A DNA stretch of 64,000 bases. Origin: Schmidtea polychroa. Its lineage: Eukaryota. The notes beneath the pieces were generated by a model. The model was not told the DNA's origin. It made no database searches and was given only the letters and a program-made list of their open reading frames with translations. Both the position numbers and the translations under genes were made by a program. This document shows positions 1 to 64,000 of this stretch, one piece after another; the first letter of the stretch is position 1; the number at the start of each line of letters is the position of its first letter. The stretch is from NCBI GenBank assembly GCA_044892525.1, contig CM097885.1:9860001-9924000 (forward strand), given 5' to 3'.

Positions 1-39
1 GTGTAAGGAAATAATCATAGCTAATGAATATAATGTTTA

Positions 40-205
40 TGATTTAGAAATAAAATCGATAACAGTAACTTCTGATATGGGTTTTGCTTGAAATTTAAAT
101 AACTTGGCGAAATCAATACCATGCGTTTACGAACCAGAATTATTTCCAGCCTTAAGATATATAAAATATAACCCTATGTGTGTTTATATATTCGCTAGTG
201 GTTAG
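40..205 (+). pseudogene. Divergent TATA-binding-protein-like fragment with in-frame stops
   Basis: Manual translation DLEIKSITVTSDMGFA*NLNNLAKSIPCVYEPELFPALRYIKYNPMCVYIFASG* resembles the second TBP repeat (YEPELFPGLIYR...IFxSGK); intronless over this stretch; 5' part outside the window. Confidence 0.65.
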
Positions 206-355
206 ATGTTTAATTATCACTAAATTAATTATTTAAAATATCATGTGATTGCAAATTCAGTGCAATTTAAATGCATCATTCTGATTGGTCAGTATCTAAT
301 TGACTATTATTGGTTTTAAACATGATGTTTCTTCATTTATTAAAATTTTTTAAAA

Positions 356-646
356 ATGTACAATATTCAAACCTCTGCTATAACAGCATTGAAAGAAATT
401 GAAATTTATGGTAAATTTCAAATTTTATTATTATTTGGATTTAACATATTATTTACAGATGAATATCATGCAATAATACTTGAAAGATTACACTTTTATT
501 ATTCACAAATGTATGTTATCCTGAAAGATCGAGATGGGGCAATAATTCCAGATTTAATCTACAACGAAACCAAAACCTGGATATTTGATATTATTAATAC
601 CTATTTCTGGGATGTGAAGATCGGAAGAACTATGAAGGAAGTGTAA
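356..646 (+). CDS. Small hypothetical protein, probably with a 48-nt intron (411-458)
   Basis: AAAATG start, GT..TTTACAG in-frame intron candidate, upstream TTCTGATTGG motif; no recognisable domain. Confidence 0.3.
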   Translation: MYNIQTSAITALKEIEIYGKFQILLLFGFNILFTDEYHAIILERLHFYYSQMYVILKDRDGAIIPDLIYNETKTWIFDIINTYFWDVKIGRTMKEV

Positions 647-2149
647 CCAAAATTCCCTTGCTTTATTGGATGTAGTTGTTGTAATTTCCGCTACCAAGGA
701 TATGTTGAATGATCTTTGGTAAAGACTCTTCGAAATTACCATTTCAGTTGAATTGTCTCAAAATAAATCTATATTTAATTATTTTTTGTTTTGTTTTGTC
801 TTTGTAGTAAATAGTAATAAAACTAGTAATAGTAATAATAATAAATAGTTATAAGACTAATCAAAACAATAAATAGTAATAAGACTAATAAAATTGTAAT
901 AATCAATCATAATTTAAGTTAGAAAGCTAAATGCAGCATAAGTGCAACTTAAATGCGATTTAAACAAAGACATAATTTAAACAAAGGTATACTTTATTCT
1001 GATTGGTTAATCGATGTTTTGAAGGTATAAAAGGACAGTTAAAACTTATTTTGTCATTAGTAAAAATGACTAAGAAAGTATCAAGCGTCGAAAAAGTAAA
1101 AGCTGTTGAAGAAATTGTGCAACCGGTTCAGTTGTTTCACAATTACAAAATATATTTCCTTAAAAAAGAAATCAATTTAAAATTGGTAAAATCAGTCAAA
1201 CTACACCAAACTCAATTCCAATTTCTAGCTGGAACTCTATAGATGAAGTTTTCAATAAGATAGATTCAAATCTAAAATGCAATCAAAACGCTTTCTTCAA
1301 TGCCCGATATGCAAGATATTATGACGGCTTTGCAGAAATAGGCTTTAAGAAACAGGAAAGCTGGTATCTAACAATTACAGTTCAAGGCGATAAAGTCGAT
1401 CAGAATGATGTGTTTTCTCCTATTTGGAAAATAAAAACTGCGCCAATTTCGCAAATATTTTAATAAATGTAGCAGTTAAATAAATGTATTTAATCAGACT
1501 TTGTTTGTTTTGAAATATAATAATATAAACTATAAAGAAAATTTTATTTCATTCGAAAATGTTTAAAATGTCGTCAGAAAAAGGTATAACATATAAGTAT
1601 TTAATGTACATTAATTTTATTTAGAATATTTAATAAACTTTTTGGTTCAACAATTAGAGGAGTTAACCGATATAAAAGTTAGAGATATAGTTACAGCTGC
1701 AGATACATTAGAACAAGAATTAGTTTTTTCTGATGATGATGATGATGATGATGATTCATGAATACATGAAGATTCTCAAGTTACTAAAGAAGGTTTATCA
1801 TATGAATCTAAACAAATTGAGCGACATGTGTGTAATGATTTTACTGATTGAGTTGATCACGTAGTTGAGAATATAATGAAAAAGTGTGGATATGTAGACT
1901 GTACATGTACTAATAAATAAATCTTGAATATGCATTTATTTTATCATTAAGCATAAACGCGCGTGTTAAACAAGGACTTGTGCAATAGATGTGCAATAGA
2001 ATGACGCGTGTGTAAAAAATTTGCTCTTAACTATTGCTCTTTATTGATAATTTTCCTTAACAGGCACACACACACACACTTTTAACCTAAAAACATATAA
2101 TTTTGATAAATTCTATTCAAATTATATTTGTTTCATTAAGAATTTCATG

Positions 2150-2830
2150 ATTTTACTCTTAGAAACGAAAAACGAAGAATGAACAATCGATGAACTGAAG
2201 AAAACGAAAACTTTAAACAACAATCAAATTTCAATAAAATCCTACACAGAAACGGATAGCAAGGTGATGACATTGATAGAATGAATGCTACCCCAAAAAG
2301 ATCTAGGGAATTAACATAAGATAATAAGAAATATTTCTATCTTGATATCCCATTTATAAGTGACATACTCGACTTCAAGATCTTGAAATAACTAAACGTA
2401 CCGGTCATCCAATTCAGATAGCACATAAATCTTGGACATTGAGAAAAGCTATGGCAAACAATACAAATAGAGAAAACAATTGCACAATGAAAAACTTCCA
2501 GACACCGAAAGATATGTGCTTTAGAAAAAACATCGTCAATTGCATCACATGCAATATATGCAAGGAAATCTACATTCGAAGTTCACTTAGGACCTTGCAC
2601 CAAAAAGTTAAAGAACATCTAGATCCTGGTGGAACATCCTCGATAAACAGACATCTCCAACAATGTCAACCAACAGAGGAAAGAACAAATATTTCAATAG
2701 AAATCATAGCTAATGGAAACATCCAAAAAAAATGTCAGATTCAAAGAAACAATTTTCATCATAAACAGAGGGCCAAAAATCAACACTAAAGAAGAAATCA
2801 ATGAAATGATCAATTTAATCAATTTGATCT
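2150..2830 (+). mobile_element. Penelope-like retroelement, GIY-YIG endonuclease remnant
   Basis: ORF 2439-2789 KNIVNCITCNICKEIYIRSSLRTLHQKVKEHL matches the VYxIxCxxC...YIGxTxRxLxxRxxEH pattern; frameshifted. Confidence 0.75.
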
Positions 2831-3366
2831 GTTGTCATTGACCTTGAAAATTACTGATAATATATAAAAAATATAATAAATTAAAAAAAGTAATAATTAA
2901 AATAATATAGAAAATTTTAGGAAATATACTTTCAAAAGATAGGATTTAAAAATCAAAATTGACATTTATTGAAATATTTAAATAGCGTATATAAATGGTT
3001 ATTGGAGGCTTGATTTTTAAAATATTTTGAAATATTTTATTATGCTTCTAGAAGCTAATAAAGTAGCTTTATAAAAAATTTTAGTTTGTGTCATTTCGAA
3101 TTTTAAATGATATTTATTTTTTTTAATTTTAATTTTAATTTTAAATAAAACATTTAAAAGATACAGAAAAAGAAAGTATATCATTTATATTATATTATAT
3201 TTATAACCATTGAGAATTAAGAAAAAGAAAATAAAAGAAAGATAGAAATATATTTTTGGGAAGAAGATTGCTAAATTCCAGGAGGTTGACAAGGACTATC
3301 TTATAGTCGAAAATCTTTTCATTAAATGCATTATTCGCAGCAAAAGGCTTAAATTATCATTTTATT

Positions 3367-3416
<50 letters not shown>

Positions 3417-5581
3417 TTTATTTTTGAACGCAGTTTATTATTAATAAAAATTTCTTGCATGTAAATGTCTTGCATGTTTTATTTATAGACATATAAATTA
3501 TGTCTTAAATATAGAGGGTTTAGGATTTGTAACATAGAGACTTTTATTGTATGCATGTTGAATTCAAAACGACACCAATATTGTATTGTGACGTTGCTAT
3601 GATGACGTCATCCGTGACTTTTTAAGCGTCAACTGGTAAGTGCCAAAATAATGCCTACCTAGCTCTGGCTAAAAACGATTTAGACTGTTTAAAATAGGTT
3701 CTATACGTTTGCTATTACACATGCATATAGTACCATGGAATTGTTTTGGCGGTTTAGTTGTAGGAATTTTATATTAACCAAGAGAGGCCAGAATATTAAA
3801 TTTGGCACGAATTCGATCAATCTTGTCAGTGAAGAATTCACGAAATGCGTTAGCAAGAAAAGATGTATCTGGCTGGTCAGAAAGAGAATATGTGACAGTG
3901 CGGTAGAATTTAGGGTTTTCAAGAGCGAGTGGGGACAATTGTATAGGTGTTGATTGGGTGTGAAACTTCTGGAAACATTGTGTTTTTGTTTACTCAGTGT
4001 TTACGCGGTTCTATTAGCGGGGCCTTTTTGACAGGGGTCGCTTTTCCCAAGGCCCCCTATATAAAAGGCCCTTTTATTCGGGGCCATTTTGCCAAGGGCC
4101 CTTTTGATGGGCCACCGATATACAATGTATATTATACATATTATAAAGTTTGTAAAAATTCGAAGGTTTTTATAGGTTTGAAGGTTCAGGACTCACTATA
4201 AACCTTCGAGTATATGATCACCTCTTAAACACCTTTCGAATGAACCATCGTTCAATCAAATCCACTGGCGGGAACTCTAAAATTTTTTAAAAATTTAATT
4301 TTAGCATGATTCATCGCATGACACATAGAACCTTCGGAATTACTTTGAATGACTCATATGACATTGAAAATGGCCTTGAACGACTCATATGGCTCTGAGA
4401 ATGACCTTGAATGAGTCGTACAATGAGTCATGGTCTTTGTTTCAATGACCTTGAATGAGGCCTATAATGATAATAAAAGTAACTTTAACAATTGAAAATA
4501 ATTATATTAAATTAATTCATTGGTAAGAAATGCATTTTTAATTTTCTTAAGAAAGTGAAAGAATTAGTAGAAAATGTGGTATCACGTTATTTTACGCCAA
4601 ATGGTATGAAACTTATAGTCATTACTCTAGAATCGAGAATTCGTCTTTGCCAAAACTTTAATTTTCCTATAGTAGCTTTTACTTTATCGTGAACCTGAAA
4701 TATTGAAACTTCTTTGCCTTACAAAGATAGATTGAGATAATTTAAAACAGAAAGTATATCTGCTAAGTATGCCAATTTACAAAGCCATTTCCAATCATGC
4801 AAGCAATTTTTGAGAGTAAATTTGTCATCAAGAAAAGCCAACGAACATCAGTATGAAAAAGAAGTTATGGTTATTTCCCATTTCTTCACATATTTCAGTA
4901 AAAGGCCGTGAATTTAAAGGTCGGCCTTTAATATAATTTATAATTTGAATACTTTCATCTAAAACTTTCTGCAAATCATTTGGCATTTTCCGTGTTGCTA
5001 ATGCTTCTCTATGTATGCAGCAATGTGTAAATATAGAATTTGGAGCTACATTCTGAATTCTTTTTAACGACACCTTTATGAATACCAATCATGCTTTTTG
5101 CTCCATCTGTGCTTATTCCAATACATTTATTCCAATCAATTTTATGTTCTAATATAAATTTATTTATAAGATCAAAAATATCTTCTCCTGTTGTGTGGCC
5201 TGATAAAGGTTGGCAAAATAAAAGCTCCTCATGGATTTCCTGATTTTTTTCTAATCTTAATCTTTGCATCATCACCGATCAATTTTTCAGCCATTAGGTT
5301 AGCGGAAGGTTTAATCAGAGTTTCACCAACCGTATCGGCTACTCCATATTTTGCGATTAAAAGTGAAACCCGATATGAGACTTCTACGATTTTTTCATTA
5401 CCACAAACTCTAAATCCCCGCATTACCTTTTGAGACCGAGGTAAATTTTTACATAAATTTTCAAAAAAATCAATTGGTTTATCTTTGTATTGATTATAAT
5501 TTTTTTCAAAGTGCCATTTTAAATTTGAAGGCTTCATGCTTTCATTAACTAGACTCTGTTCACAAATAACACATAATGGTG

Positions 5582-5627
<46 letters not shown>

Positions 5628-5967
5628 TTTGAACGCAGTCTATTATTAATAAAAATTTCTTGCATGTAAATGTCTTGCATGTTTTATTTATAGACATGTA
5701 AATTATGTCTTACTTATAGAGGGTTTAGGATTTGTAACTTAGAGTGACTTTTATTGTATGCATGTTGAATTCAAAACGACACCAATATTGTATTTGTGAC
5801 AGGCTTATTTTCATCACCGGCCCATGTAAATCCACATTTAAGATATTCTTTGTCATATTTACGAATTTTTTCGACAATTTTTTAGTGGATGTTTTAAAAT
5901 TCATAGTTGATTCTCTCTGGTTTGATTTGATTTTAAAATCATTATTTTCTCGTTCTTCATTACTTTC

Positions 5968-6939
5968 AGTAGTGTGTTTATATCCCTAACCAACACAACC
6001 CCCCAACAAAACATACCTCCATTACGCCTAAACCATTAGAAAAACAACCTAAAACTTATACTTTTATAGTATTTTAACCCTATATTTTTGAAAACAACCA
6101 CCCTTAATACCCCTAACTGTTTTAATCAAACTCTAGAGTTGATCTTTATCAGATTATTGATTTTAAATTATATAAAACTTAAAAAATTGAAAAAGAATAA
6201 AAAATTTTATGAAATAGTAAAACTGCTCTGAGAGGACAGTGGTATTTTTTTTCCCACTGTCCTCTCAACAGTTTTTTTTGATCCGGATCATTTTTTTTTT
6301 ATTCAACCTCTTTCGTTTATCGAATCTCTTCCAATATACAAGCTGGCCAGACTCATACATCAGAATCAATTCGATAATAGCAGCACACCTTATTATTCGC
6401 TTCTCGCTCGAACACGATTTCATTGGCGTTTTAAGTGTGCTGCTCGAAAGTACAAATGAATTCGAAAGTGAATCCGAAAGAGGTCCGAAAACAACCAAGA
6501 AATAAATGTGCACATTATAGAATCGATCCGGGGGTGTTCGAAAGACTGGTGGCGATAATTACCGGTTCGCCACCACACCCGTTTCAATATTTTTTTTTCA
6601 TATTTATGTTTAAAAAATAATTAATTAATAAAATAAATAAAATATACAAGATTTATTTCCTAAGATACCCACACTATATATTTTTTTAATATTTATTTTC
6701 AAAAATTATTTTCTAGGGTTATATCTTTGTTTGCTTCAATTTCTAATTCAATTTTATAATATAATTTGGCATTACAAATATCTATTGGGTTTGATGTTTG
6801 AAGAGATTGAAAAACTATATCACCCCTACGATTTAAGTTTGCAATAGATCCTGAAGTTGGCGAGATTTTTAAAATATCATTTTTTTAATTTCATGAGTAA
6901 ATTCTTTATTATAATCAAGATTTAATTTATATATATTTA

Positions 6940-6978
<39 letters not shown>

Positions 6979-7855
6979 TTGTAAAAATGACAAAAATTTG
7001 AAACCTGATAGCGCAGTGGGCTAGACTGGCACAGTGGTTCAAATAGATAGCGGTTCAAATCACATCTGAGGTTAGTTTTTTTTCAACATAAAATAATATT
7101 AAAAATTTGAAAATAATATTGAAAATAGTGTGGGTATCTTATATTTATATTTTATTTTATTTATTTTTATTTTATTTTATATATTTTATTAATTAATTAA
7201 TTTTTTAAACATAAATATGAAAAAAAAAATATTGAAACGGGTGTGGTGGCGAACCGGTAATTATCGCCACCAGTCTTTCGAACACCCCCGGATCGATTCT
7301 ATAATGTGCACATTTATTTCTCAGTTGTTTTCGGACCTCTTTCGGATTCACTTTCGAATTCATTTGTACTTTCGAGCAGCACGCTTAAAACGCCGATGAA
7401 ATCATGTTCGAGCGAGAAGCGAATAATAAGGTGTGCTGCTATTATCGAATTGATTCTGATGTATGAGTCTGGCCAGCTTGTATATTGGAAGAGATTTGAT
7501 AAACGAAAGAGGTTGAATAAAAAAATGATCCGGATCAAAAAAACTGTTGAGAGGACAGTGAAAAAAAAAAAAAAAATTACCACTGTCCTCTCAGAGCAGT
7601 TTTACTATTTTCATAAAATATTTTATTCTTTTTCAATTTTTTAAGTTTTATATAATTTAAAATCAATAATCTGATAAAGATCAACTCTAGAGTTTGATTA
7701 AAACAGTTAGGGGTATTAAGGGTGGTTGTTTTCAAAAATATAGGGTTAAAATACTATAAAAGTATAAGTTTTAGGTTGTTTTTCTAATGGTTTAGGCGTA
7801 ATGGAGGTATGTTTTGTTGGGGGGTTGTGTTGGTTAGGGATATAAACACACTACT
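5968..7855. mobile_element. Non-autonomous mini-Polinton with ~730 bp TIRs and 6-bp TSD
   Basis: Starts AGTAGTGTG, ends CACACTACT, flanked by ACTTTC at 5962-5967 and 7856-7861; contains MCP gene fragment (6703-6929, near-identical to ~62165-62392) and tRNA-like cassette (7002-7083, like 63203-63287). Confidence 0.92.
7002..7083 (+). ncRNA. tRNA-like Pol III cassette copy in the mini-element
   Basis: A box TAGCGCAGTGG, two B-box-like GGTTCAAAT, AACCT/AGGTT closing stem, followed by a T run. Confidence 0.5.
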
Positions 7856-8559
7856 ACTTTCATCACTTTTAAAGTTCAAGATTTGAGCCAACGATCCATA
7901 ATGTTAAAATTGGGGATATGAAAAAATATTCGGCGTGACTATCAAAATCAATAAGACTTAAAAATCTAAAAACAATTTTTTCCTGGTTAATATCTAAAAT
8001 TAAAGTTGAAAAGGAATTATTATAAAACAGTTTGTTTAAATTTAAATAAAGATTAAATTTATAAAATAATTCTAAAAATAAATTTAAAACGAAGTGATTT
8101 ACATTTTAATTACATTTATAGAAAAGATTTACTTTATACTTTGATTTTTAAACTTAGTTTATTTTTAAAAATATTTTATTGATTCGAAAATATAAACAAT
8201 AAATAAAAAACAAGATTATATTTATATTTTTATGTATTAATAAAATTTTAATAAGACATTTTAATCTAATTAAATATTTTTTTATTTATCTTTTAATATT
8301 TAGATAATAGAAGATTGAAAAGGCCTGCGTACCCCTAAACACTGCCCTATATCAACAAGTTTCATTTAACTTGGCTAAATTTGTTATAAAACCTATATAA
8401 ACCTAGTCACAAATCATAACCATTTTAGTGGGAAATATTTATTAGAGTTCTGTACAAAATGCTGAAGAACCGATTAAATTTGAGACATTGTAATTTCAAA
8501 GGCAAAATGATGACTTATTCCTAAAAACTGTCGCTTCGAAAAAGTATTAAGATTGCAAA

Positions 8560-9000
8560 CAATTTAATTTTTGCTACTTTAAATCCGGATACAATTTGTT
8601 TAGATAAACCTTCCTTTATAAGACTTGCCAGACAATGATACCAAATAATTTGTAGGATATGTCAGATTATGAACCCACTCATCATTTGTATAGTAGGAAA
8701 TTAGACTCTGTTATTGGTAAATTCAAGGACGAAAGGAGAGGGGTTAAATTATGATGAATGGGTCTTTCTTCATCCGAAGTGTTACAGACTTTTGAGAGGA
8801 ACAGAAAAACATGAAAGCAAATGTATTTAGATTAAAATTTACCAACATTGACTGCTACAACGAAATTATAATTCCAAAGGTTCGTCAGAAACGCATTGGA
8901 ACAAAAATTCATCAAATTTTAAGATTTAAAACAAAAAAATAATGACAAGTGAGTTTGGTCGATAAGAACCAGAGTTTTGCATACGGACATTATTACATAG
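8560..9000 (+). pseudogene. Decayed Polinton-type protein-primed DNA polymerase C-terminal fragment
   Basis: Frameshifted translation DYEPTHHLYSRKLDSVIGKFKDE...EWVFLHPKCY...KIHQI...SFAYGHY follows the pPolB C-terminal pattern. Confidence 0.65.
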
Positions 9001-10171
9001 CAATTTCTGAAGAATGTTATGATACATTAATATATGGTATGGTGATCTTGAAAAAACAATTCTTGGAAAAACATTTATTTGACTTCTATAAACTCATTGT
9101 GAAAGTTTGTCAATGTTATTTAACCCTTTTATACGGAGTGTACAATATATTGTACACAGTTTTGTGTGCTGAATATCTGTTGTACCTTTTCGAAAATATA
9201 ATGTGAGAAGTACTTTTTAAGAAAATTGAAATTTGTTCTAGTACATTTTAATAATTAAATTATTTTTTTATTTTTTTGCATAATTTGAGTCCCCTTACTA
9301 GGTTTGATGGTCTAGATAATTAATTTACCCACAGAATTAATTCCCGAATGAAAGGGTTAATAAAACTTGTATATAAATTGTGTCATTTTAGTTATCTTTG
9401 TAAATAAGAATTCAAAAACATTAATTATCATTTATTAAACATAACCAATCAATACAATATTGTCCACATGTAACTGCTAATAGTTCTGGATATCTAATTC
9501 TATTTTAGACAATATGTGTTGATAATTTCGAGAATTTTGGCACTAGCAGAGATGGATAACAGAGCGGAATAACCAATGTGGTCAAACACAACTCTTTCCG
9601 GCTTCAAATAGACTGCTAGGCAATATTTTTAACCTAGATTTGAGGATTGAGTATTAATCCAATGGCTCACCTCAAAACTGACTTCCCTGTTCTGTGATAG
9701 TACAAAATTAAGCACAAATGAACAACTATGGTAAAGTGAAGTCTCGACCGCTAACAGTAATAAAAGCCAACCTATCAATGTCATCAAATTTTACAAAAAG
9801 TTTAACAAAATTTAAATAACTTTATCAAATTATGAAAGTATTGATATTTACAATTTTATTTATCTTAATTTTTGAACTATGTATAAATATTCAGAAATGA
9901 ATTCGTAAATAAAAACATTTTAAAAAATACATATAAGTTAAAGAAATTTGATTCTGTTTGTTTTAATATATAAATTTAATCTAAACCACACAGAAGTTAA
10001 TTTAAGATTTTATAACTTTACTGCACAAGAAAATCTTATATTTTACAGTAATATATAAAGTAGAATTACAATATATTAAAAAAATAATGTTTGTTAATAT
10101 AAATTTTTACAGATTTACATATTTAAATAAATTTTGATTATTAATTAAAATTATTAATATTCAGAAAGGAA

Positions 10172-25760
<15,589 letters not shown>

Positions 25761-28435
25761 TGTCGAATTTTATGAGGGTAGCCATTTGTCTGTGACTTTC
25801 ACTGAATCTTAATTTTCAATTGTTTATTTTTGAAATAAATTTTTTTTTTAATTTTTTTTTTCATATTTTGTAAATATAATTTTTTTACAGGTCGAGGGAT
25901 TGTCTACAAATACTCGACTTATTAAGAAAAGGAATTGATAACTAAACTTTATTTGCTAAATTAAAATATACCGCATGTGAGTTGTATCGATATTCCACGT
26001 CTTCTACCCGCCGATTTTCGGAGACGCCTCAGTTCTAAATTCACTTCTTTTGTCAGCTCCTTGGTACTTCAATTTTTCCTGTTGGAGGGCTTGGAATTCG
26101 GTTCGTGCTGAATGCTAATATTTATCAATCAACATGCATTTTTATAAATGATAATAGGATTTAATCATTGTGTCTATCGTAATTAGAGGGTGGCGACAAA
26201 AAGCTACCTAAACTTTTTTATCGACTCAACGCTTCCATAATATTGCAAAAATGTTCCAGGATTCAGGCTTCTTTGTGGGCTTAAATCTCTTGCTGGGCAC
26301 CGCTATTAGGGTCTTCTAGCATCAGGTATTAGCCGGTTTCACAAAAGGAGCTTCAGTTGATTTTACTGGTATAATCTGACCCTTCAAATGGATATTAATC
26401 TCCCATTGGTTGAGTTGGGTTTCTAACTGCCGTATCTTGATGTTTTGCGCCCTCGTCTCCATCTAATCCAGGGCATCCTGCCACTGTAGCCTGAACTTCT
26501 CCGTTAGTTGGGTTGCGGCGTCTCAGGCAGCCTTCATATCTTTCAACAGTTAGACCAGTGAAACGGAAACTATATCAGTAGTAGTTAATATGATACATGC
26601 GCCTCTGAAAACTGCAGGCTAAACTTAATAGAGAAATATTTTGAATAATCAAAAAGAAATTCTGTGAATTCCTAAGGGATATTAACGACTAAGTCAAGTA
26701 TAACCATGGACGTCAATATTGTAACCCGTTTCTATGCCTACCCTAACACATTGATCCGGGTTGTGGCTCCTCTATTAATGACCCGGAGCTTCAATCCTGT
26801 ATCCGCGGTTCCAATTTTCCATCGTTTTGTTGTTTTCTAATCTCGGTTGCGAACTGTAATACTTCACGGTTTCGAACCGTTGTGCGATGTTCCTATACTA
26901 CAATCACATAATGGTTTAATCTATCACAATCTTTCCGTCTACTCCACTTAACGCACTCCTACCTCACTTTCGCTTCGTTTTATTCCAGCCACGACACACT
27001 GGTCTCATTAGTTGCATTGAATTGCGGGAAGATTTGCTTGAATTAACATCGCCAGAACAATGATATAATAACAACCACATCATATGTATTAAGCATAAAT
27101 ATTAAAAATTTGCAATACTAATTTATCAAAATTATTATTAAAATTCCTAATTTATTGGGAAACAATTTCAATCTCTTATTAAACAAAAGAAATCGGACAA
27201 ATGCCTATAAAATACTTTGCTAATCTTTTCAATTAGGATGAAATATCAACAGAAATAAAGCAGATTTATAGAAGTTTGATTTAAGCAACAATGATAAAAA
27301 ATAATCCAGAGAATCATTTAGAAATTCCTTGTTAGTTTTACTAATAAATTTTACAGTTAATAATATGAATGTAAGTCAATGTAGCACTATAAGTTGTTAA
27401 AATAAAAGTTACTGGATACCAGTATAAAGATCACTTATGTTTGTCTGAGACCTTGCAGCTACGAATAAACTTAAAACATGACGTTATTTCCAACCTTTCT
27501 ATTTAAAGTTAATGTTCCGCGGTTATTTTGTCTTAACTGTTAAAGCATGGTACGGAGACTCGGAAGCTTTATACATGTAGAAACTCGAGCATTATTCCTC
27601 GATTCTCTAGCTATGGTCCACTGTGGGCACAAAGCCATATATTGTGAACTATGCAGATAAACTGCTTACACCTTATAATTACTTCTTATAGTTATAATGT
27701 AATATTTTACTAACTCGTAGTTGACTTTGGTGGTTGTGAGCAGAAAATTATTATGATTTTATTTATTGAAAGTAATCTCGCGTTTGTAGTACTTATTTCA
27801 ACTAAATGTTTGGTCAGTTGATCTCTCAAGTCTAAATTGATAAAAGGAGATGGTACATAAAATAACTCGGAAGGAATGTCATTATTGGTTTTTGGAAATA
27901 CTGATCAAGATCATAGCATCGAATTTACCGTGGTATATTAGCAATTTTACGTGAAATTTTTAACCAAAATTAACATTTACATGAATGAGTAAGAGAACAC
28001 ATATGGCTGTTGTCCGTCACAATATGAACTACTGATATTTTATACTCAATAAATAAGATTTCTTTTATTTCAATTTTAAAATTGCCAAGTAATTATAAAA
28101 ATTGTTAATCAATTATTTTACATCTCATTTATTTAAAAATTAAAATATTTTTTTTTCCAAGCAGTTTGAAAACAAAAATTAAATGGCCAGAATAAAGTTA
28201 TTTTTTAAATCAAAAATTAAATTAAACACGTAATTATTAAATTAAATTTCCAAAAATATTAATTTGAAGAACGAAAATATAAATAAAATTAACCTTCAAA
28301 ACTTGTTTTAATATTAGAATTCCTTGAGCCGTTTTTCCGAATGTCATTTTAAATAATTATAAAATTATTTTAGCAAATTTGAATTAATTTACTTTATAAT
28401 TTTCATTATTTTTATATTATAAATTATTGCGACAA

Positions 28436-28944
28436 ATGAATTTTACTGAATCTCGAAAGTATTTTGTCCTTTTGGGAGCATTTCTTCTTCATTTAACAAT
28501 TGGCAACTTATATTCTTACAGTAATATTCTATGAGATGATAATAGATTTCCAACTGTTATAATTAAGGCAACATGTCCAAAAATATTATTAATTACATGA
28601 AGGTTTATAGTAAAGACAAAGAGTTGGTAACATCTAATAATCTCCAAATCTGGATTTTTAGTTTATCAGTTTTTGGATTGGGTTCATCTATCACATTGGG
28701 CGGGATGTTAGCAAATAAAATCGGTTCCTCATTAACCGTTTTGATTGGTGGATGGTTTATGAGGTTAGCAAGATATTGGGCAAAATTGTCTTAATTCTTA
28801 ACCAAATTTAATACAAGTTTTAACATTCTGTTACTGAGTTTCACAATGCGGACTTATTCAGCAATAGTTATCATTTCTTACGGACTCTTCAAAGGCATCG
28901 GATCAGGTCTCGTATACGGCGTTTCAATTGGTGCGGCTTTACAA
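28436..28944 (+). CDS. MFS (OFA-like) transporter paralog 2, first three exons
   Basis: MNFTESRKYFVLLGAFLLHLTIGNLYSY / NMSKNIINYMK...LIGGWFM / ...SYGLFKGIGSGLVYGVSIGAALQ; same intron positions as paralog 1; no downstream exons recognised in the window. Confidence 0.8.
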
Positions 28945-29002
28945 GTAGGTTTTTATTATGTAATATAAATATTATTACATTTATCGATTTAATGCACAAT
29001 TG

Positions 29003-29601
29003 CAAATGATAGTGGACAAATGGTAGCGGATATAATGGTAGCGGACATAATAGTAAGGGATATAATGGTAGTGGACAAATGGTAGTGGACATAATAGTAA
29101 GGGATATAATGGTAGCGGACATAATAGTAAGGGATATAATGGTAGCGGATATATTGGTAGTGGGCAAATCGTAGTGGACATAATGGTAACGGATATAATG
29201 GTAACGGACATAATGGTAACGGATATAATGGTAACGGATATATTGGTAGTGGACAAATGGTAGTGGACATAATAGTAAGGGATATAATAGTAGCGAACAA
29301 ATGGTATGCGGCCATAATGGTAGCGGACAAATGGTAGTGGAAATAATGGTATGCAAACATAATGGTAGTGGAAATAATGGTATGCAAACATAATGGTAGT
29401 GGACATAATGGTACGCAAACATAATGGTAGTGGACATAATGGTATGCAAACATAATGGTAATGGACATAATGGTACGCAAACATAATGGTAGTGGACATA
29501 ATGGTATGCAAACATAATGGTAATGGACATAATGGTACGCAAACATAATGGTAGCGGACAAATGGTAGTGGAAATAATGGTATGCAAACATAATGATAGT
29601 G
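29003..29601. repeat. 15-bp minisatellite (ATAATGGTAGTGGAC variants), resumed at 44320-44450
   Basis: Direct reading; array is split by the 14.7 kb insertion; possibly the repetitive end of the adjacent MULE remnant. Confidence 0.9.
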
Positions 29602-32600
29602 AGTAGGTAGTTAGTAGCCCGCTGCAACAATTACCCCCCCCCCCGGGGGGGGGGGTTAAATTGTTGCACGATTTTTTTTGTTGCACGATTTTATTACGCA
29701 ATTGTTCCACACTATAGTCTCGATGGTCCTGGGATTTTCAATACAAAAATTTTTTTTTCTATACAAAAACGATGGTCCTGGGATTTTCAATACAAAAAAT
29801 TTTTTTTTTCAATACAAAAATCCGACTACCACTAAAAAAGCATGGAATTTTCAGACTATAGTGAGGTGGGTCTCGATGGTCCTGGGATTTTCAATACAAA
29901 TAAAATTTTTTCTATACAAAAATCCAACTACCAATAAAAAAGCATGGAATTTTCAGACTATAGTGAGGGGGTCTCGATGGTCCTGGGATTTTCAATACAA
30001 AAAATTTTTTTCTATACAAAAATCCGACTACCACTAAAAAAGCCAAGGATTTTTCAGACTATAGTGAGGTGGGTCTCCTTGGTCCTGGAATTTTCAATAC
30101 AAATAAAATTTTTTCAATAGAAAATTCGACTATCAATAAAAAAGCATGGATTTTTCTAGTTCAATTAAGGTGGGTCTCCTTGGTCCTGAGAAAAAGGTGG
30201 TCTACACTAAAAAACGTGGTCCTGAGAATTTCAATACAAAAAGGCAGTATACACTAAAAAAGAGTGGCAATTTAAGGTCTCAGGATATTTTCAATACAAA
30301 AATCCGATTATCAATAAAAAGCATGGATTTTTCTAGGCCAATTAATGCGGTCTCCTTGGTCCTGAGAAAAAGGTGGTCTACACTAAAAAACGTGGTAAAT
30401 TTTTTCAATTAAAGTAAATAATGGTCCAAATTTTTCAATTAAAGTAAATTATGGGTCTAAAAAATTAAATTAAAGTAAATAATGGTCCAAATTTTTCAAT
30501 TAAAGTAAATAATGGTCCAAATTTTTCAATTACATTAAATTATGGTTCTAAAAAATTAAATTACAGTAAATTATGGTTCTTAAAAATTAAATTACAGTAA
30601 ATAATGGTCCAAATTTTTCAATTACAGTTAATTATGGTTCTAAAAAAATTAAATTAAAGTAAATTAAGGTTCAAATTTTTCAATTAAAGTAAATTATGGT
30701 CCAAATTTTTGAATTACAGTAAATAATGGTTCAAATTTTTGAATTACAGTAAATAATGGTTCTAAAAATTGAATTACAGTAAATTATGGTTCTAAAAATT
30801 AAATTACAGTAAATTATGGTTCTTAAAAATTAAATTACAGTAAATAATGGTCCAAATTTTTCAATTACAGTTAATTATGGTTCTAAAAAATTAAATTAAA
30901 GTAAATTAAGGTTCAAATTTTTCAATTAAAGTAAATAATGGTCCAAATTTTTGAATTAAAGTAAATTATGGTTCAAATTTTTAAATTAAAGTAATGAATG
31001 GGCTCAAATAACTAAATTAAGGTTCTAAAAAATTAAATTAAAGTTAATTAAGGTCCAAATTTTAAAATTAAGTAATTAATGGTCAAAAATTTTAAATTAA
31101 AGTTAAATAAGTAAATTAAAGTAATAATTTTTAAATAAGTAATGTAATAAGTAAATTAAAGTAAGATTTTAAAATTTATTAACAAAAAGTTGAAATAATA
31201 GAAGGTGTTTGAGAATTGAAATTTTTTAATGAAAATTTTTATGAAATAATTTTTTAAGTAATTTTTAATAGAAATTTTTATGGAATAATTTTTTAAGTTA
31301 ATTTTTAATGGAAATTTTTATGAAATATTTTTCAATGATAATTTTAGATGGAAATTTTTAAGATAATTTTTAATGAAAATTTCTATGAAATATTTTTCAA
31401 AGACAAATTTTAATAATAATTCAACAACAAACCAACAACTTAGTACCAACAACCAGTAACCTATGAACATGTATTAACAATCAGATACCTACAACTAGTT
31501 ACTAACAACCTGCTACCAAGTACTTACAATCAGTTACCTGCTACCAAATACTTTCAACATGATACCACGTACTAAATAACTCTCAAACAACCAGATACTT
31601 ACAACCAATTACCAGATACCAAGTACCTACAACTAGTTACTAACAACTAGTTACCTGATACTAAGTACCTACAACCATCTAACAAGTACTAACAACCAAA
31701 AACAAGCAACCAACTAGGTACCAAGTACTAACAACCGACAACAACCACCTACCAACTAGCTACCACCTACCCATTAACTAGTTACAACCAGCTAACTAGG
31801 TACTAGATACCAAGTACTAACAACCAGTTACCTGCTACTAAGTACCTACAACCACCTACCTATTAACTAGCTACAACCACCTACCAACTAGCTACCACCT
31901 ACCCATTAACTAGTTACAACCAGCTAACTAGGTACTAGATACCAAGTACTAACAACCAGTTACCTGCTACTAAGTACCAACAACCACCTACCAAGTACAT
32001 ACAACCAACATCAACCAGGTACTAAGCATTAATTACCAACTACTAAGTACCTACCAAGTACCTACAACCACCTACCCATTAACTAGTTACTAAGTACTAT
32101 CAACCAACTAACTACTAGATACCAAGTACTAACAACCAACAACAACCAGGTACTAATCATTAATTACCAATTACTAAGTACCTACAACCATCTACCAAGT
32201 ACATACAACCAAGTACTAAGCATTATTAACCAACTACTAAGTACCTACAACCGACTAGCTACCACCTACCAAGTACCACCAACAACGAGATACCTACAAC
32301 TAGATACTAACAACTAGTTACCAGATACCTACTACTCACAGCCGTCAACAACCAGGTACTAAGCATCATCAACCAAGTAATAACAACTAGATACCTAGTA
32401 CTTACAACCAGATGACCACATGAAATTATTGGTTAAATAAGTAAATTAATGTCTAATTTTAAAATTAAGTAATCAATGGTCTAAAATATTAAAGTTAAAG
32501 TCAATTTAAGATTAAAGTTTTCTGGGATTTTCAATGTTAATTTTAGATGCAAATCTTCGTCAATCAATGAATGACCACATGAAATTATTAGTTAAATATG

Positions 32601-32896
32601 AATATAATTAGTTGTTTAGTAAATTATGGTGTAAAATTAAGAAATAAAGAATAATTAGGTAAATTAAGGAAAATTAAGGTTCAAAATTTAAAATTAAGTA
32701 ACCAATGGTTCAAATTTTAAATTAAAGCTAAATAAGTAAATTAAAGTAAGAATTTTAAATTTATTATCAAAAGATTGAATAACCACCAACTTTTTTTGAG
32801 AAATGTAATTTTTAATGAAAATTTAAATGGAAATTTTTTTTAAGTTAATTTTAAATGTAAAATTTTTTAATTTAATTTTTAATGGAAATTTTAATG

Positions 32897-32966
<70 letters not shown>

Positions 32967-33401
32967 TCAACAGTTCCCAACAATCGGTTACTAAATATTT
33001 TTAACTAGATGCTAACAAATACTTTCAACATGATACCAAGTACTAACTCTCAAACAACCAGATACCTACAACTAGTTACTAACAACCAACTAAGTATTCT
33101 TTATTGTATTTTATGAAATGTTTTTAAATTAATTTTTTATCTGTCTTCAAAAATATGTTTAATTACAATCAATAGAAAACCTTTTCAAAATGTCTAAATT
33201 TAACAAACATGTTGACTTTCATCAAAAAACCACAACTCAATCACTTTAAAACACCACGTGAAATTCAAAATAATTTAAATTACAATGAAATACTAATGAA
33301 TTCTAATTTACAAAAACATCTTCTTTTAAATGATAACTTATTATTGCATCGTAAAATCACATTCAATAAATACTTATTGTTGATCAGTTTTATTATATAT
33401 A

Positions 33402-36400
33402 CTCTGAGTTTATCCGACAGGATGTTTTGACCCCCCTAAGGGTACAGGTCGTAAGGGTACTGGTCGTAAGGGTATTAGTCGTAAAGGTACTAGTCGTAAG
33501 GATATTGCTAACTCTCAACCCCCACCTACCCATTAACTAGCTACTAAGTACTAACAACCAGTTACCTGATACCAAGTACATACAACCAACATCAACCTGT
33601 TACTAAGCATTATCAACCTACAACTATATAACAACAATCAGTAAACAACACTCTACCAACTATTAAATACAAGATACCAACAACTAGATACCAACAATCA
33701 ACTAACCACACATAAAAATAATAGCAATTAAATACAAAATATTCTTCATCACATACACTATCTTCTTATCAAAATCAGATACCAACTACCAACTACCAAG
33801 TACTAACAACCAACTACCTACAACCAACAACTATGTACTAACAAATTGATCTTTAAAAGAAAAATACTCATCACTTGAAAAATTAGATGGAAAATTAATT
33901 GAACTCAAGACATCAATAACTTGGTAAAAATTGATTAAATAATTGCAAAAATTTAAATTTACTCAAAATAAATATCATAAAAATTTAATTAATAGACAAG
34001 AAAGAATTCTATTCATTAATCATCCAGTAAATAAAAAAATACTGATCATTCAAGTTGAATCAACAAAGATAATAAATTAATAAGATAAGATTTATTAGAT
34101 AATTGATTTAGATTGAATAAATTAATTGAAATAAAATTAATTTTAATTATTTTTTTTAAAAGTAATACATGTACTCAAATTGATTGACTGATTGCTCAAA
34201 ATATTCAAAAAAAAACAGTAGAAATTCATTAAAATTAACAAAGTCAGCAATCTACAATAAAAATAATTATCATTAAATTCCAAGAGAGACTAGATAACTA
34301 ATGATAACATCTAATAAACCAGTAAATTCATTTAAATGACAATAATTGGTATATTCAAGCGAATTCTCTAATAAAATCATCTAAAAAGAATCATTTTCCC
34401 CTAAATATATCAATATTTAAAGATTAGTATTTTATCGATAAATATCCTTAAAAGGTTATATATTTACCTCAGACTAATAAGATTGCTTAAAATCCCTTTA
34501 AATGACTATAATTCTAACTTTAATTCCTATTATCACGAATATTTCCCTATAAAACATGTAAAATAAATTGGTCATTAACCCTAAATAATTTATAAAATCT
34601 AGTGATAAAACTGGTTATAATTAAATTTTTATTCTAAAAATAAATCACTCTATTTGAAATTTAAAATAATTATTACTGTACAATATAATTGACTAGGTCC
34701 CATTGAAAGATTAAATTTATCCATTCAATAAAATATATTTCTTCAAATGATCATTTTTACTGATATTCAACCGATTTAATTACTAATTAAAATCAATCGA
34801 TATATTTCTTCTAATAAAGATCAATTTTATTTAGTTGTTGTCGATGTTTTAAGTCCATATTTCTAAACTTTTGTCATTCTCCGCCTAAATAAAGATAAAA
34901 ATAAATTAAAGTTGATATCAATCCCAATTATCTGTAAAAATTTCATTGTCAAAACCAAGTAAATCGATCATTAACCCTACTTAATAAAACATAAGTCTAA
35001 ATTAATATACAATGAATTAATCACAACCTAATAAAACGATATAATTTCAAATTATTATTGATTCATAACTGACTAATGTATTGACATTTCCCTTAAAACA
35101 TTGATATTTTACCAACATCATACTTAAAAAATCATATATTCCCATCTTAACCCATCCTTCATTAAATTTAACCGACTATATCTCCTTTACAATGATATAT
35201 TCCTACCTTATCCGATCTCTCATTAAATTTAACCAACTATATCCCCTCAAAAGATCATATTTTCCCACCTTATTCGATCCCTCATTAAATCTAACCGACA
35301 ATATCCCATCTTATCCGATCTCTCACCAAATATTTCTACCCTTTTAAACATCTAACCGAATATATCCTTCAATTCTATCCACTTGAATCCTCCTTTAATT
35401 CACTCAATCCTCTTAAAATCCTTAGAGAACTTCAAAAATATGACTTAATTGTTACAGACACCAAATATTCTTCCATTGAAATAATTTAGTAGCTATGTAG
35501 TAAGAGTTCACTAAAAGATCAAAAATCAATATTTTCTACAAATATTTACCATCAAATACTGGAGATGAAATATATTGTTTGATGATAATTCTTCATCGAT
35601 TCAACCAATCATTTTCAAGCAATAACAGCAAACTAAATTTCTGTATATCCTACAATAATTATCAAGTAAATTTTAAGTCCTTGATAAAGTTAACTGGTTT
35701 CTTAGCTTATGTTTTTTAAAGTGCATCAATGTGTAAATATTCTTAGAAAATTATTGAAAAATTATTTATTCAAATGCATTACAAAGTCATCAAAAATCAC
35801 TTAATTATTAACCTAATTGTCAATGAAATTAATTTTTATTTAAAAACTATTCAATAAAATACAACTAATTATCAAGAAATTAATTAAATTTATCAATTAA
35901 ATTTATCAGTAAACATGAAATTCTTAGAAAATTATTCAATATCCTCATAAAAATTTATCCACTTGATTATTGTAAAAACTCTAATTATTAACATTGAAAA
36001 TAAATTTTATTTAAAATTAAAAAACCAATCAATAAAAATACATTCAATTATCAAGAAATTAATTAAATTTACCTTAGAATTAGCATTAAATTACAGAAAT
36101 TCACAAAAATAATGGAAATTCACAAAAATGATAAAAATTCACAAAAATAATAGAAATTCATGAAAATGATAGATATCCACGAAAAATTACGGAAATTCAT
36201 GAAAATATTAGAAATTCACAAAAAATGATGGAAATTCATGAAAATGATAGAAATTTACTTGAATAAAACCATCAACTCTAAAAATTATCAATGCCTTAAA
36301 CAACAAATTTGTCTAAATAATCATTCAAATAAAAGCATTAAATACCTTTACGACTAATACACTTACGACATGTTGAATGTGAGTAGTACCCTTGTGAGCA

Positions 36401-36443
36401 ATACCCATAGGGGGACAGAATATTTTTTCGGATAAACTCAGAG
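33402..36443. mobile_element. Nested TIR unit in TA context, left-arm copy
   Basis: TA-CTCTGAGTTTATCCGA ... TCGGATAAACTCAGAG-TA with subterminal GTCGTAAGGGTACT repeats. Confidence 0.7.
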
Positions 36444-37927
36444 TATATATTAATTAACTCATTCAAATTTATCATTGAATCAGTAAAATTATCATAAATT
36501 TCGATAAAAATTCTAATGTGGTAAGCAATGAAAAGAGAAATATTCTTTAAACTTAGATAAAACTAACAATGAAGGTGGTAAGAATCATTAAAGTGAGAAA
36601 ATTATTCATTACTCGATGATAAATTCAAATGGATGAAAATAATTGGTAGAATAATTTATTAATGGGCATAGATAAGAAAAAAGGTTGATAAGAATGGAAA
36701 TATATTAATTGAATTTATTTAAAATTATTTCATAAAATTCATAAAAAAAAACTTTTAAAAGAAATATTTGTGGAGATGTTTTAGGTGAAAATTAATCAAA
36801 ATCGGCGGAATATAATTGATTAAATATCGAGGATGGGGGTTATAATTAATGGAAAATCAATGGGATACAAATGATTAAATAGTGGAAAATCCGGGAATAT
36901 AAGTGATTAATTAATGGAATATTGAGAATCGGAGGAATATCAATGAGAAGGATATATAATTTAAACTAGTTTATTACATAACAAGCCGCGACTAGTTTAT
37001 TACATAACAAGCTGTGAATGGTATTTTACCAACATTTTTAAAGTATGTAATTTAATTTTAATTTTATTTTTAAATTGTACATATTTTGAATATCAAGCTG
37101 TGAATGGTATTTTACCAACATTTTTAAAGTATGTAATTTAATTTTAATTTTATTTTTAAATTGTACATATTTTGAATATCATTCTATTGTTTAATTCCGA
37201 TAATAAGTATAAAAAGTCTATAATGATTAATAAATTAATATCTTGTTAACATTTACCAGAGAATTTAAAAAACTTTACTTAAAATTTAGTGAAGTATTTA
37301 ATTTTGATTGTACTTTATAAGACATATATTTGAGTATTAACTTATTTTGATTGAAGTATCACATTCAATATTATGATTTTTTTTTCTAAATTGAAATATT
37401 TTAGTGTAAAATAGTTAATTTGATAATAAATAGAATACAATATTAAAGGACTTTTTGAAAAAAAAGTTACTTTCTACTGCCTAATCAATAAGTTCAAAAA
37501 GTTTAGAACTGTTAATAAATCAATTTCTTATTCGCATTTACATATAAATTTTTTATTTTTAAATTAAAGTATTAAATTGATGATTTAATTTTAATTGTAT
37601 TTGAATGATACATTTAATTTACTTTGATTGAAAGGAGTAATATAATTCATATTATGATATTTGTTTTCGAAATATTTAGTGTAGAATAGTAAATTTAATA
37701 ATATATAGCTATTATTACAAGTACTTATACAAAAAAACACTTTTTATTTCTAATGTTTTATTCCATCAATAAGTTTAAAAGTATGTAACTGGTAATAGAT
37801 TAATTTCTTATTTACATTATTCGAGAATTTGAAAAACTTATAAAATTTATATTTTTAAAATTTAATTTTGATTGTATTTTCTAAGACTTATATTTGAATA
37901 TTTAACTTATTTTGAATGAAAAGGGTA

Positions 37928-38016
<89 letters not shown>

Positions 38017-38698
38017 CTTTTATGATAATTGTTTTTGAAATACATAATGCAAATTAAAACATTTTAGTAATAATTTGCTATTATTTTAGAATTTATTTTA
38101 GTCAAAAATTAAAAAAAAGATCTAATCAATAATTCTCAATAAATTATCATTCACGGCTTGTTATGTAATAAACTAGTTTAAATTATATATCCTTCTCATT
38201 GATATTCCTCCGATTCTCAATATTCCATTAATTAATCACTTATATTCCCGGATTTTCCACTATTTAATCATTTGTATCCCATTGATTTTCCATTAATTAT
38301 AACCCCCATCCTCGATATTTAATCAATTATATTCCGCCGATTTTGATTAATTTTCACCTAAAACATCTCCACAAATATTTCTTTTAAAAGTTTTTTTTTA
38401 TGAATTTTATGAAATAATTTTAAATAAATTCAATTAATATATTTCCATTCTTATCAACCTTTTTTCTTATCTATGCCCATTAATAAATTATTCTACCAAT
38501 TATTTTCATCCATTTGAATTTATCATCGAGTAATGAATAATTTTCTCACTTTAATGATTCTTACCACCTTCATTGTTAGTTTTATCTAAGTTTAAAGAAT
38601 ATTTCTCTTTTCATTGCTTACCACATTAGAATTTTTATCGAAATTTATGATAATTTTACTGATTCAATGATAAATTTGAATGAGTTAATTAATATATA

Positions 38699-41600
38699 CT
38701 CTGAGTTTATCCGAAAAAATATTCTGTCCCCCTATGGGTATTGCTCACAAGGGTACTACTCACATTCAACATGTCGTAAGTGTATTAGTCGTAAAGGTAT
38801 TTAATGCTTTTATTTGAATGATTATTTAGACAAATTTGTTGTTTAAGGCATTGATAATTTTTAGAGTTGATGGTTTTATTCAAGTAAATTTCTATCATTT
38901 TCATGAATTTCCATCATTTTTTGTGAATTTCTAATATTTTCATGAATTTCCGTAATTTTTCGTGGATATCTATCATTTTCATGAATTTCTATTATTTTTG
39001 TGAATTTTTATCATTTTTGTGAATTTCCATTATTTTTGTGAATTTCTGTAATTTAATGCTAATTCTAAGGTAAATTTAATTAATTTCTTGATAATTGAAT
39101 GTATTTTTATTGATTGGTTTTTTAATTTTAAATAAAATTTATTTTCAATGTTAATAATTAGAGTTTTTACAATAATCAAGTGGATAAATTTTTATGAGGA
39201 TATTGAATAATTTTCTAAGAATTTCATGTTGACTGATAAATTTAATTGATAAATTTAATTAATTTCTTGATAATTAGTTGTATTTTATTGAATAGTTTTT
39301 AAATAAAAATTAATTTCATTGACAATTAGGTTAATAATTAAGTGATTTTTGATGACTTTGTAATGCATTTGAATAAATAATTTTTCAATAATTTTCTAAG
39401 AATATTTACACATTGATGCACTTTAAAAAACATAAGCTAAGAAACCAGTTAACTTTATCAAGGACTTAAAATTTACTTGATAATTATTGTAGGATATACA
39501 GAAATTTAGTTTGCTGTTATTGCTTGAAAATGATTAGTTGAATCGATGAAGAATTATCATCAAACAATATATTTCATCTCCAGTATTTGATGGTAAATAT
39601 TTGTAGAAAATATTGATTTTTGATCTTTTAGTGAACTCTTACTACATAGCTACTAAATTATTTCAATGGAAGAATATTTGGTGTCTGTAACAATTAAGTC
39701 ATATTTTTGAAGTTCTCTAAGGATTTTAAGAGGATTGAGTGAATTAAAGGAGGATTCAAGTGGATAGAATTGAAGGATATATTCGGTTAGATGTTTAAAA
39801 GGGTAGAAATATTTGGTGAGAGATCGGATAAGATGGGATATTGTCGGTTAGATTTAATGAGGGATCGAATAAGGTGGGAAAATATGATCTTTTGAGGGGA
39901 TATAGTTGGTTAAATTTAATGAGAGATCGGATAAGGTAGGAATATATCATTGTAAAGGAGATATAGTCGGTTAAATTTAATGAAGGATGGGTTAAGATGG
40001 GAATATATGATTTTTTAAGTATGATGTTGGTAAAATATCAATGTTTTAAGGGAAATGTCAATACATTAGTCAGTTATGAATCAATAATAATTTGAAATTA
40101 TATCGTTTTATTAGGTTGTGATTAATTCATTGTATATTAATTTAGACTTATGTTTTATTAAGTAGGGTTAATGATCGATTTACTTGGTTTTGACAATGAA
40201 ATTTTTACAGATAATTGGGATTGATATCAACTTTAATTTATTTTTATCTTTATTTAGGCGGAGAATGACAAAAGTTTAGAAATATGGACTTAAAACATCG
40301 ACAACAACTAAATAAAATTGATCTTTATTAGAAGAAATATATCGATTGATTTTAATTAGTAATTAAATCGGTTGAATATCAGTAAAAATGATCATTTGAA
40401 GAAATATATTTTATTGAATGGATAAATTTAATCTTTCAATGGGACCTAGTCAATTATATTGTACAGTAATAATTATTTTAAATTTCAAATAGAGTGATTT
40501 ATTTTTAGAATAAAAATTTAATTATAACCAGTTTTATCATTAGATTTTATAAATTATTTAGGGTTAATGACCAATTTATTTTACATGTTTTATAGGGAAA
40601 TATTCGTGATAATAGGAATTAAAGTTAGAATTATAGTCATTTAAAGGGATTTTAAGCAATCTTATTAGTCTGAGGTAAATATATAACCTTTTAAGGATAT
40701 TTATCGATAAAATACTAATCTTTAAAGATATAGTTATTTCAGGGATATTTGATGCTTTTTAGATGATTTTAATGAATTATTTGTAATAATATGAATTAAG
40801 GGTAGAAATATAGTCATTTAAGGGATTTTAAGGAATCTTGTTAGTTTGAGGTGAATATATGATATTTAACAAGTACTTATCGATAAGATACTAATCTTTA
40901 AATATTGATATATTTAGGGGAAAATGATTCTTTTTAGATGATTTTATTAGAGAATTCGCTTGAATATACCAATTATTGTCATTTAAATGAATTTACTGGT
41001 TTATTAGATGTTATCATTAGTTATCTAGTCTCTCTTGGAATTTAATGATAATTATTTTTATTGTAGATTGCTGACTTTGTTAATTTTAATGAATTTCTAC
41101 TGTTTTTTTTGAATATTTTGAGCAATCAGTCAATCAATTTGAGTACATGTATTACTTTTAAAAAAAATAATTAAAATTAATTTTATTTCAATTAATTTAT
41201 TCAATCTAAATCAATTATCTAATAAATCTTATCTTATTAATTTATTATCTTAGTTGATTCAACTTGAATGATCAGTATTTTTTTATTTACTGGATGATTA
41301 ATGAATAGAATTCTTTCTTGTCTATTAATTAAATTTTTATGATATTTATTTTGAGTAAATTTAAATTTTTGCAATTATTTAATCAATTTTTACCAAGTTA
41401 TTGATGTCTTGAGTTCAATTAATTTTCCATCTAATTTTTCAAGTGATGAGTATTTTTCTTTTAAAGATCAATTTGTTAGTACATAGTTGTTGGTTGTAGG
41501 TAGTTGGTTGTTAGTACTTGGTAGTTGGTAGTTGGTATCTGATTTTGATAAGAAGATAGTGTATGTGATGAAGAATATTTTGTATTTAATTGCTATTATT

Positions 41601-41915
41601 TTTATGTGTGGTTAGTTGATTGTTGGTATCTAGTTGTTGGTATCTTGTATTTAATAGTTGGTAGAGTGTTGTTTACTGATTGTTGTTATATAGTTGTAGG
41701 TTGATAATGCTTAGTAACAGGTTGATGTTGGTTGTATGTACTTGGTATCAGGTAACTGGTTGTTAGTACTTAGTAGCTAGTTAATGGGTAGGTGGGGGTT
41801 GAGAGTTAGCAATATCCTTACGACTAGTACCTTTACGACTAATACCCTTACGACCAGTACCCTTACGACCTGTATCCTTAGGGGGGTCAAGACATCCTGT
41901 CGGATAAACTCAGAG
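38699..41915. mobile_element. Nested TIR unit, mirror copy in right arm
   Basis: Reverse complement of 33402-36443 with about 150 extra bp near 40726-40880. Confidence 0.7.
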
Positions 41916-42350
41916 TATATATAATAAAACTGATCAACAATAAGTATTTATTGAATGTGATTTTACGATGCAATAATAAGTTATCATTTAAAAGAAGATG
42001 TTTTTGTAAATTAGAATTCATTAGTATTTCATTGTAATTTAAATTATTTTGAATTTCACGTGGTGTTTTAAAGTGATTGAGTTGTGGTTTTTTGATGAAA
42101 GTCAACATGTTTGTTAAATTTAGACATTTTGAAAAGGTTTTCTATTGATTGTAATTAAACATATTTTTGAAGACAGATAAAAAATTAATTTAAAAACATT
42201 TCATAAAATACAATAAAGAATACTTAGTTGGTTGTTAGTAACTAGTTGTAGGTATCTGGTTGTTTGAGAGTTAGTACTTGGTATCATGTTGAAAGTATTT
42301 GTTAGCATCTAGTTAAAAATATTTAGTAACCGATTGTTGGGAACTGTTGA

Positions 42351-42438
<88 letters not shown>

Positions 42439-44779
42439 CATTAAAATTTCCATTAAAAATTAACTTAAAAAATTATTTCATTAAAATTAACTTAAAAAAT
42501 TTTACATTTAAAATTAACTTAAAAAAAATTTCCATTTAAATTTTCATTAAAAATTACATTTCTCAAAAAAAGTTGGTGGTTATTCAATCTTTTGATAATA
42601 AATTTAAAAATCTTACTTTAATTTACTTATTTAGCTTTAATTTAAAATTTGAACCATTGGTTACTTAATTTTAAATTTTGAACCTTAATTTTCCTTAATT
42701 TACCTAATTATTCTTTATTTCTTAATTTTACACCATAATTTACTAAACAACTAATTATATTCATATTTAACTAATAATTTCATGTGGTCATTCATTGATT
42801 GACGAAGATTTGCATCTAAAATTAACATTGAAAATCCCAGAAAACTTTCATCTTAAATTGACTTTAACTTTAATATTTTAGACCATTGATTACTTAATTT
42901 TAAAATTAGACATTAATTTACTTATTTAACCAATAATTTCATGTTGTCATCTGGTTGTAAGTACTAGGTATCTAGTTGTTATTACTTGGTTGATGATGCT
43001 TAGTACCTGGTTGTTGACGGCTGTGAGTAGTAGGTATCTGGTAACTAGTTGTTAGTATCTAGTTGTAGGTATCTCGTTGTTGGTGGTACTTGGTAGGTGG
43101 TAGCTAGTCGGTTGTAGGTACTTAGTAGTTGGTTAATAATGCTTAGTACTTGGTTGTATGTACTTGGTAGATGGTTGTAGGTACTTAGTAATTGGTAATT
43201 AATGATTAGTACCTGGTTGTTGTTGGTTGTAACCATAATTAACTGTAATTGAAAAATTTGGACCATTATTTACTGTAATTTAATTTTTAAGAACCATAAT
43301 TTACTGTAATTTAATTTTTTAGAACCATAATTTAATGTAATTGAAAAATTTGGACCATTATTTACTTTAATTGAAAAATTTGGACCATTATTTACTTTAA
43401 TTTAATTTTTTAGACCCATAATTTACTTTAATTGAAAAATTTGGACCATTATTTACTTTAATTTAATTTTTAGAACCATAATTTACTTTAATTTTTAGAA
43501 CCATTATTTACTTTAATTGAAAAAATTTACCACGTTTTTTAGTGTAGACCACCTTTTTCTCAGGACCAAGGAGACCCGCATTAATTGGCCTAGAAAAATC
43601 CATGCTTTTTATTGATAATCGGATTTTTGTATTGAAAATATCCTGAGACCTTAAATTGCCACTCTTTTTTAGTGTATACTGCCTTTTTGTATTGAAATTC
43701 TCAGGACCACGTTTTTTAGTGTAGACCACCTTTTTCTCAGGACCAAGGAGACCCACCTTAATTGAACTAGAAAAATCCATGCTTTTTTATTGATAGTCGA
43801 ATTTTCTATTGAAAAAATTTTATTTGTATTGAAAATTCCAGGACCAAGGAGACCCACCTCACTATAGTCTGAAAAATCCTTGGCTTTTTTAGTGGTAGTC
43901 GGATTTTTGTATAGAAAAAAATTTTTTGTATTGAAAATCCCAGGACCATCGAGACCCCCTCACTATAGTCTGAAAATTCCATGCTTTTTTATTGGTAGTT
44001 GGATTTTTGTATAGAAAAAATTTTATTTGTATTGAAAATCCCAGGACCATCGAGACCCACCTCACTATAGTCTGAAAATTCCATGCTTTTTTAGTGGTAG
44101 TCGGATTTTTGTATTGAAAAAAAAAATTTTTTGTATTGAAAATCCCAGGACCATCGTTTTTGTATAGAAAAAAAAATTTTTGTATTGAAAATCCCAGGAC
44201 CATCGAGACTATAGTGTGGAACAATTGCGTAATAAAATCGTGCAACAAAAAAAATCGTGCAACAATTTAACCCCCCCCGGGGGGGGGTAATTGTTGCAGC
44301 GGGCTACTAACTACCTACTGTAGTGGAAATAATGGTACGCAAACATAATGGTATGCAGACATAATGGTAATGGACATAATGGTATGCGGAAATAATGCTA
44401 GAGGACAAAATCGTACAATCAAAATGGAACTAGGACTAAATGGTACAATGTATAAAATAGTATTAATTTAAGTCTATTTAAATAAACCTATTTTATAAAT
44501 GTAGTTAGCTAATTGTTGCCCTAACAAATATCGCATTAATTTTGAAGGAATAGATTAATGATTAGAAAAGTAAGTTGCCTTTATTTAGCATGCATGTCTG
44601 GGTCTTTTCGTCTTTCGTTTAATAATAATGAAAAACAATAGAAAAATCTAGACTAGTCAAACAAAAATATACAAATTATAATTAATAAATAATTTATAAA
44701 ATTTAATGTCAAATATTTAAGACTATATGCCTACTATAGGCCTTACAATGTTTCGTTTATGTTTATACGTTTTTGCAAT

Positions 44780-45060
44780 CAGGATGCTGTCAGACAACAT
44801 TTATATTGAGGACGCGCGTAATATCTCCCATATATGTAACCGGATCTTGGTTGTTATAATTGACTACCATAGTGTAAAGTTTATGGTGACGTATTCTTCC
44901 TTCTTTCCGGTAGTTATACCTAGCTCAAGTTTACGACGATGAAGATGAATGGAATGTTGCTCCTCACAAGATGTTGCATTAATTGATATGAGAATCATGT
45001 ATCACATATGATACACAAGAGTTTCGGCTCATTGTAGTGTATGATTTGTGATTTTAGAAA
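44780..45060 (-). mobile_element. Possible MULE/Mutator transposase C-terminal remnant
   Basis: Minus-strand EEQHSIHLHRRKLELGITTGKKEEYVTINFTLWSII resembles MULE C-terminal EQ...G...KK..Y...N pattern; adjacent to repetitive end. Confidence 0.4.
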
Positions 45061-45200
45061 TATTTAAGATGATTTTATAATCAAAACATTTAACCATTTC
45101 ACACTGATTTTATGACAAAGGCTTATCTTATCATTTATTTGTGTTAAATTTAGTTTATGTTGCTACTAAGAAACCTCATTTTATAATATTTTTATTATTA

Positions 45201-45565
45201 GGACCATTCATATATTATGTACGCAAAAAACTCCCGATTTTGACACCTCCTGTTGCACCTCGTACATTTTTAGATTTCTCTCCTTATGCATACATACATA
45301 CCCCGCGTAAAAAGTACAAGGAACTCATATAAAAATATAAGATAGGTTCTATCATATGAAAATTGCGTAAATGAACCTTTTGATTTCATATTAAATTTGA
45401 AGATTCGTTACAAAAATCCGCGTAAAAAAGATTCAAAATAATAAAAATATTTATTTATTATTATATTTTCAAAATTTTTCTCGCCCTTCGTCAAAGTAAA
45501 ACTGCGCAAAAAAGTACTGCCTAAATCGAGGGATGAATGTGCGTATATAATATATAGATGGAACC
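45201..45565. mobile_element. Small TIR element (MITE)
   Basis: GGACCATTCATATATTATGTACGCA ... TGCGTATATAATATATAGATGGAACC imperfect inverted ends. Confidence 0.5.
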
Positions 45566-45718
45566 TTATTATTATTATTATTGTATTTATTAAAAAGTTT
45601 GACAATGAATCAATAAATATATCGATGTTTTTTTATATCTTTACTGATTCATAATCAGGTTTTTAATAATACAATGTCAATTGAAAAGAAATCAGTAGTG
45701 AAATTTGAAAAAAGTTCT

Positions 45719-45887
<169 letters not shown>

Positions 45888-47580
45888 AATTTAATATTAT
45901 GAATTCGTTTTTGATTTCTATTTGACTGCGGATACAATAAAAAAATGACAATAAAATTAATAAATTTGAATATGAACATAATACAAAATAAACATGAATA
46001 TAATATTGTACTTGCCGTTTCCCATTACAATTTAAAACTTTTCAAAAACATTCGATCTATTGATACCCTGCTAAAAGTTAAAGAAGAAATGAATGTAAAA
46101 TAAGTAGATCAAATACATATATTAAAAGAGTCCATATATTATAAAATGAAAATTTTATAAAAAGGATATTATTTGTAATGTGTTAAAATAAAGGCACTTT
46201 TATCAAATAATTAATTTTTTATTGCCGGAACCCGAGAAATAACTTTTACCTTTCTTTGAATATGCAAACCCTCCTGTAGTTGGGGTTTTAACTTTATTAT
46301 ATATGTAAACGGATTGTAAAATTTTTTTTCAAAGTTCTATATTAAAGTTCCTTTATTATTGAAAATGAAAAACAAAATTGTGAATTATGATATTTAGAAG
46401 ATGTGCTGCAAATATTTGACGTATTACTTACAAAAAATGATTAAAATTTTATTCTTTTTATTATATGCTTACTAACTCAAAAATTTATAATATATTCAAG
46501 ATATTTATACGTGGCTGTCTAATGGTTTATGTTTATATTAATAAGTAATTCTTAGAATTTAGCAATTGTCTATAGATACGCTATATACCGATACTAAATG
46601 AAGAAAATGTTCTACAAGTGTGGCGTTTAAAAATATATTTTAAATATTATAAGAACTTTTTTCAATTTTCACCTCTCATTTCTTTACAATTGACATTGTA
46701 TTTTTTAAAAAGCTTGACTATAAATCAGTAAATATATCGATGTTTTTTTATATTTACAAACTTTCGGCTCAGGTTTTTTCAAGTGATTTGATTCAAAATC
46801 ACTTGATAATGGCAGTGCCGAAAATTCGTGAATATCCAAAAAACATCGATATATTTACTGATTCATAGTCAAGTTTTCAATAAATACAACATTTTAAATA
46901 ATTTAAAAATAAAAACATGTGCTGCCACCTAATTTAGTTTGTATAAAAGGACAAGTTTACACACTTACAAATTAAAAATTTTATAGTTATGCTATTTAAC
47001 AGGCTTTAAATAGAAGTATAAAAACAAACAGTTTAGGTTAATTTTCAAGCATAACCTGTACAAGAAAATGCACTGTGATATAAATGTAAATATTAACATG
47101 ATTCATAATACATTCGTTGAATAAAATTTGTTTATAATTGAAATAACTTTCATTAATAATATTTGTAAAATGTTATATAAATAAAATACAGTTAAATTAA
47201 AAGAAATTATAATATGTGAGTAGTAGGTAATAAATTCATTGACTTTATTGGGAAAGACTCATTAATTTAATCGAGCGTGAGTCCAGACTACAATATGATG
47301 CATCCTACTCATTATGAGTCAAATGACTATAGATCGTACTCAGACCGATACCCCAACCGGCAATTGATTATCATCGAATGGCCATTGATTTGCAAATTTA
47401 ATAATATAAATATTAACATACCTATAATAAATGTTTGCGTGTCATAGCCAGATGTAACAATGAATTAGCTAGGTGACATTAAATTGGCAATTACACTATA
47501 GAAAGAGAAAAAATCGCTGTTGTAAGAAAAATAAATAATTACATACAAACACGGTTCACAAAATTTCTATAATTAAAAAA

Positions 47581-48308
47581 CACACTATAGGACATTGATT
47601 TATCATACGGACATTCAATTAGCAAAATATTTTCAATTTAAAATTAATTAATTATAAAAAAATTTACGAGAATATGTCAGAAAATTCATCAGAATCGACT
47701 ATTTCATTTCAAGAGATTCATAGATGAATGCTCTTCAATACATGGACGAACAAGAGATTCGGTAGATCACGAGTAGGCAATAGAATTTATAACAATATGC
47801 CAACAAATCGAGGTCCCAATATCCAAAGATGAGCTAATCCATTTACAATAATATATCTTCATTGACTATTCAAATTGAAAAGTTGCCATATAATCCATTT
47901 TTGAACCCTATCGAAAGTGTTTAGCAAAATTTAAAATGGGGTAAGGACTAAATTTTTTTTGGCTGATGGATTTAGCAGACAGATTTACCTTCAATGAATG
48001 ATTTACTGCCATATCCCAAGCAGTTAACGAGAATCTTCGAAAACCAGATCATTGTAATTTCAAAAATCATATTAAAGTCATATTTAATAATCATATTAAA
48101 GATTCTTCCCTAAATGCTTGAAGAAACTTGATGTTTTAGGTGAACTATGAAAAGTTTAATGTATATTTAAATAAATAAATAAATATCTTACTTCTTTATT
48201 TATTATTTTAACAAAAAAACTTAAAATAAAACTAAAATCCAAAACAAAGCTCAATTGACATTGCTAAATGAATGTCTCATTTATGATAATCAAATGCGCT
48301 TTGGTGTA
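47581..48308 (+). mobile_element. Internally deleted IS630/Tc1-like element
   Basis: Degenerate TIRs (GACATTCAATTAGCAA / TTGCTAAATGAATGTC); IEKLPYNPFLNPIESV motif. Confidence 0.65.
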
Positions 48309-49629
48309 TATGACCATGATTAAATATTCATACGACAGACCATTAGTTGGGTCACAATTTTAGTGGTTAATGGTGTTCATTGGGTCATGGGTCGAAATTG
48401 GACATGTTCACAAGACTCTAAGTTTGAAAGATGAACACCCTTAAACACACAACTAAAAGTGATATAGAAAATATTTTTAGTGATTCGGAATTAGGAAAAA
48501 ATAAATTTTTTTTATTTTTGACTAGAAACTAGATTTAAAAGTAATTTTTACCAAAACCTTGTGAACACACTGGTTCAGTTGATTATAGTTCATCAATGGA
48601 AAAAATATAATAAATTTAAGGCATTCAGATGAGAAAAATACAAATCATACTACAAAATGTTGGCTTAGTCAAAGGCACAAAGCGACTTTTCAAAAGCTTT
48701 TCAGCCAAATTTTGATATTTTTCCGTCAAAATATTTTTTTTAAAGTTAATGACAATGTATAATTTTTAAAAAATTTTGTAAGTGACCTTCCTTACTTCTC
48801 TGTGTGATCACTCATTAGTAAGAGAGCCAAAAGATTTCGCGGCAACATTTTTTTATAATTAATTTAAACATGTTTTGAAAAATATTTTAATATTTCTAAG
48901 TGATTACGCGCCACAACATATAAAAGTTCACTTCAATCATTTTATTTTTAAAAAGTCAATTTAACAATAACAATTTTCCAAAGATAGATCAACTGGTCCC
49001 ACTTTGTCAATTTTTGTCCGATTTAAAAATAACTTTCACAATTTAGATAAAATATTTTACGAAATCTTGAAAATAATTTTCAATTTACTGCAAATTGACT
49101 TTTAAAATATTATTAAAATACTTTTAATTATTTAAAAGATTCGATTGCTCATTATTTGAATAAAGACTTACTGTTAAACTATATTATTATTACAAGCTGT
49201 TACCTGTTAAAAATGACGAAGAAATTTTTTAGTTTCGATATATTAAAATCCGGGCTGAAAATAAGTAGTGAGGAATCTATGCACCCCAGCACCCCCACCC
49301 TCAAAAAAAACAGCGCTATTGACCCATATTTTCCACATTTATATGCTTTTTTACCCCATATTCTTCACTTTTTTTAACTTTTAAACTTTGTCCCCTATTG
49401 CCATTAACCCTTAATTTCTTCCCTTAAAAGTAAAAAAGTTCGGAATAGATGTATTTATAGATTAGTAATTCCGAGAAAAGGTAACGGGGTGCATAGATTC
49501 CTCACTACTTGGTCTTAAGGATTTAAGGATTTAAAGGATTTAAGGATTTAACGTTATAAGGATTTAAAAATTAATAAAAATTAATATCAAAACCAAAACA
49601 TCGTATCCAACCAAAAAATTCTTTTAAAA

Positions 49630-52600
49630 ATGGAAGCTATTTTCAATTGTGAAATTTGTGAAAAAAATTTTAAAAATAAAACTGCTTTAACATCTCATAA
49701 AAAATCAAAAGACCATTTAATAAAAGCTAACACACTAGATGACACTAATTCCAAAATCTGTACTAAATGTAAGGATAGATATTTATTTTCAGGTTATAAG
49801 AAACATTTTAAAAATTGTATTGGAGTTCCTAAAAACAGAGAAATATTCGAATGTTCAGCATGTGGAAAAAAGATGAGGATAAAATCTTTTTACTTAAGAC
49901 ACATAGAAGATTGTGGTCTTGAAGCAAAAGATTCTGATTCAAACTCAATGACTGAAAAAGCTGAAAAACTGGAGTTTAATTGGGATGACTTCAATCACAC
50001 CGATGTAATTGCAGAAGTAAAACGAGGACCCAGATCAATCATGCAATATATAAGAGAAAATAAAAAAAAAATAATATCATCAATGGATGATGCTATAAAA
50101 AAATTTGGTAGATCAAGATTTAATGTTATAAAAGTTAAATTTACAGGAAATGCAAAATACTGGAGAGGAGATGATTCGATCGCAATGCCTCTAGATGTAA
50201 AAATTGAAACCTCATATAAATATTTATTTTCTACAAAAGCAGGAAATAAACTTGTTAATGATATAGCTAAAGAATTGGAAGAAAAACAAGAACAGGTGGA
50301 ACAAGAACTAGGAGAATCTAATTTAAGATTCCACTCTTTTCAAAACATAGAGATTGAATACTGGAGAGGTGCACCACCAAATCCTAAATCTTTTATTCAT
50401 ACACCATTCACCTCCAACCATGTTATAAATGTACAGAATAAAGATAATAAATGTTTTCAATGGTCAATACTTGCACACTTACATCCTCAAGCAACTAACC
50501 CACAGAGAGTTCAAAAATATGAAGAATATGAATCTGAATTAATATATCCAAAAGATTTTTCCCACCCAATGAAAATTGAAGATGTTCCAGCATTTGAAAA
50601 ATTAAATAATCTTAAAATTAATATTTATCAATTCATTCCAACCAAAATTACAAAAACTAGAAAAAATAAAAATTATAAACACATTATTCCTATTTACATT
50701 TCTAATATGGAAATCTCAGATGAAAAGAGAGAAGTAGATCTTTTAATATTAGAAGAAGGTAAACCAGATGAAGACTTTGATGGAGAAGAATATGGTGAAG
50801 AGGTTCAAAGCGTTCACCCGAAAAGAGAAGCAGAAGAAGGCATTTCATTAGAACCAGAAGCAGAAAGCACTGCGTCCGGAGGCACTATGTTAGATAAAAA
50901 ACTTCATTATATCTTAATAAAGAATTTTCAAAGTTTTATGAAAGGAAACACACTCATTCGTGGAGGCATATGTTGTAAAAGATGTTTATATCATTCAAGT
51001 TCAAAACTTGCTGCTATTAAACATGAGAGACTCTGTTGTAAGAATCAACCTGCTTTAATAAAAATGCCACACAAGAAAAATGCTAATATGAGGTTTAAAA
51101 ACTATTCCAATCTATTAGAAGCATTGGGAGTGGTTTATTGTGATTTTGAAGCTATAAATGTAAAACTAAGACGAACAAAAACTAATACTGTAAAACTAAC
51201 AAAACAATTACCCTCTGCTTATAAAATGTTTTTCAAAAGTAATTATCCAGAACTTGTAAAATCTAGAGAATATTCATTTAGGGGAACTTCTGACAAAGAG
51301 ACTCTAGACCATTTTGTTGAAACTTTAAATAATCTAGAACATGAATTATATATAATATTAAAATCCAACTTTCCTATGAATTTTTCAGAAGAACAAGAGG
51401 AAGAATATAAAAATGCAACACACTGCTGGATGTGCAAACAAGAGTTTGAGGATGAGGAGTCAACTAGTGAACTAAAGGTTCCTGACCATGATCATTTTAA
51501 AATAGAAAATAATTACAGAGGAGCGGCCCATAAAAATTGTAATCTCAATTGTAAAAAACCAACACACATACCATTTATATTTCACAATCTTTTTGGCTAT
51601 GATATTCACCTGTTCATTAAACATCTAGCTGCAAATGCTAAAAACTCTTTCAAGGTTATTGGACTTACAAAAGAAAAATATAAAAGCATTCAATATGGAT
51701 GCTTTAAGTTTTTGGACTCGTTAAATTTCTTAGGGATGTCTTTGGATGGGATTGCTAAAACTATGAACCCTGAGGATTTTAAATATACAAAAGAACATGT
51801 GTTATTAAAAAACAATATTCCATTAGAGGAATATAATACCTGTCTAGCAAAAGGAATCTATCCATATGATTATATAGACTCCTTTGAAAAATATAATGAA
51901 TTACTCCCACCCCAAGAAGATTTCTTTTCTGTTTTAACACAATCAGGGATTTCTGATCAGGAATATTCCCGTGCACTTAAAATGTGGAATCTTTTCAACT
52001 GTAGAAACCTTGGAGAATATACTGACATGTATCTTTCCTTAGATGTTTATATCTTAGCTGATTGCTTCGAGACATTTTCAAAAGCTTTTGAATTAAAACC
52101 TTATAATTATATAACCGCTCCCTCTCTAGCTTGGGATATATTATTATATAGCATATGGACCGATGAAGACATAGCAGAAAGAAATAAAACCATTGAATTA
52201 TTAGTTGACCTTGATATGTTTAATGTATATAAACATAATATTAGAGGAGGTATTTCTTCAGTACAAGGGAATAGAGAAATAATTGCTAATAATTTTACAA
52301 CTCTTTATCCTAAATTTTTCAAAGATACTGATGCTCTATATGTAGAAATAACAAACCCAGAAGATCGTGAGGAAATACTGGAAGGTCTTTCTAATCCTTC
52401 TGAAATAATGTATATAGATGCAACAGCTTTATATGCAGGAGTAATGACTCAATATCTTCCAATTGGCAAGTTCACCTGGGAAGAGCCCACTGAGGAATTA
52501 ATACAAGAAATTCTAAAAACACCAAAGAATTCACAATATGGATATGTCATAGAATGCGATCTTGAATATCCCAATGAAATAAAATCCAGGACAAGATTCT

Positions 52601-54012
52601 TTCCATTTGCTCCAGTAAGAAGAAAGATCTCGACTGAAGAACTTTCAGACTGGCAGATGGCTCAGGATAGATCGCCCTGTATAAAACTTTTATGCGATCA
52701 GACCGATAAAACTGATTACCTTTGTCATTATAGACTCCTTCAGTTTTATCTCTCCCATGGAATGGTTTTAAAAAAAGTACATTCCATTATTAAATTTCGA
52801 CAAGCCCCTTTTATGAAAAAATTCATAGAGGGAAATATTTTGAAAAGAAATGCAGCAAAGAGAGCTGGAAATGCATTTCTTGATATGATTTACAAACTCC
52901 TGAACAATGCGGTCTTTGGAAAGACCATGGAGAATATAGACAAGTACACACGTGTAGAGCTTTTGACCAATACATCCAAAGACCTTAATAGGTACAACCG
53001 GATAATTGGAAAGCCCACATTTAAAAATGCCGAGATATTCTCTAGTAACCTTATAGCCATAGAGATTAAAAACTCTGTAAAAACTTATAATAAACCAATC
53101 TTTATAGGGTTTTCAATTTTAGAACTTTCAAAGCTTCAAATGTATGAAGCCTACTATGATGTTCTAGTACCACATTTTGGAGATCGAATATCCATGCATG
53201 CAATGGACACTGATAGTATGTTTTTAAAAGGATATAGCAAAGATTTAAAAAAAGAAATACGTGAAGATCCAACCTTAAATAAATTAATAAACAATTCTGG
53301 AGAGTTGTTTACTTTTAAAGATGAAAAACCAAATACTCCAATAACTGGAGGAGTGTTTATTAGACCTAAACAATATTCTCTTGAAATGAAAGACAAACCA
53401 ATTATGAAAGAGCATACAATAAAATTTATAATAGAAGGATCTGTTGAAGTAGATCGAACATTTGAATATCCTTCATTCCCTGAAAACCCGAAAAGCTATA
53501 AAGAAAATAAAAGTAAAGGAATTCAAAAATCAGTGTCAAAAACCTTCACACATCAAGAGTATAAAGATTCATTAAATATAAATTATAAAAATAAAATTGC
53601 TAAAACCCATCATCTTAAATCAGAGAAACATAATATATATCTTGAAGAGTGTAACAAGATTGCTATAACAAATTATGATGATAAAAGATTTATACTTTCT
53701 GACTTGAAGACAACATTACCTATTGGAAATGATTTAATCCCTATAATAAAAAATCTTGATAAAATAAATGAAATTTATAACCTAGAGATTACAGACCTTC
53801 AACTTGCTAAAGTAGAAATCCAATATCCTGAAATATTAATTCCTAAACCTTTATATAATCAAGTTCAAAATATAAAACCTATAGAACTTAAATATTTTAA
53901 TACTGATCCTGAATATATCCAAGGACTAACACCAGAAGACTTTAAATCACATAAATTAATGTTAAAAAGCATTACTGCAGAAATAATTATAAATCAATTA
54001 CGACTGGTCTAA
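49630..54012 (+). CDS. Protein-primed family B DNA polymerase with N-terminal zinc fingers and embedded endonuclease-VII-like domain
   Basis: Exo DFE, HNLFGYD, KGIYPYDY; pol YIDATALY, KLLNNAVFGK, MDTDS; CxxC...DHDH...YRGAAHKNCN. Confidence 0.96.
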   Translation: MEAIFNCEICEKNFKNKTALTSHKKSKDHLIKANTLDDTNSKICTKCKDRYLFSGYKKHFKNCIGVPKNREIFECSACGKKMRIKSFYLRHIEDCGLEAKDSDSNSMTEKAEKLEFNWDDFNHTDVIAEVKRGPRSIMQYIRENKKKIISSMDDAIKKFGRSRFNVIKVKFTGNAKYWRGDDSIAMPLDVKIETSYKYLFSTKAGNKLVNDIAKELEEKQEQVEQELGESNLRFHSFQNIEIEYWRGAPPNPKSFIHTPFTSNHVINVQNKDNKCFQWSILAHLHPQATNPQRVQKYEEYESELIYPKDFSHPMKIEDVPAFEKLNNLKINIYQFIPTKITKTRKNKNYKHIIPIYISNMEISDEKREVDLLILEEGKPDEDFDGEEYGEEVQSVHPKREAEEGISLEPEAESTASGGTMLDKKLHYILIKNFQSFMKGNTLIRGGICCKRCLYHSSSKLAAIKHERLCCKNQPALIKMPHKKNANMRFKNYSNLLEALGVVYCDFEAINVKLRRTKTNTVKLTKQLPSAYKMFFKSNYPELVKSREYSFRGTSDKETLDHFVETLNNLEHELYIILKSNFPMNFSEEQEEEYKNATHCWMCKQEFEDEESTSELKVPDHDHFKIENNYRGAAHKNCNLNCKKPTHIPFIFHNLFGYDIHLFIKHLAANAKNSFKVIGLTKEKYKSIQYGCFKFLDSLNFLGMSLDGIAKTMNPEDFKYTKEHVLLKNNIPLEEYNTCLAKGIYPYDYIDSFEKYNELLPPQEDFFSVLTQSGISDQEYSRALKMWNLFNCRNLGEYTDMYLSLDVYILADCFETFSKAFELKPYNYITAPSLAWDILLYSIWTDEDIAERNKTIELLVDLDMFNVYKHNIRGGISSVQGNREIIANNFTTLYPKFFKDTDALYVEITNPEDREEILEGLSNPSEIMYIDATALYAGVMTQYLPIGKFTWEEPTEELIQEILKTPKNSQYGYVIECDLEYPNEIKSRTRFFPFAPVRRKISTEELSDWQMAQDRSPCIKLLCDQTDKTDYLCHYRLLQFYLSHGMVLKKVHSIIKFRQAPFMKKFIEGNILKRNAAKRAGNAFLDMIYKLLNNAVFGKTMENIDKYTRVELLTNTSKDLNRYNRIIGKPTFKNAEIFSSNLIAIEIKNSVKTYNKPIFIGFSILELSKLQMYEAYYDVLVPHFGDRISMHAMDTDSMFLKGYSKDLKKEIREDPTLNKLINNSGELFTFKDEKPNTPITGGVFIRPKQYSLEMKDKPIMKEHTIKFIIEGSVEVDRTFEYPSFPENPKSYKENKSKGIQKSVSKTFTHQEYKDSLNINYKNKIAKTHHLKSEKHNIYLEECNKIAITNYDDKRFILSDLKTTLPIGNDLIPIIKNLDKINEIYNLEITDLQLAKVEIQYPEILIPKPLYNQVQNIKPIELKYFNTDPEYIQGLTPEDFKSHKLMLKSITAEIIINQLRLV

Positions 54013-54036
54013 GAATTAGAATTTTAACACTATAAA

Positions 54037-54591
54037 ATGATGGAAACTAAAAATCAAGAAAATAACATTTTTGAAATTATAAAAAATATTACTAATTTAA
54101 AGGATAACAGATGTAAAGGAATACAGAGAGTGGTTGCAAAGAATCTTTCTCATCAAGATTATAGAGATACATTAAACCCAAATCATAAAGATAAAATTGA
54201 TGAAATACATCAACTTAAAAGTGAAAACCATGATATTCACTTGATAGAATCTCAAAAAGTATCATTATCAAATTATGATGATAAGAGATTCATACTAAGT
54301 GATTTAAAGACAACTCTACCTATTGGAAATAATTTAATCCCTATAATAAAAAATCTAGAAAAGTTGAATAAGTTATATGATACAAAGATTACTGATCTTG
54401 ATATTTATAATGTTGAAATTATTTATCCCGAGAGAGAAATCGAGAAACCTTTATATTCTCAAGTTTTTAATCCTATATGTTTAGAACTTAAATATTTTAA
54501 TACTGATCCTGAATATATAAAAGGTCTAAGTGATAAAGAATTTAAAGATCATAAATTAATGATTCATAGGTTGGCTTTCAACCATAACTGA
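54037..54591 (+). CDS. Stand-alone duplicate of the pPolB C-terminal ~160 aa
   Basis: Shares KGIQ, NYDDKRFILSDLKTTLPIGN and ELKYFNTDPEYI with the preceding ORF. Confidence 0.85.
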   Translation: MMETKNQENNIFEIIKNITNLKDNRCKGIQRVVAKNLSHQDYRDTLNPNHKDKIDEIHQLKSENHDIHLIESQKVSLSNYDDKRFILSDLKTTLPIGNNLIPIIKNLEKLNKLYDTKITDLDIYNVEIIYPEREIEKPLYSQVFNPICLELKYFNTDPEYIKGLSDKEFKDHKLMIHRLAFNHN

Positions 54592-54685
54592 AACCAACGA
54601 TATTTAATTTTTTAATAATAAAATGTCGACAATTAATTTAAGCAACTATAGCAACCTGATCTACTTTTTTAAAAATACACCCATT

Positions 54686-55297
54686 TTATAAGTAAGAATT
54701 CTTTAACCATTTTTCTCGAGATGTTTTTTTATTACTTATAACATTAGCCACCATGCCCTCCCTTTTTAATCTTATAACCTCATTCTTTATATCTTGTATT
54801 ATTTGATTTGATTTCATTATTTCTTCGTCTGTCAGGATTCCATCTTCCAAAGCTTTTAATTGAAATAAAAATAATTTAGAGATTCCTAATTCTATTGATA
54901 AACAAACTTCTCTATATAAACTTTTCTTTTTAGAAGTATAAGATAATGAAACTATTTCAGTTAAGAAACCATCAGCCACAGAAATACTTCCAAGTATTAC
55001 AGGTGCAAGAGTAACAACTGGTAAAGTTATGGGTAAAATAACTGTTAATATTGCAGATGCAAATCCTAAAGAATAACCTATAACTTTTAAAACTGTATTC
55101 CCTTTATTCCATCTATTTTTAATTTTTTTATAATGCTTTAATAAATCTTGTAAATGTAAGGTTTCTGATTTAAATTCTTTTACTCTCATAATTTCAAGTT
55201 CTGTGGGAGCCGAGGCCTTGGAACCTTTGTGACCTTCGGAATAATATCCTGATGATCTCAATTCTGGGTAAATTTTTTCTTCTCTTACTTCTTCCAT
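54686..55297 (-). CDS. Putative two-TM membrane protein
   Basis: Hydrophobic block VLKVIGYSLGFASAILTVILPITLPVVTLAPVILGSISV flanked by helical charged segments. Confidence 0.7.
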   Translation of the reverse strand: MEEVREEKIYPELRSSGYYSEGHKGSKASAPTELEIMRVKEFKSETLHLQDLLKHYKKIKNRWNKGNTVLKVIGYSLGFASAILTVILPITLPVVTLAPVILGSISVADGFLTEIVSLSYTSKKKSLYREVCLSIELGISKLFLFQLKALEDGILTDEEIMKSNQIIQDIKNEVIRLKREGMVANVISNKKTSREKWLKNSYL

Positions 55298-55305
55298 TTT
55301 AATAA

Positions 55306-56316
55306 TTAAAAAAATAAGACTTTATTCTTCTGAGCACCATCTGGCACCAATACTCGGATATCAAAAGAAACTCTTGTTGAGAGGATATCTTTATACAATT
55401 CTCTCAATGCTTTACGAACTTCATCAACATCAACCTTTTTTTCATAAAATATTAAATCTATATATTGTACAAGTGAACTAGAAAAATGAATATTCTTACT
55501 TTTAACTTTATGTAGTCCATGTGAATGAGTATTAACATACCAATCTCCGTGTGGTAAATCATAACTAGTCATTATAACATCACCCTTTTCAAGCTTACTA
55601 TTATAATCACATTTCACAAACCATTTCATTCTTTCATTATCATCATCAAACAAAAAGAAATAAGGATCAATAATTTTTACAACCATAAAAACACCCCATT
55701 CTTTACTGTTTGTTGTTATTAAACTTGGTTCTATAAAATGTTTATATGTATGGGGTAATAATGTTTTATTCTGTTCTAATTCAGCAGCTCTTTTTCTAAT
55801 ACTATGTGTGGTGTTAATGTGTGTTCCATGAGACTCTAAATTTGAAATTCTTTTATTAAATGATGTAATCATCTCATTTATTATTTTATATATTGTATTA
55901 AATTTAGTATTCATAATTTGTTTATCTTTAGAATTTAATATAGCAGTATTTAACTTTACAACTTGTTCAGTTAACAGACTTTGTAACTTGTCAAATTTAT
56001 CATTAAATCGTTGTTCGATATTATTAAGCTTTGATTCCATTGAATCAATTTTTGTTGTTAATGAACTTTCAATTCTTGTTGTTGTTAAATCAGTATAATT
56101 TTTAACACCATCAACATATTTTTTATTAACTGCATCAGCTTCATCAGTTGGTAAAGATAAATCTTTTATCTTGTGTCCATTTAAATTTAAATCTCCTTTC
56201 ATTGAATCACCTCTTTCATTAATATATTTATTTTCTGTTAAAGTTAATATTTCTTCTGTATTAAACCCTGTTTTTATTGTTCCACCACCTCTATTACAAG
56301 GAATATAAGAACTCAT
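55306..56316 (-). CDS. Putative fibre/spike-like protein
   Basis: GDSMKGDLNLNGHKIKDLSLPTDEADAVNKKYVD neck-like motif, coiled coil, then globular C-terminus. Confidence 0.6.
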   Translation of the reverse strand: MSSYIPCNRGGGTIKTGFNTEEILTLTENKYINERGDSMKGDLNLNGHKIKDLSLPTDEADAVNKKYVDGVKNYTDLTTTRIESSLTTKIDSMESKLNNIEQRFNDKFDKLQSLLTEQVVKLNTAILNSKDKQIMNTKFNTIYKIINEMITSFNKRISNLESHGTHINTTHSIRKRAAELEQNKTLLPHTYKHFIEPSLITTNSKEWGVFMVVKIIDPYFFLFDDDNERMKWFVKCDYNSKLEKGDVIMTSYDLPHGDWYVNTHSHGLHKVKSKNIHFSSSLVQYIDLIFYEKKVDVDEVRKALRELYKDILSTRVSFDIRVLVPDGAQKNKVLFF

Positions 56317-56340
56317 TTATTAATAATTTAAAATGAATCT

Positions 56341-57111
56341 TCAAACCTGTTTCAAATGTAAATACATTGAAATCTCTTCTCCATTAAAATCAATCAATTC
56401 TCCTTCTTGATTAAGAATTTTAAAATTAATATCCATTATATATTTTCTACATAAAGGTAAATAATTTGGAGGATTCATTCTTTCAACTATTTTATATCCC
56501 ATAGGAACTGTGTTTGAGGGAAAGGAATATAAAACATTTGTTTGTTTACCATTATTATAAGAACCTGTTATACAATCGCAATGAATATTTATTGTGTTTG
56601 TATTTATTATTTTTATAATATGTTCTGATGTTATTATTTTATCTTCTTTTATTGTTATATCCATAGGTTTAAATCCTAAAACTGTGTGAAAGAAACAATT
56701 ATCTAAAAAACTAATTTTTATATTCTTCAAAGTCATTACACATTTTGAAGTTGGTATATCCATTTTAATTTTAATACCTTCATTTGTTTTTTTAGAAAGT
56801 ATATCATTTAAATCTTTTATCTCATATGCCCCAGGTTCTATTGTTATAATTTCTGGTTTATGCCCATCACGAGTTTGAATAGTAAATTTATTATTATCTT
56901 TAGTTATATTAAAAATAGTATTATAAGCACAAAACCATAATAGCCCCAATTCATAATTTAAATTTTGATCTAATTTAATTGAATCTTGAAAGTTTATAGT
57001 AAAGTCTGATTCTTTTGAATTTATAGATAAAGTTCTTGAATATTTATCTGACATTATGTTTACCATTTTTTTTAAATTATCTTCCGGAAGGTTGCGAAGC
57101 TCCATTTTCAT
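56341..57111 (-). CDS. Minor capsid protein (penton, single jelly roll)
   Basis: IEPGAYEI, INIHCDCITGSYNNG, GYKIVE..PNYLP, NQEGELIDFNGEEI...LHLK. Confidence 0.85.
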   Translation of the reverse strand: MKMELRNLPEDNLKKMVNIMSDKYSRTLSINSKESDFTINFQDSIKLDQNLNYELGLLWFCAYNTIFNITKDNNKFTIQTRDGHKPEIITIEPGAYEIKDLNDILSKKTNEGIKIKMDIPTSKCVMTLKNIKISFLDNCFFHTVLGFKPMDITIKEDKIITSEHIIKIINTNTINIHCDCITGSYNNGKQTNVLYSFPSNTVPMGYKIVERMNPPNYLPLCRKYIMDINFKILNQEGELIDFNGEEISMYLHLKQV

Positions 57112-57542
57112 AGTATAGATTTTAAATCATTATAAATTTCTTGGATTAAGGAAGTGAAACCTTCTCCTTTGGACTTATTCAATCTATACAAAACATATAA
57201 ACTTATAATACCACATATTTTAGTATTATTAGGTTGAACTTGTAAAGAATTAAAAGTATAGTCCTTCGACAGATAGTCTTCAACTTCTTTAGTAGGTTTA
57301 ATCCCAAAAGAATCAAAGTATATAGATTTATTATATATACAAACCCAATGAGATCCTTTTTCATTTGAATTTTGATAATTTATAATGATATTCTTTGGAG
57401 TGTCTTCTTTCAGACTAGACAATTCATCATTCATTAATATTTTTATTTTTAAATTTAAATAATCTGCATAATCTTTTAAATCAAAATTTGTTTTTGTATT
57501 TATTCCAAATGTTTTTAAAAAATCTAATATTGAAGGAGTCAT
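57108..57542 (-). CDS. Adenain-like cysteine maturation protease
   Basis: GSHWV, YFDSFG, Q-x6-CG catalytic motifs. Confidence 0.92.
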   Translation of the reverse strand: MTPSILDFLKTFGINTKTNFDLKDYADYLNLKIKILMNDELSSLKEDTPKNIIINYQNSNEKGSHWVCIYNKSIYFDSFGIKPTKEVEDYLSKDYTFNSLQVQPNNTKICGIISLYVLYRLNKSKGEGFTSLIQEIYNDLKSIL

Positions 57543-57564
57543 TTTATATTTTATAACTTCGTAT

Positions 57565-58350
57565 TTATAACTTCGTATACTTATTAAATTTATCTTTTGA
57601 AATTATTCCTTGTTTTAATAATTCTTTAGAAATCTTTAAAATATCAGAATCTAAATTATTATGTCCTGCTTTTTTAGCTGCTAATAGTTTTCTTAATTCA
57701 ATAAAAAGATTGATTGGGTTTATCTCCTTACCCTTTCCCTGGCCCTCTCCTTCTGTGACAATATAACCCCTTTCATTTTTATTTAAATATTTCTTTAAAT
57801 CTTGAATATGTTTTGCTTTAGTACTACCATGTACTAATTCTATTAAATTTAAATATTTTTTAATTTCTAGAAGATCAACATTCTCTGAGGGATATCCACA
57901 AACTAATCCATAAAAATCATCTGTAAATTCAAAATCTAGGTGTTTAGTATTATAAACATTTTGTGAATGAATACGTGATTTATTTTCTGAATTTAAATAT
58001 AACAGAAAGTCATGTTTATTAATTGTTATTATTTGATATCCTTCAACATTAATATTAAATGTAGGTTTAATTGTTTTACTTAAACTCACATTAATTTTAG
58101 GATCAAGTATAAGAGGTTTTATATTTAAATCTTCCAACCATGGTAATTCTTTTAAATCTTGTTTATCTTCCAACTCTTTAAATTTTAAAACTTCTAACTC
58201 TTTTATGGCTTTAATTGTTGGTCCTTGTTGTTGTTGGATTACCTCATTTAATATTATAGATTCAGCGTGTTGAGTTGTATCTTTTTTATTATATTTATCT
58301 TGTTCTGATTGTAATTTTTTTAAAAGTGCTAATCTTTCTTCATATACCAT
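57565..58350 (-). CDS. Conserved Polinton protein of unknown function
   Basis: C-terminal ELRKLLAAKKAGHNN...I..EL...GII pattern recalled from Polinton ORFs; GEG/GQG/GKG motifs. Confidence 0.6.
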   Translation of the reverse strand: MVYEERLALLKKLQSEQDKYNKKDTTQHAESIILNEVIQQQQGPTIKAIKELEVLKFKELEDKQDLKELPWLEDLNIKPLILDPKINVSLSKTIKPTFNINVEGYQIITINKHDFLLYLNSENKSRIHSQNVYNTKHLDFEFTDDFYGLVCGYPSENVDLLEIKKYLNLIELVHGSTKAKHIQDLKKYLNKNERGYIVTEGEGQGKGKEINPINLFIELRKLLAAKKAGHNNLDSDILKISKELLKQGIISKDKFNKYTKL

Positions 58351-58372
58351 TTTAATGGTATTAAAAATGGTA

Positions 58373-58888
58373 TCATTTTGGTAAAGGATCCGTTGGAAAG
58401 GGTTTCAAGTATAAACCTTTACCATTTTTAATTTTACAAAGACATCCATTTTTTAAAGATTTACATATTTTTTTTAAATCATCTTTATCTTTTGAAGATA
58501 AAGATTCAGATGTAGAAATTTGATTTTTTAAAAAATCATTTAAACCACGACCTTTATAAGGATCAAGATAAAGACCTTTCCCTCCCTTCATTTTCTCGAT
58601 TTCAGTTTGTAGTTTTTCTTTTTCTAGGTCTGTCTTTTGAGATTCTTTAGCTTTTTGAACTGTAGTTGCAATTCCTCCAGCTATTCCAGCAGCACCTGAT
58701 AGTCCGGCAATGATTGCAGGTATTAAAGCCGCCAGAGGAAGAATCCCTCCTTCCTTTAGTTTTTCTTTAACTTGTTCTTTTACATGTTTTCCAATAAAAT
58801 ATTTTTTACCAGAGATTACTACTGATTTATTTTTATTTGAATTTATTAATTCTTGCAAAGATTCCTCTGTAGGGTTTTGTGTTGTCAT
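58373..58888 (-). CDS. Putative protease-processed core/membrane-active virion protein
   Basis: KEGG/ILPLAALIPAIIAG hydrophobic segment; repeated GKGLYL / GRGL motifs resembling adenain sites. Confidence 0.65.
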   Translation of the reverse strand: MTTQNPTEESLQELINSNKNKSVVISGKKYFIGKHVKEQVKEKLKEGGILPLAALIPAIIAGLSGAAGIAGGIATTVQKAKESQKTDLEKEKLQTEIEKMKGGKGLYLDPYKGRGLNDFLKNQISTSESLSSKDKDDLKKICKSLKNGCLCKIKNGKGLYLKPFPTDPLPK

Positions 58889-58904
58889 TTTATAATAAAT
58901 AAAA

Positions 58905-59684
58905 ATGGATACTTGGAAACCAATTTTAAATAGACATAAATCTAAATTTAATAATAAAGTATTTCCTGATAATTTTAGATGCTTAATTATTGGATCTTCT
59001 GGATGTGGAAAGAATGTTCTTCTTATGAGAATGTTATTAGAAGATGGTTTTTTGGATTATAATAATTTAATCTTTTATTCTACAACCATTAACCAACCGG
59101 AATTACAACTTTTGAAATGTGGATTTGAAAATAAATTAACTAAAAAAGCTATAATTGATATTTTTAAAAATCAACATACATATCCCGAAGAGGTTTTTCA
59201 TCCTTGTGATATGGTTGATTGGTACAAGGAAAAGATTTTAGAATCAGATATTAGTAATAAAAATGATTATATAGGGGATGGAATCCAGATCTTATTCTCT
59301 AATAAACCTGAAGATGTTTTACATTGTGATTTACTTCCTAAAGATAAAAAGAATCTAGTTATATTTGATGATGTTGTTAATATGAAAAATCAAGAGATTC
59401 AAAAGAGTTACTTTACACGAGGTCGACATAATAATTGTAATGTTATTTATATATCTCAAACATATTATGCTTTAGATAAAAACTCTATAAGAAATAATTC
59501 TAATTGTTTTATATTTTTTAAATTAGACAAGCGTGATAAGAATATGATTTATAATGATTTATTTTCAAATGTTGAACCTGATAAGAATATGTTTGATATG
59601 TTTGTTGATAATCATTGGAAAGAAAAATATAATTATATTTATTTGGATAGAGAAGAAGCTGAAATATGGAAAAGTTTGTTTTAG
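58905..59684 (+). CDS. A32/FtsK-like genome packaging ATPase
   Basis: GSSGCGKN, LVIFDD, RGRHNN, ISQ. Confidence 0.92.
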   Translation: MDTWKPILNRHKSKFNNKVFPDNFRCLIIGSSGCGKNVLLMRMLLEDGFLDYNNLIFYSTTINQPELQLLKCGFENKLTKKAIIDIFKNQHTYPEEVFHPCDMVDWYKEKILESDISNKNDYIGDGIQILFSNKPEDVLHCDLLPKDKKNLVIFDDVVNMKNQEIQKSYFTRGRHNNCNVIYISQTYYALDKNSIRNNSNCFIFFKLDKRDKNMIYNDLFSNVEPDKNMFDMFVDNHWKEKYNYIYLDREEAEIWKSLF

Positions 59685-59695
59685 GGCTTGTCGAC

Positions 59696-61105
59696 TTAAA
59701 AATCTGTTTTCTGTAGTTCATTATTATAAAATCTACCTAATATTTTTTCATTATTTAAATCAAAGATGCTATATGTTATTGGAGTTGTATAATGTATTTT
59801 ATTTATAATAAAAATTTCATTTGTCCATTTTGCTGTGAATCCTTTTTCAAATTTATTTTTATATTTAAATATTCTTACTCGGTCACCAATTTTAAACTTT
59901 GGTTTTTCAATAACATCATTTTCAATATTTACCACTTTAATGGTTTCAGGCTTCATGGAAGCATTTAAAGGTGTTAATTTTATAGAACTATGTACATCAT
60001 TATTATATTCATTTACAATCTTTTGTAACAATTCATTGTTCCATTTTTGTTTTCCAATAGCAGTAAAATATTTCCACATTTTATTTTTTAATGTTCTATT
60101 TAATCTTTCAACTACGACTGCTTTTCCTTCGTTTTCTGTTGAATATAATTTAATATCATTTTCATTTAAAAACTTTGTAAAAACTTTGTTATAAAATTCT
60201 GTTCCTTTATCACACCATAAATATTTTGGGATTCTTTGATTTTCTTCAAATATATTTTCAAATGCTTCTGTAATAGAATATCCTGTTTTATTTTCTAAAC
60301 ATCTTGCAAAAGCAAATCTCGTATATAAATCTATTACAGTTAAAATTATTTTATATTTTTCAGGGTCTGATGATTTGGGCATAAAGACTAAATCTGCAGA
60401 CCATGTTTGATCTTTTTCATGTACTTGAACTTTTAAATATTTTTTATTTTTTCTAAATTCATGGTGTAATTCCTTTGCATATTTTATTTCTGATTCTGTT
60501 GGGGTTTGTAAACTAGTCTTGGCTGTACTCTCGAGGGATCTTTCAATCTCTGCTTGTTCGATAATCTTTTTATAAGCAACATCTTTTGCTTTCCTAGGAA
60601 GTCTTGCACCCATGGTGATCGGACTGTGTCCTAAGCCTATGAAAATCTTACCTTTCATTGCTAATTTAACTAGAGCTCTTTGAATCTTTTCTTGGGTTGA
60701 TGGATTTTGGATACTATTTAAATCATGTATTAAATTCACATCTGCAACATGTCTATCTCTAAGATCTTCAGAGTTGTAAGCAATGTCATGTTTTAAAGCT
60801 GCTTGATCAATTCTATTTATTGGTTCTTCTCCTTGTTTAGGATTATTATTTTCATCTAATCTAATATCTAATCTTGTTCCTGGTCCAGTATAATTGTGAC
60901 GGAATAAATGTCTTTCACCTGGATATTTTTCTGTAGTAAAAGGTTTTAATATTGAAGATGTTGTTTTTGAAGATTGCAAATCGCCTCCAGCTCGTGGAAT
61001 TAGGTCACCTACTGTATGTTTTTTAGTTTTAAGATGGCTTGCTTTATGATGTCTTGTAACTTGACAATTACAAGTTTCACATCTCCAATATTTATTTAAA
61101 GACAT
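59696..61105 (-). CDS. Retroviral-like integrase with N-terminal zinc finger and parvovirus-type PLA2 domain
   Basis: WSADL, LWCDKGTEF, VVERLNRTLK; HNYTGPGT...DQAALKHDIAY...AD. Confidence 0.93.
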   Translation of the reverse strand: MSLNKYWRCETCNCQVTRHHKASHLKTKKHTVGDLIPRAGGDLQSSKTTSSILKPFTTEKYPGERHLFRHNYTGPGTRLDIRLDENNNPKQGEEPINRIDQAALKHDIAYNSEDLRDRHVADVNLIHDLNSIQNPSTQEKIQRALVKLAMKGKIFIGLGHSPITMGARLPRKAKDVAYKKIIEQAEIERSLESTAKTSLQTPTESEIKYAKELHHEFRKNKKYLKVQVHEKDQTWSADLVFMPKSSDPEKYKIILTVIDLYTRFAFARCLENKTGYSITEAFENIFEENQRIPKYLWCDKGTEFYNKVFTKFLNENDIKLYSTENEGKAVVVERLNRTLKNKMWKYFTAIGKQKWNNELLQKIVNEYNNDVHSSIKLTPLNASMKPETIKVVNIENDVIEKPKFKIGDRVRIFKYKNKFEKGFTAKWTNEIFIINKIHYTTPITYSIFDLNNEKILGRFYNNELQKTDF

Positions 61106-61134
61106 TTTAAAATGTTAAAATATCAGGGATTATA

Positions 61135-62427
61135 TCAAGAATCTCCCCTAACATTTTCGATTATTGAAATCTTTCCACCATATAATTTCATTTCTATTTT
61201 CTTTTCTTCTAATATTAATGTATATACTTTAGCTTTAAAATTAGAATCCTTTGTTACATGAAGTGTAACATCAACATTATTTATGGCTAGGCGATCATCT
61301 TGGTCTGAAACATTTATACAAAATATAGAATATAAATTTTTGAAATCTTCTAAACTTAATTGCGGTTCAACTTTGAAATCATAACATGTTTCAATATAAT
61401 TTAGATATGGGAATATGTTTTCATTATTTTCAATATTAAATTCCATTCTATTTATTGGATAATAAGAACTATTTAATTGAATTTGTATTGTTTTTAAATT
61501 ATCATCTCCAATCTTTTGAATAAATAGATTGTTATTTTTTTGGAAAGATGAATCTGTTTCTTTGAATCCAATCAAGATATATCTTGGTCGGTATGCTAAA
61601 TTTGCTACCTTTATAGAATATGTTGAACCCTCTGTCATACTAAATTCACTACAGATTCTATTTAAATAATTTACATTTATAGACTTGTTGGAATTTAATC
61701 TTTCAAGGAGTTTAATCTCAGAATGTGGGTTTAATGTCCATTCAGGTATATGTAATTCAAGTGTTGATAATTTTAATTTAGCTTTTGTATCTACAGCTCC
61801 ATAGAACAATCTTTTATCACCTTCTACTCTATTACAGATGAATTCTATAAAAACATTATGAAGTATACGATTATAGTTTTGAAGGAATCCAAACAAGTGT
61901 TTTAATTCAAAATAACCTTCAAATTTTTTAGATTTATAAAGTTCAGCTCTTTTATGGTAACCATGGTTTACATCTAAACCATCTTTATCTAAATCCCCTT
62001 TATTAACATCAGGAATCCAACCTGTTAATTCACCATATTCGTTTTTATAATCACAACCAGTCAAAATAAAATTTAACATTGTAGAATATACTCCCGGATG
62101 CAAAACAGTTTCAATTTCTGATGATCCTAGTTTTAATCTCATGTTGGAGAATAAATTTGGAAAGAAATTATTTTCTAGGGTTATATCTTTGTTTGCTTCA
62201 ATTTCTAATTCGATTTTATAATATAATTTGGCATTACAAATATCTATAGGGTTTGATGTTTGAAGAGATTGAAAAACTATATCACCCCTACGATTTAAGT
62301 TTGCAATAGATCCTGAAGTTGGGGAGATTTTTAAAATATCATTTTTTTTAATTTCATGAGTAAATTCTTTATTATAATCAAGATTTAATTTATTTTTTTC
62401 TTGAATTTTAAGATTTATGTTATTCAT
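61135..62427 (-). CDS. Major capsid protein (double jelly roll)
   Basis: Size and position; NNFFPNLFS, LKHLFGF, RPRYILIGF, QLNSSYYP, LYSIFCINVS patterns. Confidence 0.85.
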   Translation of the reverse strand: MNNINLKIQEKNKLNLDYNKEFTHEIKKNDILKISPTSGSIANLNRRGDIVFQSLQTSNPIDICNAKLYYKIELEIEANKDITLENNFFPNLFSNMRLKLGSSEIETVLHPGVYSTMLNFILTGCDYKNEYGELTGWIPDVNKGDLDKDGLDVNHGYHKRAELYKSKKFEGYFELKHLFGFLQNYNRILHNVFIEFICNRVEGDKRLFYGAVDTKAKLKLSTLELHIPEWTLNPHSEIKLLERLNSNKSINVNYLNRICSEFSMTEGSTYSIKVANLAYRPRYILIGFKETDSSFQKNNNLFIQKIGDDNLKTIQIQLNSSYYPINRMEFNIENNENIFPYLNYIETCYDFKVEPQLSLEDFKNLYSIFCINVSDQDDRLAINNVDVTLHVTKDSNFKAKVYTLILEEKKIEMKLYGGKISIIENVRGDS

Positions 62428-62483
62428 TTTTATATATTAAAATTTACACACACACAATAGGATTAATTAAATATATTATGTAA

Positions 62484-62565
62484 GCCATTATAGCGGAGTG
62501 GGAATAGGCTTCAATTTTATCACCGGGAGTACCGGGTTCAATTTTCAATTTTGGTCAATTTTTTT
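62484..62565 (+). ncRNA. tRNA-like Pol III cassette 1 (most degenerate)
   Basis: A box TAGCGGAGTGG, partial B box GGGTTCAATT, T7 run; internal T4 runs. Confidence 0.4.
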
Positions 62566-62716
62566 CGATATTTTTTTCCAACGGAATCTGATTCAGCGTA
62601 CTGATTTTAGTATATATTTAAATTTTCAGATCGATCTGAGTGGTAGTTGTCGAGAAAATGAATAATTAATTATTAATTTCATCAATAAATAGTCACACAT
62701 TAACAACTTATTTTAT

Positions 62717-62799
62717 ATTGAGTATAGCTTAGTGGTAATAGCACTCGACTGCATTGCCAATACCAATGGGTTCAAATCCCATTTCGGTCAATTTTTTTT
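62717..62799 (+). ncRNA. tRNA-like Pol III cassette 2 (tRNA-Cys-like, anticodon stem broken)
   Basis: TAGCTTAGTGGTAATAGC D arm, CTGCA loop, perfect T arm ATGGG-TTCAAAT-CCCAT, T8 run. Confidence 0.65.
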
Positions 62800-62956
62800 C
62801 AAATTTTTTTTTAAACAAAATATTGATCAGCATACTCGATTTAGTACTTTTACAAATTTTTAAGGTGATTGGTCAACGGCAACTCTTGGAAATTTAAGAT
62901 CAAAAACGTTTTAACTACCAAAAATTAATATATCCAATAAAAAAATATTTATAAAA

Positions 62957-63253
62957 ATGGATGAGTTAAAAGAAAGAATGAGAAATGAATTGAATGAAGT
63001 TAAACATAAGAGAATGAAAAGAAGAGAAGAAGAACCATTAGAATACATCAAAGAGTTGATGGTAGATAATGAAAAGTATCGACATTTTTATATGAAGGCT
63101 GTAGATGTTGCTGATATAAGATTGAAGAAAATGAAACAATTACAGGAAAGAGTTAAAGAACTTGAATCGATTATTTATAGTCTAAAAAATGACAAAAATT
63201 CAAACCTTGATGGCGCAGTGGGAATAGACTGGCACAGTGGTTCAAATGGATAG
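62957..63253 (+). CDS. Small coiled-coil protein
   Basis: AAAAATGG start, charged heptad pattern; 3' end runs into tRNA-like cassette 3. Confidence 0.6.
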   Translation: MDELKERMRNELNEVKHKRMKRREEEPLEYIKELMVDNEKYRHFYMKAVDVADIRLKKMKQLQERVKELESIIYSLKNDKNSNLDGAVGIDWHSGSNG

Positions 63254-63287
63254 TGGTTCAAATCACATCTGAGGTTAGTTTTTTTTT
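63203..63287 (+). ncRNA. tRNA-like Pol III cassette 3
   Basis: A box TGGCGCAGTGG, two GGTTCAAAT, closing stem AACCTTGAT/ATCTGAGGTT, T9 run. Confidence 0.55.
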
Positions 63288-63444
63288 CAACATAAAATAA
63301 TATTAAAAATTTGAAAATAATATTGAAAATAGTGTGGGTATCTTATATTTATAAAGTACTTGTATATTTTATTTTATTTATTTTATTTTATTTTATTTTT
63401 TTATTAATTAATTATTTTTTAAACATAAATATGAAAAAAAAAAT

Positions 63445-63835
63445 ATTGAAACGGGTGATGGTGGCGAACCGGTAATTATCGCCACCTGTCTTTCGAACAC
63501 CCCCGGATCGATCCCGGTAATGTGCACATTTATTTCTCAGTTGTTTTCGGACCTCTTTCGGATTCGCTTTCGAATTCATTTGTACTTTCGAGCAGCACAC
63601 TTAAAACGCCGTTGAAATCGACTTCGTGAGCGAGAAGCGAATAATAAGGCGTGCTGCTATTATCGGATTGATTCTGATGTATGAGTCTGGCCAGCTTGTA
63701 TATTGGAAGAGATTTGATAAACGAAAGAGGTTGATAAATAAAAAAAAAATGATCCGGATCAAAAAAAAACTGTTGAGGGGACAGTGAAAAAAAAAAAAAA
63801 AAAAAAAATACCACTGTCCCCTCAGAGCAGTTTTA
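63445..63835. other. GC-rich multi-hairpin subterminal module (copies at ~6220-6590 and ~7230-7605)
   Basis: Nested complementary segments and repeated CTTTCG/CGAAAG motifs; present three times in the window. Confidence 0.75.
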
Positions 63836-64000
63836 CTATTTTCATAAAATTTTTTATTTTTAAAACTTTCAAAACCTTAAGGTGATCAGGCGACCTAGAT
63901 CATTATGAATTAGGTAATCTGATATTCTTATAACATTAAATCCTTAAGACCAAGTAGTGAGGAATCTATGCACCCCGTTACCTTTTCTCGGAATTACTAA

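Follow-up and report, generated by a model that had tools for sequence, protein, structure and literature searches.

A short Polinton-like insertion in Schmidtea polychroa joins the subterminal body of a neighbouring Polinton to a different outer terminus

The window analysed here, a 64,000-nucleotide stretch of Schmidtea polychroa contig CM097885.1, contains a 1,888-bp mini-element at 5968-7855 that begins with (AGT)2, ends with (ACT)2 and is flanked on both sides by the hexamer ACTTTC (5962-5967 and 7856-7861). The perfect ACTTTC target-site duplication named in the original prediction is thus borne out. A match at all six positions would arise by chance with a probability of about 0.0008 given the local composition, and this element is the sole case in the window of an AGTAGT...ACTACT pair with a 6-bp duplication. 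We regard it as almost certain that 5968-7855 is a real insertion, and it is a young one, with its perfect 6-bp duplication and no difference between its two arms in the outer 235 bp.

The element splits a decayed, putatively Buster/ZBED5-like hAT transposase gene on the minus strand (4560-5961), judged by frame comparison and Atlas clusters, the first ~40 bp of which appear to sit beyond the far side of the insertion. The top Atlas matches of the host frame are FAM200/ZBED5 clusters at 0.93-0.95, and the frame carries CxxH and STDG motifs that we take to be those of a hAT transposase of the Buster/ZBED5 type; all five frames tried returned no Pfam family. The element had been placed inside a hAT transposase ORF, and it does interrupt a hAT-like frame, but the host is a pseudogene with stops and frameshifts and holds no open ORF. 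A ~215-bp sequence containing (TTA)n is found twice nearby (3378-3592 and 5583-5800, 96% identical), one of the copies breaking into the hAT frame, with related pieces at 11737-13185; this is probably another small repeat.

The same window contains a full-length-looking Polinton (49264-64000), hereafter the neighbour, that served for comparison. Its left terminal inverted repeat (TIR) of ~268 bp begins AGTAGTGAGG, and its right TIR starts near 63930 and then leaves the window, so that its own target-site duplication and intactness lie outside view. Pfam searches recognize a protein-primed DNA polymerase of family B (pPolB; E 2e-13), an A32 ATPase (2e-8), an rve integrase (8e-12) and a double-jelly-roll capsid protein (1e-26). 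A PLA2-like domain (Pfam E 6e-9) occupies the N terminus of the integrase (59696-61105), and a separate ORF at 58373-58888 gives a weak match to adenovirus protein X. Sequence search recovered 41 homologues of the Polinton capsid and no match to a solved structure, and capsid queries yielded no confirmed locus among 1, 67 and 233 candidates.

Read inward from its right end, the mini-element consists of a terminus, a folded module, an AT-rich spacer, one tRNA-like unit, a (TA)n junction and a 228-bp capsid fragment, an order that is the neighbour's own minus ~790 bp. The right outer terminus (7621-7855, minus strand) is the exact inverse of 5968-6202. Next to it lie the folded module (7226-7620, plus strand), the AT-rich spacer common to the neighbour (7084-7225, plus strand) and the tRNA-like unit (7009-7083, plus strand), which corresponds to the neighbour from 63211 onward and has an A-box-like motif, two B-box-like motifs and a T8 run, judged by the A-box/B-box consensus. 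A (TA)n-rich junction (6931-6989) replaces the ~790 bp of the neighbour that hold the capsid start, two tRNA-like units and a 98-amino-acid ORF. Beyond it comes the 5' fragment of the major capsid gene (6703-6930, minus strand), without a start codon and broken by a 1-bp indel near 6879.

The left arm opens with an outer terminal block, block A, that begins AGTAGTGTG (5968-6127, plus strand) and is followed by linker B (6128-6202, plus strand); together these 235 bp are identical in both arms and unalignable to the neighbour's end. An inverted copy of the module (6203-6600, minus strand) and a diverged copy of the AT-rich spacer (6601-6712, minus strand) complete the arm, the last 10-11 nt of the latter overlapping the capsid fragment in a microhomology junction.

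Where the element and its neighbour share sequence, they are nearly identical. The capsid fragment matches 62165-62393 at 225 of 228 positions (98.7%), with three substitutions and one indel, close to the four or so differences in ~225 bp that had been anticipated. The expected common subterminal region was likewise recovered at 96-97% identity: the tRNA-like unit and spacer (6990-7218) agree at 219 of 225 positions, with 6 mismatches and 8 gaps, and the module (7219-7620) agrees at 386 of 402, with 16 mismatches and 7 gaps. The structured module indeed lies in both TIRs of the mini-element and only at the right end of the neighbour. The pPolB and rve integrase genes of the neighbour are absent from the mini-element, which has no complete gene and is TIR over ~80% of its length. 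By its sequence features it is a non-autonomous Polinton/Maverick derivative; such elements are reportedly mentioned in the founding Polinton paper and in Repbase. The description as MITE-like fits loosely: MITEs are short (under about 0.8 kb) and non-coding, and at 1,888 bp with a gene fragment the element exceeds that definition.

The similarity between the two elements stops within a few bases past the module's last hairpin, a sharp break beyond which the outer sequences differ. The original prediction held that the outer ~230 bp are unlike the intact element's TIR past the first 7 nt, and at the level of shuffled controls they are, with at most a faint likeness in composition. When the outer ~235 bp were compared with the neighbour's left TIR after removal of the shared first 7 nt, 49-168 of 500 shuffles scored as well across four scoring schemes; with these 7 nt kept, 11-178 of 500 were as good, and against the neighbour's right end (63857-64000) the figure was 96-110 of 500. 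The two termini may retain a very old homology, as the global alignment including the first 7 nt was beaten by just 11 of 500 shuffles. The folding of the terminus is no better than that of shuffles (z -1.0), and its sequence pattern has no match in viral contigs. One metagenome match (L001, 482-501) was rejected as a 20-nt chance match, without other similarity, on a bacterial contig whose ORFs include HTH and toxin-antitoxin-like ones.

Adjacency of ~97%-identical non-coding DNA to DNA that cannot be aligned leads us to infer a replacement event in one lineage, and very probably the terminus was replaced by recombination. With two copies to compare, the change may have occurred in either lineage. 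An account without exchange would have both termini descend from one ancestor by fast evolution beside a conserved body. Their similar lengths (235 versus 247-268 bp), their C-richness on the same strand and a faint sign of colinearity (11 and 22 of 500 shuffles in the best pair of tests) are in line with this account, but the adjoining AT spacer is ~97% identical, the synonymous-rich capsid DNA is 98.7% identical, and point mutation would not render a sequence unalignable within a few bases; we consider common descent of the two ends very improbable. The proposal that sister Polintons exchange termini is thus upheld as far as the mosaic goes, a shared body (96-99% identical) meeting a different end at a sharp break.

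The TIRs of the mini-element, each ~745 bp, are not uniformly alike. Their outer 235 bp show no differences, the module has 11 substitutions and 4 gaps between arms, and the innermost ~70 bp are clearly diverged. The contrast between outer block and module is significant by Fisher's test for substitutions (p 0.009) and for all events (p 0.002), a gradient weakened by 5 of the 11 substitutions lying at or beside homopolymers. The first difference between the arms falls at 6203, where homology to the neighbour also has its limit. The left ~745 bp repeat the right end in inverted form and join the capsid piece at 10-11 nt of microhomology, and the left arm also retains part of a stretch that is present in the neighbour and missing from the right arm. 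Other copies in public contigs frequently carry the left-arm letters at 6254 and 6322 (47% and 34% of the depth summed over run X3), which are therefore not new mutations, and the left-arm letter at 6424 is private. The left arm was not freshly copied from the right one. The arm differences, together with letters common to other copies, suggest that the two-arm form predates the young insertion or that two templates were used, with the outer block homogenized last. The idea that TIRs grow or shrink by copying one end onto the other stays plausible and has a published precedent in the passages cited from PMC8547959, but not in the form of a fresh left-arm copy of the right.

As the best explanation overall we lean, by a modest degree, towards a mobile mini-element built from the right end of a sister Polinton, with a regained, inverted left end and a mosaic terminus. 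The element would be a non-autonomous derivative of a Polinton/Maverick that is abundant in this genome, and its recent insertion, itself directly visible, was presumably carried out by a Polinton integrase supplied in trans. It would represent the parent's right end (capsid 5' piece, third tRNA-like unit, module and terminus), with everything leftward lost. The left end would have been regained as an inverted copy of the right end joined at the 10-11 nt of microhomology seen at the junction, possibly through a template switch in protein-primed strand-displacement replication. Its parent would come from a sister sub-family that shares the body and differs in the outer end, at least one lineage having swapped its terminus by recombination at the module edge, where the mosaic is seen. 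Polymerase would be supplied in trans. End pairing in replication, perhaps by panhandle repair, would keep the outer 235 bp identical, and the inner arms would drift or derive from different copies, in keeping with the observed gradient. Since a fresh copy-back would leave the two arms identical, this model requires later drift or a second template. Within it, a full-length parent with the mini-element's terminus likely exists, and it is probable, by a slightly smaller degree, that the element moved as a mini-element.

Alternatively, a full-length sister with ~745-bp module-containing TIRs and the same terminus could have integrated at this site, two later deletions in place removing its interior, in which case the mosaic is real and nothing ever moved as a mini-element. 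Junction microhomology suits deletion repair equally, an outward-to-inward gradient of divergence is expected for any long TIR, Maverick TIRs span 46-1,447 bp in the passages cited from PMC8097293, and no second mini copy is present among the contig pieces listed (32 of 22,603). Such a history nevertheless needs two losses (by comparison with the neighbour, ~12.6 kb and 0.79 kb) within a young insertion that has no differences in 235 bp and a perfect target-site duplication, and in the only full-length element available the module is confined to a single end. We judge deletion in place unlikely and prefer the mobile mini-element.

Public sequence data place the element in a wider setting. Part of it is contained in 20 of the 24 public runs listed (9 studies), and 8 of the 24 contain at least half of the sampled words; the runs consist of contigs throughout, and none of the 24 is recorded as RNA. 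Contigs from 4 of the 24 runs were aligned to 5640-6925, the left half of the element with its flank (15,459, 2,580, 4,373 and 134 records). Summed contig depth is not copy number, and run X1 may be the source sample. Block A reaches 0.3-1.5 million in X1 against 3,000-21,000 on the hAT flank, and 72,000-146,000 in X3 against 200-2,900. Linker B lies below block A and above the hAT flank in both X1 and X3. In run X8, which carries another organism label, terminus depth is not above the hAT flank and module depth is. The many contigs that match terminus and linker, at depths far above the flank in X1 and X3, indicate that the terminus of the mini-element is a repetitive family.

In three of the four runs, block A continues past 6127 into sequence unlike the mini-element (five contigs in X3, two in X13 and one 255-nt contig in X8, among the 24 of 384 loose ends listed), and this following sequence is absent from the window. 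Among the same loose ends, one X13 contig enters the module at 6199 from other sequence. Terminus and module are each joined to other sequence in contigs, and each therefore has more than one partner. The 6703 junction is bridged by none of the pieces listed (32 of 22,603), which include no full-length carrier of the terminus. One contig each from X3 and X13 ends its match at 5966, as expected for insert-free hAT copies, the letters further on not being displayed. Two readings of these data were set aside: transcription of the module from its higher depth in X13, a run only guessed to be RNA and consisting of contigs, and contig indel fractions as the frequency of the element's capsid allele, since short contigs clip at homopolymers.

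The varied partners of the terminus bear on a further possibility, that the capsid piece and module were captured, in a Pack-like manner, by a gene-less element from a different AGTAG-ended Polinton family, with no autonomous element joining this terminus to this body. The meeting of block A with other inner sequence after 6127 in three of four runs speaks for such capture, as does a third AGTAG-type terminus in the same window, borne by a gene-less palindrome. The supposedly captured parts, however, keep the neighbour's order and their place beside the end, and in both arms the module adjoins one and the same linker despite the differences between its copies. Capture appears distinctly improbable, more so than deletion in place. 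An assembly or read artefact, such as a fold-back chimera, could be imagined in a genome rich in long palindromes, but the perfect target-site duplication splits a collinear hAT reading frame, the arms differ inside, and 8 of the 24 public runs contain at least half of the sampled words; such an artefact is scarcely credible.

Aside from its position in both arms, the module stands out by its predicted structure, with an RNA folding z of -7.7 in the right-arm copy. In the neighbour, folding is strand-biased (z -8.5 versus -4.5), and the last hairpin shows one compensatory pair change between the two elements. Strand bias and the compensatory pair hint at a function of the module in the full element rather than at a need in the mini-element. 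The module has no assigned Rfam family: no Rfam match, of 19 in the mini-element and 8 at the neighbour's end, reaches threshold, the best being a tRNA match of 26.7 of 29 bits at 62720. By eye, the module was also considered as a hammerhead, which was dropped for want of Rfam support, and the module pattern has no match in viral contigs or in prokaryote contigs. ARAGORN calls no tRNA gene, including in the unit at 7009-7083. Between its capsid gene and right end, the neighbour carries three outward-facing tRNA-like units (62491, 62725 and 63211) with A/B-box-like motifs and T runs, the second of them being the one with the 26.7-bit tRNA match.

It had further been suggested that the content retained by the mini-element may define the minimal cis requirements, and this finds no support. 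Only one copy is available, and the module is present in both arms because of how the left end was made, so that its doubling follows from the copying geometry. Moreover, the AGTAG-ended palindrome (29602-44319) carries a third terminus of this type for which BLAST finds no similarity to the module or to the other termini; the three termini in the window share just AGTAG and a C-rich stretch. This palindrome is 14.7 kb long and gene-less, has AGTAGGTAG ends with a 5/6 flank match, and is inserted in a 15/31-bp minisatellite.

Comparison with known systems places the element among Polintons/Mavericks and adintovirus-like elements, here as described in the passages cited from each source. Mavericks have (AGT)2 ends, 6-bp target-site duplications, TIRs of 46-1,447 bp and lengths of 12.7-24.6 kb (PMC8097293). 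The mini-element resembles them in its (AGT)2 ends, 6-bp duplication and ~745-bp TIR, and the neighbour in its pPolB, rve integrase with PLA2-like domain, A32 ATPase and double-jelly-roll capsid (PMC8097293, PMC8502044); the mini-element differs in being 1.9 kb long, against 12.7-24.6 kb, and in having no complete gene (PMC8097293). Truncated EMALE virophages are likewise shortened integrated elements whose TIRs are said to have regenerated after truncation, but they are 5-15 kb virophages of a flagellate, and a change of terminus type is not among the passages used (PMC8547959). Panhandle end repair in adenovirus and PRD1 is a proposed route for restoring end homology in protein-primed replicons, a popular but unproven model for which direct evidence is lacking according to the cited part of PMC11886824.

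Other reports concern module exchange. Nematode Polintons include near-identical elements that differ in one module by recombination; there the polymerase changed and the TIRs are conserved, whereas here the termini differ (10.1101/2023.08.22.554363). C. elegans Polintons with species-specific 744-bp TIRs also show a related body with a different TIR, but there the difference lies between species, whereas here it separates sisters of a single genome that are 96-99% identical (10.1101/2024.01.15.575659). In Polisuviricotina, replication and capsid modules reassort and some genomes have two replicases; that account is about replicase classes, and its section 13 does not describe terminus exchange (10.64898/2026.10.13.758929). 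PolB-less polintons of butterflies have ~2-kb gene-containing TIRs over inner sequence and are mobile without polB; unlike the mini-element, they are large and carry cargo (10.1101/2025.02.07.637071). End regeneration, module exchange, gene-containing TIRs and polB-less mobility are thus already in print for related elements, as far as the cited passages go. The literature search, through listings and the cited passages, found no terminus exchange between near-identical Polintons; supplementary element tables could contain cases. New here are arms that are identical in the outer 235 bp and differ inward, a terminus family that joins other inner sequence, and a second polymerase tail.

Polinton replication and integration have so far been modelled mostly from sequence. 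Near-identical bodies with unrelated ends, small passengers and a visible homogenization boundary constitute a natural data set on the importance of individual terminal bases, on possible co-segregation of ends with polymerase types and on the reach of end repair. In repeat annotation, searches based on TIRs would break up a single body into several families and overlook such mini-elements. As a single locus, the mini-element mostly repeats themes known from related elements.

The second polymerase tail is an open frame of 184 codons (54037-54591, plus strand) directly after pPolB, and its product is 59% identical (98/165) to pPolB residues 1285-1449, with dS 0.81 and dN 0.30. Tail and pPolB have in common a C-terminal extension that is missing from six of seven aligned homologues. 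Relative to these outgroups the tail is no more distant than pPolB and is closer in five of seven, column counts that show only that it has not decayed. A score comparison of tail and pPolB (128/150) was discarded as biased, its matches having been found with the tail itself. Homologue searches returned no closer full-length polymerase, and the 70-amino-acid fragment P0068 is 92% identical to the tail over the matched stretch. From its sequence, the tail is possibly what remains of a sister polymerase after a left-arm exchange, and a conserved accessory gene fits about as well.

A broader scheme would have sisters swap a replication arm (terminus/origin plus polymerase) onto a common capsid/integrase body, the opposite end afterwards receiving a copy of the new terminus; 54037-54591 would be the remnant of the displaced polymerase, and the mini-element would keep the other terminus. 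We hold this scheme only tentatively, and that the terminus was exchanged together with the polymerase is doubtful. In nematodes pPolB was exchanged with TIRs conserved (10.1101/2023.08.22.554363, passages cited), and joint transfer of ends and polymerase is therefore not the default. If true, ends and polymerase would be matched, exchangeable origin-enzyme pairs, each with its own gene-less passengers.

The neighbour's own ends have further structure. Within the left TIR at 49264-49510 (mirrored from 63953), the terminal 24 bp recur as a perfect inverted copy; each end thus holds a unit of 247 bp, delimited by AGTAGT...ACTACT, with the potential to fold back or to behave as a tiny element. 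Just inside the left TIR and before pPolB, short tandem TTAAGGAT-type repeats occupy 49511-49570.

Follow-up and report, generated by a model that had tools for sequence, protein, structure and literature searches.

A gene-less 14.7-kb palindrome with Polinton-like ends in Schmidtea polychroa, probably mobilised by a helper in trans

The window analysed here, a stretch of 64,000 nucleotides of the Schmidtea polychroa genome, contains a palindromic element of 14,718 bp (29602-44319). Its arms mirror each other, both termini read AGTAG, a duplication of six host bases flanks it, it holds no credible gene, and its family is covered at high depth. We consider it probable, at roughly 0.6, that this palindrome owes its insertion to a helper Polinton/Maverick integrase acting in trans and that the helper's protein-primed polymerase copies it through a fold-back intermediate. 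The broader proposal of the first-pass annotation, that of a non-autonomous element with Polinton-like ends mobilised in trans, is likely given the lack of genes, the AGTAG ends, the 6-bp duplication and the high copy number.

The arms account for 92% of the element. A left arm of 7,390 bp (29602-36991, forward strand), which begins with AGTAGGTAG, and a right arm of 6,169 bp (38151-44319, reverse strand), which ends in CTACT, enclose a unique spacer of 1,159 bp (36992-38150, about 16% GC). The boundaries 29602-44319 reported at first pass are exact, and its approximate lengths (arms of 7.4 and 6.2 kb, spacer of 1.1 kb) correspond to these values. The outer half of the left arm consists of tandem arrays with units of 49, 102, 30, 13/39 and 21-63 bp, while the inner half is AT-rich and strand-skewed. 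An old inverted motif pair also lies within this arm; the first copy (33395-33489, reverse strand) contains short CTTACGAC repeats with a GGATAAAC word and is 73% identical to the second (36343-36450, forward strand). In the spacer, direct duplications of 26 and 86 bp come first, followed by degenerate repeats of about 285 bp and (AT)43.

The termini, at 29602 and 44319, are perfect inverted copies of each other, in agreement with the AGTAG...CTACT ends recognised earlier. Within the window there are exactly two occurrences of the terminal 18-mer, and chance would predict none. A predicted sub-terminal hairpin (29623-29668) surrounds a palindrome composed of a C-run and a G-run; the first 99 bases fold at -23.6 kcal/mol (z -4.6), a stability equalled by 0 of 200 shuffles. 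The hairpin is present at both ends despite unequal lengths of the C- and G-runs.

No open reading frame in the element exceeds chance. The longest ATG frame spans 104 aa and lies within the 102-bp array, and the 95th percentile of 200 block shuffles is 106 aa. A six-frame Pfam scan of the left arm and spacer (12 frames) returned two weak, repeat-driven hits under the curated cut-offs, which were rejected. PHROGs gave no match to the five longest frames, nor did tblastn place any of the 11 proteins of a neighbouring Polinton within the element interior. Genes for polymerase B, integrase, capsid, ATPase or protease were thus not found by open reading frame analysis, Pfam, PHROGs or tblastn, and the initial impression that the element holds no credible frame stands. 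Four Rfam matches (E 0.37-0.88) fell far under the gathering scores and were discarded; the element contains no SRP-like piece.

Comparison of the arms revealed complete identity over the outer part (1,033/1,033 aligned bases) and 11 substitutions in 4,859 bases of the inner part, an overall divergence of 0.19% that bears out their earlier description as near-identical. A gradient of identity from outside to inside was considered and rejected as not significant (P about 0.10). Eight indels separate the arms, and each arm has DNA absent from the other. A 1,492-bp segment of the left arm (30640-32131, forward strand) is without counterpart in the right arm, matching the deletion of about 1.5 kb that had been placed at about 30640-32130. 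Since contigs cover this segment at family-level depth, we attribute the difference to loss from the right arm; microhomology is absent at the join. The extra DNA ascribed to the right arm is present, although its principal piece measures 176 bp rather than about 150 bp (40727-40902, reverse strand; the second unit of a local duplication, 87% identical) and is accompanied by pieces of 55, 27, 18 and 1 bp. Extra pieces of 5 and 1 bp occur in the left arm.

The abundance of the family was assessed from contigs of four studies mapping on 29400-32890 (212,683, 40,478, 618 and 965 contigs). Summed depth in the whole-element bins relative to the flank bin was 1,120-19,850x in study X1 and 805-8,900x in study X2, figures that do not represent copy number. 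In studies X8 and X9 the flank bin was empty and the terminal bins had nearly zero depth. Because contig depth in all four studies is far greater over the outer 3.3 kb than over the flank, we conclude that the element belongs to a high-copy family. Terminal flanks did not appear among the best 24 of 3,064 loose ends, nor the join of the 1,492-bp deletion among the 15 joints listed of 1,422, neither of which says anything about true absence.

The same contigs bear on the relationship between the arms. At no fewer than four sites among the 40 of 208 variant rows listed (30249, 30268, 32565 and 32569), both arms share a letter that is absent from 75-100% of the depth in each of four runs, which points to homogenisation of the two arms of an individual copy. 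At 32513 and 32752 the arms differ, and the right arm carries the common letter (87-100%). The shared-letter signal is only moderate, given the 40 of 208 rows, the cross-mapping through internal repeats (in X1, 82,346 of the 212,683 contigs have two possible placements) and the admission of related subfamilies at 88% likeness.

The element interrupts a host minisatellite of 14-16-bp units, the left part of which (29005-29601) resumes in the same direction on the right (44320-44415). At the insertion point the unit is 21 bases long, as opposed to 14-16 in other single units, leaving six extra. By this register the target-site duplication is 6 bp at this one insertion site, with ATAGTG on the left (29596-29601, forward strand) and GTAGTG on the right (44320-44325, forward strand) agreeing at 5/6 bases; this is the duplication within the minisatellite that the first pass had noticed. 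In the undisturbed array, 17 of 585 cut points have neighbouring 6-mers that agree at five or more positions. For Mavericks, PMC8097293 describes terminal motifs of (AGT)2 or (AG)3 and duplications of 6 bp; PMC10748475 gives a duplication length of 5-8 bp. The end motif here, AGTAGG, matches 5/6 bases of (AGT)2. Our preferred reading is weakened by an end that falls short of a complete (AGT)2, by a mismatch between the two 6-bp copies although the arms differ by just 0.19%, and by the fact that a single insertion site was seen. A 5-bp duplication with one stray base was also considered, but it calls for the same number of anomalies as a 6-bp duplication containing a mismatch, and is at odds with the literature and with a second palindrome in the window. 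Finally, a AGTAGTAGG word at 47219 was tried as an element end and set aside as chance, since no matching end or duplication exists in the window.

That second palindrome (5968-7855; 1,888 bp) is likewise gene-less, with AGTAGT ends and a perfect 6-bp duplication, ACTTTC. It is composed of DNA resembling the right end of the neighbouring Polinton together with a 275-bp piece of capsid gene, and both of its arms resemble the neighbour's right-end region only. The arms diverge by 2.2% from one another and by 4.2% from the neighbour. Judged by this composition, the smaller palindrome is demonstrably Polinton-derived. As it carries pieces of the neighbour's family, gene-less palindromic derivatives evidently arise locally; as it has a perfect duplication at 1.9 kb, insertion does not depend on a particular length.

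The neighbouring Polinton itself (49264-64000, forward strand) extends past the window and has a predicted length of 14,935 bp. It encodes a protein-primed polymerase B, an A32-like ATPase, a double jelly-roll capsid (41 homologous proteins, the best at 97%) and an rve integrase that carries a phospholipase A2-like domain; integrase and polymerase are intact and lie 5 kb from the large palindrome. No relation between the two elements was detected at the DNA or protein level. A helper from another family is therefore likely, as had been suspected at first pass. In viral and metagenome contigs, the terminal 21-mer and the internal motif 21-mer each had 0 matches; 0/19 candidate relatives of the neighbour's integrase were confirmed in viral contigs, and the inner arm matched no phage record. 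It counts against our preferred reading that a link to a gene-bearing Polinton was found neither in the window's neighbour nor in the viral and metagenome contigs.

Under the preferred reading, the 6-bp duplication would have been made by a Polinton integrase supplied in trans. The family may have originated when copying proceeded from one end several kilobases inward and then doubled back, in which case both ends would descend from one end. A displaced single strand could subsequently snap back into a hairpin of about 7.5 kb with a loop of about 1 kb, which would regenerate a double-stranded terminus from which another round could start, and would allow one arm to overwrite the other. The 11 substitutions, the losses of repeat units and the single 1,492-bp deletion would have accrued since the arms were last equalised, and such changes are as expected because long inverted repeats are unstable.

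Near-identical arms are also expected from chromosomal gene conversion, which we count against the fold-back reading. It is conceivable, if unlikely, that a Polinton integrase cuts and pastes the element while chromosomal recombination and gene conversion made the arms and keep them alike, the polymerase being uninvolved. Galileo arms recruit internal DNA and are longest in non-autonomous copies (PMC3573991), the eight indels point to a palindrome rearranged in place, and no extrachromosomal form was seen in the data here. However, the Galileo arms of that report extend to about 1.3 kb at 95% identity, compared with >6 kb at 99.8% here. Moreover, a 15-kb palindrome should vanish rapidly without active copying, and the family is nonetheless very abundant.

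An extended form of the fold-back reading is tentative, and we do not expect it to hold in full. Here the element would be an integrated snap-back satellite of a polintovirus, a defective genome that the helper's protein-primed polymerase copies as a full-length hairpin, its arms reset in each round and its size held near 16 kb by the helper's capsid, and in the germ line it would have out-multiplied that helper. Were this so, the age of an insertion could be read from its arm divergence, in the way that paired LTRs are used for retroviruses.

The related notion of an encapsidated satellite, in which the arms would serve as stuffer DNA fitted to the capsid of a helper, seems doubtful. The arms are mostly expandable tandem arrays, and with the 1,492 bp restored the element measures 16,210 bp (16,493 bp with every unit retained on either side), which sits at the mean given for intact vertebrate Mavericks, 16.9 +/- 1.7 kb (PMC8097293). 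The present length of 14.7 kb results from a one-sided deletion of DNA found at full family depth. The resemblance to the neighbour's length that had inspired the idea thus disappears once the deletion is counted, as the restored element exceeds the predicted 14,935 bp by 8.5-10%. A palindrome of 1.9 kb has also inserted cleanly, and doubling one Polinton end would yield such sizes without selection. Maverick particles are so far unobserved according to PMC8097293.

We regard it as improbable that the AGTAG ends are a coincidence and that the palindrome is a Foldback-type member of a different superfamily of cut-and-paste elements, such as Mutator or one like P. An outer tandem-repeat domain and several sub-domains would fit Foldback-like elements (PMC3169594), and homology to the window's neighbouring Polinton was not found. 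Set against this are the 6-bp duplication, where Tm1/Mutator makes 8-10 bp (PMC3169594) and Galileo 7 bp (PMC3573991), and the demonstrable Polinton derivation of the second palindrome, with its AGTAGT ends and 6-bp duplication.

An assembly artefact from a fold-back read or whole-genome amplification, the objection raised at first pass, is very improbable. In its favour, amplified long-read libraries are known for palindromic chimeras (PMC13265396), and neither a read nor a contig spanning the whole element was seen among those mapped on 29400-32890. Against it, a folded-back read should show the left flank again in mirror image, whereas the array beyond the element keeps its orientation and register with six bases extra; the fold ends precisely at an AGTAG terminus; and 11 substitutions and eight indels separate the arms, with private DNA in each.

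The replication model for Polintons and Mavericks, with its racket-like single-stranded intermediate, is a published proposal made from sequence only (PMC4196379). A high-copy, gene-less family with paired arms of 6-7 kb renders this proposal testable from a genome alone: arms identical at insertion, together with new variants appearing in both arms at once, would mean fold-back copying. If the passenger reading is true, the element offers a handle on how Polintons copy themselves. It illustrates that spread requires the ends only, and that Polinton activity can seed a genome with very long inverted repeats, which are easily deleted or rearranged. The literature searched yielded no account of palindromic Polinton derivatives that are gene-less and 15 kb long, in a search partly swamped by an over-common word and with the founding paper and Repbase outside its scope.

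Among known systems, Foldback-type elements such as Tm1/Mutator (PMC3169594) and Galileo/P (PMC3573991) resemble the palindrome in their long modular arms, internal tandem arrays, gain and loss of units between arms and the occurrence of the longest arms in non-autonomous copies. They differ in their duplications (8-10 bp in Tm1 and 7 bp in Galileo, against 6 bp here) and in their arms, which in these reports reach about 1.3 kb and are 93-95% alike, against >6 kb and 99.8%. With Polintons and Mavericks the palindrome shares AGT-type ends, a 6-bp duplication, inverted terminal repeats and a length inside the 12.7-24.6 kb range (PMC8097293, PMC10748475). Their arms, however, are given as 46-1,447 bp in vertebrates or 100-1,500 bp (same sources), against 6.2-7.4 kb here; the present terminal repeats are 4-5 times the longest of PMC8097293 and cover 92% of the element. 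Butterfly polintons (10.1101/2025.02.07.637071) also have extended arms, but these are about 2 kb long and contain genes, whereas the arms here have 3-4 times that length, lack genes and almost join in mid-element. A family name of the N type is Polinton-1N1_DR of zebrafish (PMC9341505). The palindrome further departs from Polintons and Mavericks in being without polymerase, integrase, ATPase, protease or capsid gene, and in an end that reads AGTAGG. N-type Polinton families are gene-less and short, and the palindrome would share with such non-autonomous derivatives a dependence on a helper. In defective viral genomes of the copy-back or snap-back kind, and in the panhandle replication of adenovirus, both ends come from one end, and the single strand can form a long hairpin that provides a double-stranded origin; the palindrome described here, by comparison, sits integrated in the genome of a host, where it is inherited and has been amplified.

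The palindrome spans positions 29602 to 44319 (14,718 bp), and its ends are exact inverted copies with first bases AGTAGGTAG. The terminal 18-mer has two exact sites, one at each end, together with a single three-mismatch match; shuffled sequences are expected to contain none. By anchored alignment, the left arm measures 7,390 bp, the spacer 1,159 bp and the right arm 6,169 bp, in agreement with the first-pass annotation (~7.4, ~1.1 and ~6.2 kb, respectively), and 92% of the palindrome is paired. No substitution separates the outer arms across 1,033 aligned bases; the inner arms have 11 in 4,859, giving 0.19% for the arms overall. The arms differ in length at eight places. The largest, 1,492 bp at 30640 to 32131 of the left arm, is missing on the right, as previously described (~1.5 kb, ~30640 to 32130), and shows no microhomology. 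In all the others, repeat units were gained or lost or a run changed in length: 176, 55, 27, 18 and 1 bp on the right only, and 5 and 1 bp on the left only. The extra DNA annotated on the right was thus recovered, its size of ~150 bp was not. Tandem arrays, with units of 49, 102, 30, 13/39 and 21 to 63 bp, follow one another through the outer half of each arm.

A strong hairpin lies 20 to 67 bases in from each end (z -4.6 and -4.8; reached by none of 200 shuffles). Formed by a C-run and a G-run at 29623 to 29668 and mirrored near 44253 to 44298, it is symmetric, the right one being five bases shorter. No such hairpin was found in the first 100 bases of either the neighbour (a gene-bearing Polinton) or a small palindrome elsewhere in the window. 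Separately, an old inverted motif pair, 73% alike, occupies 33395 to 33489 and 36343 to 36450 and is mirrored in the right arm. It carries short CTTACGAC repeats and an outward-facing GGATAAAC word, and could represent relic promoters or nested-element ends.

The palindrome is flanked by ATAGTG on the left and GTAGTG on the right, which differ at one base, within a minisatellite. Since a duplication inside such an array could be illusory, the minisatellite register was checked. Single units measure 14 to 16 bases (two pieces of 29 and 44 bases are multiples left unsplit by the pattern), and the unit spanning the insertion point measures 21, a surplus of six that bears out the 6-bp target-site duplication originally claimed at this, the one site examined for the family. 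In the undisturbed array, 17 of 585 cut points have neighbouring 6-mers that differ at no more than one base; the ATAGTG variant is found also at the minisatellite's start.

The longest ATG frame encodes 104 aa and lies within the 102-bp array, compared with a 95th percentile of 106 aa in block shuffles. Pfam searches of 12 read-through frames from the left arm and spacer returned two weak matches, both under the cut-off. PHROGs gave no match for five palindrome frames, Rfam gave nothing near the gathering score, and none of the neighbour's 11 proteins matched within the palindrome. The initial view that it holds no credible open reading frame therefore stands.

The neighbour starts at 49264 with AGTAGT and has a right end projected at 64198, for a predicted length of 14,935 bp. 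It carries genes for a protein-primed polymerase B, an A32-like ATPase, a double jelly-roll capsid and an rve integrase bearing a phospholipase A2-like domain. Between it and the palindrome, sequence similarity does not exceed chance. Its first 24 to 25 bases recur in inverted orientation within its 271-bp terminal repeat (49264 to 49509 and 63928 to 64000); each end thus holds a 246-bp unit starting with AGTAGT and finishing with ACTACT, the inner copy having no flanking duplication. Directly after the polymerase gene, a 184-aa frame (54037 to 54591), kept open as a separate gene, duplicates at 73% DNA identity the final ~460 bases of the polymerase (53500 to 53961). A further frame of ~97 aa (62960 to 63250), under the 100-aa limit for listing frames, lies in the right-end region, in a stretch mostly absent from the small palindrome.

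The small palindrome (5968 to 7855) is a gene-less element of 1,888 bp whose termini read AGTAGT and whose ACTTTC duplication is perfect. Each arm aligns with non-coding DNA of the neighbour's right-end region (63170/63389 to 63861) at 90 to 91% by BLAST, and the spacer contains 275 bp from the 5' end of the capsid gene at 93%. Divergence is 2.2% between arms and 4.2% between arm and neighbour. A copy-back from one Polinton end would look like this; the alternative is a plain internal deletion of a relative having longer terminal repeats. The outer 225 bases depart from the neighbour's terminal repeat beyond the first seven. The element shows that Polinton-derived gene-less palindromes insert with 6-bp duplications in this genome, and that large size is not required. 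A side observation is an imperfect palindrome of ~190 bp (46696 to 46889), which, with related pieces near 12678 to 12788 and 45569 to 45734, probably represents a MITE family.

The left arm and spacer were present, whole or in part, in 20 of 24 listed runs (seven studies), 12 of which contained at least half the words; the best-matching run may be the source sample. Contigs from four runs, one per study (X1, X2, X8 and X9), were mapped on 29400 to 32890, comprising the flank, the end and the outer 3.3 kb, and numbered 212,683, 40,478, 618 and 965, respectively. Among the 24 listed of their 3,064 loose ends, no terminal flank was found. The flank bin had summed depths of 528, 188, 0 and 0. Against it, whole-element bins stood at 1,120-19,850x in X1 and 805-8,900x in X2, summed depths that are inflated by overlapping short contigs and internal repeats and do not equal copy number. 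The family is evidently very abundant. The stretch that the right arm lacks has depth like the rest, with contigs of 127 to 158 bases matching without difference, indicating that the left arm is the family form and that the right arm lost this stretch. Terminal bins were nearly empty in X8 and X9, for which the C/G hairpin may account.

Seventeen positions in paired regions were compared on both arms (from 40 listed of 208 variant rows), and 15 agree. At 30249, 30268, 32565 and 32569, the letter of both arms is absent from 75 to 100% of depth in every run (97 to 100% at the latter two). The arms disagree at 32513 and 32752, where the common letter (87 to 100%) sits in the right arm; the left-arm changes therefore came later. 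An X8 contig over 32503 to 32641, where the two arms differ by one letter, departs from the window by six letters and nine gap positions at a depth equal to that of perfectly matching contigs. Together with this contig, the shared rare letters, a signal weakened by internal-repeat cross-mapping and the 88% likeness threshold, indicate that copy- or subfamily-specific variants occur in both arms. Such sharing requires copying between the arms, whether during replication or through gene conversion.

We propose that the palindrome was inserted by a Polinton integrase acting in trans (probability about 0.8). A fuller reading, which we moderately favour, adds a helper polymerase that copies the palindrome through fold-back. 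Polinton replication has been proposed to involve a racket-like single-stranded intermediate, with a protein-primed polymerase and priming on short terminal repeats (as outlined in PMC4196379, citing the original). A displaced strand with 7-kb arms would fold almost entirely into a hairpin, which would regenerate a duplex end immediately and let one arm correct the other. Adenovirus repairs its ends via panhandles. Duplications of 26 and 86 bp at the arm-spacer boundary would fit polymerase slippage at a turning point.

Movement by integrase alone, with conversion in the chromosome, is a less likely route, for which Galileo copies with extended arms offer a parallel (available text of PMC3573991). 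As an addition to the fold-back reading, a length tuned to the capsid is more doubtful still: the undeleted palindrome would measure 16,210 to 16,493 bp, 8.5 to 10% above the neighbour, such that the match in length first suggested fails, though this size is near the average of 16.9 kb for intact vertebrate Mavericks (available text of PMC8097293). A Foldback-type element of another superfamily is improbable given duplications of 8 to 10 bp in Tm1 (available text of PMC3169594) and 7 bp in Galileo. An artefact can practically be dismissed, as the minisatellite resumes on the right in unchanged direction, which is not expected from a fold-back read or an amplification chimera. The palindrome is a real and striking feature, documented for one copy, with a replication route that we infer.

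By naming convention, Polinton-1N1_DR is non-autonomous. This zebrafish family name appears in the available text of PMC9341505, and butterfly polintons with ~2-kb repeats bearing genes are described in that of 10.1101/2025.02.07.637071. Gene-less giant palindromes do not feature in the available portions of PMC6431247, PMC3014272, 10.1101/2024.01.15.575659 and PMC12747079, nor did a literature search, with the founding Polinton paper outside its scope, return a description of such Polinton palindromes. Maverick ends read (AGT)2 or (AG)3, their duplications are 6 bp and their terminal repeats span 46 to 1,447 bp (available text of PMC8097293); a range of 100 to 1,500 bp is given for Polinton/Maverick repeats in that of PMC10748475. 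The palindrome shares with Mavericks the 6-bp duplication and comes near the end motif, but its terminal repeats are four- to five-fold longer and it has none of the defining genes. It is therefore not an autonomous Polinton; assigned to no given family, it works like a Polinton passenger.

What the first reader, a model, noticed from the sequence alone, without database searches (positions are those of the whole stretch)
62484..63287. Polinton carries an array of three tRNA-like Pol III genes (possible VA-RNA analogues)
Seen: three ~75-80 nt cassettes on the + strand at 62484, 62717 and 63203. Each has an A box (TRGCNNAGTGG), a B box (GGTTCAA) and an immediate oligo-T run. Cassette 2 has tRNA-Cys-like D and T arms but an unpaired anticodon stem. 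Cassettes 1 and 2 share the 3' end GGTCAATTTTTTT and a downstream motif (TGATTCAGCGTACTGATTTTAGTA vs TGATCAGCATACTCGATTTAGTA), so they arose by tandem duplication. Cassette 3 is also kept in the mini-element. Known: adenoviruses, relatives of Polintons, make Pol III VA RNAs that blunt host RNA-based defences. Inference: these are non-decoding small RNAs (decoys or RNAi suppressors) or TFIIIC-bound insulators. I do not recall such an array being described for Polintons.
Basis: partly seen in the sequence, partly recalled or inferred. Interest (0 to 1): 0.85.

Follow-up and report, generated by a model that had tools for sequence, protein, structure and literature searches.

The report
Polinton RNA module, partly rDNA-borrowed

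Summary
The three cassettes are real: A and B boxes 44 nt apart, T7-T9 runs, 0 of 300 shuffles. They are not decoding tRNAs and not a dispersed SINE. They are not one Polinton-born array either. Cassettes 1 and 2 lie in a 478-bp piece that is 91-95% identical to the host rDNA intergenic spacer, which holds a longer array of the same units. Sister elements join cleanly across this piece, so it was most likely captured, with later exchange. Cassette 3 was found only in the element; its boxes are conserved while its body drifts. Just downstream is a fourth unit (63452-63834) with consensus A/B boxes, a fold of z -7.8 and a 25-bp G-U-rich hairpin that forms on the + strand only; it is the best candidate for a VA/TMER-like RNA. 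Pol III transcription and function are not shown; the only read data were contigs of runs guessed to be RNA. The scan noted this module before on another copy of the family (e1-7879910) and the spacer link for a nearby satellite (e1-7879912). My literature searches found no report for animal Polintons.

The parts
49264..64000 (.). Polinton/Maverick element (continues to window coordinate 64198); AGTAGT ends, 6-bp target-site duplication
61135..62427 (-). major capsid protein gene, head-to-head with the RNA module
   Evidence: PF21738, E 1.2e-26
62439..62916 (+). block shared with the host rDNA intergenic spacer (91-95% identity); absent from B-type sister elements, which join 62444 to 62921
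62484..62565 (+). cassette 1: A box 62491-62501, B box 62535-62544, T7 62559-62565; also in the rDNA spacer
62718..62799 (+). cassette 2: tRNA-Cys-derived, A box 62725-62735, B box 62769-62778, T8 62792-62799; 2-3 tandem copies in the rDNA spacer
62957..63253 (+). 98-aa ORF of no known family whose 3' end overlaps cassette 3; missing from some copies
63204..63287 (+). cassette 3: found only in the element; doubled A box (63211, 63230) and B box (63239, 63255), T9 63279-63287; one or two copies per end, often at both ends
63452..63834 (+). unit 4: candidate long Pol III RNA; A box 63462-63472, B box 63505-63514 (43 nt), T4 at 63544, 63831 and 63839, first T5+ at 63850
63660..63720 (+). 25-bp hairpin with 9 G-U pairs, pre-miRNA-sized, folds on the + strand only
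63766..63834 (+). 3' hairpin with an oligo-A loop, ending in T4; one compensatory pair (63778/63820)
5968..7855 (.). non-autonomous mini-element with B-type ends; keeps cassette 3 (A box 7009) and unit 4 in both arms

Best explanation
The end of this Polinton family carries a two-layer Pol III module. Layer 1, the element's own and older: cassette 3 and unit 4, pointing outwards next to or inside the terminal repeat. Host TFIIIC binds their A/B boxes and Pol III makes an RNA of about 80 nt from cassette 3 and, by reading through a T4, a folded RNA of about 380-400 nt from unit 4 (inferred). Unit 4 most likely acts as RNA, in the manner of gammaherpesvirus TMERs or adenovirus VA RNA: a tRNA-type promoter head followed by hairpins, serving as a Dicer substrate or as a decoy for the host's small-RNA silencing (inferred; weakest step). 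Cassette 3 probably matters mainly through its promoter boxes. Layer 2, recent: cassettes 1 and 2 came in as one 478-bp block from the host rDNA intergenic spacer (shared sequence shown; direction inferred), are dispensable for the family, and have been exchanged with the spacer more than once. My odds by step: block shared with rDNA 0.95; spacer-to-element direction 0.75; Pol III transcription of unit 4 0.65; anti-silencing or miRNA role 0.35.
For: Shown: block 62439-62916 matches 6 of the 9 rDNA spacer regions fetched at 91-95%, with one more unit upstream and 2-3 tandem copies of cassette 2 that the element lacks. B-type elements join across the block at a 6-bp repeat, and the join coincides with both ends of the spacer match. 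A satellite variant 18% diverged keeps cassette 2 joined to spacer sequence beyond the element's junction, whereas element copies differ by at most 5.1%. Among 30 capsid-selected loci cassette 3 is in 25, the unit 4 body in 24, cassette 1 in 19, cassette 2 in 17 (1.5-kb flanks). Cassette 3 has shared variants at 1 of 21 box sites against 20 of 55 other sites (Fisher p 0.008; p 0.043 and 0.095 in two other, partly overlapping locus sets). Unit 4 boxes match the tRNA consensus TRGYnnAnnnG and GWTCRAnnC (PMC4333407, passages). Unit 4 folds at -133 kcal/mol, z -7.8, better on + than on - in 92 of 92 distinct copies; the 63655-63725 hairpin gives -23.8 on + and -2.3 on -; all 5 shared changes in it keep pairing; one G-C to A-U compensatory pair in 35 of 92 copies. 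2880 matches to the hairpin arm and 2298 to cassette 3; 30 of 30 hairpin loci are in element context. Contigs of three runs guessed to be RNA, from two studies, cover unit 4 and cassette 3.
Against: No run on record as RNA and no raw reads; start, end, strand and polymerase are unknown. One such contig runs from the capsid gene's 5' end across cassette 3 and past its T run (X3 record 21), so the cover can be read-through or DNA. A T4 at 63544 could stop Pol III after about 95 nt; four Ts suffice in human systems (PMC4333407, PMC7589676, passages), and the host tRNA-Cys gene is followed by T3 and T4 runs only. Over the whole of unit 4, 9 shared pair states keep pairing and 9 break it; 3 of 21 box sites of unit 4 vary, no better than its body. 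The copies are close kin, so changes are few events. In the tree the main spacer copies nest inside the element copies (element copies form one side in 0 of 200 bootstrap trees), which also fits transfer from element to spacer. No Rfam family fits unit 4. No such units in 37 distant relatives from metagenomes (107.6 kb, mostly without ends) or in other Polinton families within 200 kb of this genome.
Confidence: 0.45

Rival explanations
1. The units work as DNA: TFIIIC/TFIIIB-bound boxes at the element's ends act as barriers against host heterochromatin or open the promoters of the divergent capsid and polymerase genes; any RNA is a by-product.
For: Cassette 3 keeps and doubles its boxes while its body drifts and does not fold. 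It sits head-to-head with the capsid start (about 45 nt in some B-type copies) and, in many elements, also at the polymerase end. tRNA genes as barriers is recalled knowledge, not from a call.
Against: It does not explain a 25-bp hairpin that depends on G-U pairs and forms on one strand only. The window's own element has no module at its polymerase end. Gene-less derivatives keep the module, though that may follow from position alone.
Confidence: 0.27
2. All four units are passengers: captured or decayed tRNA-like pieces that ride along because they lie beside the terminal repeat.
For: Fits cassettes 1-2 well: recent, dispensable, too little variation to show selection (0-1 variable sites per class). 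Mixed pairing record of unit 4 outside two hairpins.
Against: Box-specific conservation in cassette 3; strong strand-specific fold of unit 4; both are kept between element types whose polymerase genes are only about 70% identical.
Confidence: 0.13
3. Unit 4 is a DNA structure used on the displaced single strand during replication or packaging, and the boxes are incidental.
For: The 3' hairpin folds on both strands (z -8.9 and -7.6), lies near the terminus and is copied into both arms of mini-elements.
Against: With DNA parameters the strands differ little (-63.7 and -59.1), while the central hairpin needs G-U pairs; consensus A/B boxes at tRNA spacing would be a coincidence.
Confidence: 0.08
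4. Cassettes 1-2 are native to the Polinton and the rDNA spacer array came from the element (an old insertion later homogenised).
For: Spacer copies nest inside element copies; cassette 3 resembles cassettes 1 and 2 beyond the boxes (2 and 5 of 500 shuffles); the spacer array lies between old inverted repeats, and one rDNA unit lacks a 2.6-kb stretch ending within a few bases of the element's junction.
Against: The empty site in B-type elements matches both ends of the shared block; the spacer has extra units and an 18%-diverged variant joined to non-element flank; homogenisation of rDNA makes spacer copies look young (established knowledge, recalled).
Confidence: 0.2
5. The units are copies of a host tRNA-derived SINE that inserted into the element.
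For: Unit 4 has SINE-like order: tRNA-type head, unrelated body, A-rich stretch.
Against: No solo copy among 30 cassette-2 loci or 30 hairpin loci, both the first 30 by position on one chromosome; no flanking duplication seen; unit 4 ends in its own hairpin and T runs.
Confidence: 0.03

Closest known systems
Murine gammaherpesvirus 68 TMERs (PMC8223928, passages read)
   Same: Virus-borne cluster of type 2 Pol III units; tRNA-like 5' part followed by hairpins; repeated A boxes (triplicated in TMERs, doubled in cassette 3).
   Different: Unit 4 head has no cloverleaf and the unit is about 385 nt; miRNA processing not shown; carrier is an integrated Polinton; two of the units are shared with host rDNA.
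Adenovirus VA RNAI/II (PMC7589676, passages read)
   Same: Intragenic A and B boxes, T-run terminators, tandem units, proposed tRNA origin, related virus lineage.
   Different: VA RNAs are about 160 nt with terminal stem, central GGGU-ACCC domain and apical stem; here 75-80 nt weakly folded units and one of about 385 nt without a 5'-3' terminal stem; no Rfam VA match; PKR, a main VA target, is a vertebrate protein (recalled).
BLV and foamy-virus Pol III pri-miRNA cassettes (PMC6950176, passages read)
   Same: Pol III hairpin cassettes in a non-coding terminal region of an integrating virus.
   Different: Those are single or dumbbell hairpins of 111-128 nt with sequenced miRNAs; unit 4 is three times longer and multi-domain.
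tRNA genes of protist polinton-like viruses and virophages (PMC12220804, passages read)
   Same: tRNA-related sequence carried by Polinton-type elements.
   Different: Those are called by ARAGORN/Rfam and read as translation aids; the units here fail both tests and cannot decode.
tRNA-derived SINEs and tDNA/TFIIIC insulators (recalled)
   Same: A/B-box promoter kept while the tRNA fold is lost.
   Different: No solo dispersed copies seen; insulator activity untested.

Membership tests
Polinton/Maverick | pPolB, retroviral-type integrase, packaging ATPase, jelly-roll capsid | tested here: met
   PF03175, PF00665, PF04665, PF21738
Polinton/Maverick | terminal inverted repeats starting AGT and 6-bp target duplication | tested here: met
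functional tRNA gene | cloverleaf with paired acceptor and anticodon stems; ARAGORN or Rfam call | tested here: not met
   0 ARAGORN genes; cassette 2 at 26.7 bits, cut-off 29; acceptor 2/7 in cassette 2, T stem 3/5 and 2/5 in cassettes 1 and 3. One spacer copy of cassette 2 scores 38.8.
type 2 Pol III gene | A box and B box at tRNA spacing, T-run terminator | tested here: met
   consensus from PMC4333407; for unit 4 the terminator is ambiguous (T4 at 63544, 63831; T6 at 63850)
type 2 Pol III gene | Pol III/TFIIIC occupancy and a discrete 5'-triphosphate transcript | not testable with these tools
   only assembled contigs of runs guessed to be RNA
adenovirus VA RNA | about 160 nt; terminal stem, central domain, apical stem; Rfam VA model | tested here: not met
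   lengths and folds; no VA hit at E up to 5 or 10
adenovirus VA RNA | GGGU-ACCC stem in the central domain | tested here: inconclusive
   unit 4 has a GGGUG/CACCC helix (63453-57/63498-502) but at its 5' end; broken in 5 of 92 copies
adenovirus VA RNA | inhibits PKR, is cut by or saturates Dicer | not testable with these tools
   needs bench work
TMER-type tRNA-miRNA RNA | 5' tRNA-like fold | tested here: not met
   unit 4 head: T stem 4/5, acceptor 3/7, no kinship to four host tRNAs beyond the boxes
TMER-type tRNA-miRNA RNA | downstream pre-miRNA-like hairpin | tested here: met
   61-nt, 25-bp hairpin with 7-nt loop
TMER-type tRNA-miRNA RNA | processing into mature miRNAs | not testable with these tools
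   no small-RNA reads served
SINE | dispersed solo copies with own target duplications | tested here: not met
   0 of 30 and 0 of 30 loci outside element context; not a genome-wide census
rDNA intergenic-spacer sequence (cassettes 1-2) | present between 28S and 18S genes in rDNA units | tested here: met
   6 of 9 spacer regions; 1 has a diverged variant in a rearranged unit; 2 lack it, one by a 2.6-kb gap and one because the unit is cut short

The most novel reading that the evidence does not exclude
An animal Polinton makes its own Pol III RNAs, among them a roughly 385-nt multi-hairpin RNA that blunts or feeds the host's small-RNA silencing (a functional counterpart of VA RNA/TMER in a lineage related to adenoviruses), and it enlarges this module by repeatedly picking up tRNA-like Pol III units from an undescribed antisense array in the host's rDNA spacer.
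Probability: 0.3. Interest if true: 0.85.

Novelty: new variant of a known kind. Interest (0 to 1): 0.6.

Why it matters
Polintons are usually described by their proteins. An element-encoded Pol III RNA would give them a non-coding tool of the kind adenoviruses and herpesviruses use against host defence, and could help explain how a family reaches more than a thousand near-intact copies. With about 2,900 copies of unit 4 the RNA should be easy to detect, so the idea is directly testable. Separately, an antisense array of tRNA-like Pol III units in an animal rDNA spacer, exchanged with a transposon, is unusual; my one search on it (25 of 89 papers listed, titles and abstract starts seen) showed none with that term.

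Tried and rejected
Decoding tRNAs: rejected. Dispersed SINE: rejected on 60 loci. Cassette 3 from tRNA-Trp, a resemblance I recalled: not supported against the host gene (96 of 500 shuffles for the window copy, 16 of 500 for a variant); only four host isotypes were compared, and a combined Trp/Phe pattern found nothing. Unit 4 or cassette 3 with its flanks from rDNA: no match above shuffles. Unit 4 as SRP RNA, VA RNA or a known miRNA: no Rfam match near a cut-off. Expression: no RNA holder on record was listed. In one search the summed contig depth of X1, X2 and X3 was highest at 63501-63800 (about 9000/6100/2500; 3100/18800/10100; 21/65/43), lower at cassette 3 (366, 1227, 9) and 0-12 at cassettes 1-2, while the DNA-like run X5 stayed within 0.7-2.5 million; the tool states that contig depth cannot rank parts and that a filter drops some records, so I use this neither for unit 4's level nor against cassettes 1-2. 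Relatives in viral contigs: none. Distant metagenome relatives: no A/B units in 37 loci, no tRNA match in the 20 scanned with Rfam; relaxed ARAGORN gave only noise. A distant capsid query returned the same family in the 30 of 100 loci examined. Cluster look-up gave no names. The whole genome could not be scanned by script, so copy numbers come from pattern counts and contexts from samples of 30. Papers: searches (1 paper, not on this; 0 papers with 'Polinton' and 'VA RNA'); passages of PMC8502044 (no VA RNA mention; one tRNA mention in a figure legend on other viruses), 10.64898/2025.12.11.693146 and 10.1101/2023.02.20.529178 showed nothing on such units. No supplements were read; repeat libraries or supplements could annotate these units.

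Full report
Setting. The window lies in G000, an unnamed 781-Mb animal genome with four large chromosomes. The element runs from 49264 to 64198, with AGTAGT ends and a 6-bp target duplication, and encodes pPolB, an A32 ATPase, an integrase and a double-jelly-roll capsid protein. It is a Polinton. At least 40 places match 62400-63400 at 99% or more.

Observation. Each has an A box and a B box 44 nt apart and a run of 7-9 Ts 14 nt after the B box; cassette 3 has both boxes doubled. No shuffle of 300 gave a single such unit. They are not tRNA genes: ARAGORN finds none, only cassette 2 touches the Rfam tRNA model, below its cut-off, and the stems are incomplete. Cassette 2 derives from tRNA-Cys. 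No parent tRNA was found for cassettes 1 or 3 among the four host isotypes tested, although cassette 1 scored above most shuffles against Lys and Cys (2 and 11 of 500). Cassettes 1 and 3 fold no better than shuffles; cassette 2 reaches z -2.7.

Copies. A pattern for the 5' half of cassette 2 has 2271 matches. This includes host tRNA-Cys arrays (998 by a related pattern) and some rDNA copies, which leaves roughly 1,200 element copies by subtraction (my estimate). The first 30 loci are all in element context. Cassette 3 has 2298 matches. Among 30 loci chosen by the capsid gene, 19 have cassette 1, 17 cassette 2, 25 cassette 3; 9 have cassette 3 and unit 4 without cassettes 1-2; 2 have none within the flank. 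In many elements cassette 3 lies in long terminal repeats at both ends, once or twice, pointing outwards.

Cassettes 1-2 are shared with rDNA. I tested it. Window 62439-62916 matches 6 of 9 spacer regions at 91-95% including indels. The spacer holds an extra upstream unit, then cassette 1, then two or three copies of cassette 2, antisense to the rRNA genes. Elements without the block join 62444 to 62921 at a 6-bp repeat, which is where the spacer match begins and ends. A satellite variant 18% diverged keeps cassette 2 attached to spacer sequence beyond the element's junction, while element copies differ by at most 5.1%. Against a single capture: spacer copies nest within element copies, next to the window's own copy (0.7% at closest; support 95/91; bootstrap not fully settled; 49 rows, only full-length hits kept), and the cassette 1 part of the window copy is also closer to the spacer than to most element copies. 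Repeated exchange explains this; transfer from element to spacer is not excluded. The block varies too little to show selection.

Cassette 3. It has no match in the spacers fetched, though it resembles cassettes 1 and 2 beyond the boxes (2 and 5 of 500 shuffles), so an older common source is possible. Shared variants fall on 1 of 21 box sites and 20 of 55 other sites in capsid-selected loci, against 14.9% of capsid third positions; Fisher p is 0.008, and 0.043 and 0.095 in two other sets. The sets overlap in ancestry and variants are not independent, so this is moderate support for selection on the promoter rather than on an RNA fold.

Unit 4. 250 nt further on lie an A box (63462) and a B box (63505) 43 nt apart that fit the tRNA consensus given in PMC4333407 (passages). 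The next 380 nt fold at -133 kcal/mol, z -7.8, against -107 and z -4.7 for the other strand; + is better in 92 of 92 distinct copies. A 25-bp hairpin at 63660-63720 has 9 G-U pairs, folds at -23.8 on + and -2.3 on -, and its 5 shared changes all keep pairing; since all are transitions, I put the chance of that near 0.05. A 3' hairpin has one compensatory pair in 35 of 92 copies and folds on both strands. Elsewhere shared changes often break pairs: 9 kept and 9 broken overall. T4 runs lie at 63544, 63831 and 63839, and the first longer run at 63850, so a long RNA needs read-through of one T4. The hairpin arm has 2880 matches; the first 30 are all in element context. No Rfam family fits.

Expression. 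No run on record as RNA holds the stretch. Contigs of three runs guessed to be RNA, from two studies, cover unit 4, cassette 3 and the capsid gene. Their summed depth peaks over unit 4 while a DNA-like run is comparatively flat, but the tool states that contig depth cannot rank parts, and one contig spans the capsid start, cassette 3 and its terminator. I take this as compatible with transcription, not as proof.

Reach. No such units were found in 37 distant metagenome loci, mostly lacking ends, or around other Polinton families in 200 kb of this genome, where every A/B pair found belonged to this family's module and shuffles gave 0-4. The module is family-specific as far as tested. Earlier notes report Pol III-type hairpin genes and intact tRNA genes in Polintons of other genomes; I did not check them and do not count them as support.

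Mechanism and comparison. Shown: anatomy, copy numbers, rDNA sharing, box conservation in cassette 3, strand-specific fold of unit 4. Inferred: Pol III transcription, read-through, an RNA-level role, and the direction of capture. The layout works like TMERs, VA RNAs and the BLV/foamy-virus cassettes (passages of PMC8223928, PMC7589676, PMC6950176), but it fails the membership tests for VA RNA, for a tRNA-fold head and for tRNA genes. Protist polinton-like viruses carry callable tRNA genes (PMC12220804, passages), which is a different thing. Searches found no paper on Pol III non-coding units in animal Polintons; the library lacks most subscription journals and I read no supplements.

Verdict. 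Observation confirmed, interpretation partly supported, new variant of a known kind, interest 0.6. The scan had noted the module on another copy of this family (e1-7879910).

Noticed in passing
L209:5252-6300 (also L201, L203, L206, L208, L211): The host rDNA spacer holds an array of 4-5 tRNA-like A/B-box units at about 240-bp spacing, antisense to the rRNA genes, about 3 kb from the 18S start; the first unit is not in the Polinton.
   Followed up: partly
L209:4122-4463 and 6462-6944; L213: The spacer array lies between old inverted repeats (66-69% identity). One rDNA unit lacks 2.6 kb including the array, with its break within a few bases of the Polinton's right junction.
   Followed up: partly
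L168:2794-3072; L202:2800-4245: A 1245-bp satellite carries an 18%-diverged cassette 2 with intact boxes and T run but a changed anticodon arm; 21 matches, all near the start of C1.
   Followed up: yes
L032, L033, L036, L038 and others versus window 49567-52258: B-type elements share the capsid gene at about 95% but the polymerase gene at only about 70% DNA identity, which points to module swapping.
   Followed up: no
window 54037-54591: ORF that repeats the C-terminal part of pPolB (73% DNA identity to 53500-53961).
   Followed up: no
window 59696-61105 and 58373-58888: Integrase with an N-terminal phospholipase-A2-like domain in the same ORF; a weak adenovirus pX-like match lies in a separate ORF.
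   Followed up: no
window 29639-44287: Large near-perfect palindromic stretch with internal tandem repeats and no clear genes.
   Followed up: no
G000:C1:269.25 Mb; C4:55.02 Mb; C4:76.66 Mb; C140, C333, C474: Host tRNA genes lie in long single-isotype tandem arrays (998 pattern matches for Cys, 864 for Trp; also Lys and Arg).
   Followed up: no
L125:5436-5515: Long hairpin between polymerase and protease genes of a distant Polinton (48.6 bits to a miRNA model, cut-off 84); no A/B pair found by my scan.
   Followed up: no
L226:4056-5252; L230:1572-2768: Derivatives whose module match starts just before cassette 2 keep cassettes 2, 3 and unit 4 without the capsid gene.
   Followed up: partly

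What the first reader, a model, noticed from the sequence alone, without database searches (positions are those of the whole stretch)
63445..63835. GC-rich multi-stem module retained in three copies: structured ncRNA or cis-acting origin/packaging signal
Seen (+ strand): GGGTG/CACCC enclosing GGTGGCGA/TCGCCACC; a long-range ACCTCTTTCG/CGAAAGAGGT stem enclosing GCAGCAC/GTGCTGC and TTATCGGAT/ATTTGATAA; palindrome TGATCCGGATCA; hairpin TGAGGGGACAGTG/CACTGTCCCCTCA. That hairpin reads TGAGAGGACAGTG/CACTGTCCTCTCA in the mini-element, a compensatory double change. Several differences between copies give G-U pairs on this strand, though not all. TTTCG/CGAAA recurs at least six times, which could be tetraloops or protein-binding sites. 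The mini-element lost all intact genes but keeps this module at both ends. Inference: a functional folded RNA or ssDNA element; I cannot assign it to a known ribozyme class.
Basis: partly seen in the sequence, partly recalled or inferred. Interest (0 to 1): 0.8.

Follow-up and report, generated by a model that had tools for sequence, protein, structure and literature searches.

The report
Polinton-encoded folded noncoding RNA gene
A virus-like Polinton transposon carries, beside its ends and in more than two thousand genomic copies, a 390-base stretch whose stems are kept by compensating changes; it is likely a folded RNA made by RNA polymerase III that would, like adenovirus VA RNA, engage the host's RNA-silencing machinery.

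Summary
The stems are real. The module lies between the capsid gene and the right terminal repeat of an intact Polinton/Maverick. A 21-mer from it occurs 2,320 times in the genome. Divergent sub-lineages (70-85% identical) give covariation: one 11-bp helix has 7 two-sided changes, and G·U outnumbers A·C 14:2, which points to + strand RNA. The module has a TATA-like word at -29, an A box and a T5-T8 run behind the last hairpin, but no intact B box; a canonical A/B-box tRNA-like cassette lies just upstream. Six whole sister Polintons lack the module, so it is not an obligatory origin or packaging signal. It has no Rfam or ribozyme match. Contigs of two runs guessed to be RNA pile up on it, which is only a hint of expression. 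Best reading: a VA/EBER/TMER-like Pol III RNA whose near-invariant 61-nt hairpin would act as Dicer substrate or decoy; the function is untested. The scan noted this RNA before on other DNA of this genome (e1-9939412, e1-7907740). My paper searches found no description of it.

The parts
63453..63855 (+). Predicted RNA gene, about 390-400 nt; start and end inferred from promoter-like and terminator-like signals
63424..63431 (+). TATA-like word CATAAATA (TATAAATA in the old subfamily D), 28-29 nt before the first stem
   Evidence: 159 of 176 heads at 28-29 nt, 7 at 27 or 30, 10 without
63453..63502 (+). tRNA-like head: acceptor-like stem plus D-arm-like hairpin holding the A box (63462-72); degenerate B-box-like word at 63490-500; no anticodon arm, no proper T arm
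   Evidence: helix 1: 2 two-sided changes, only 85.5% of cells paired; RNAalifold did not predict it
63503..63761 (+). Long-range helix P0 (63503-10 with 63750-57) using half of the conserved palindrome 63750-61
   Evidence: no two-sided change
63550..63732 (+). Core multi-way junction closed by helix P1 (63550-60/63722-32); P2 hairpin 63561-77 weakly kept; conserved linker ending in CTTTCG
   Evidence: P1 nearly invariant, so it says little on covariation
63591..63658 (+). Helix P3 with a 44-nt purine-rich loop holding two small covarying helices (63607-09/63637-39 and 63624-25/63632-33)
   Evidence: 7 of 11 pairs with two-sided changes; helices 5 and 6 one each
63660..63720 (+). Helix P4: 61-nt hairpin, 25 bp with 9 G·U and 0 A·C; loop and apical 3' strand nearly invariant; GA/GA loop closes to G·U/A-U pairs in old subfamilies
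   Evidence: variants under other organism labels
63767..63855 (+). 3' hairpin with variable A-rich loop, followed by T4, T4 and T6 (63850-55), the predicted Pol III terminator
   Evidence: first T>=5 run 16-29 nt from the hairpin's 3' arm in 160 of 167 copies
63203..63287 (+). tRNA-like cassette t3: canonical A box 63211-21, B box 63255-65, T9 terminator; upstream of the module in 76 of 80 sampled loci
62720..62796 (+). tRNA-like cassette t2 (Rfam tRNA 26.7 bits, below the 29-bit cut-off); in only some elements
62484..62566 (+). Degenerate tRNA-like cassette t1; in only some elements
61135..62427 (-). Double jelly-roll major capsid gene of the host Polinton
   Evidence: PF21738 E 1.2e-26
49264..64000 (.). 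Host Polinton/Maverick, running to window-equivalent 64198; about 270-bp TIRs starting AGTAGT, TSD AAAATA; pPolB, A32 ATPase, rve integrase, capsid
5968..7855 (.). Internally deleted mini-element of the long-TIR subfamily; 687-bp TIRs, TSD ACTTTC, capsid-gene remnant 6703-6971
7239..7633 (+). Module copy in the right TIR of the mini-element
6199..6580 (-). Module copy in the left TIR of the mini-element

Best explanation
The module is a conserved, covarying structure in the ends of a Polinton family and is likely a noncoding RNA gene read toward the element's end by RNA polymerase III; its near-invariant 61-nt G·U-rich hairpin is predicted to be bound or cut by the host's Dicer-type machinery, so that the RNA would serve the element as a VA-RNA-like counter-silencing decoy or small-RNA source. 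Shown: location, copy number, covariation, + strand preference, A box, TATA-like word at fixed distance, T-run behind the last hairpin, upstream A/B-box cassette, dispensability in cis. Inferred: transcription and its ends (about 85% that it is an RNA gene), Pol III rather than Pol II (about 65%), with the missing B box made up for by the TATA-like word and the upstream cassette. Untested: protein partners, processing and effect on silencing.
For: Covariation on 25 diverse copies: 94.1% of cells paired against 34-45% when partners are slid; 14 of 81 pairs with two-sided change; covariation score 0.160 against 0.104 shuffled, 0 of 500. RNAalifold finds P0, P1, P3, P4 and the 3' hairpin unaided. 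Strand: G·U types 14, A·C types 2, other mismatches 0 over 43 core pairs (p 0.004). + strand more stable in 29 of 29 copies as RNA (mean -131.7 vs -107.0 kcal/mol), with a small gap as DNA (-65.4 vs -59.4). Frequent 1-2 nt indels argue against a coding role. Pol III signs: A box kept in subfamily D while its stem changes; T>=5 behind the hairpin in 160 of 167 copies and none inside in 169 of 175; host tRNA-Lys has an internal T4 and the three host Pol III gene types seen end in T5-T7. Contigs filed under three other organism labels cover the core; in X10 module pieces are 85-95% identical and capsid-gene pieces 81-83%. Expression hint: run X1, guessed RNA, has summed contig depth 16,576 and 10,298 on the two core bins, 0-122 on the 15 integrase/capsid bins up to 62364 and 0 on 63808-64000; DNA-like X11 has 0.27-2.5 million on all 30 bins; X3, another study, has one contig over 63518-63768. 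VA RNA as Dicer substrate and inhibitor of miRNA biogenesis: PMC4378190, passages.
Against: The internal B box is not intact: first G and last C of the recalled GTTCRANNC consensus differ in all 24 copies aligned over it, and the A also differs in most D copies. The three host Pol III gene types seen have no TATA at -29, so TATA plus an AATAAA/ATTAAA word about 20 nt before a CA (63736-61) leaves Pol II open. Lack of T5 is no surprise by itself: 71% of shuffles lack it, and L254 and L255 have T5 in the hairpin loop. Most two-sided changes are one lineage contrast, copies are related, and 'further pair types' was below the shuffles (46 vs 50, 499 of 500). The z-score favoured the - strand in 1 of 6 copies (12 shuffles each). 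Seven of 20 D-type loci left out of the alignment have deletions in the module. The depth evidence is weak by the tool's own terms: the runs are only guessed RNA, were found with this module, and contig depth cannot rank genes or show strand or ends. Nothing here tests function, and a pure dsRNA decoy would not need so fixed a sequence.
Confidence: 0.45

Rival explanations
1. It is a Pol III RNA that works as a scaffold in a ribonucleoprotein (capsid assembly, genome packaging, translation control or dimer formation) and not on silencing.
For: Multi-way junction with a conserved purine-rich loop that has its own covarying mini-helices. Self-complementary words in the P4 loop and in the A-flanked palindrome are kept in subfamily D and under another organism label. 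A-rich linkers recall BC1/BC200 and the subterminal position recalls phi29 pRNA (both recalled, not tested).
Against: Sister Polintons with 90-98% identical capsids lack it, so it is not a core part of the motor. The palindrome also pairs within the molecule as P0.
Confidence: 0.2
2. It is a Pol II, capped and polyadenylated noncoding RNA of about 310 nt that starts at the TATA-like word and is cut after GGATC, with the last hairpin outside the mature RNA.
For: TATA-like word at -29; AATAAA or ATTAAA about 20 nt before a CA in most aligned copies; an A-rich loose end behind 63749 in X1 and no X1/X3 cover beyond about 63770.
Against: A box conserved at +8/+9; compensated 3' hairpin followed by T5-T8; neighbouring A/B-box cassettes. 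Internal A runs can explain oligo-dT capture, and 63777-63818 was masked in the laying.
Confidence: 0.17
3. It is a cis-acting single-stranded DNA structure (origin, packaging or integration signal) of this Polinton lineage, and any RNA is a by-product.
For: Position 350-750 bp from the element end; part of both TIRs in the commonest subfamily (51 of 80 sampled loci have that TIR); DNA also folds.
Against: Six whole sister elements lack it; their TIRs are 91-99.5% identical, with 4 exact TSDs, 1 with one mismatch and 1 unresolved. The window's subfamily has it at one end only. Nine G·U pairs are kept in one helix. Inside a TIR panhandle it would be paired with its complement (inference).
Confidence: 0.08
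4. It is a self-cleaving ribozyme of an undescribed class, or a passively carried SINE-like insert.
For: Compact junction with conserved single-stranded linkers; tRNA-like head and A-rich tail as in SINEs.
Against: No Rfam match. By eye, no complete hammerhead or HDV-like core (recalled motifs). 78 of 80 sampled copies have Polinton flanks, so it does not move by itself, and a passive insert would not covary.
Confidence: 0.06

Closest known systems
Adenovirus VA RNAI/II (PMC4378190, passages read)
   Same: Structured noncoding unit in a linear dsDNA, pPolB/double jelly-roll element; internal A box; U-run end; long imperfect helix; predicted similar role on Dicer or dsRNA sensors.
   Different: About 390 nt against about 160; no intact B box; 5' and 3' ends not paired into a terminal stem; subterminal and often in both TIRs; no Rfam match; integrated in more than two thousand copies.
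Murine gammaherpesvirus 68 TMERs (PMC4337559, passages read)
   Same: Row of tRNA-like Pol III units at a genome end; tRNA-like 5' part followed by hairpins of pre-miRNA size.
   Different: The head is no cloverleaf (no anticodon arm or T stem; ARAGORN finds none); the hairpin sits in a closed multi-way junction; no small RNA shown.
EBV EBER1/2 (PMC8223928 and PMC4378190, passages read)
   Same: Multi-stem RNA with internal Pol III boxes plus an upstream TATA-like element.
   Different: More than twice as long; B box degenerate; different virus class; no sequence or Rfam similarity.
Polinton/Maverick (adintovirus) elements (PMC8502044, term search only)
   Same: The carrier has pPolB, rve integrase, A32 ATPase, DJR capsid, AGTAGT TIRs and a 6-bp TSD.
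   Different: That paper has no hit for 'non-coding', 'noncoding' or 'hairpin'; sister lineages here lack the RNA module.
BC1/BC200 RNA and phi29 pRNA (recalled, no call)
   Same: BC1: tRNA-derived head, A-rich middle, 3' stem-loop. pRNA: subterminal structured RNA of a protein-primed virus.
   Different: No sequence evidence; a large conserved junction unlike BC1; dispensable and with a different capsid and motor type from phi29.

Membership tests
Polinton/Maverick (carrier) | pPolB, rve integrase, A32 ATPase, DJR capsid | tested here: met
   PF03175, PF00665, PF04665, PF21738
Polinton/Maverick (carrier) | TIRs starting AGTAGT and a 6-bp TSD | tested here: met
   about 270-bp TIR, 98.5% identical, TSD AAAATA
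Adenovirus VA RNA | Match to the Rfam VA model | tested here: not met
   no such match
Adenovirus VA RNA | Internal A box | tested here: met
   63462-72, kept in subfamily D; consensus recalled
Adenovirus VA RNA | Internal B box | tested here: not met
   63490-500 lacks the first G and last C of the recalled consensus; the intact B box is in t3, about 190 nt upstream
Adenovirus VA RNA | About 160 nt with paired 5' and 3' ends | tested here: not met
   about 390 nt; head and 3' hairpin fold separately
Viral Pol III ncRNAs (VA/EBER/TMER) | T-run terminator right after the structured part | tested here: met
   160 of 167 copies; host terminators T5-T7
Viral Pol III ncRNAs (VA/EBER/TMER) | Abundant discrete transcript | tested here: inconclusive
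   contig pile-up in runs only guessed to be RNA; no strand, ends or level
Viral Pol III ncRNAs (VA/EBER/TMER) | Transcription by Pol III; binding of La, PKR-like sensors or Dicer | not testable with these tools
   needs inhibitor, ChIP and binding data
MHV68 TMER | 5' tRNA cloverleaf cleavable by RNase Z | tested here: not met
   ARAGORN 0 genes; no Rfam tRNA hit on the head
MHV68 TMER / pre-miRNA | Hairpin that yields a defined ~22-nt RNA | tested here: inconclusive
   61-nt hairpin with the apical 3' strand more fixed than the 5' strand; no small-RNA reads available
Known self-cleaving ribozymes | Match to an Rfam ribozyme model | tested here: not met
Known self-cleaving ribozymes | Self-cleavage | not testable with these tools
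   bench assay
SINE | Independent dispersal outside the carrier | tested here: not met
   78 of 80 loci with Polinton flanks
Obligatory cis origin/packaging signal | Present in all integrated whole elements of the clade | tested here: not met
   6 of 6 fetched whole sister elements lack it; these were chosen because it was absent beside the capsid gene
SRP RNA (7SL) | Similarity to host 7SL or to Rfam SRP models | tested here: not met
   only short AT-rich flank matches

The most novel reading that the evidence does not exclude
A Polinton lineage encodes its own abundant structured RNA that suppresses or hijacks the host's small-RNA defence. It would be the first functional noncoding RNA of Polintons, a counterpart of adenovirus VA RNA in the group thought ancestral to adenoviruses, and a possible reason why the RNA-bearing lineage reached thousands of copies.
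Probability: 0.3. Interest if true: 0.85.

Novelty: new variant of a known kind. Interest (0 to 1): 0.62.

Why it matters
Polintons are described by their proteins, and seven paper searches (listings only, open-access library, supplements not seen) showed no Polinton-encoded structured RNA. An RNA family with no Rfam match, real covariation and over two thousand gene copies would extend viral Pol III RNAs to integrated, virus-like transposons. It would also give a direct handle on how such elements cope with piRNA/RNAi control; piRNA repression of Polintons is reported in planarians (PMC8532177, passages read; that this host is a planarian is my untested guess). Sister lineages with and without the RNA in one genome are a natural comparison.

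Tried and rejected
Rfam at gathering threshold on the window: 0. At E<=10 on 62400-64000: 15 weak hits, none at gathering score. On four D-type loci: 1 weak miRNA hit. ARAGORN: 0 in the window and in 11 metagenome loci. Sequencing-run search: no RNA holder listed. Parts without cover in the laid runs are not used as evidence, except the stated weak hint from X1 and X3. Exact-motif scans of metagenome and viral contigs: 0. Capsid relatives in viral contigs: none. In metagenomes: 36 loci, mostly short; the two read by eye have another gene order, and neither blastn nor a profile of the module found it there (best E 3.8). No second Polinton family closer to three foreign capsid queries stood out in G000. 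Complementarity of the P4 arms to the element's own strands was no better than shuffles. cUUCGg tetraloops: absent. An invariant P4 3' arm was first suspected and then rejected: positions 63709, 63710, 63715 and 63720 vary in-genome, and only the loop and apical strand are near-invariant. The A-box count is circular because the search anchor required an A-box-like word; only the TATA spacing from that call is used. A short ORF across the head is not kept in frame between copies. Hammerhead, HDV-like, Sm-site, T-loop and triple-helix readings were considered by eye from recalled motifs and not supported.

Full report
Setting. The module lies in the right end of an intact Polinton/Maverick: pPolB 49630-54012, A32 ATPase 58905-59684, rve integrase 59696-61105 (-) and double jelly-roll capsid 61135-62427 (-). 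The TIRs are about 270 bp and start AGTAGT; the element runs from 49264 to window-equivalent 64198 with the TSD AAAATA. The module sits about 1 kb from the capsid start and about 350 bp from the end. The genome is 781 Mb with four large contigs. The host is not given; planarian is my recalled guess and was not tested.

Observation. The + strand folds at -134.9 kcal/mol (z -7.6) and the - strand at -108.2 (z -4.9), with 0 of 100 shuffles as stable. The other two copies are the arms of the 687-bp TIR of a mini-element (5968-7855, TSD ACTTTC). Full-length elements of that subfamily carry the module in both TIRs as well, so retention there is automatic. A 21-mer from the long hairpin has 2,320 exact hits, reversed control 0. 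I took 80 of the first 100 listed hits, mostly skipping places already held: 76 hold a full module, 78 have Polinton flanks and 76 have the tRNA-like cassette t3 upstream. It is part of the element and not a free SINE.

Structure. A motif read from foreign-labelled contigs and a degenerate pattern led to two older subfamilies, C (78-83% identical) and D (70-80%). D modules lie next to capsid or PolB genes, so at either end. I aligned 25 copies chosen for diversity. Left out were near-duplicates, two identical D loci and seven D loci with deletions. RNAalifold predicted P0, P1, P3, P4 and the 3' hairpin but not the head. On my 81-pair model, 94.1% of cells pair (slid controls 34-45%), 14 pairs change on both sides (12 of 500 shuffles), and the covariation score is 0.160 against 0.104 (0 of 500); further pair types fall below the shuffles (46 vs 50). 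Helix P3 is the clearest case, with 7 of 11 pairs changed on both sides in register; two mini-helices in its loop also covary. Most of these changes are one lineage contrast, so they are not independent events. G·U types outnumber A·C types 14 to 2 over 43 core pairs. The + strand is more stable in 29 of 29 copies with RNA energies, while DNA energies give only a small gap. This points to a + strand RNA.

Promoter and end. A TATA-like word lies 28-29 nt before the first stem in 159 of 176 heads. The A box at +8/+9 survives in subfamily D while its stem changes; the B-box-like word lacks key positions in every copy aligned over it (consensus recalled). The cassette t3, about 190 nt upstream, has canonical A and B boxes and a T9 run. 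A T>=5 run follows the last hairpin in 160 of 167 copies, and 169 of 175 copies have none inside, although 71% of shuffles also have none. Host tRNA-Lys contains T4, and the three host Pol III gene types seen end in T5-T7 but show no TATA at -29. EBERs combine internal boxes with an upstream TATA-like element (PMC8223928, passages). Pol III is the better reading; a Pol II reading with AATAAA/ATTAAA before 63761 remains open.

Expression and spread. No run on record as RNA holds the stretch, which is no evidence either way. Contigs of run X1, guessed RNA, have summed depth 16,576 and 10,298 on the core bins, 2,409 on the bin before, 650-850 over t3, 453 at 62365-62475, 0-122 on the 15 bins from 60700 to 62364, and 0 beyond 63808. 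DNA-like X11 covers all 30 bins at 0.27-2.5 million. X3, from another study, has one contig over 63518-63768 at depth 62; its longer coding pieces are at 8-16, and one 34-nt piece at 100 runs on into unrelated sequence. The tool warns that such depths cannot rank genes and that the runs were found with this module, so this is a hint only. Runs under three other organism labels cover mainly the core at 80% or more. In X10, module pieces are 85-95% identical, capsid pieces 81-83% and an integrase piece 85%. In organism C the listed P4 changes keep pairs on the + strand, apart from one terminal pair and the internal loop; the table lists only part of each contig's differences.

Not an obligatory cis signal. 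Beside the capsid gene the module was present in 18 of 20 and 10 of 17 hand-picked loci. Six module-less elements were fetched whole. Their capsids are 90-98% identical to the window's, their TIRs 91-99.5% identical, with four exact TSDs, one with a mismatch and one unresolved, and they have no module, t3 or A+B cassette anywhere. The module is therefore accessory to one lineage.

Mechanism. The likely product is a roughly 390-nt Pol III RNA with a tRNA-like head, a multi-way core and a 3' hairpin plus U tail. The most fixed sequence is the loop and apical 3' strand of the 61-nt P4 hairpin, a size and asymmetry that fit a Dicer substrate. VA RNA is such a substrate and can compromise miRNA biogenesis (PMC4378190, passages). 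TMERs are tRNA-miRNA hybrids at a genome end and are dispensable for replication (PMC4337559, passages). Polintons are under piRNA control in planarians (PMC8532177, passages). I put a counter-silencing role at 0.45, an RNP scaffold at 0.2, a Pol II RNA at 0.17, a DNA signal at 0.08, and a ribozyme or passive insert at 0.06. No target was found in the element itself.

Comparison and novelty. It works like a viral Pol III RNA but is not a member of VA, EBER or TMER: there is no Rfam match, no intact B box and no cloverleaf, and it is more than twice their length. Seven paper searches (listings only) and a term search of the adintovirus paper showed no Polinton RNA of this kind; subscription papers, repeat databases and supplements were not seen. 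A bioRxiv preprint (10.64898/2025.12.11.693146, passages) reports Maverick expansions in flatworms; only its Maverick passages were read. The scan's earlier notes describe the same RNA elsewhere in this genome and a shorter Pol III-type hairpin in another animal's Polinton. They are unchecked leads, not support; my VA-like reading was recorded before I saw them. Added here are the module-less whole elements, the pair statistics on subfamilies C and D, the cross-label conservation and the expression hint. Verdict: real, a new variant of a known kind, function untested; interest 0.62.

Noticed in passing
window 29602-44319: A very large inverted repeat (34372-36991 with 38151-40771 at 99.4%; 32132-34563 with 40757-43230; 29602-30639 with 43231-44319) built from tandem-repeat blocks, about 15 kb in all.
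   Followed up: no
window 53500-54591: The 3' end of the PolB gene is duplicated as a separate 184-aa ORF (about 73% DNA identity).
   Followed up: no
window 59696-61105 (-): The integrase carries an N-terminal phospholipase A2-like domain (PF08398).
   Followed up: no
window 62957-63229 (+): A 90-aa ORF without a Pfam match runs into cassette t3; a similar ORF lies beside the capsid gene of module-less element L234.
   Followed up: partly
window 62484-62796: Cassettes t1 and t2 occur in only some elements, and t3 is often doubled.
   Followed up: partly
window 63928-64198 and L236, L237, L242-L244: The TIRs of several subfamilies contain an inner inverted copy of their own terminal ~24-34 nt, so each TIR can fold back on itself.
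   Followed up: no
L024, L004, L023, L069: Rearranged copies with local duplications or inversions of the module and element end.
   Followed up: no
L272-L294, L295-L301, L302-L307: Host tRNA-Lys (424-bp period), tRNA-Arg (278-bp multiples) and 7SL (593-bp period) genes lie in long tandem arrays.
   Followed up: no
L265-L268, L270, L271: Old subfamily D copies often carry different deletions inside the P3 loop, apparently between short repeats; whether these arose before or after insertion is unknown.
   Followed up: partly
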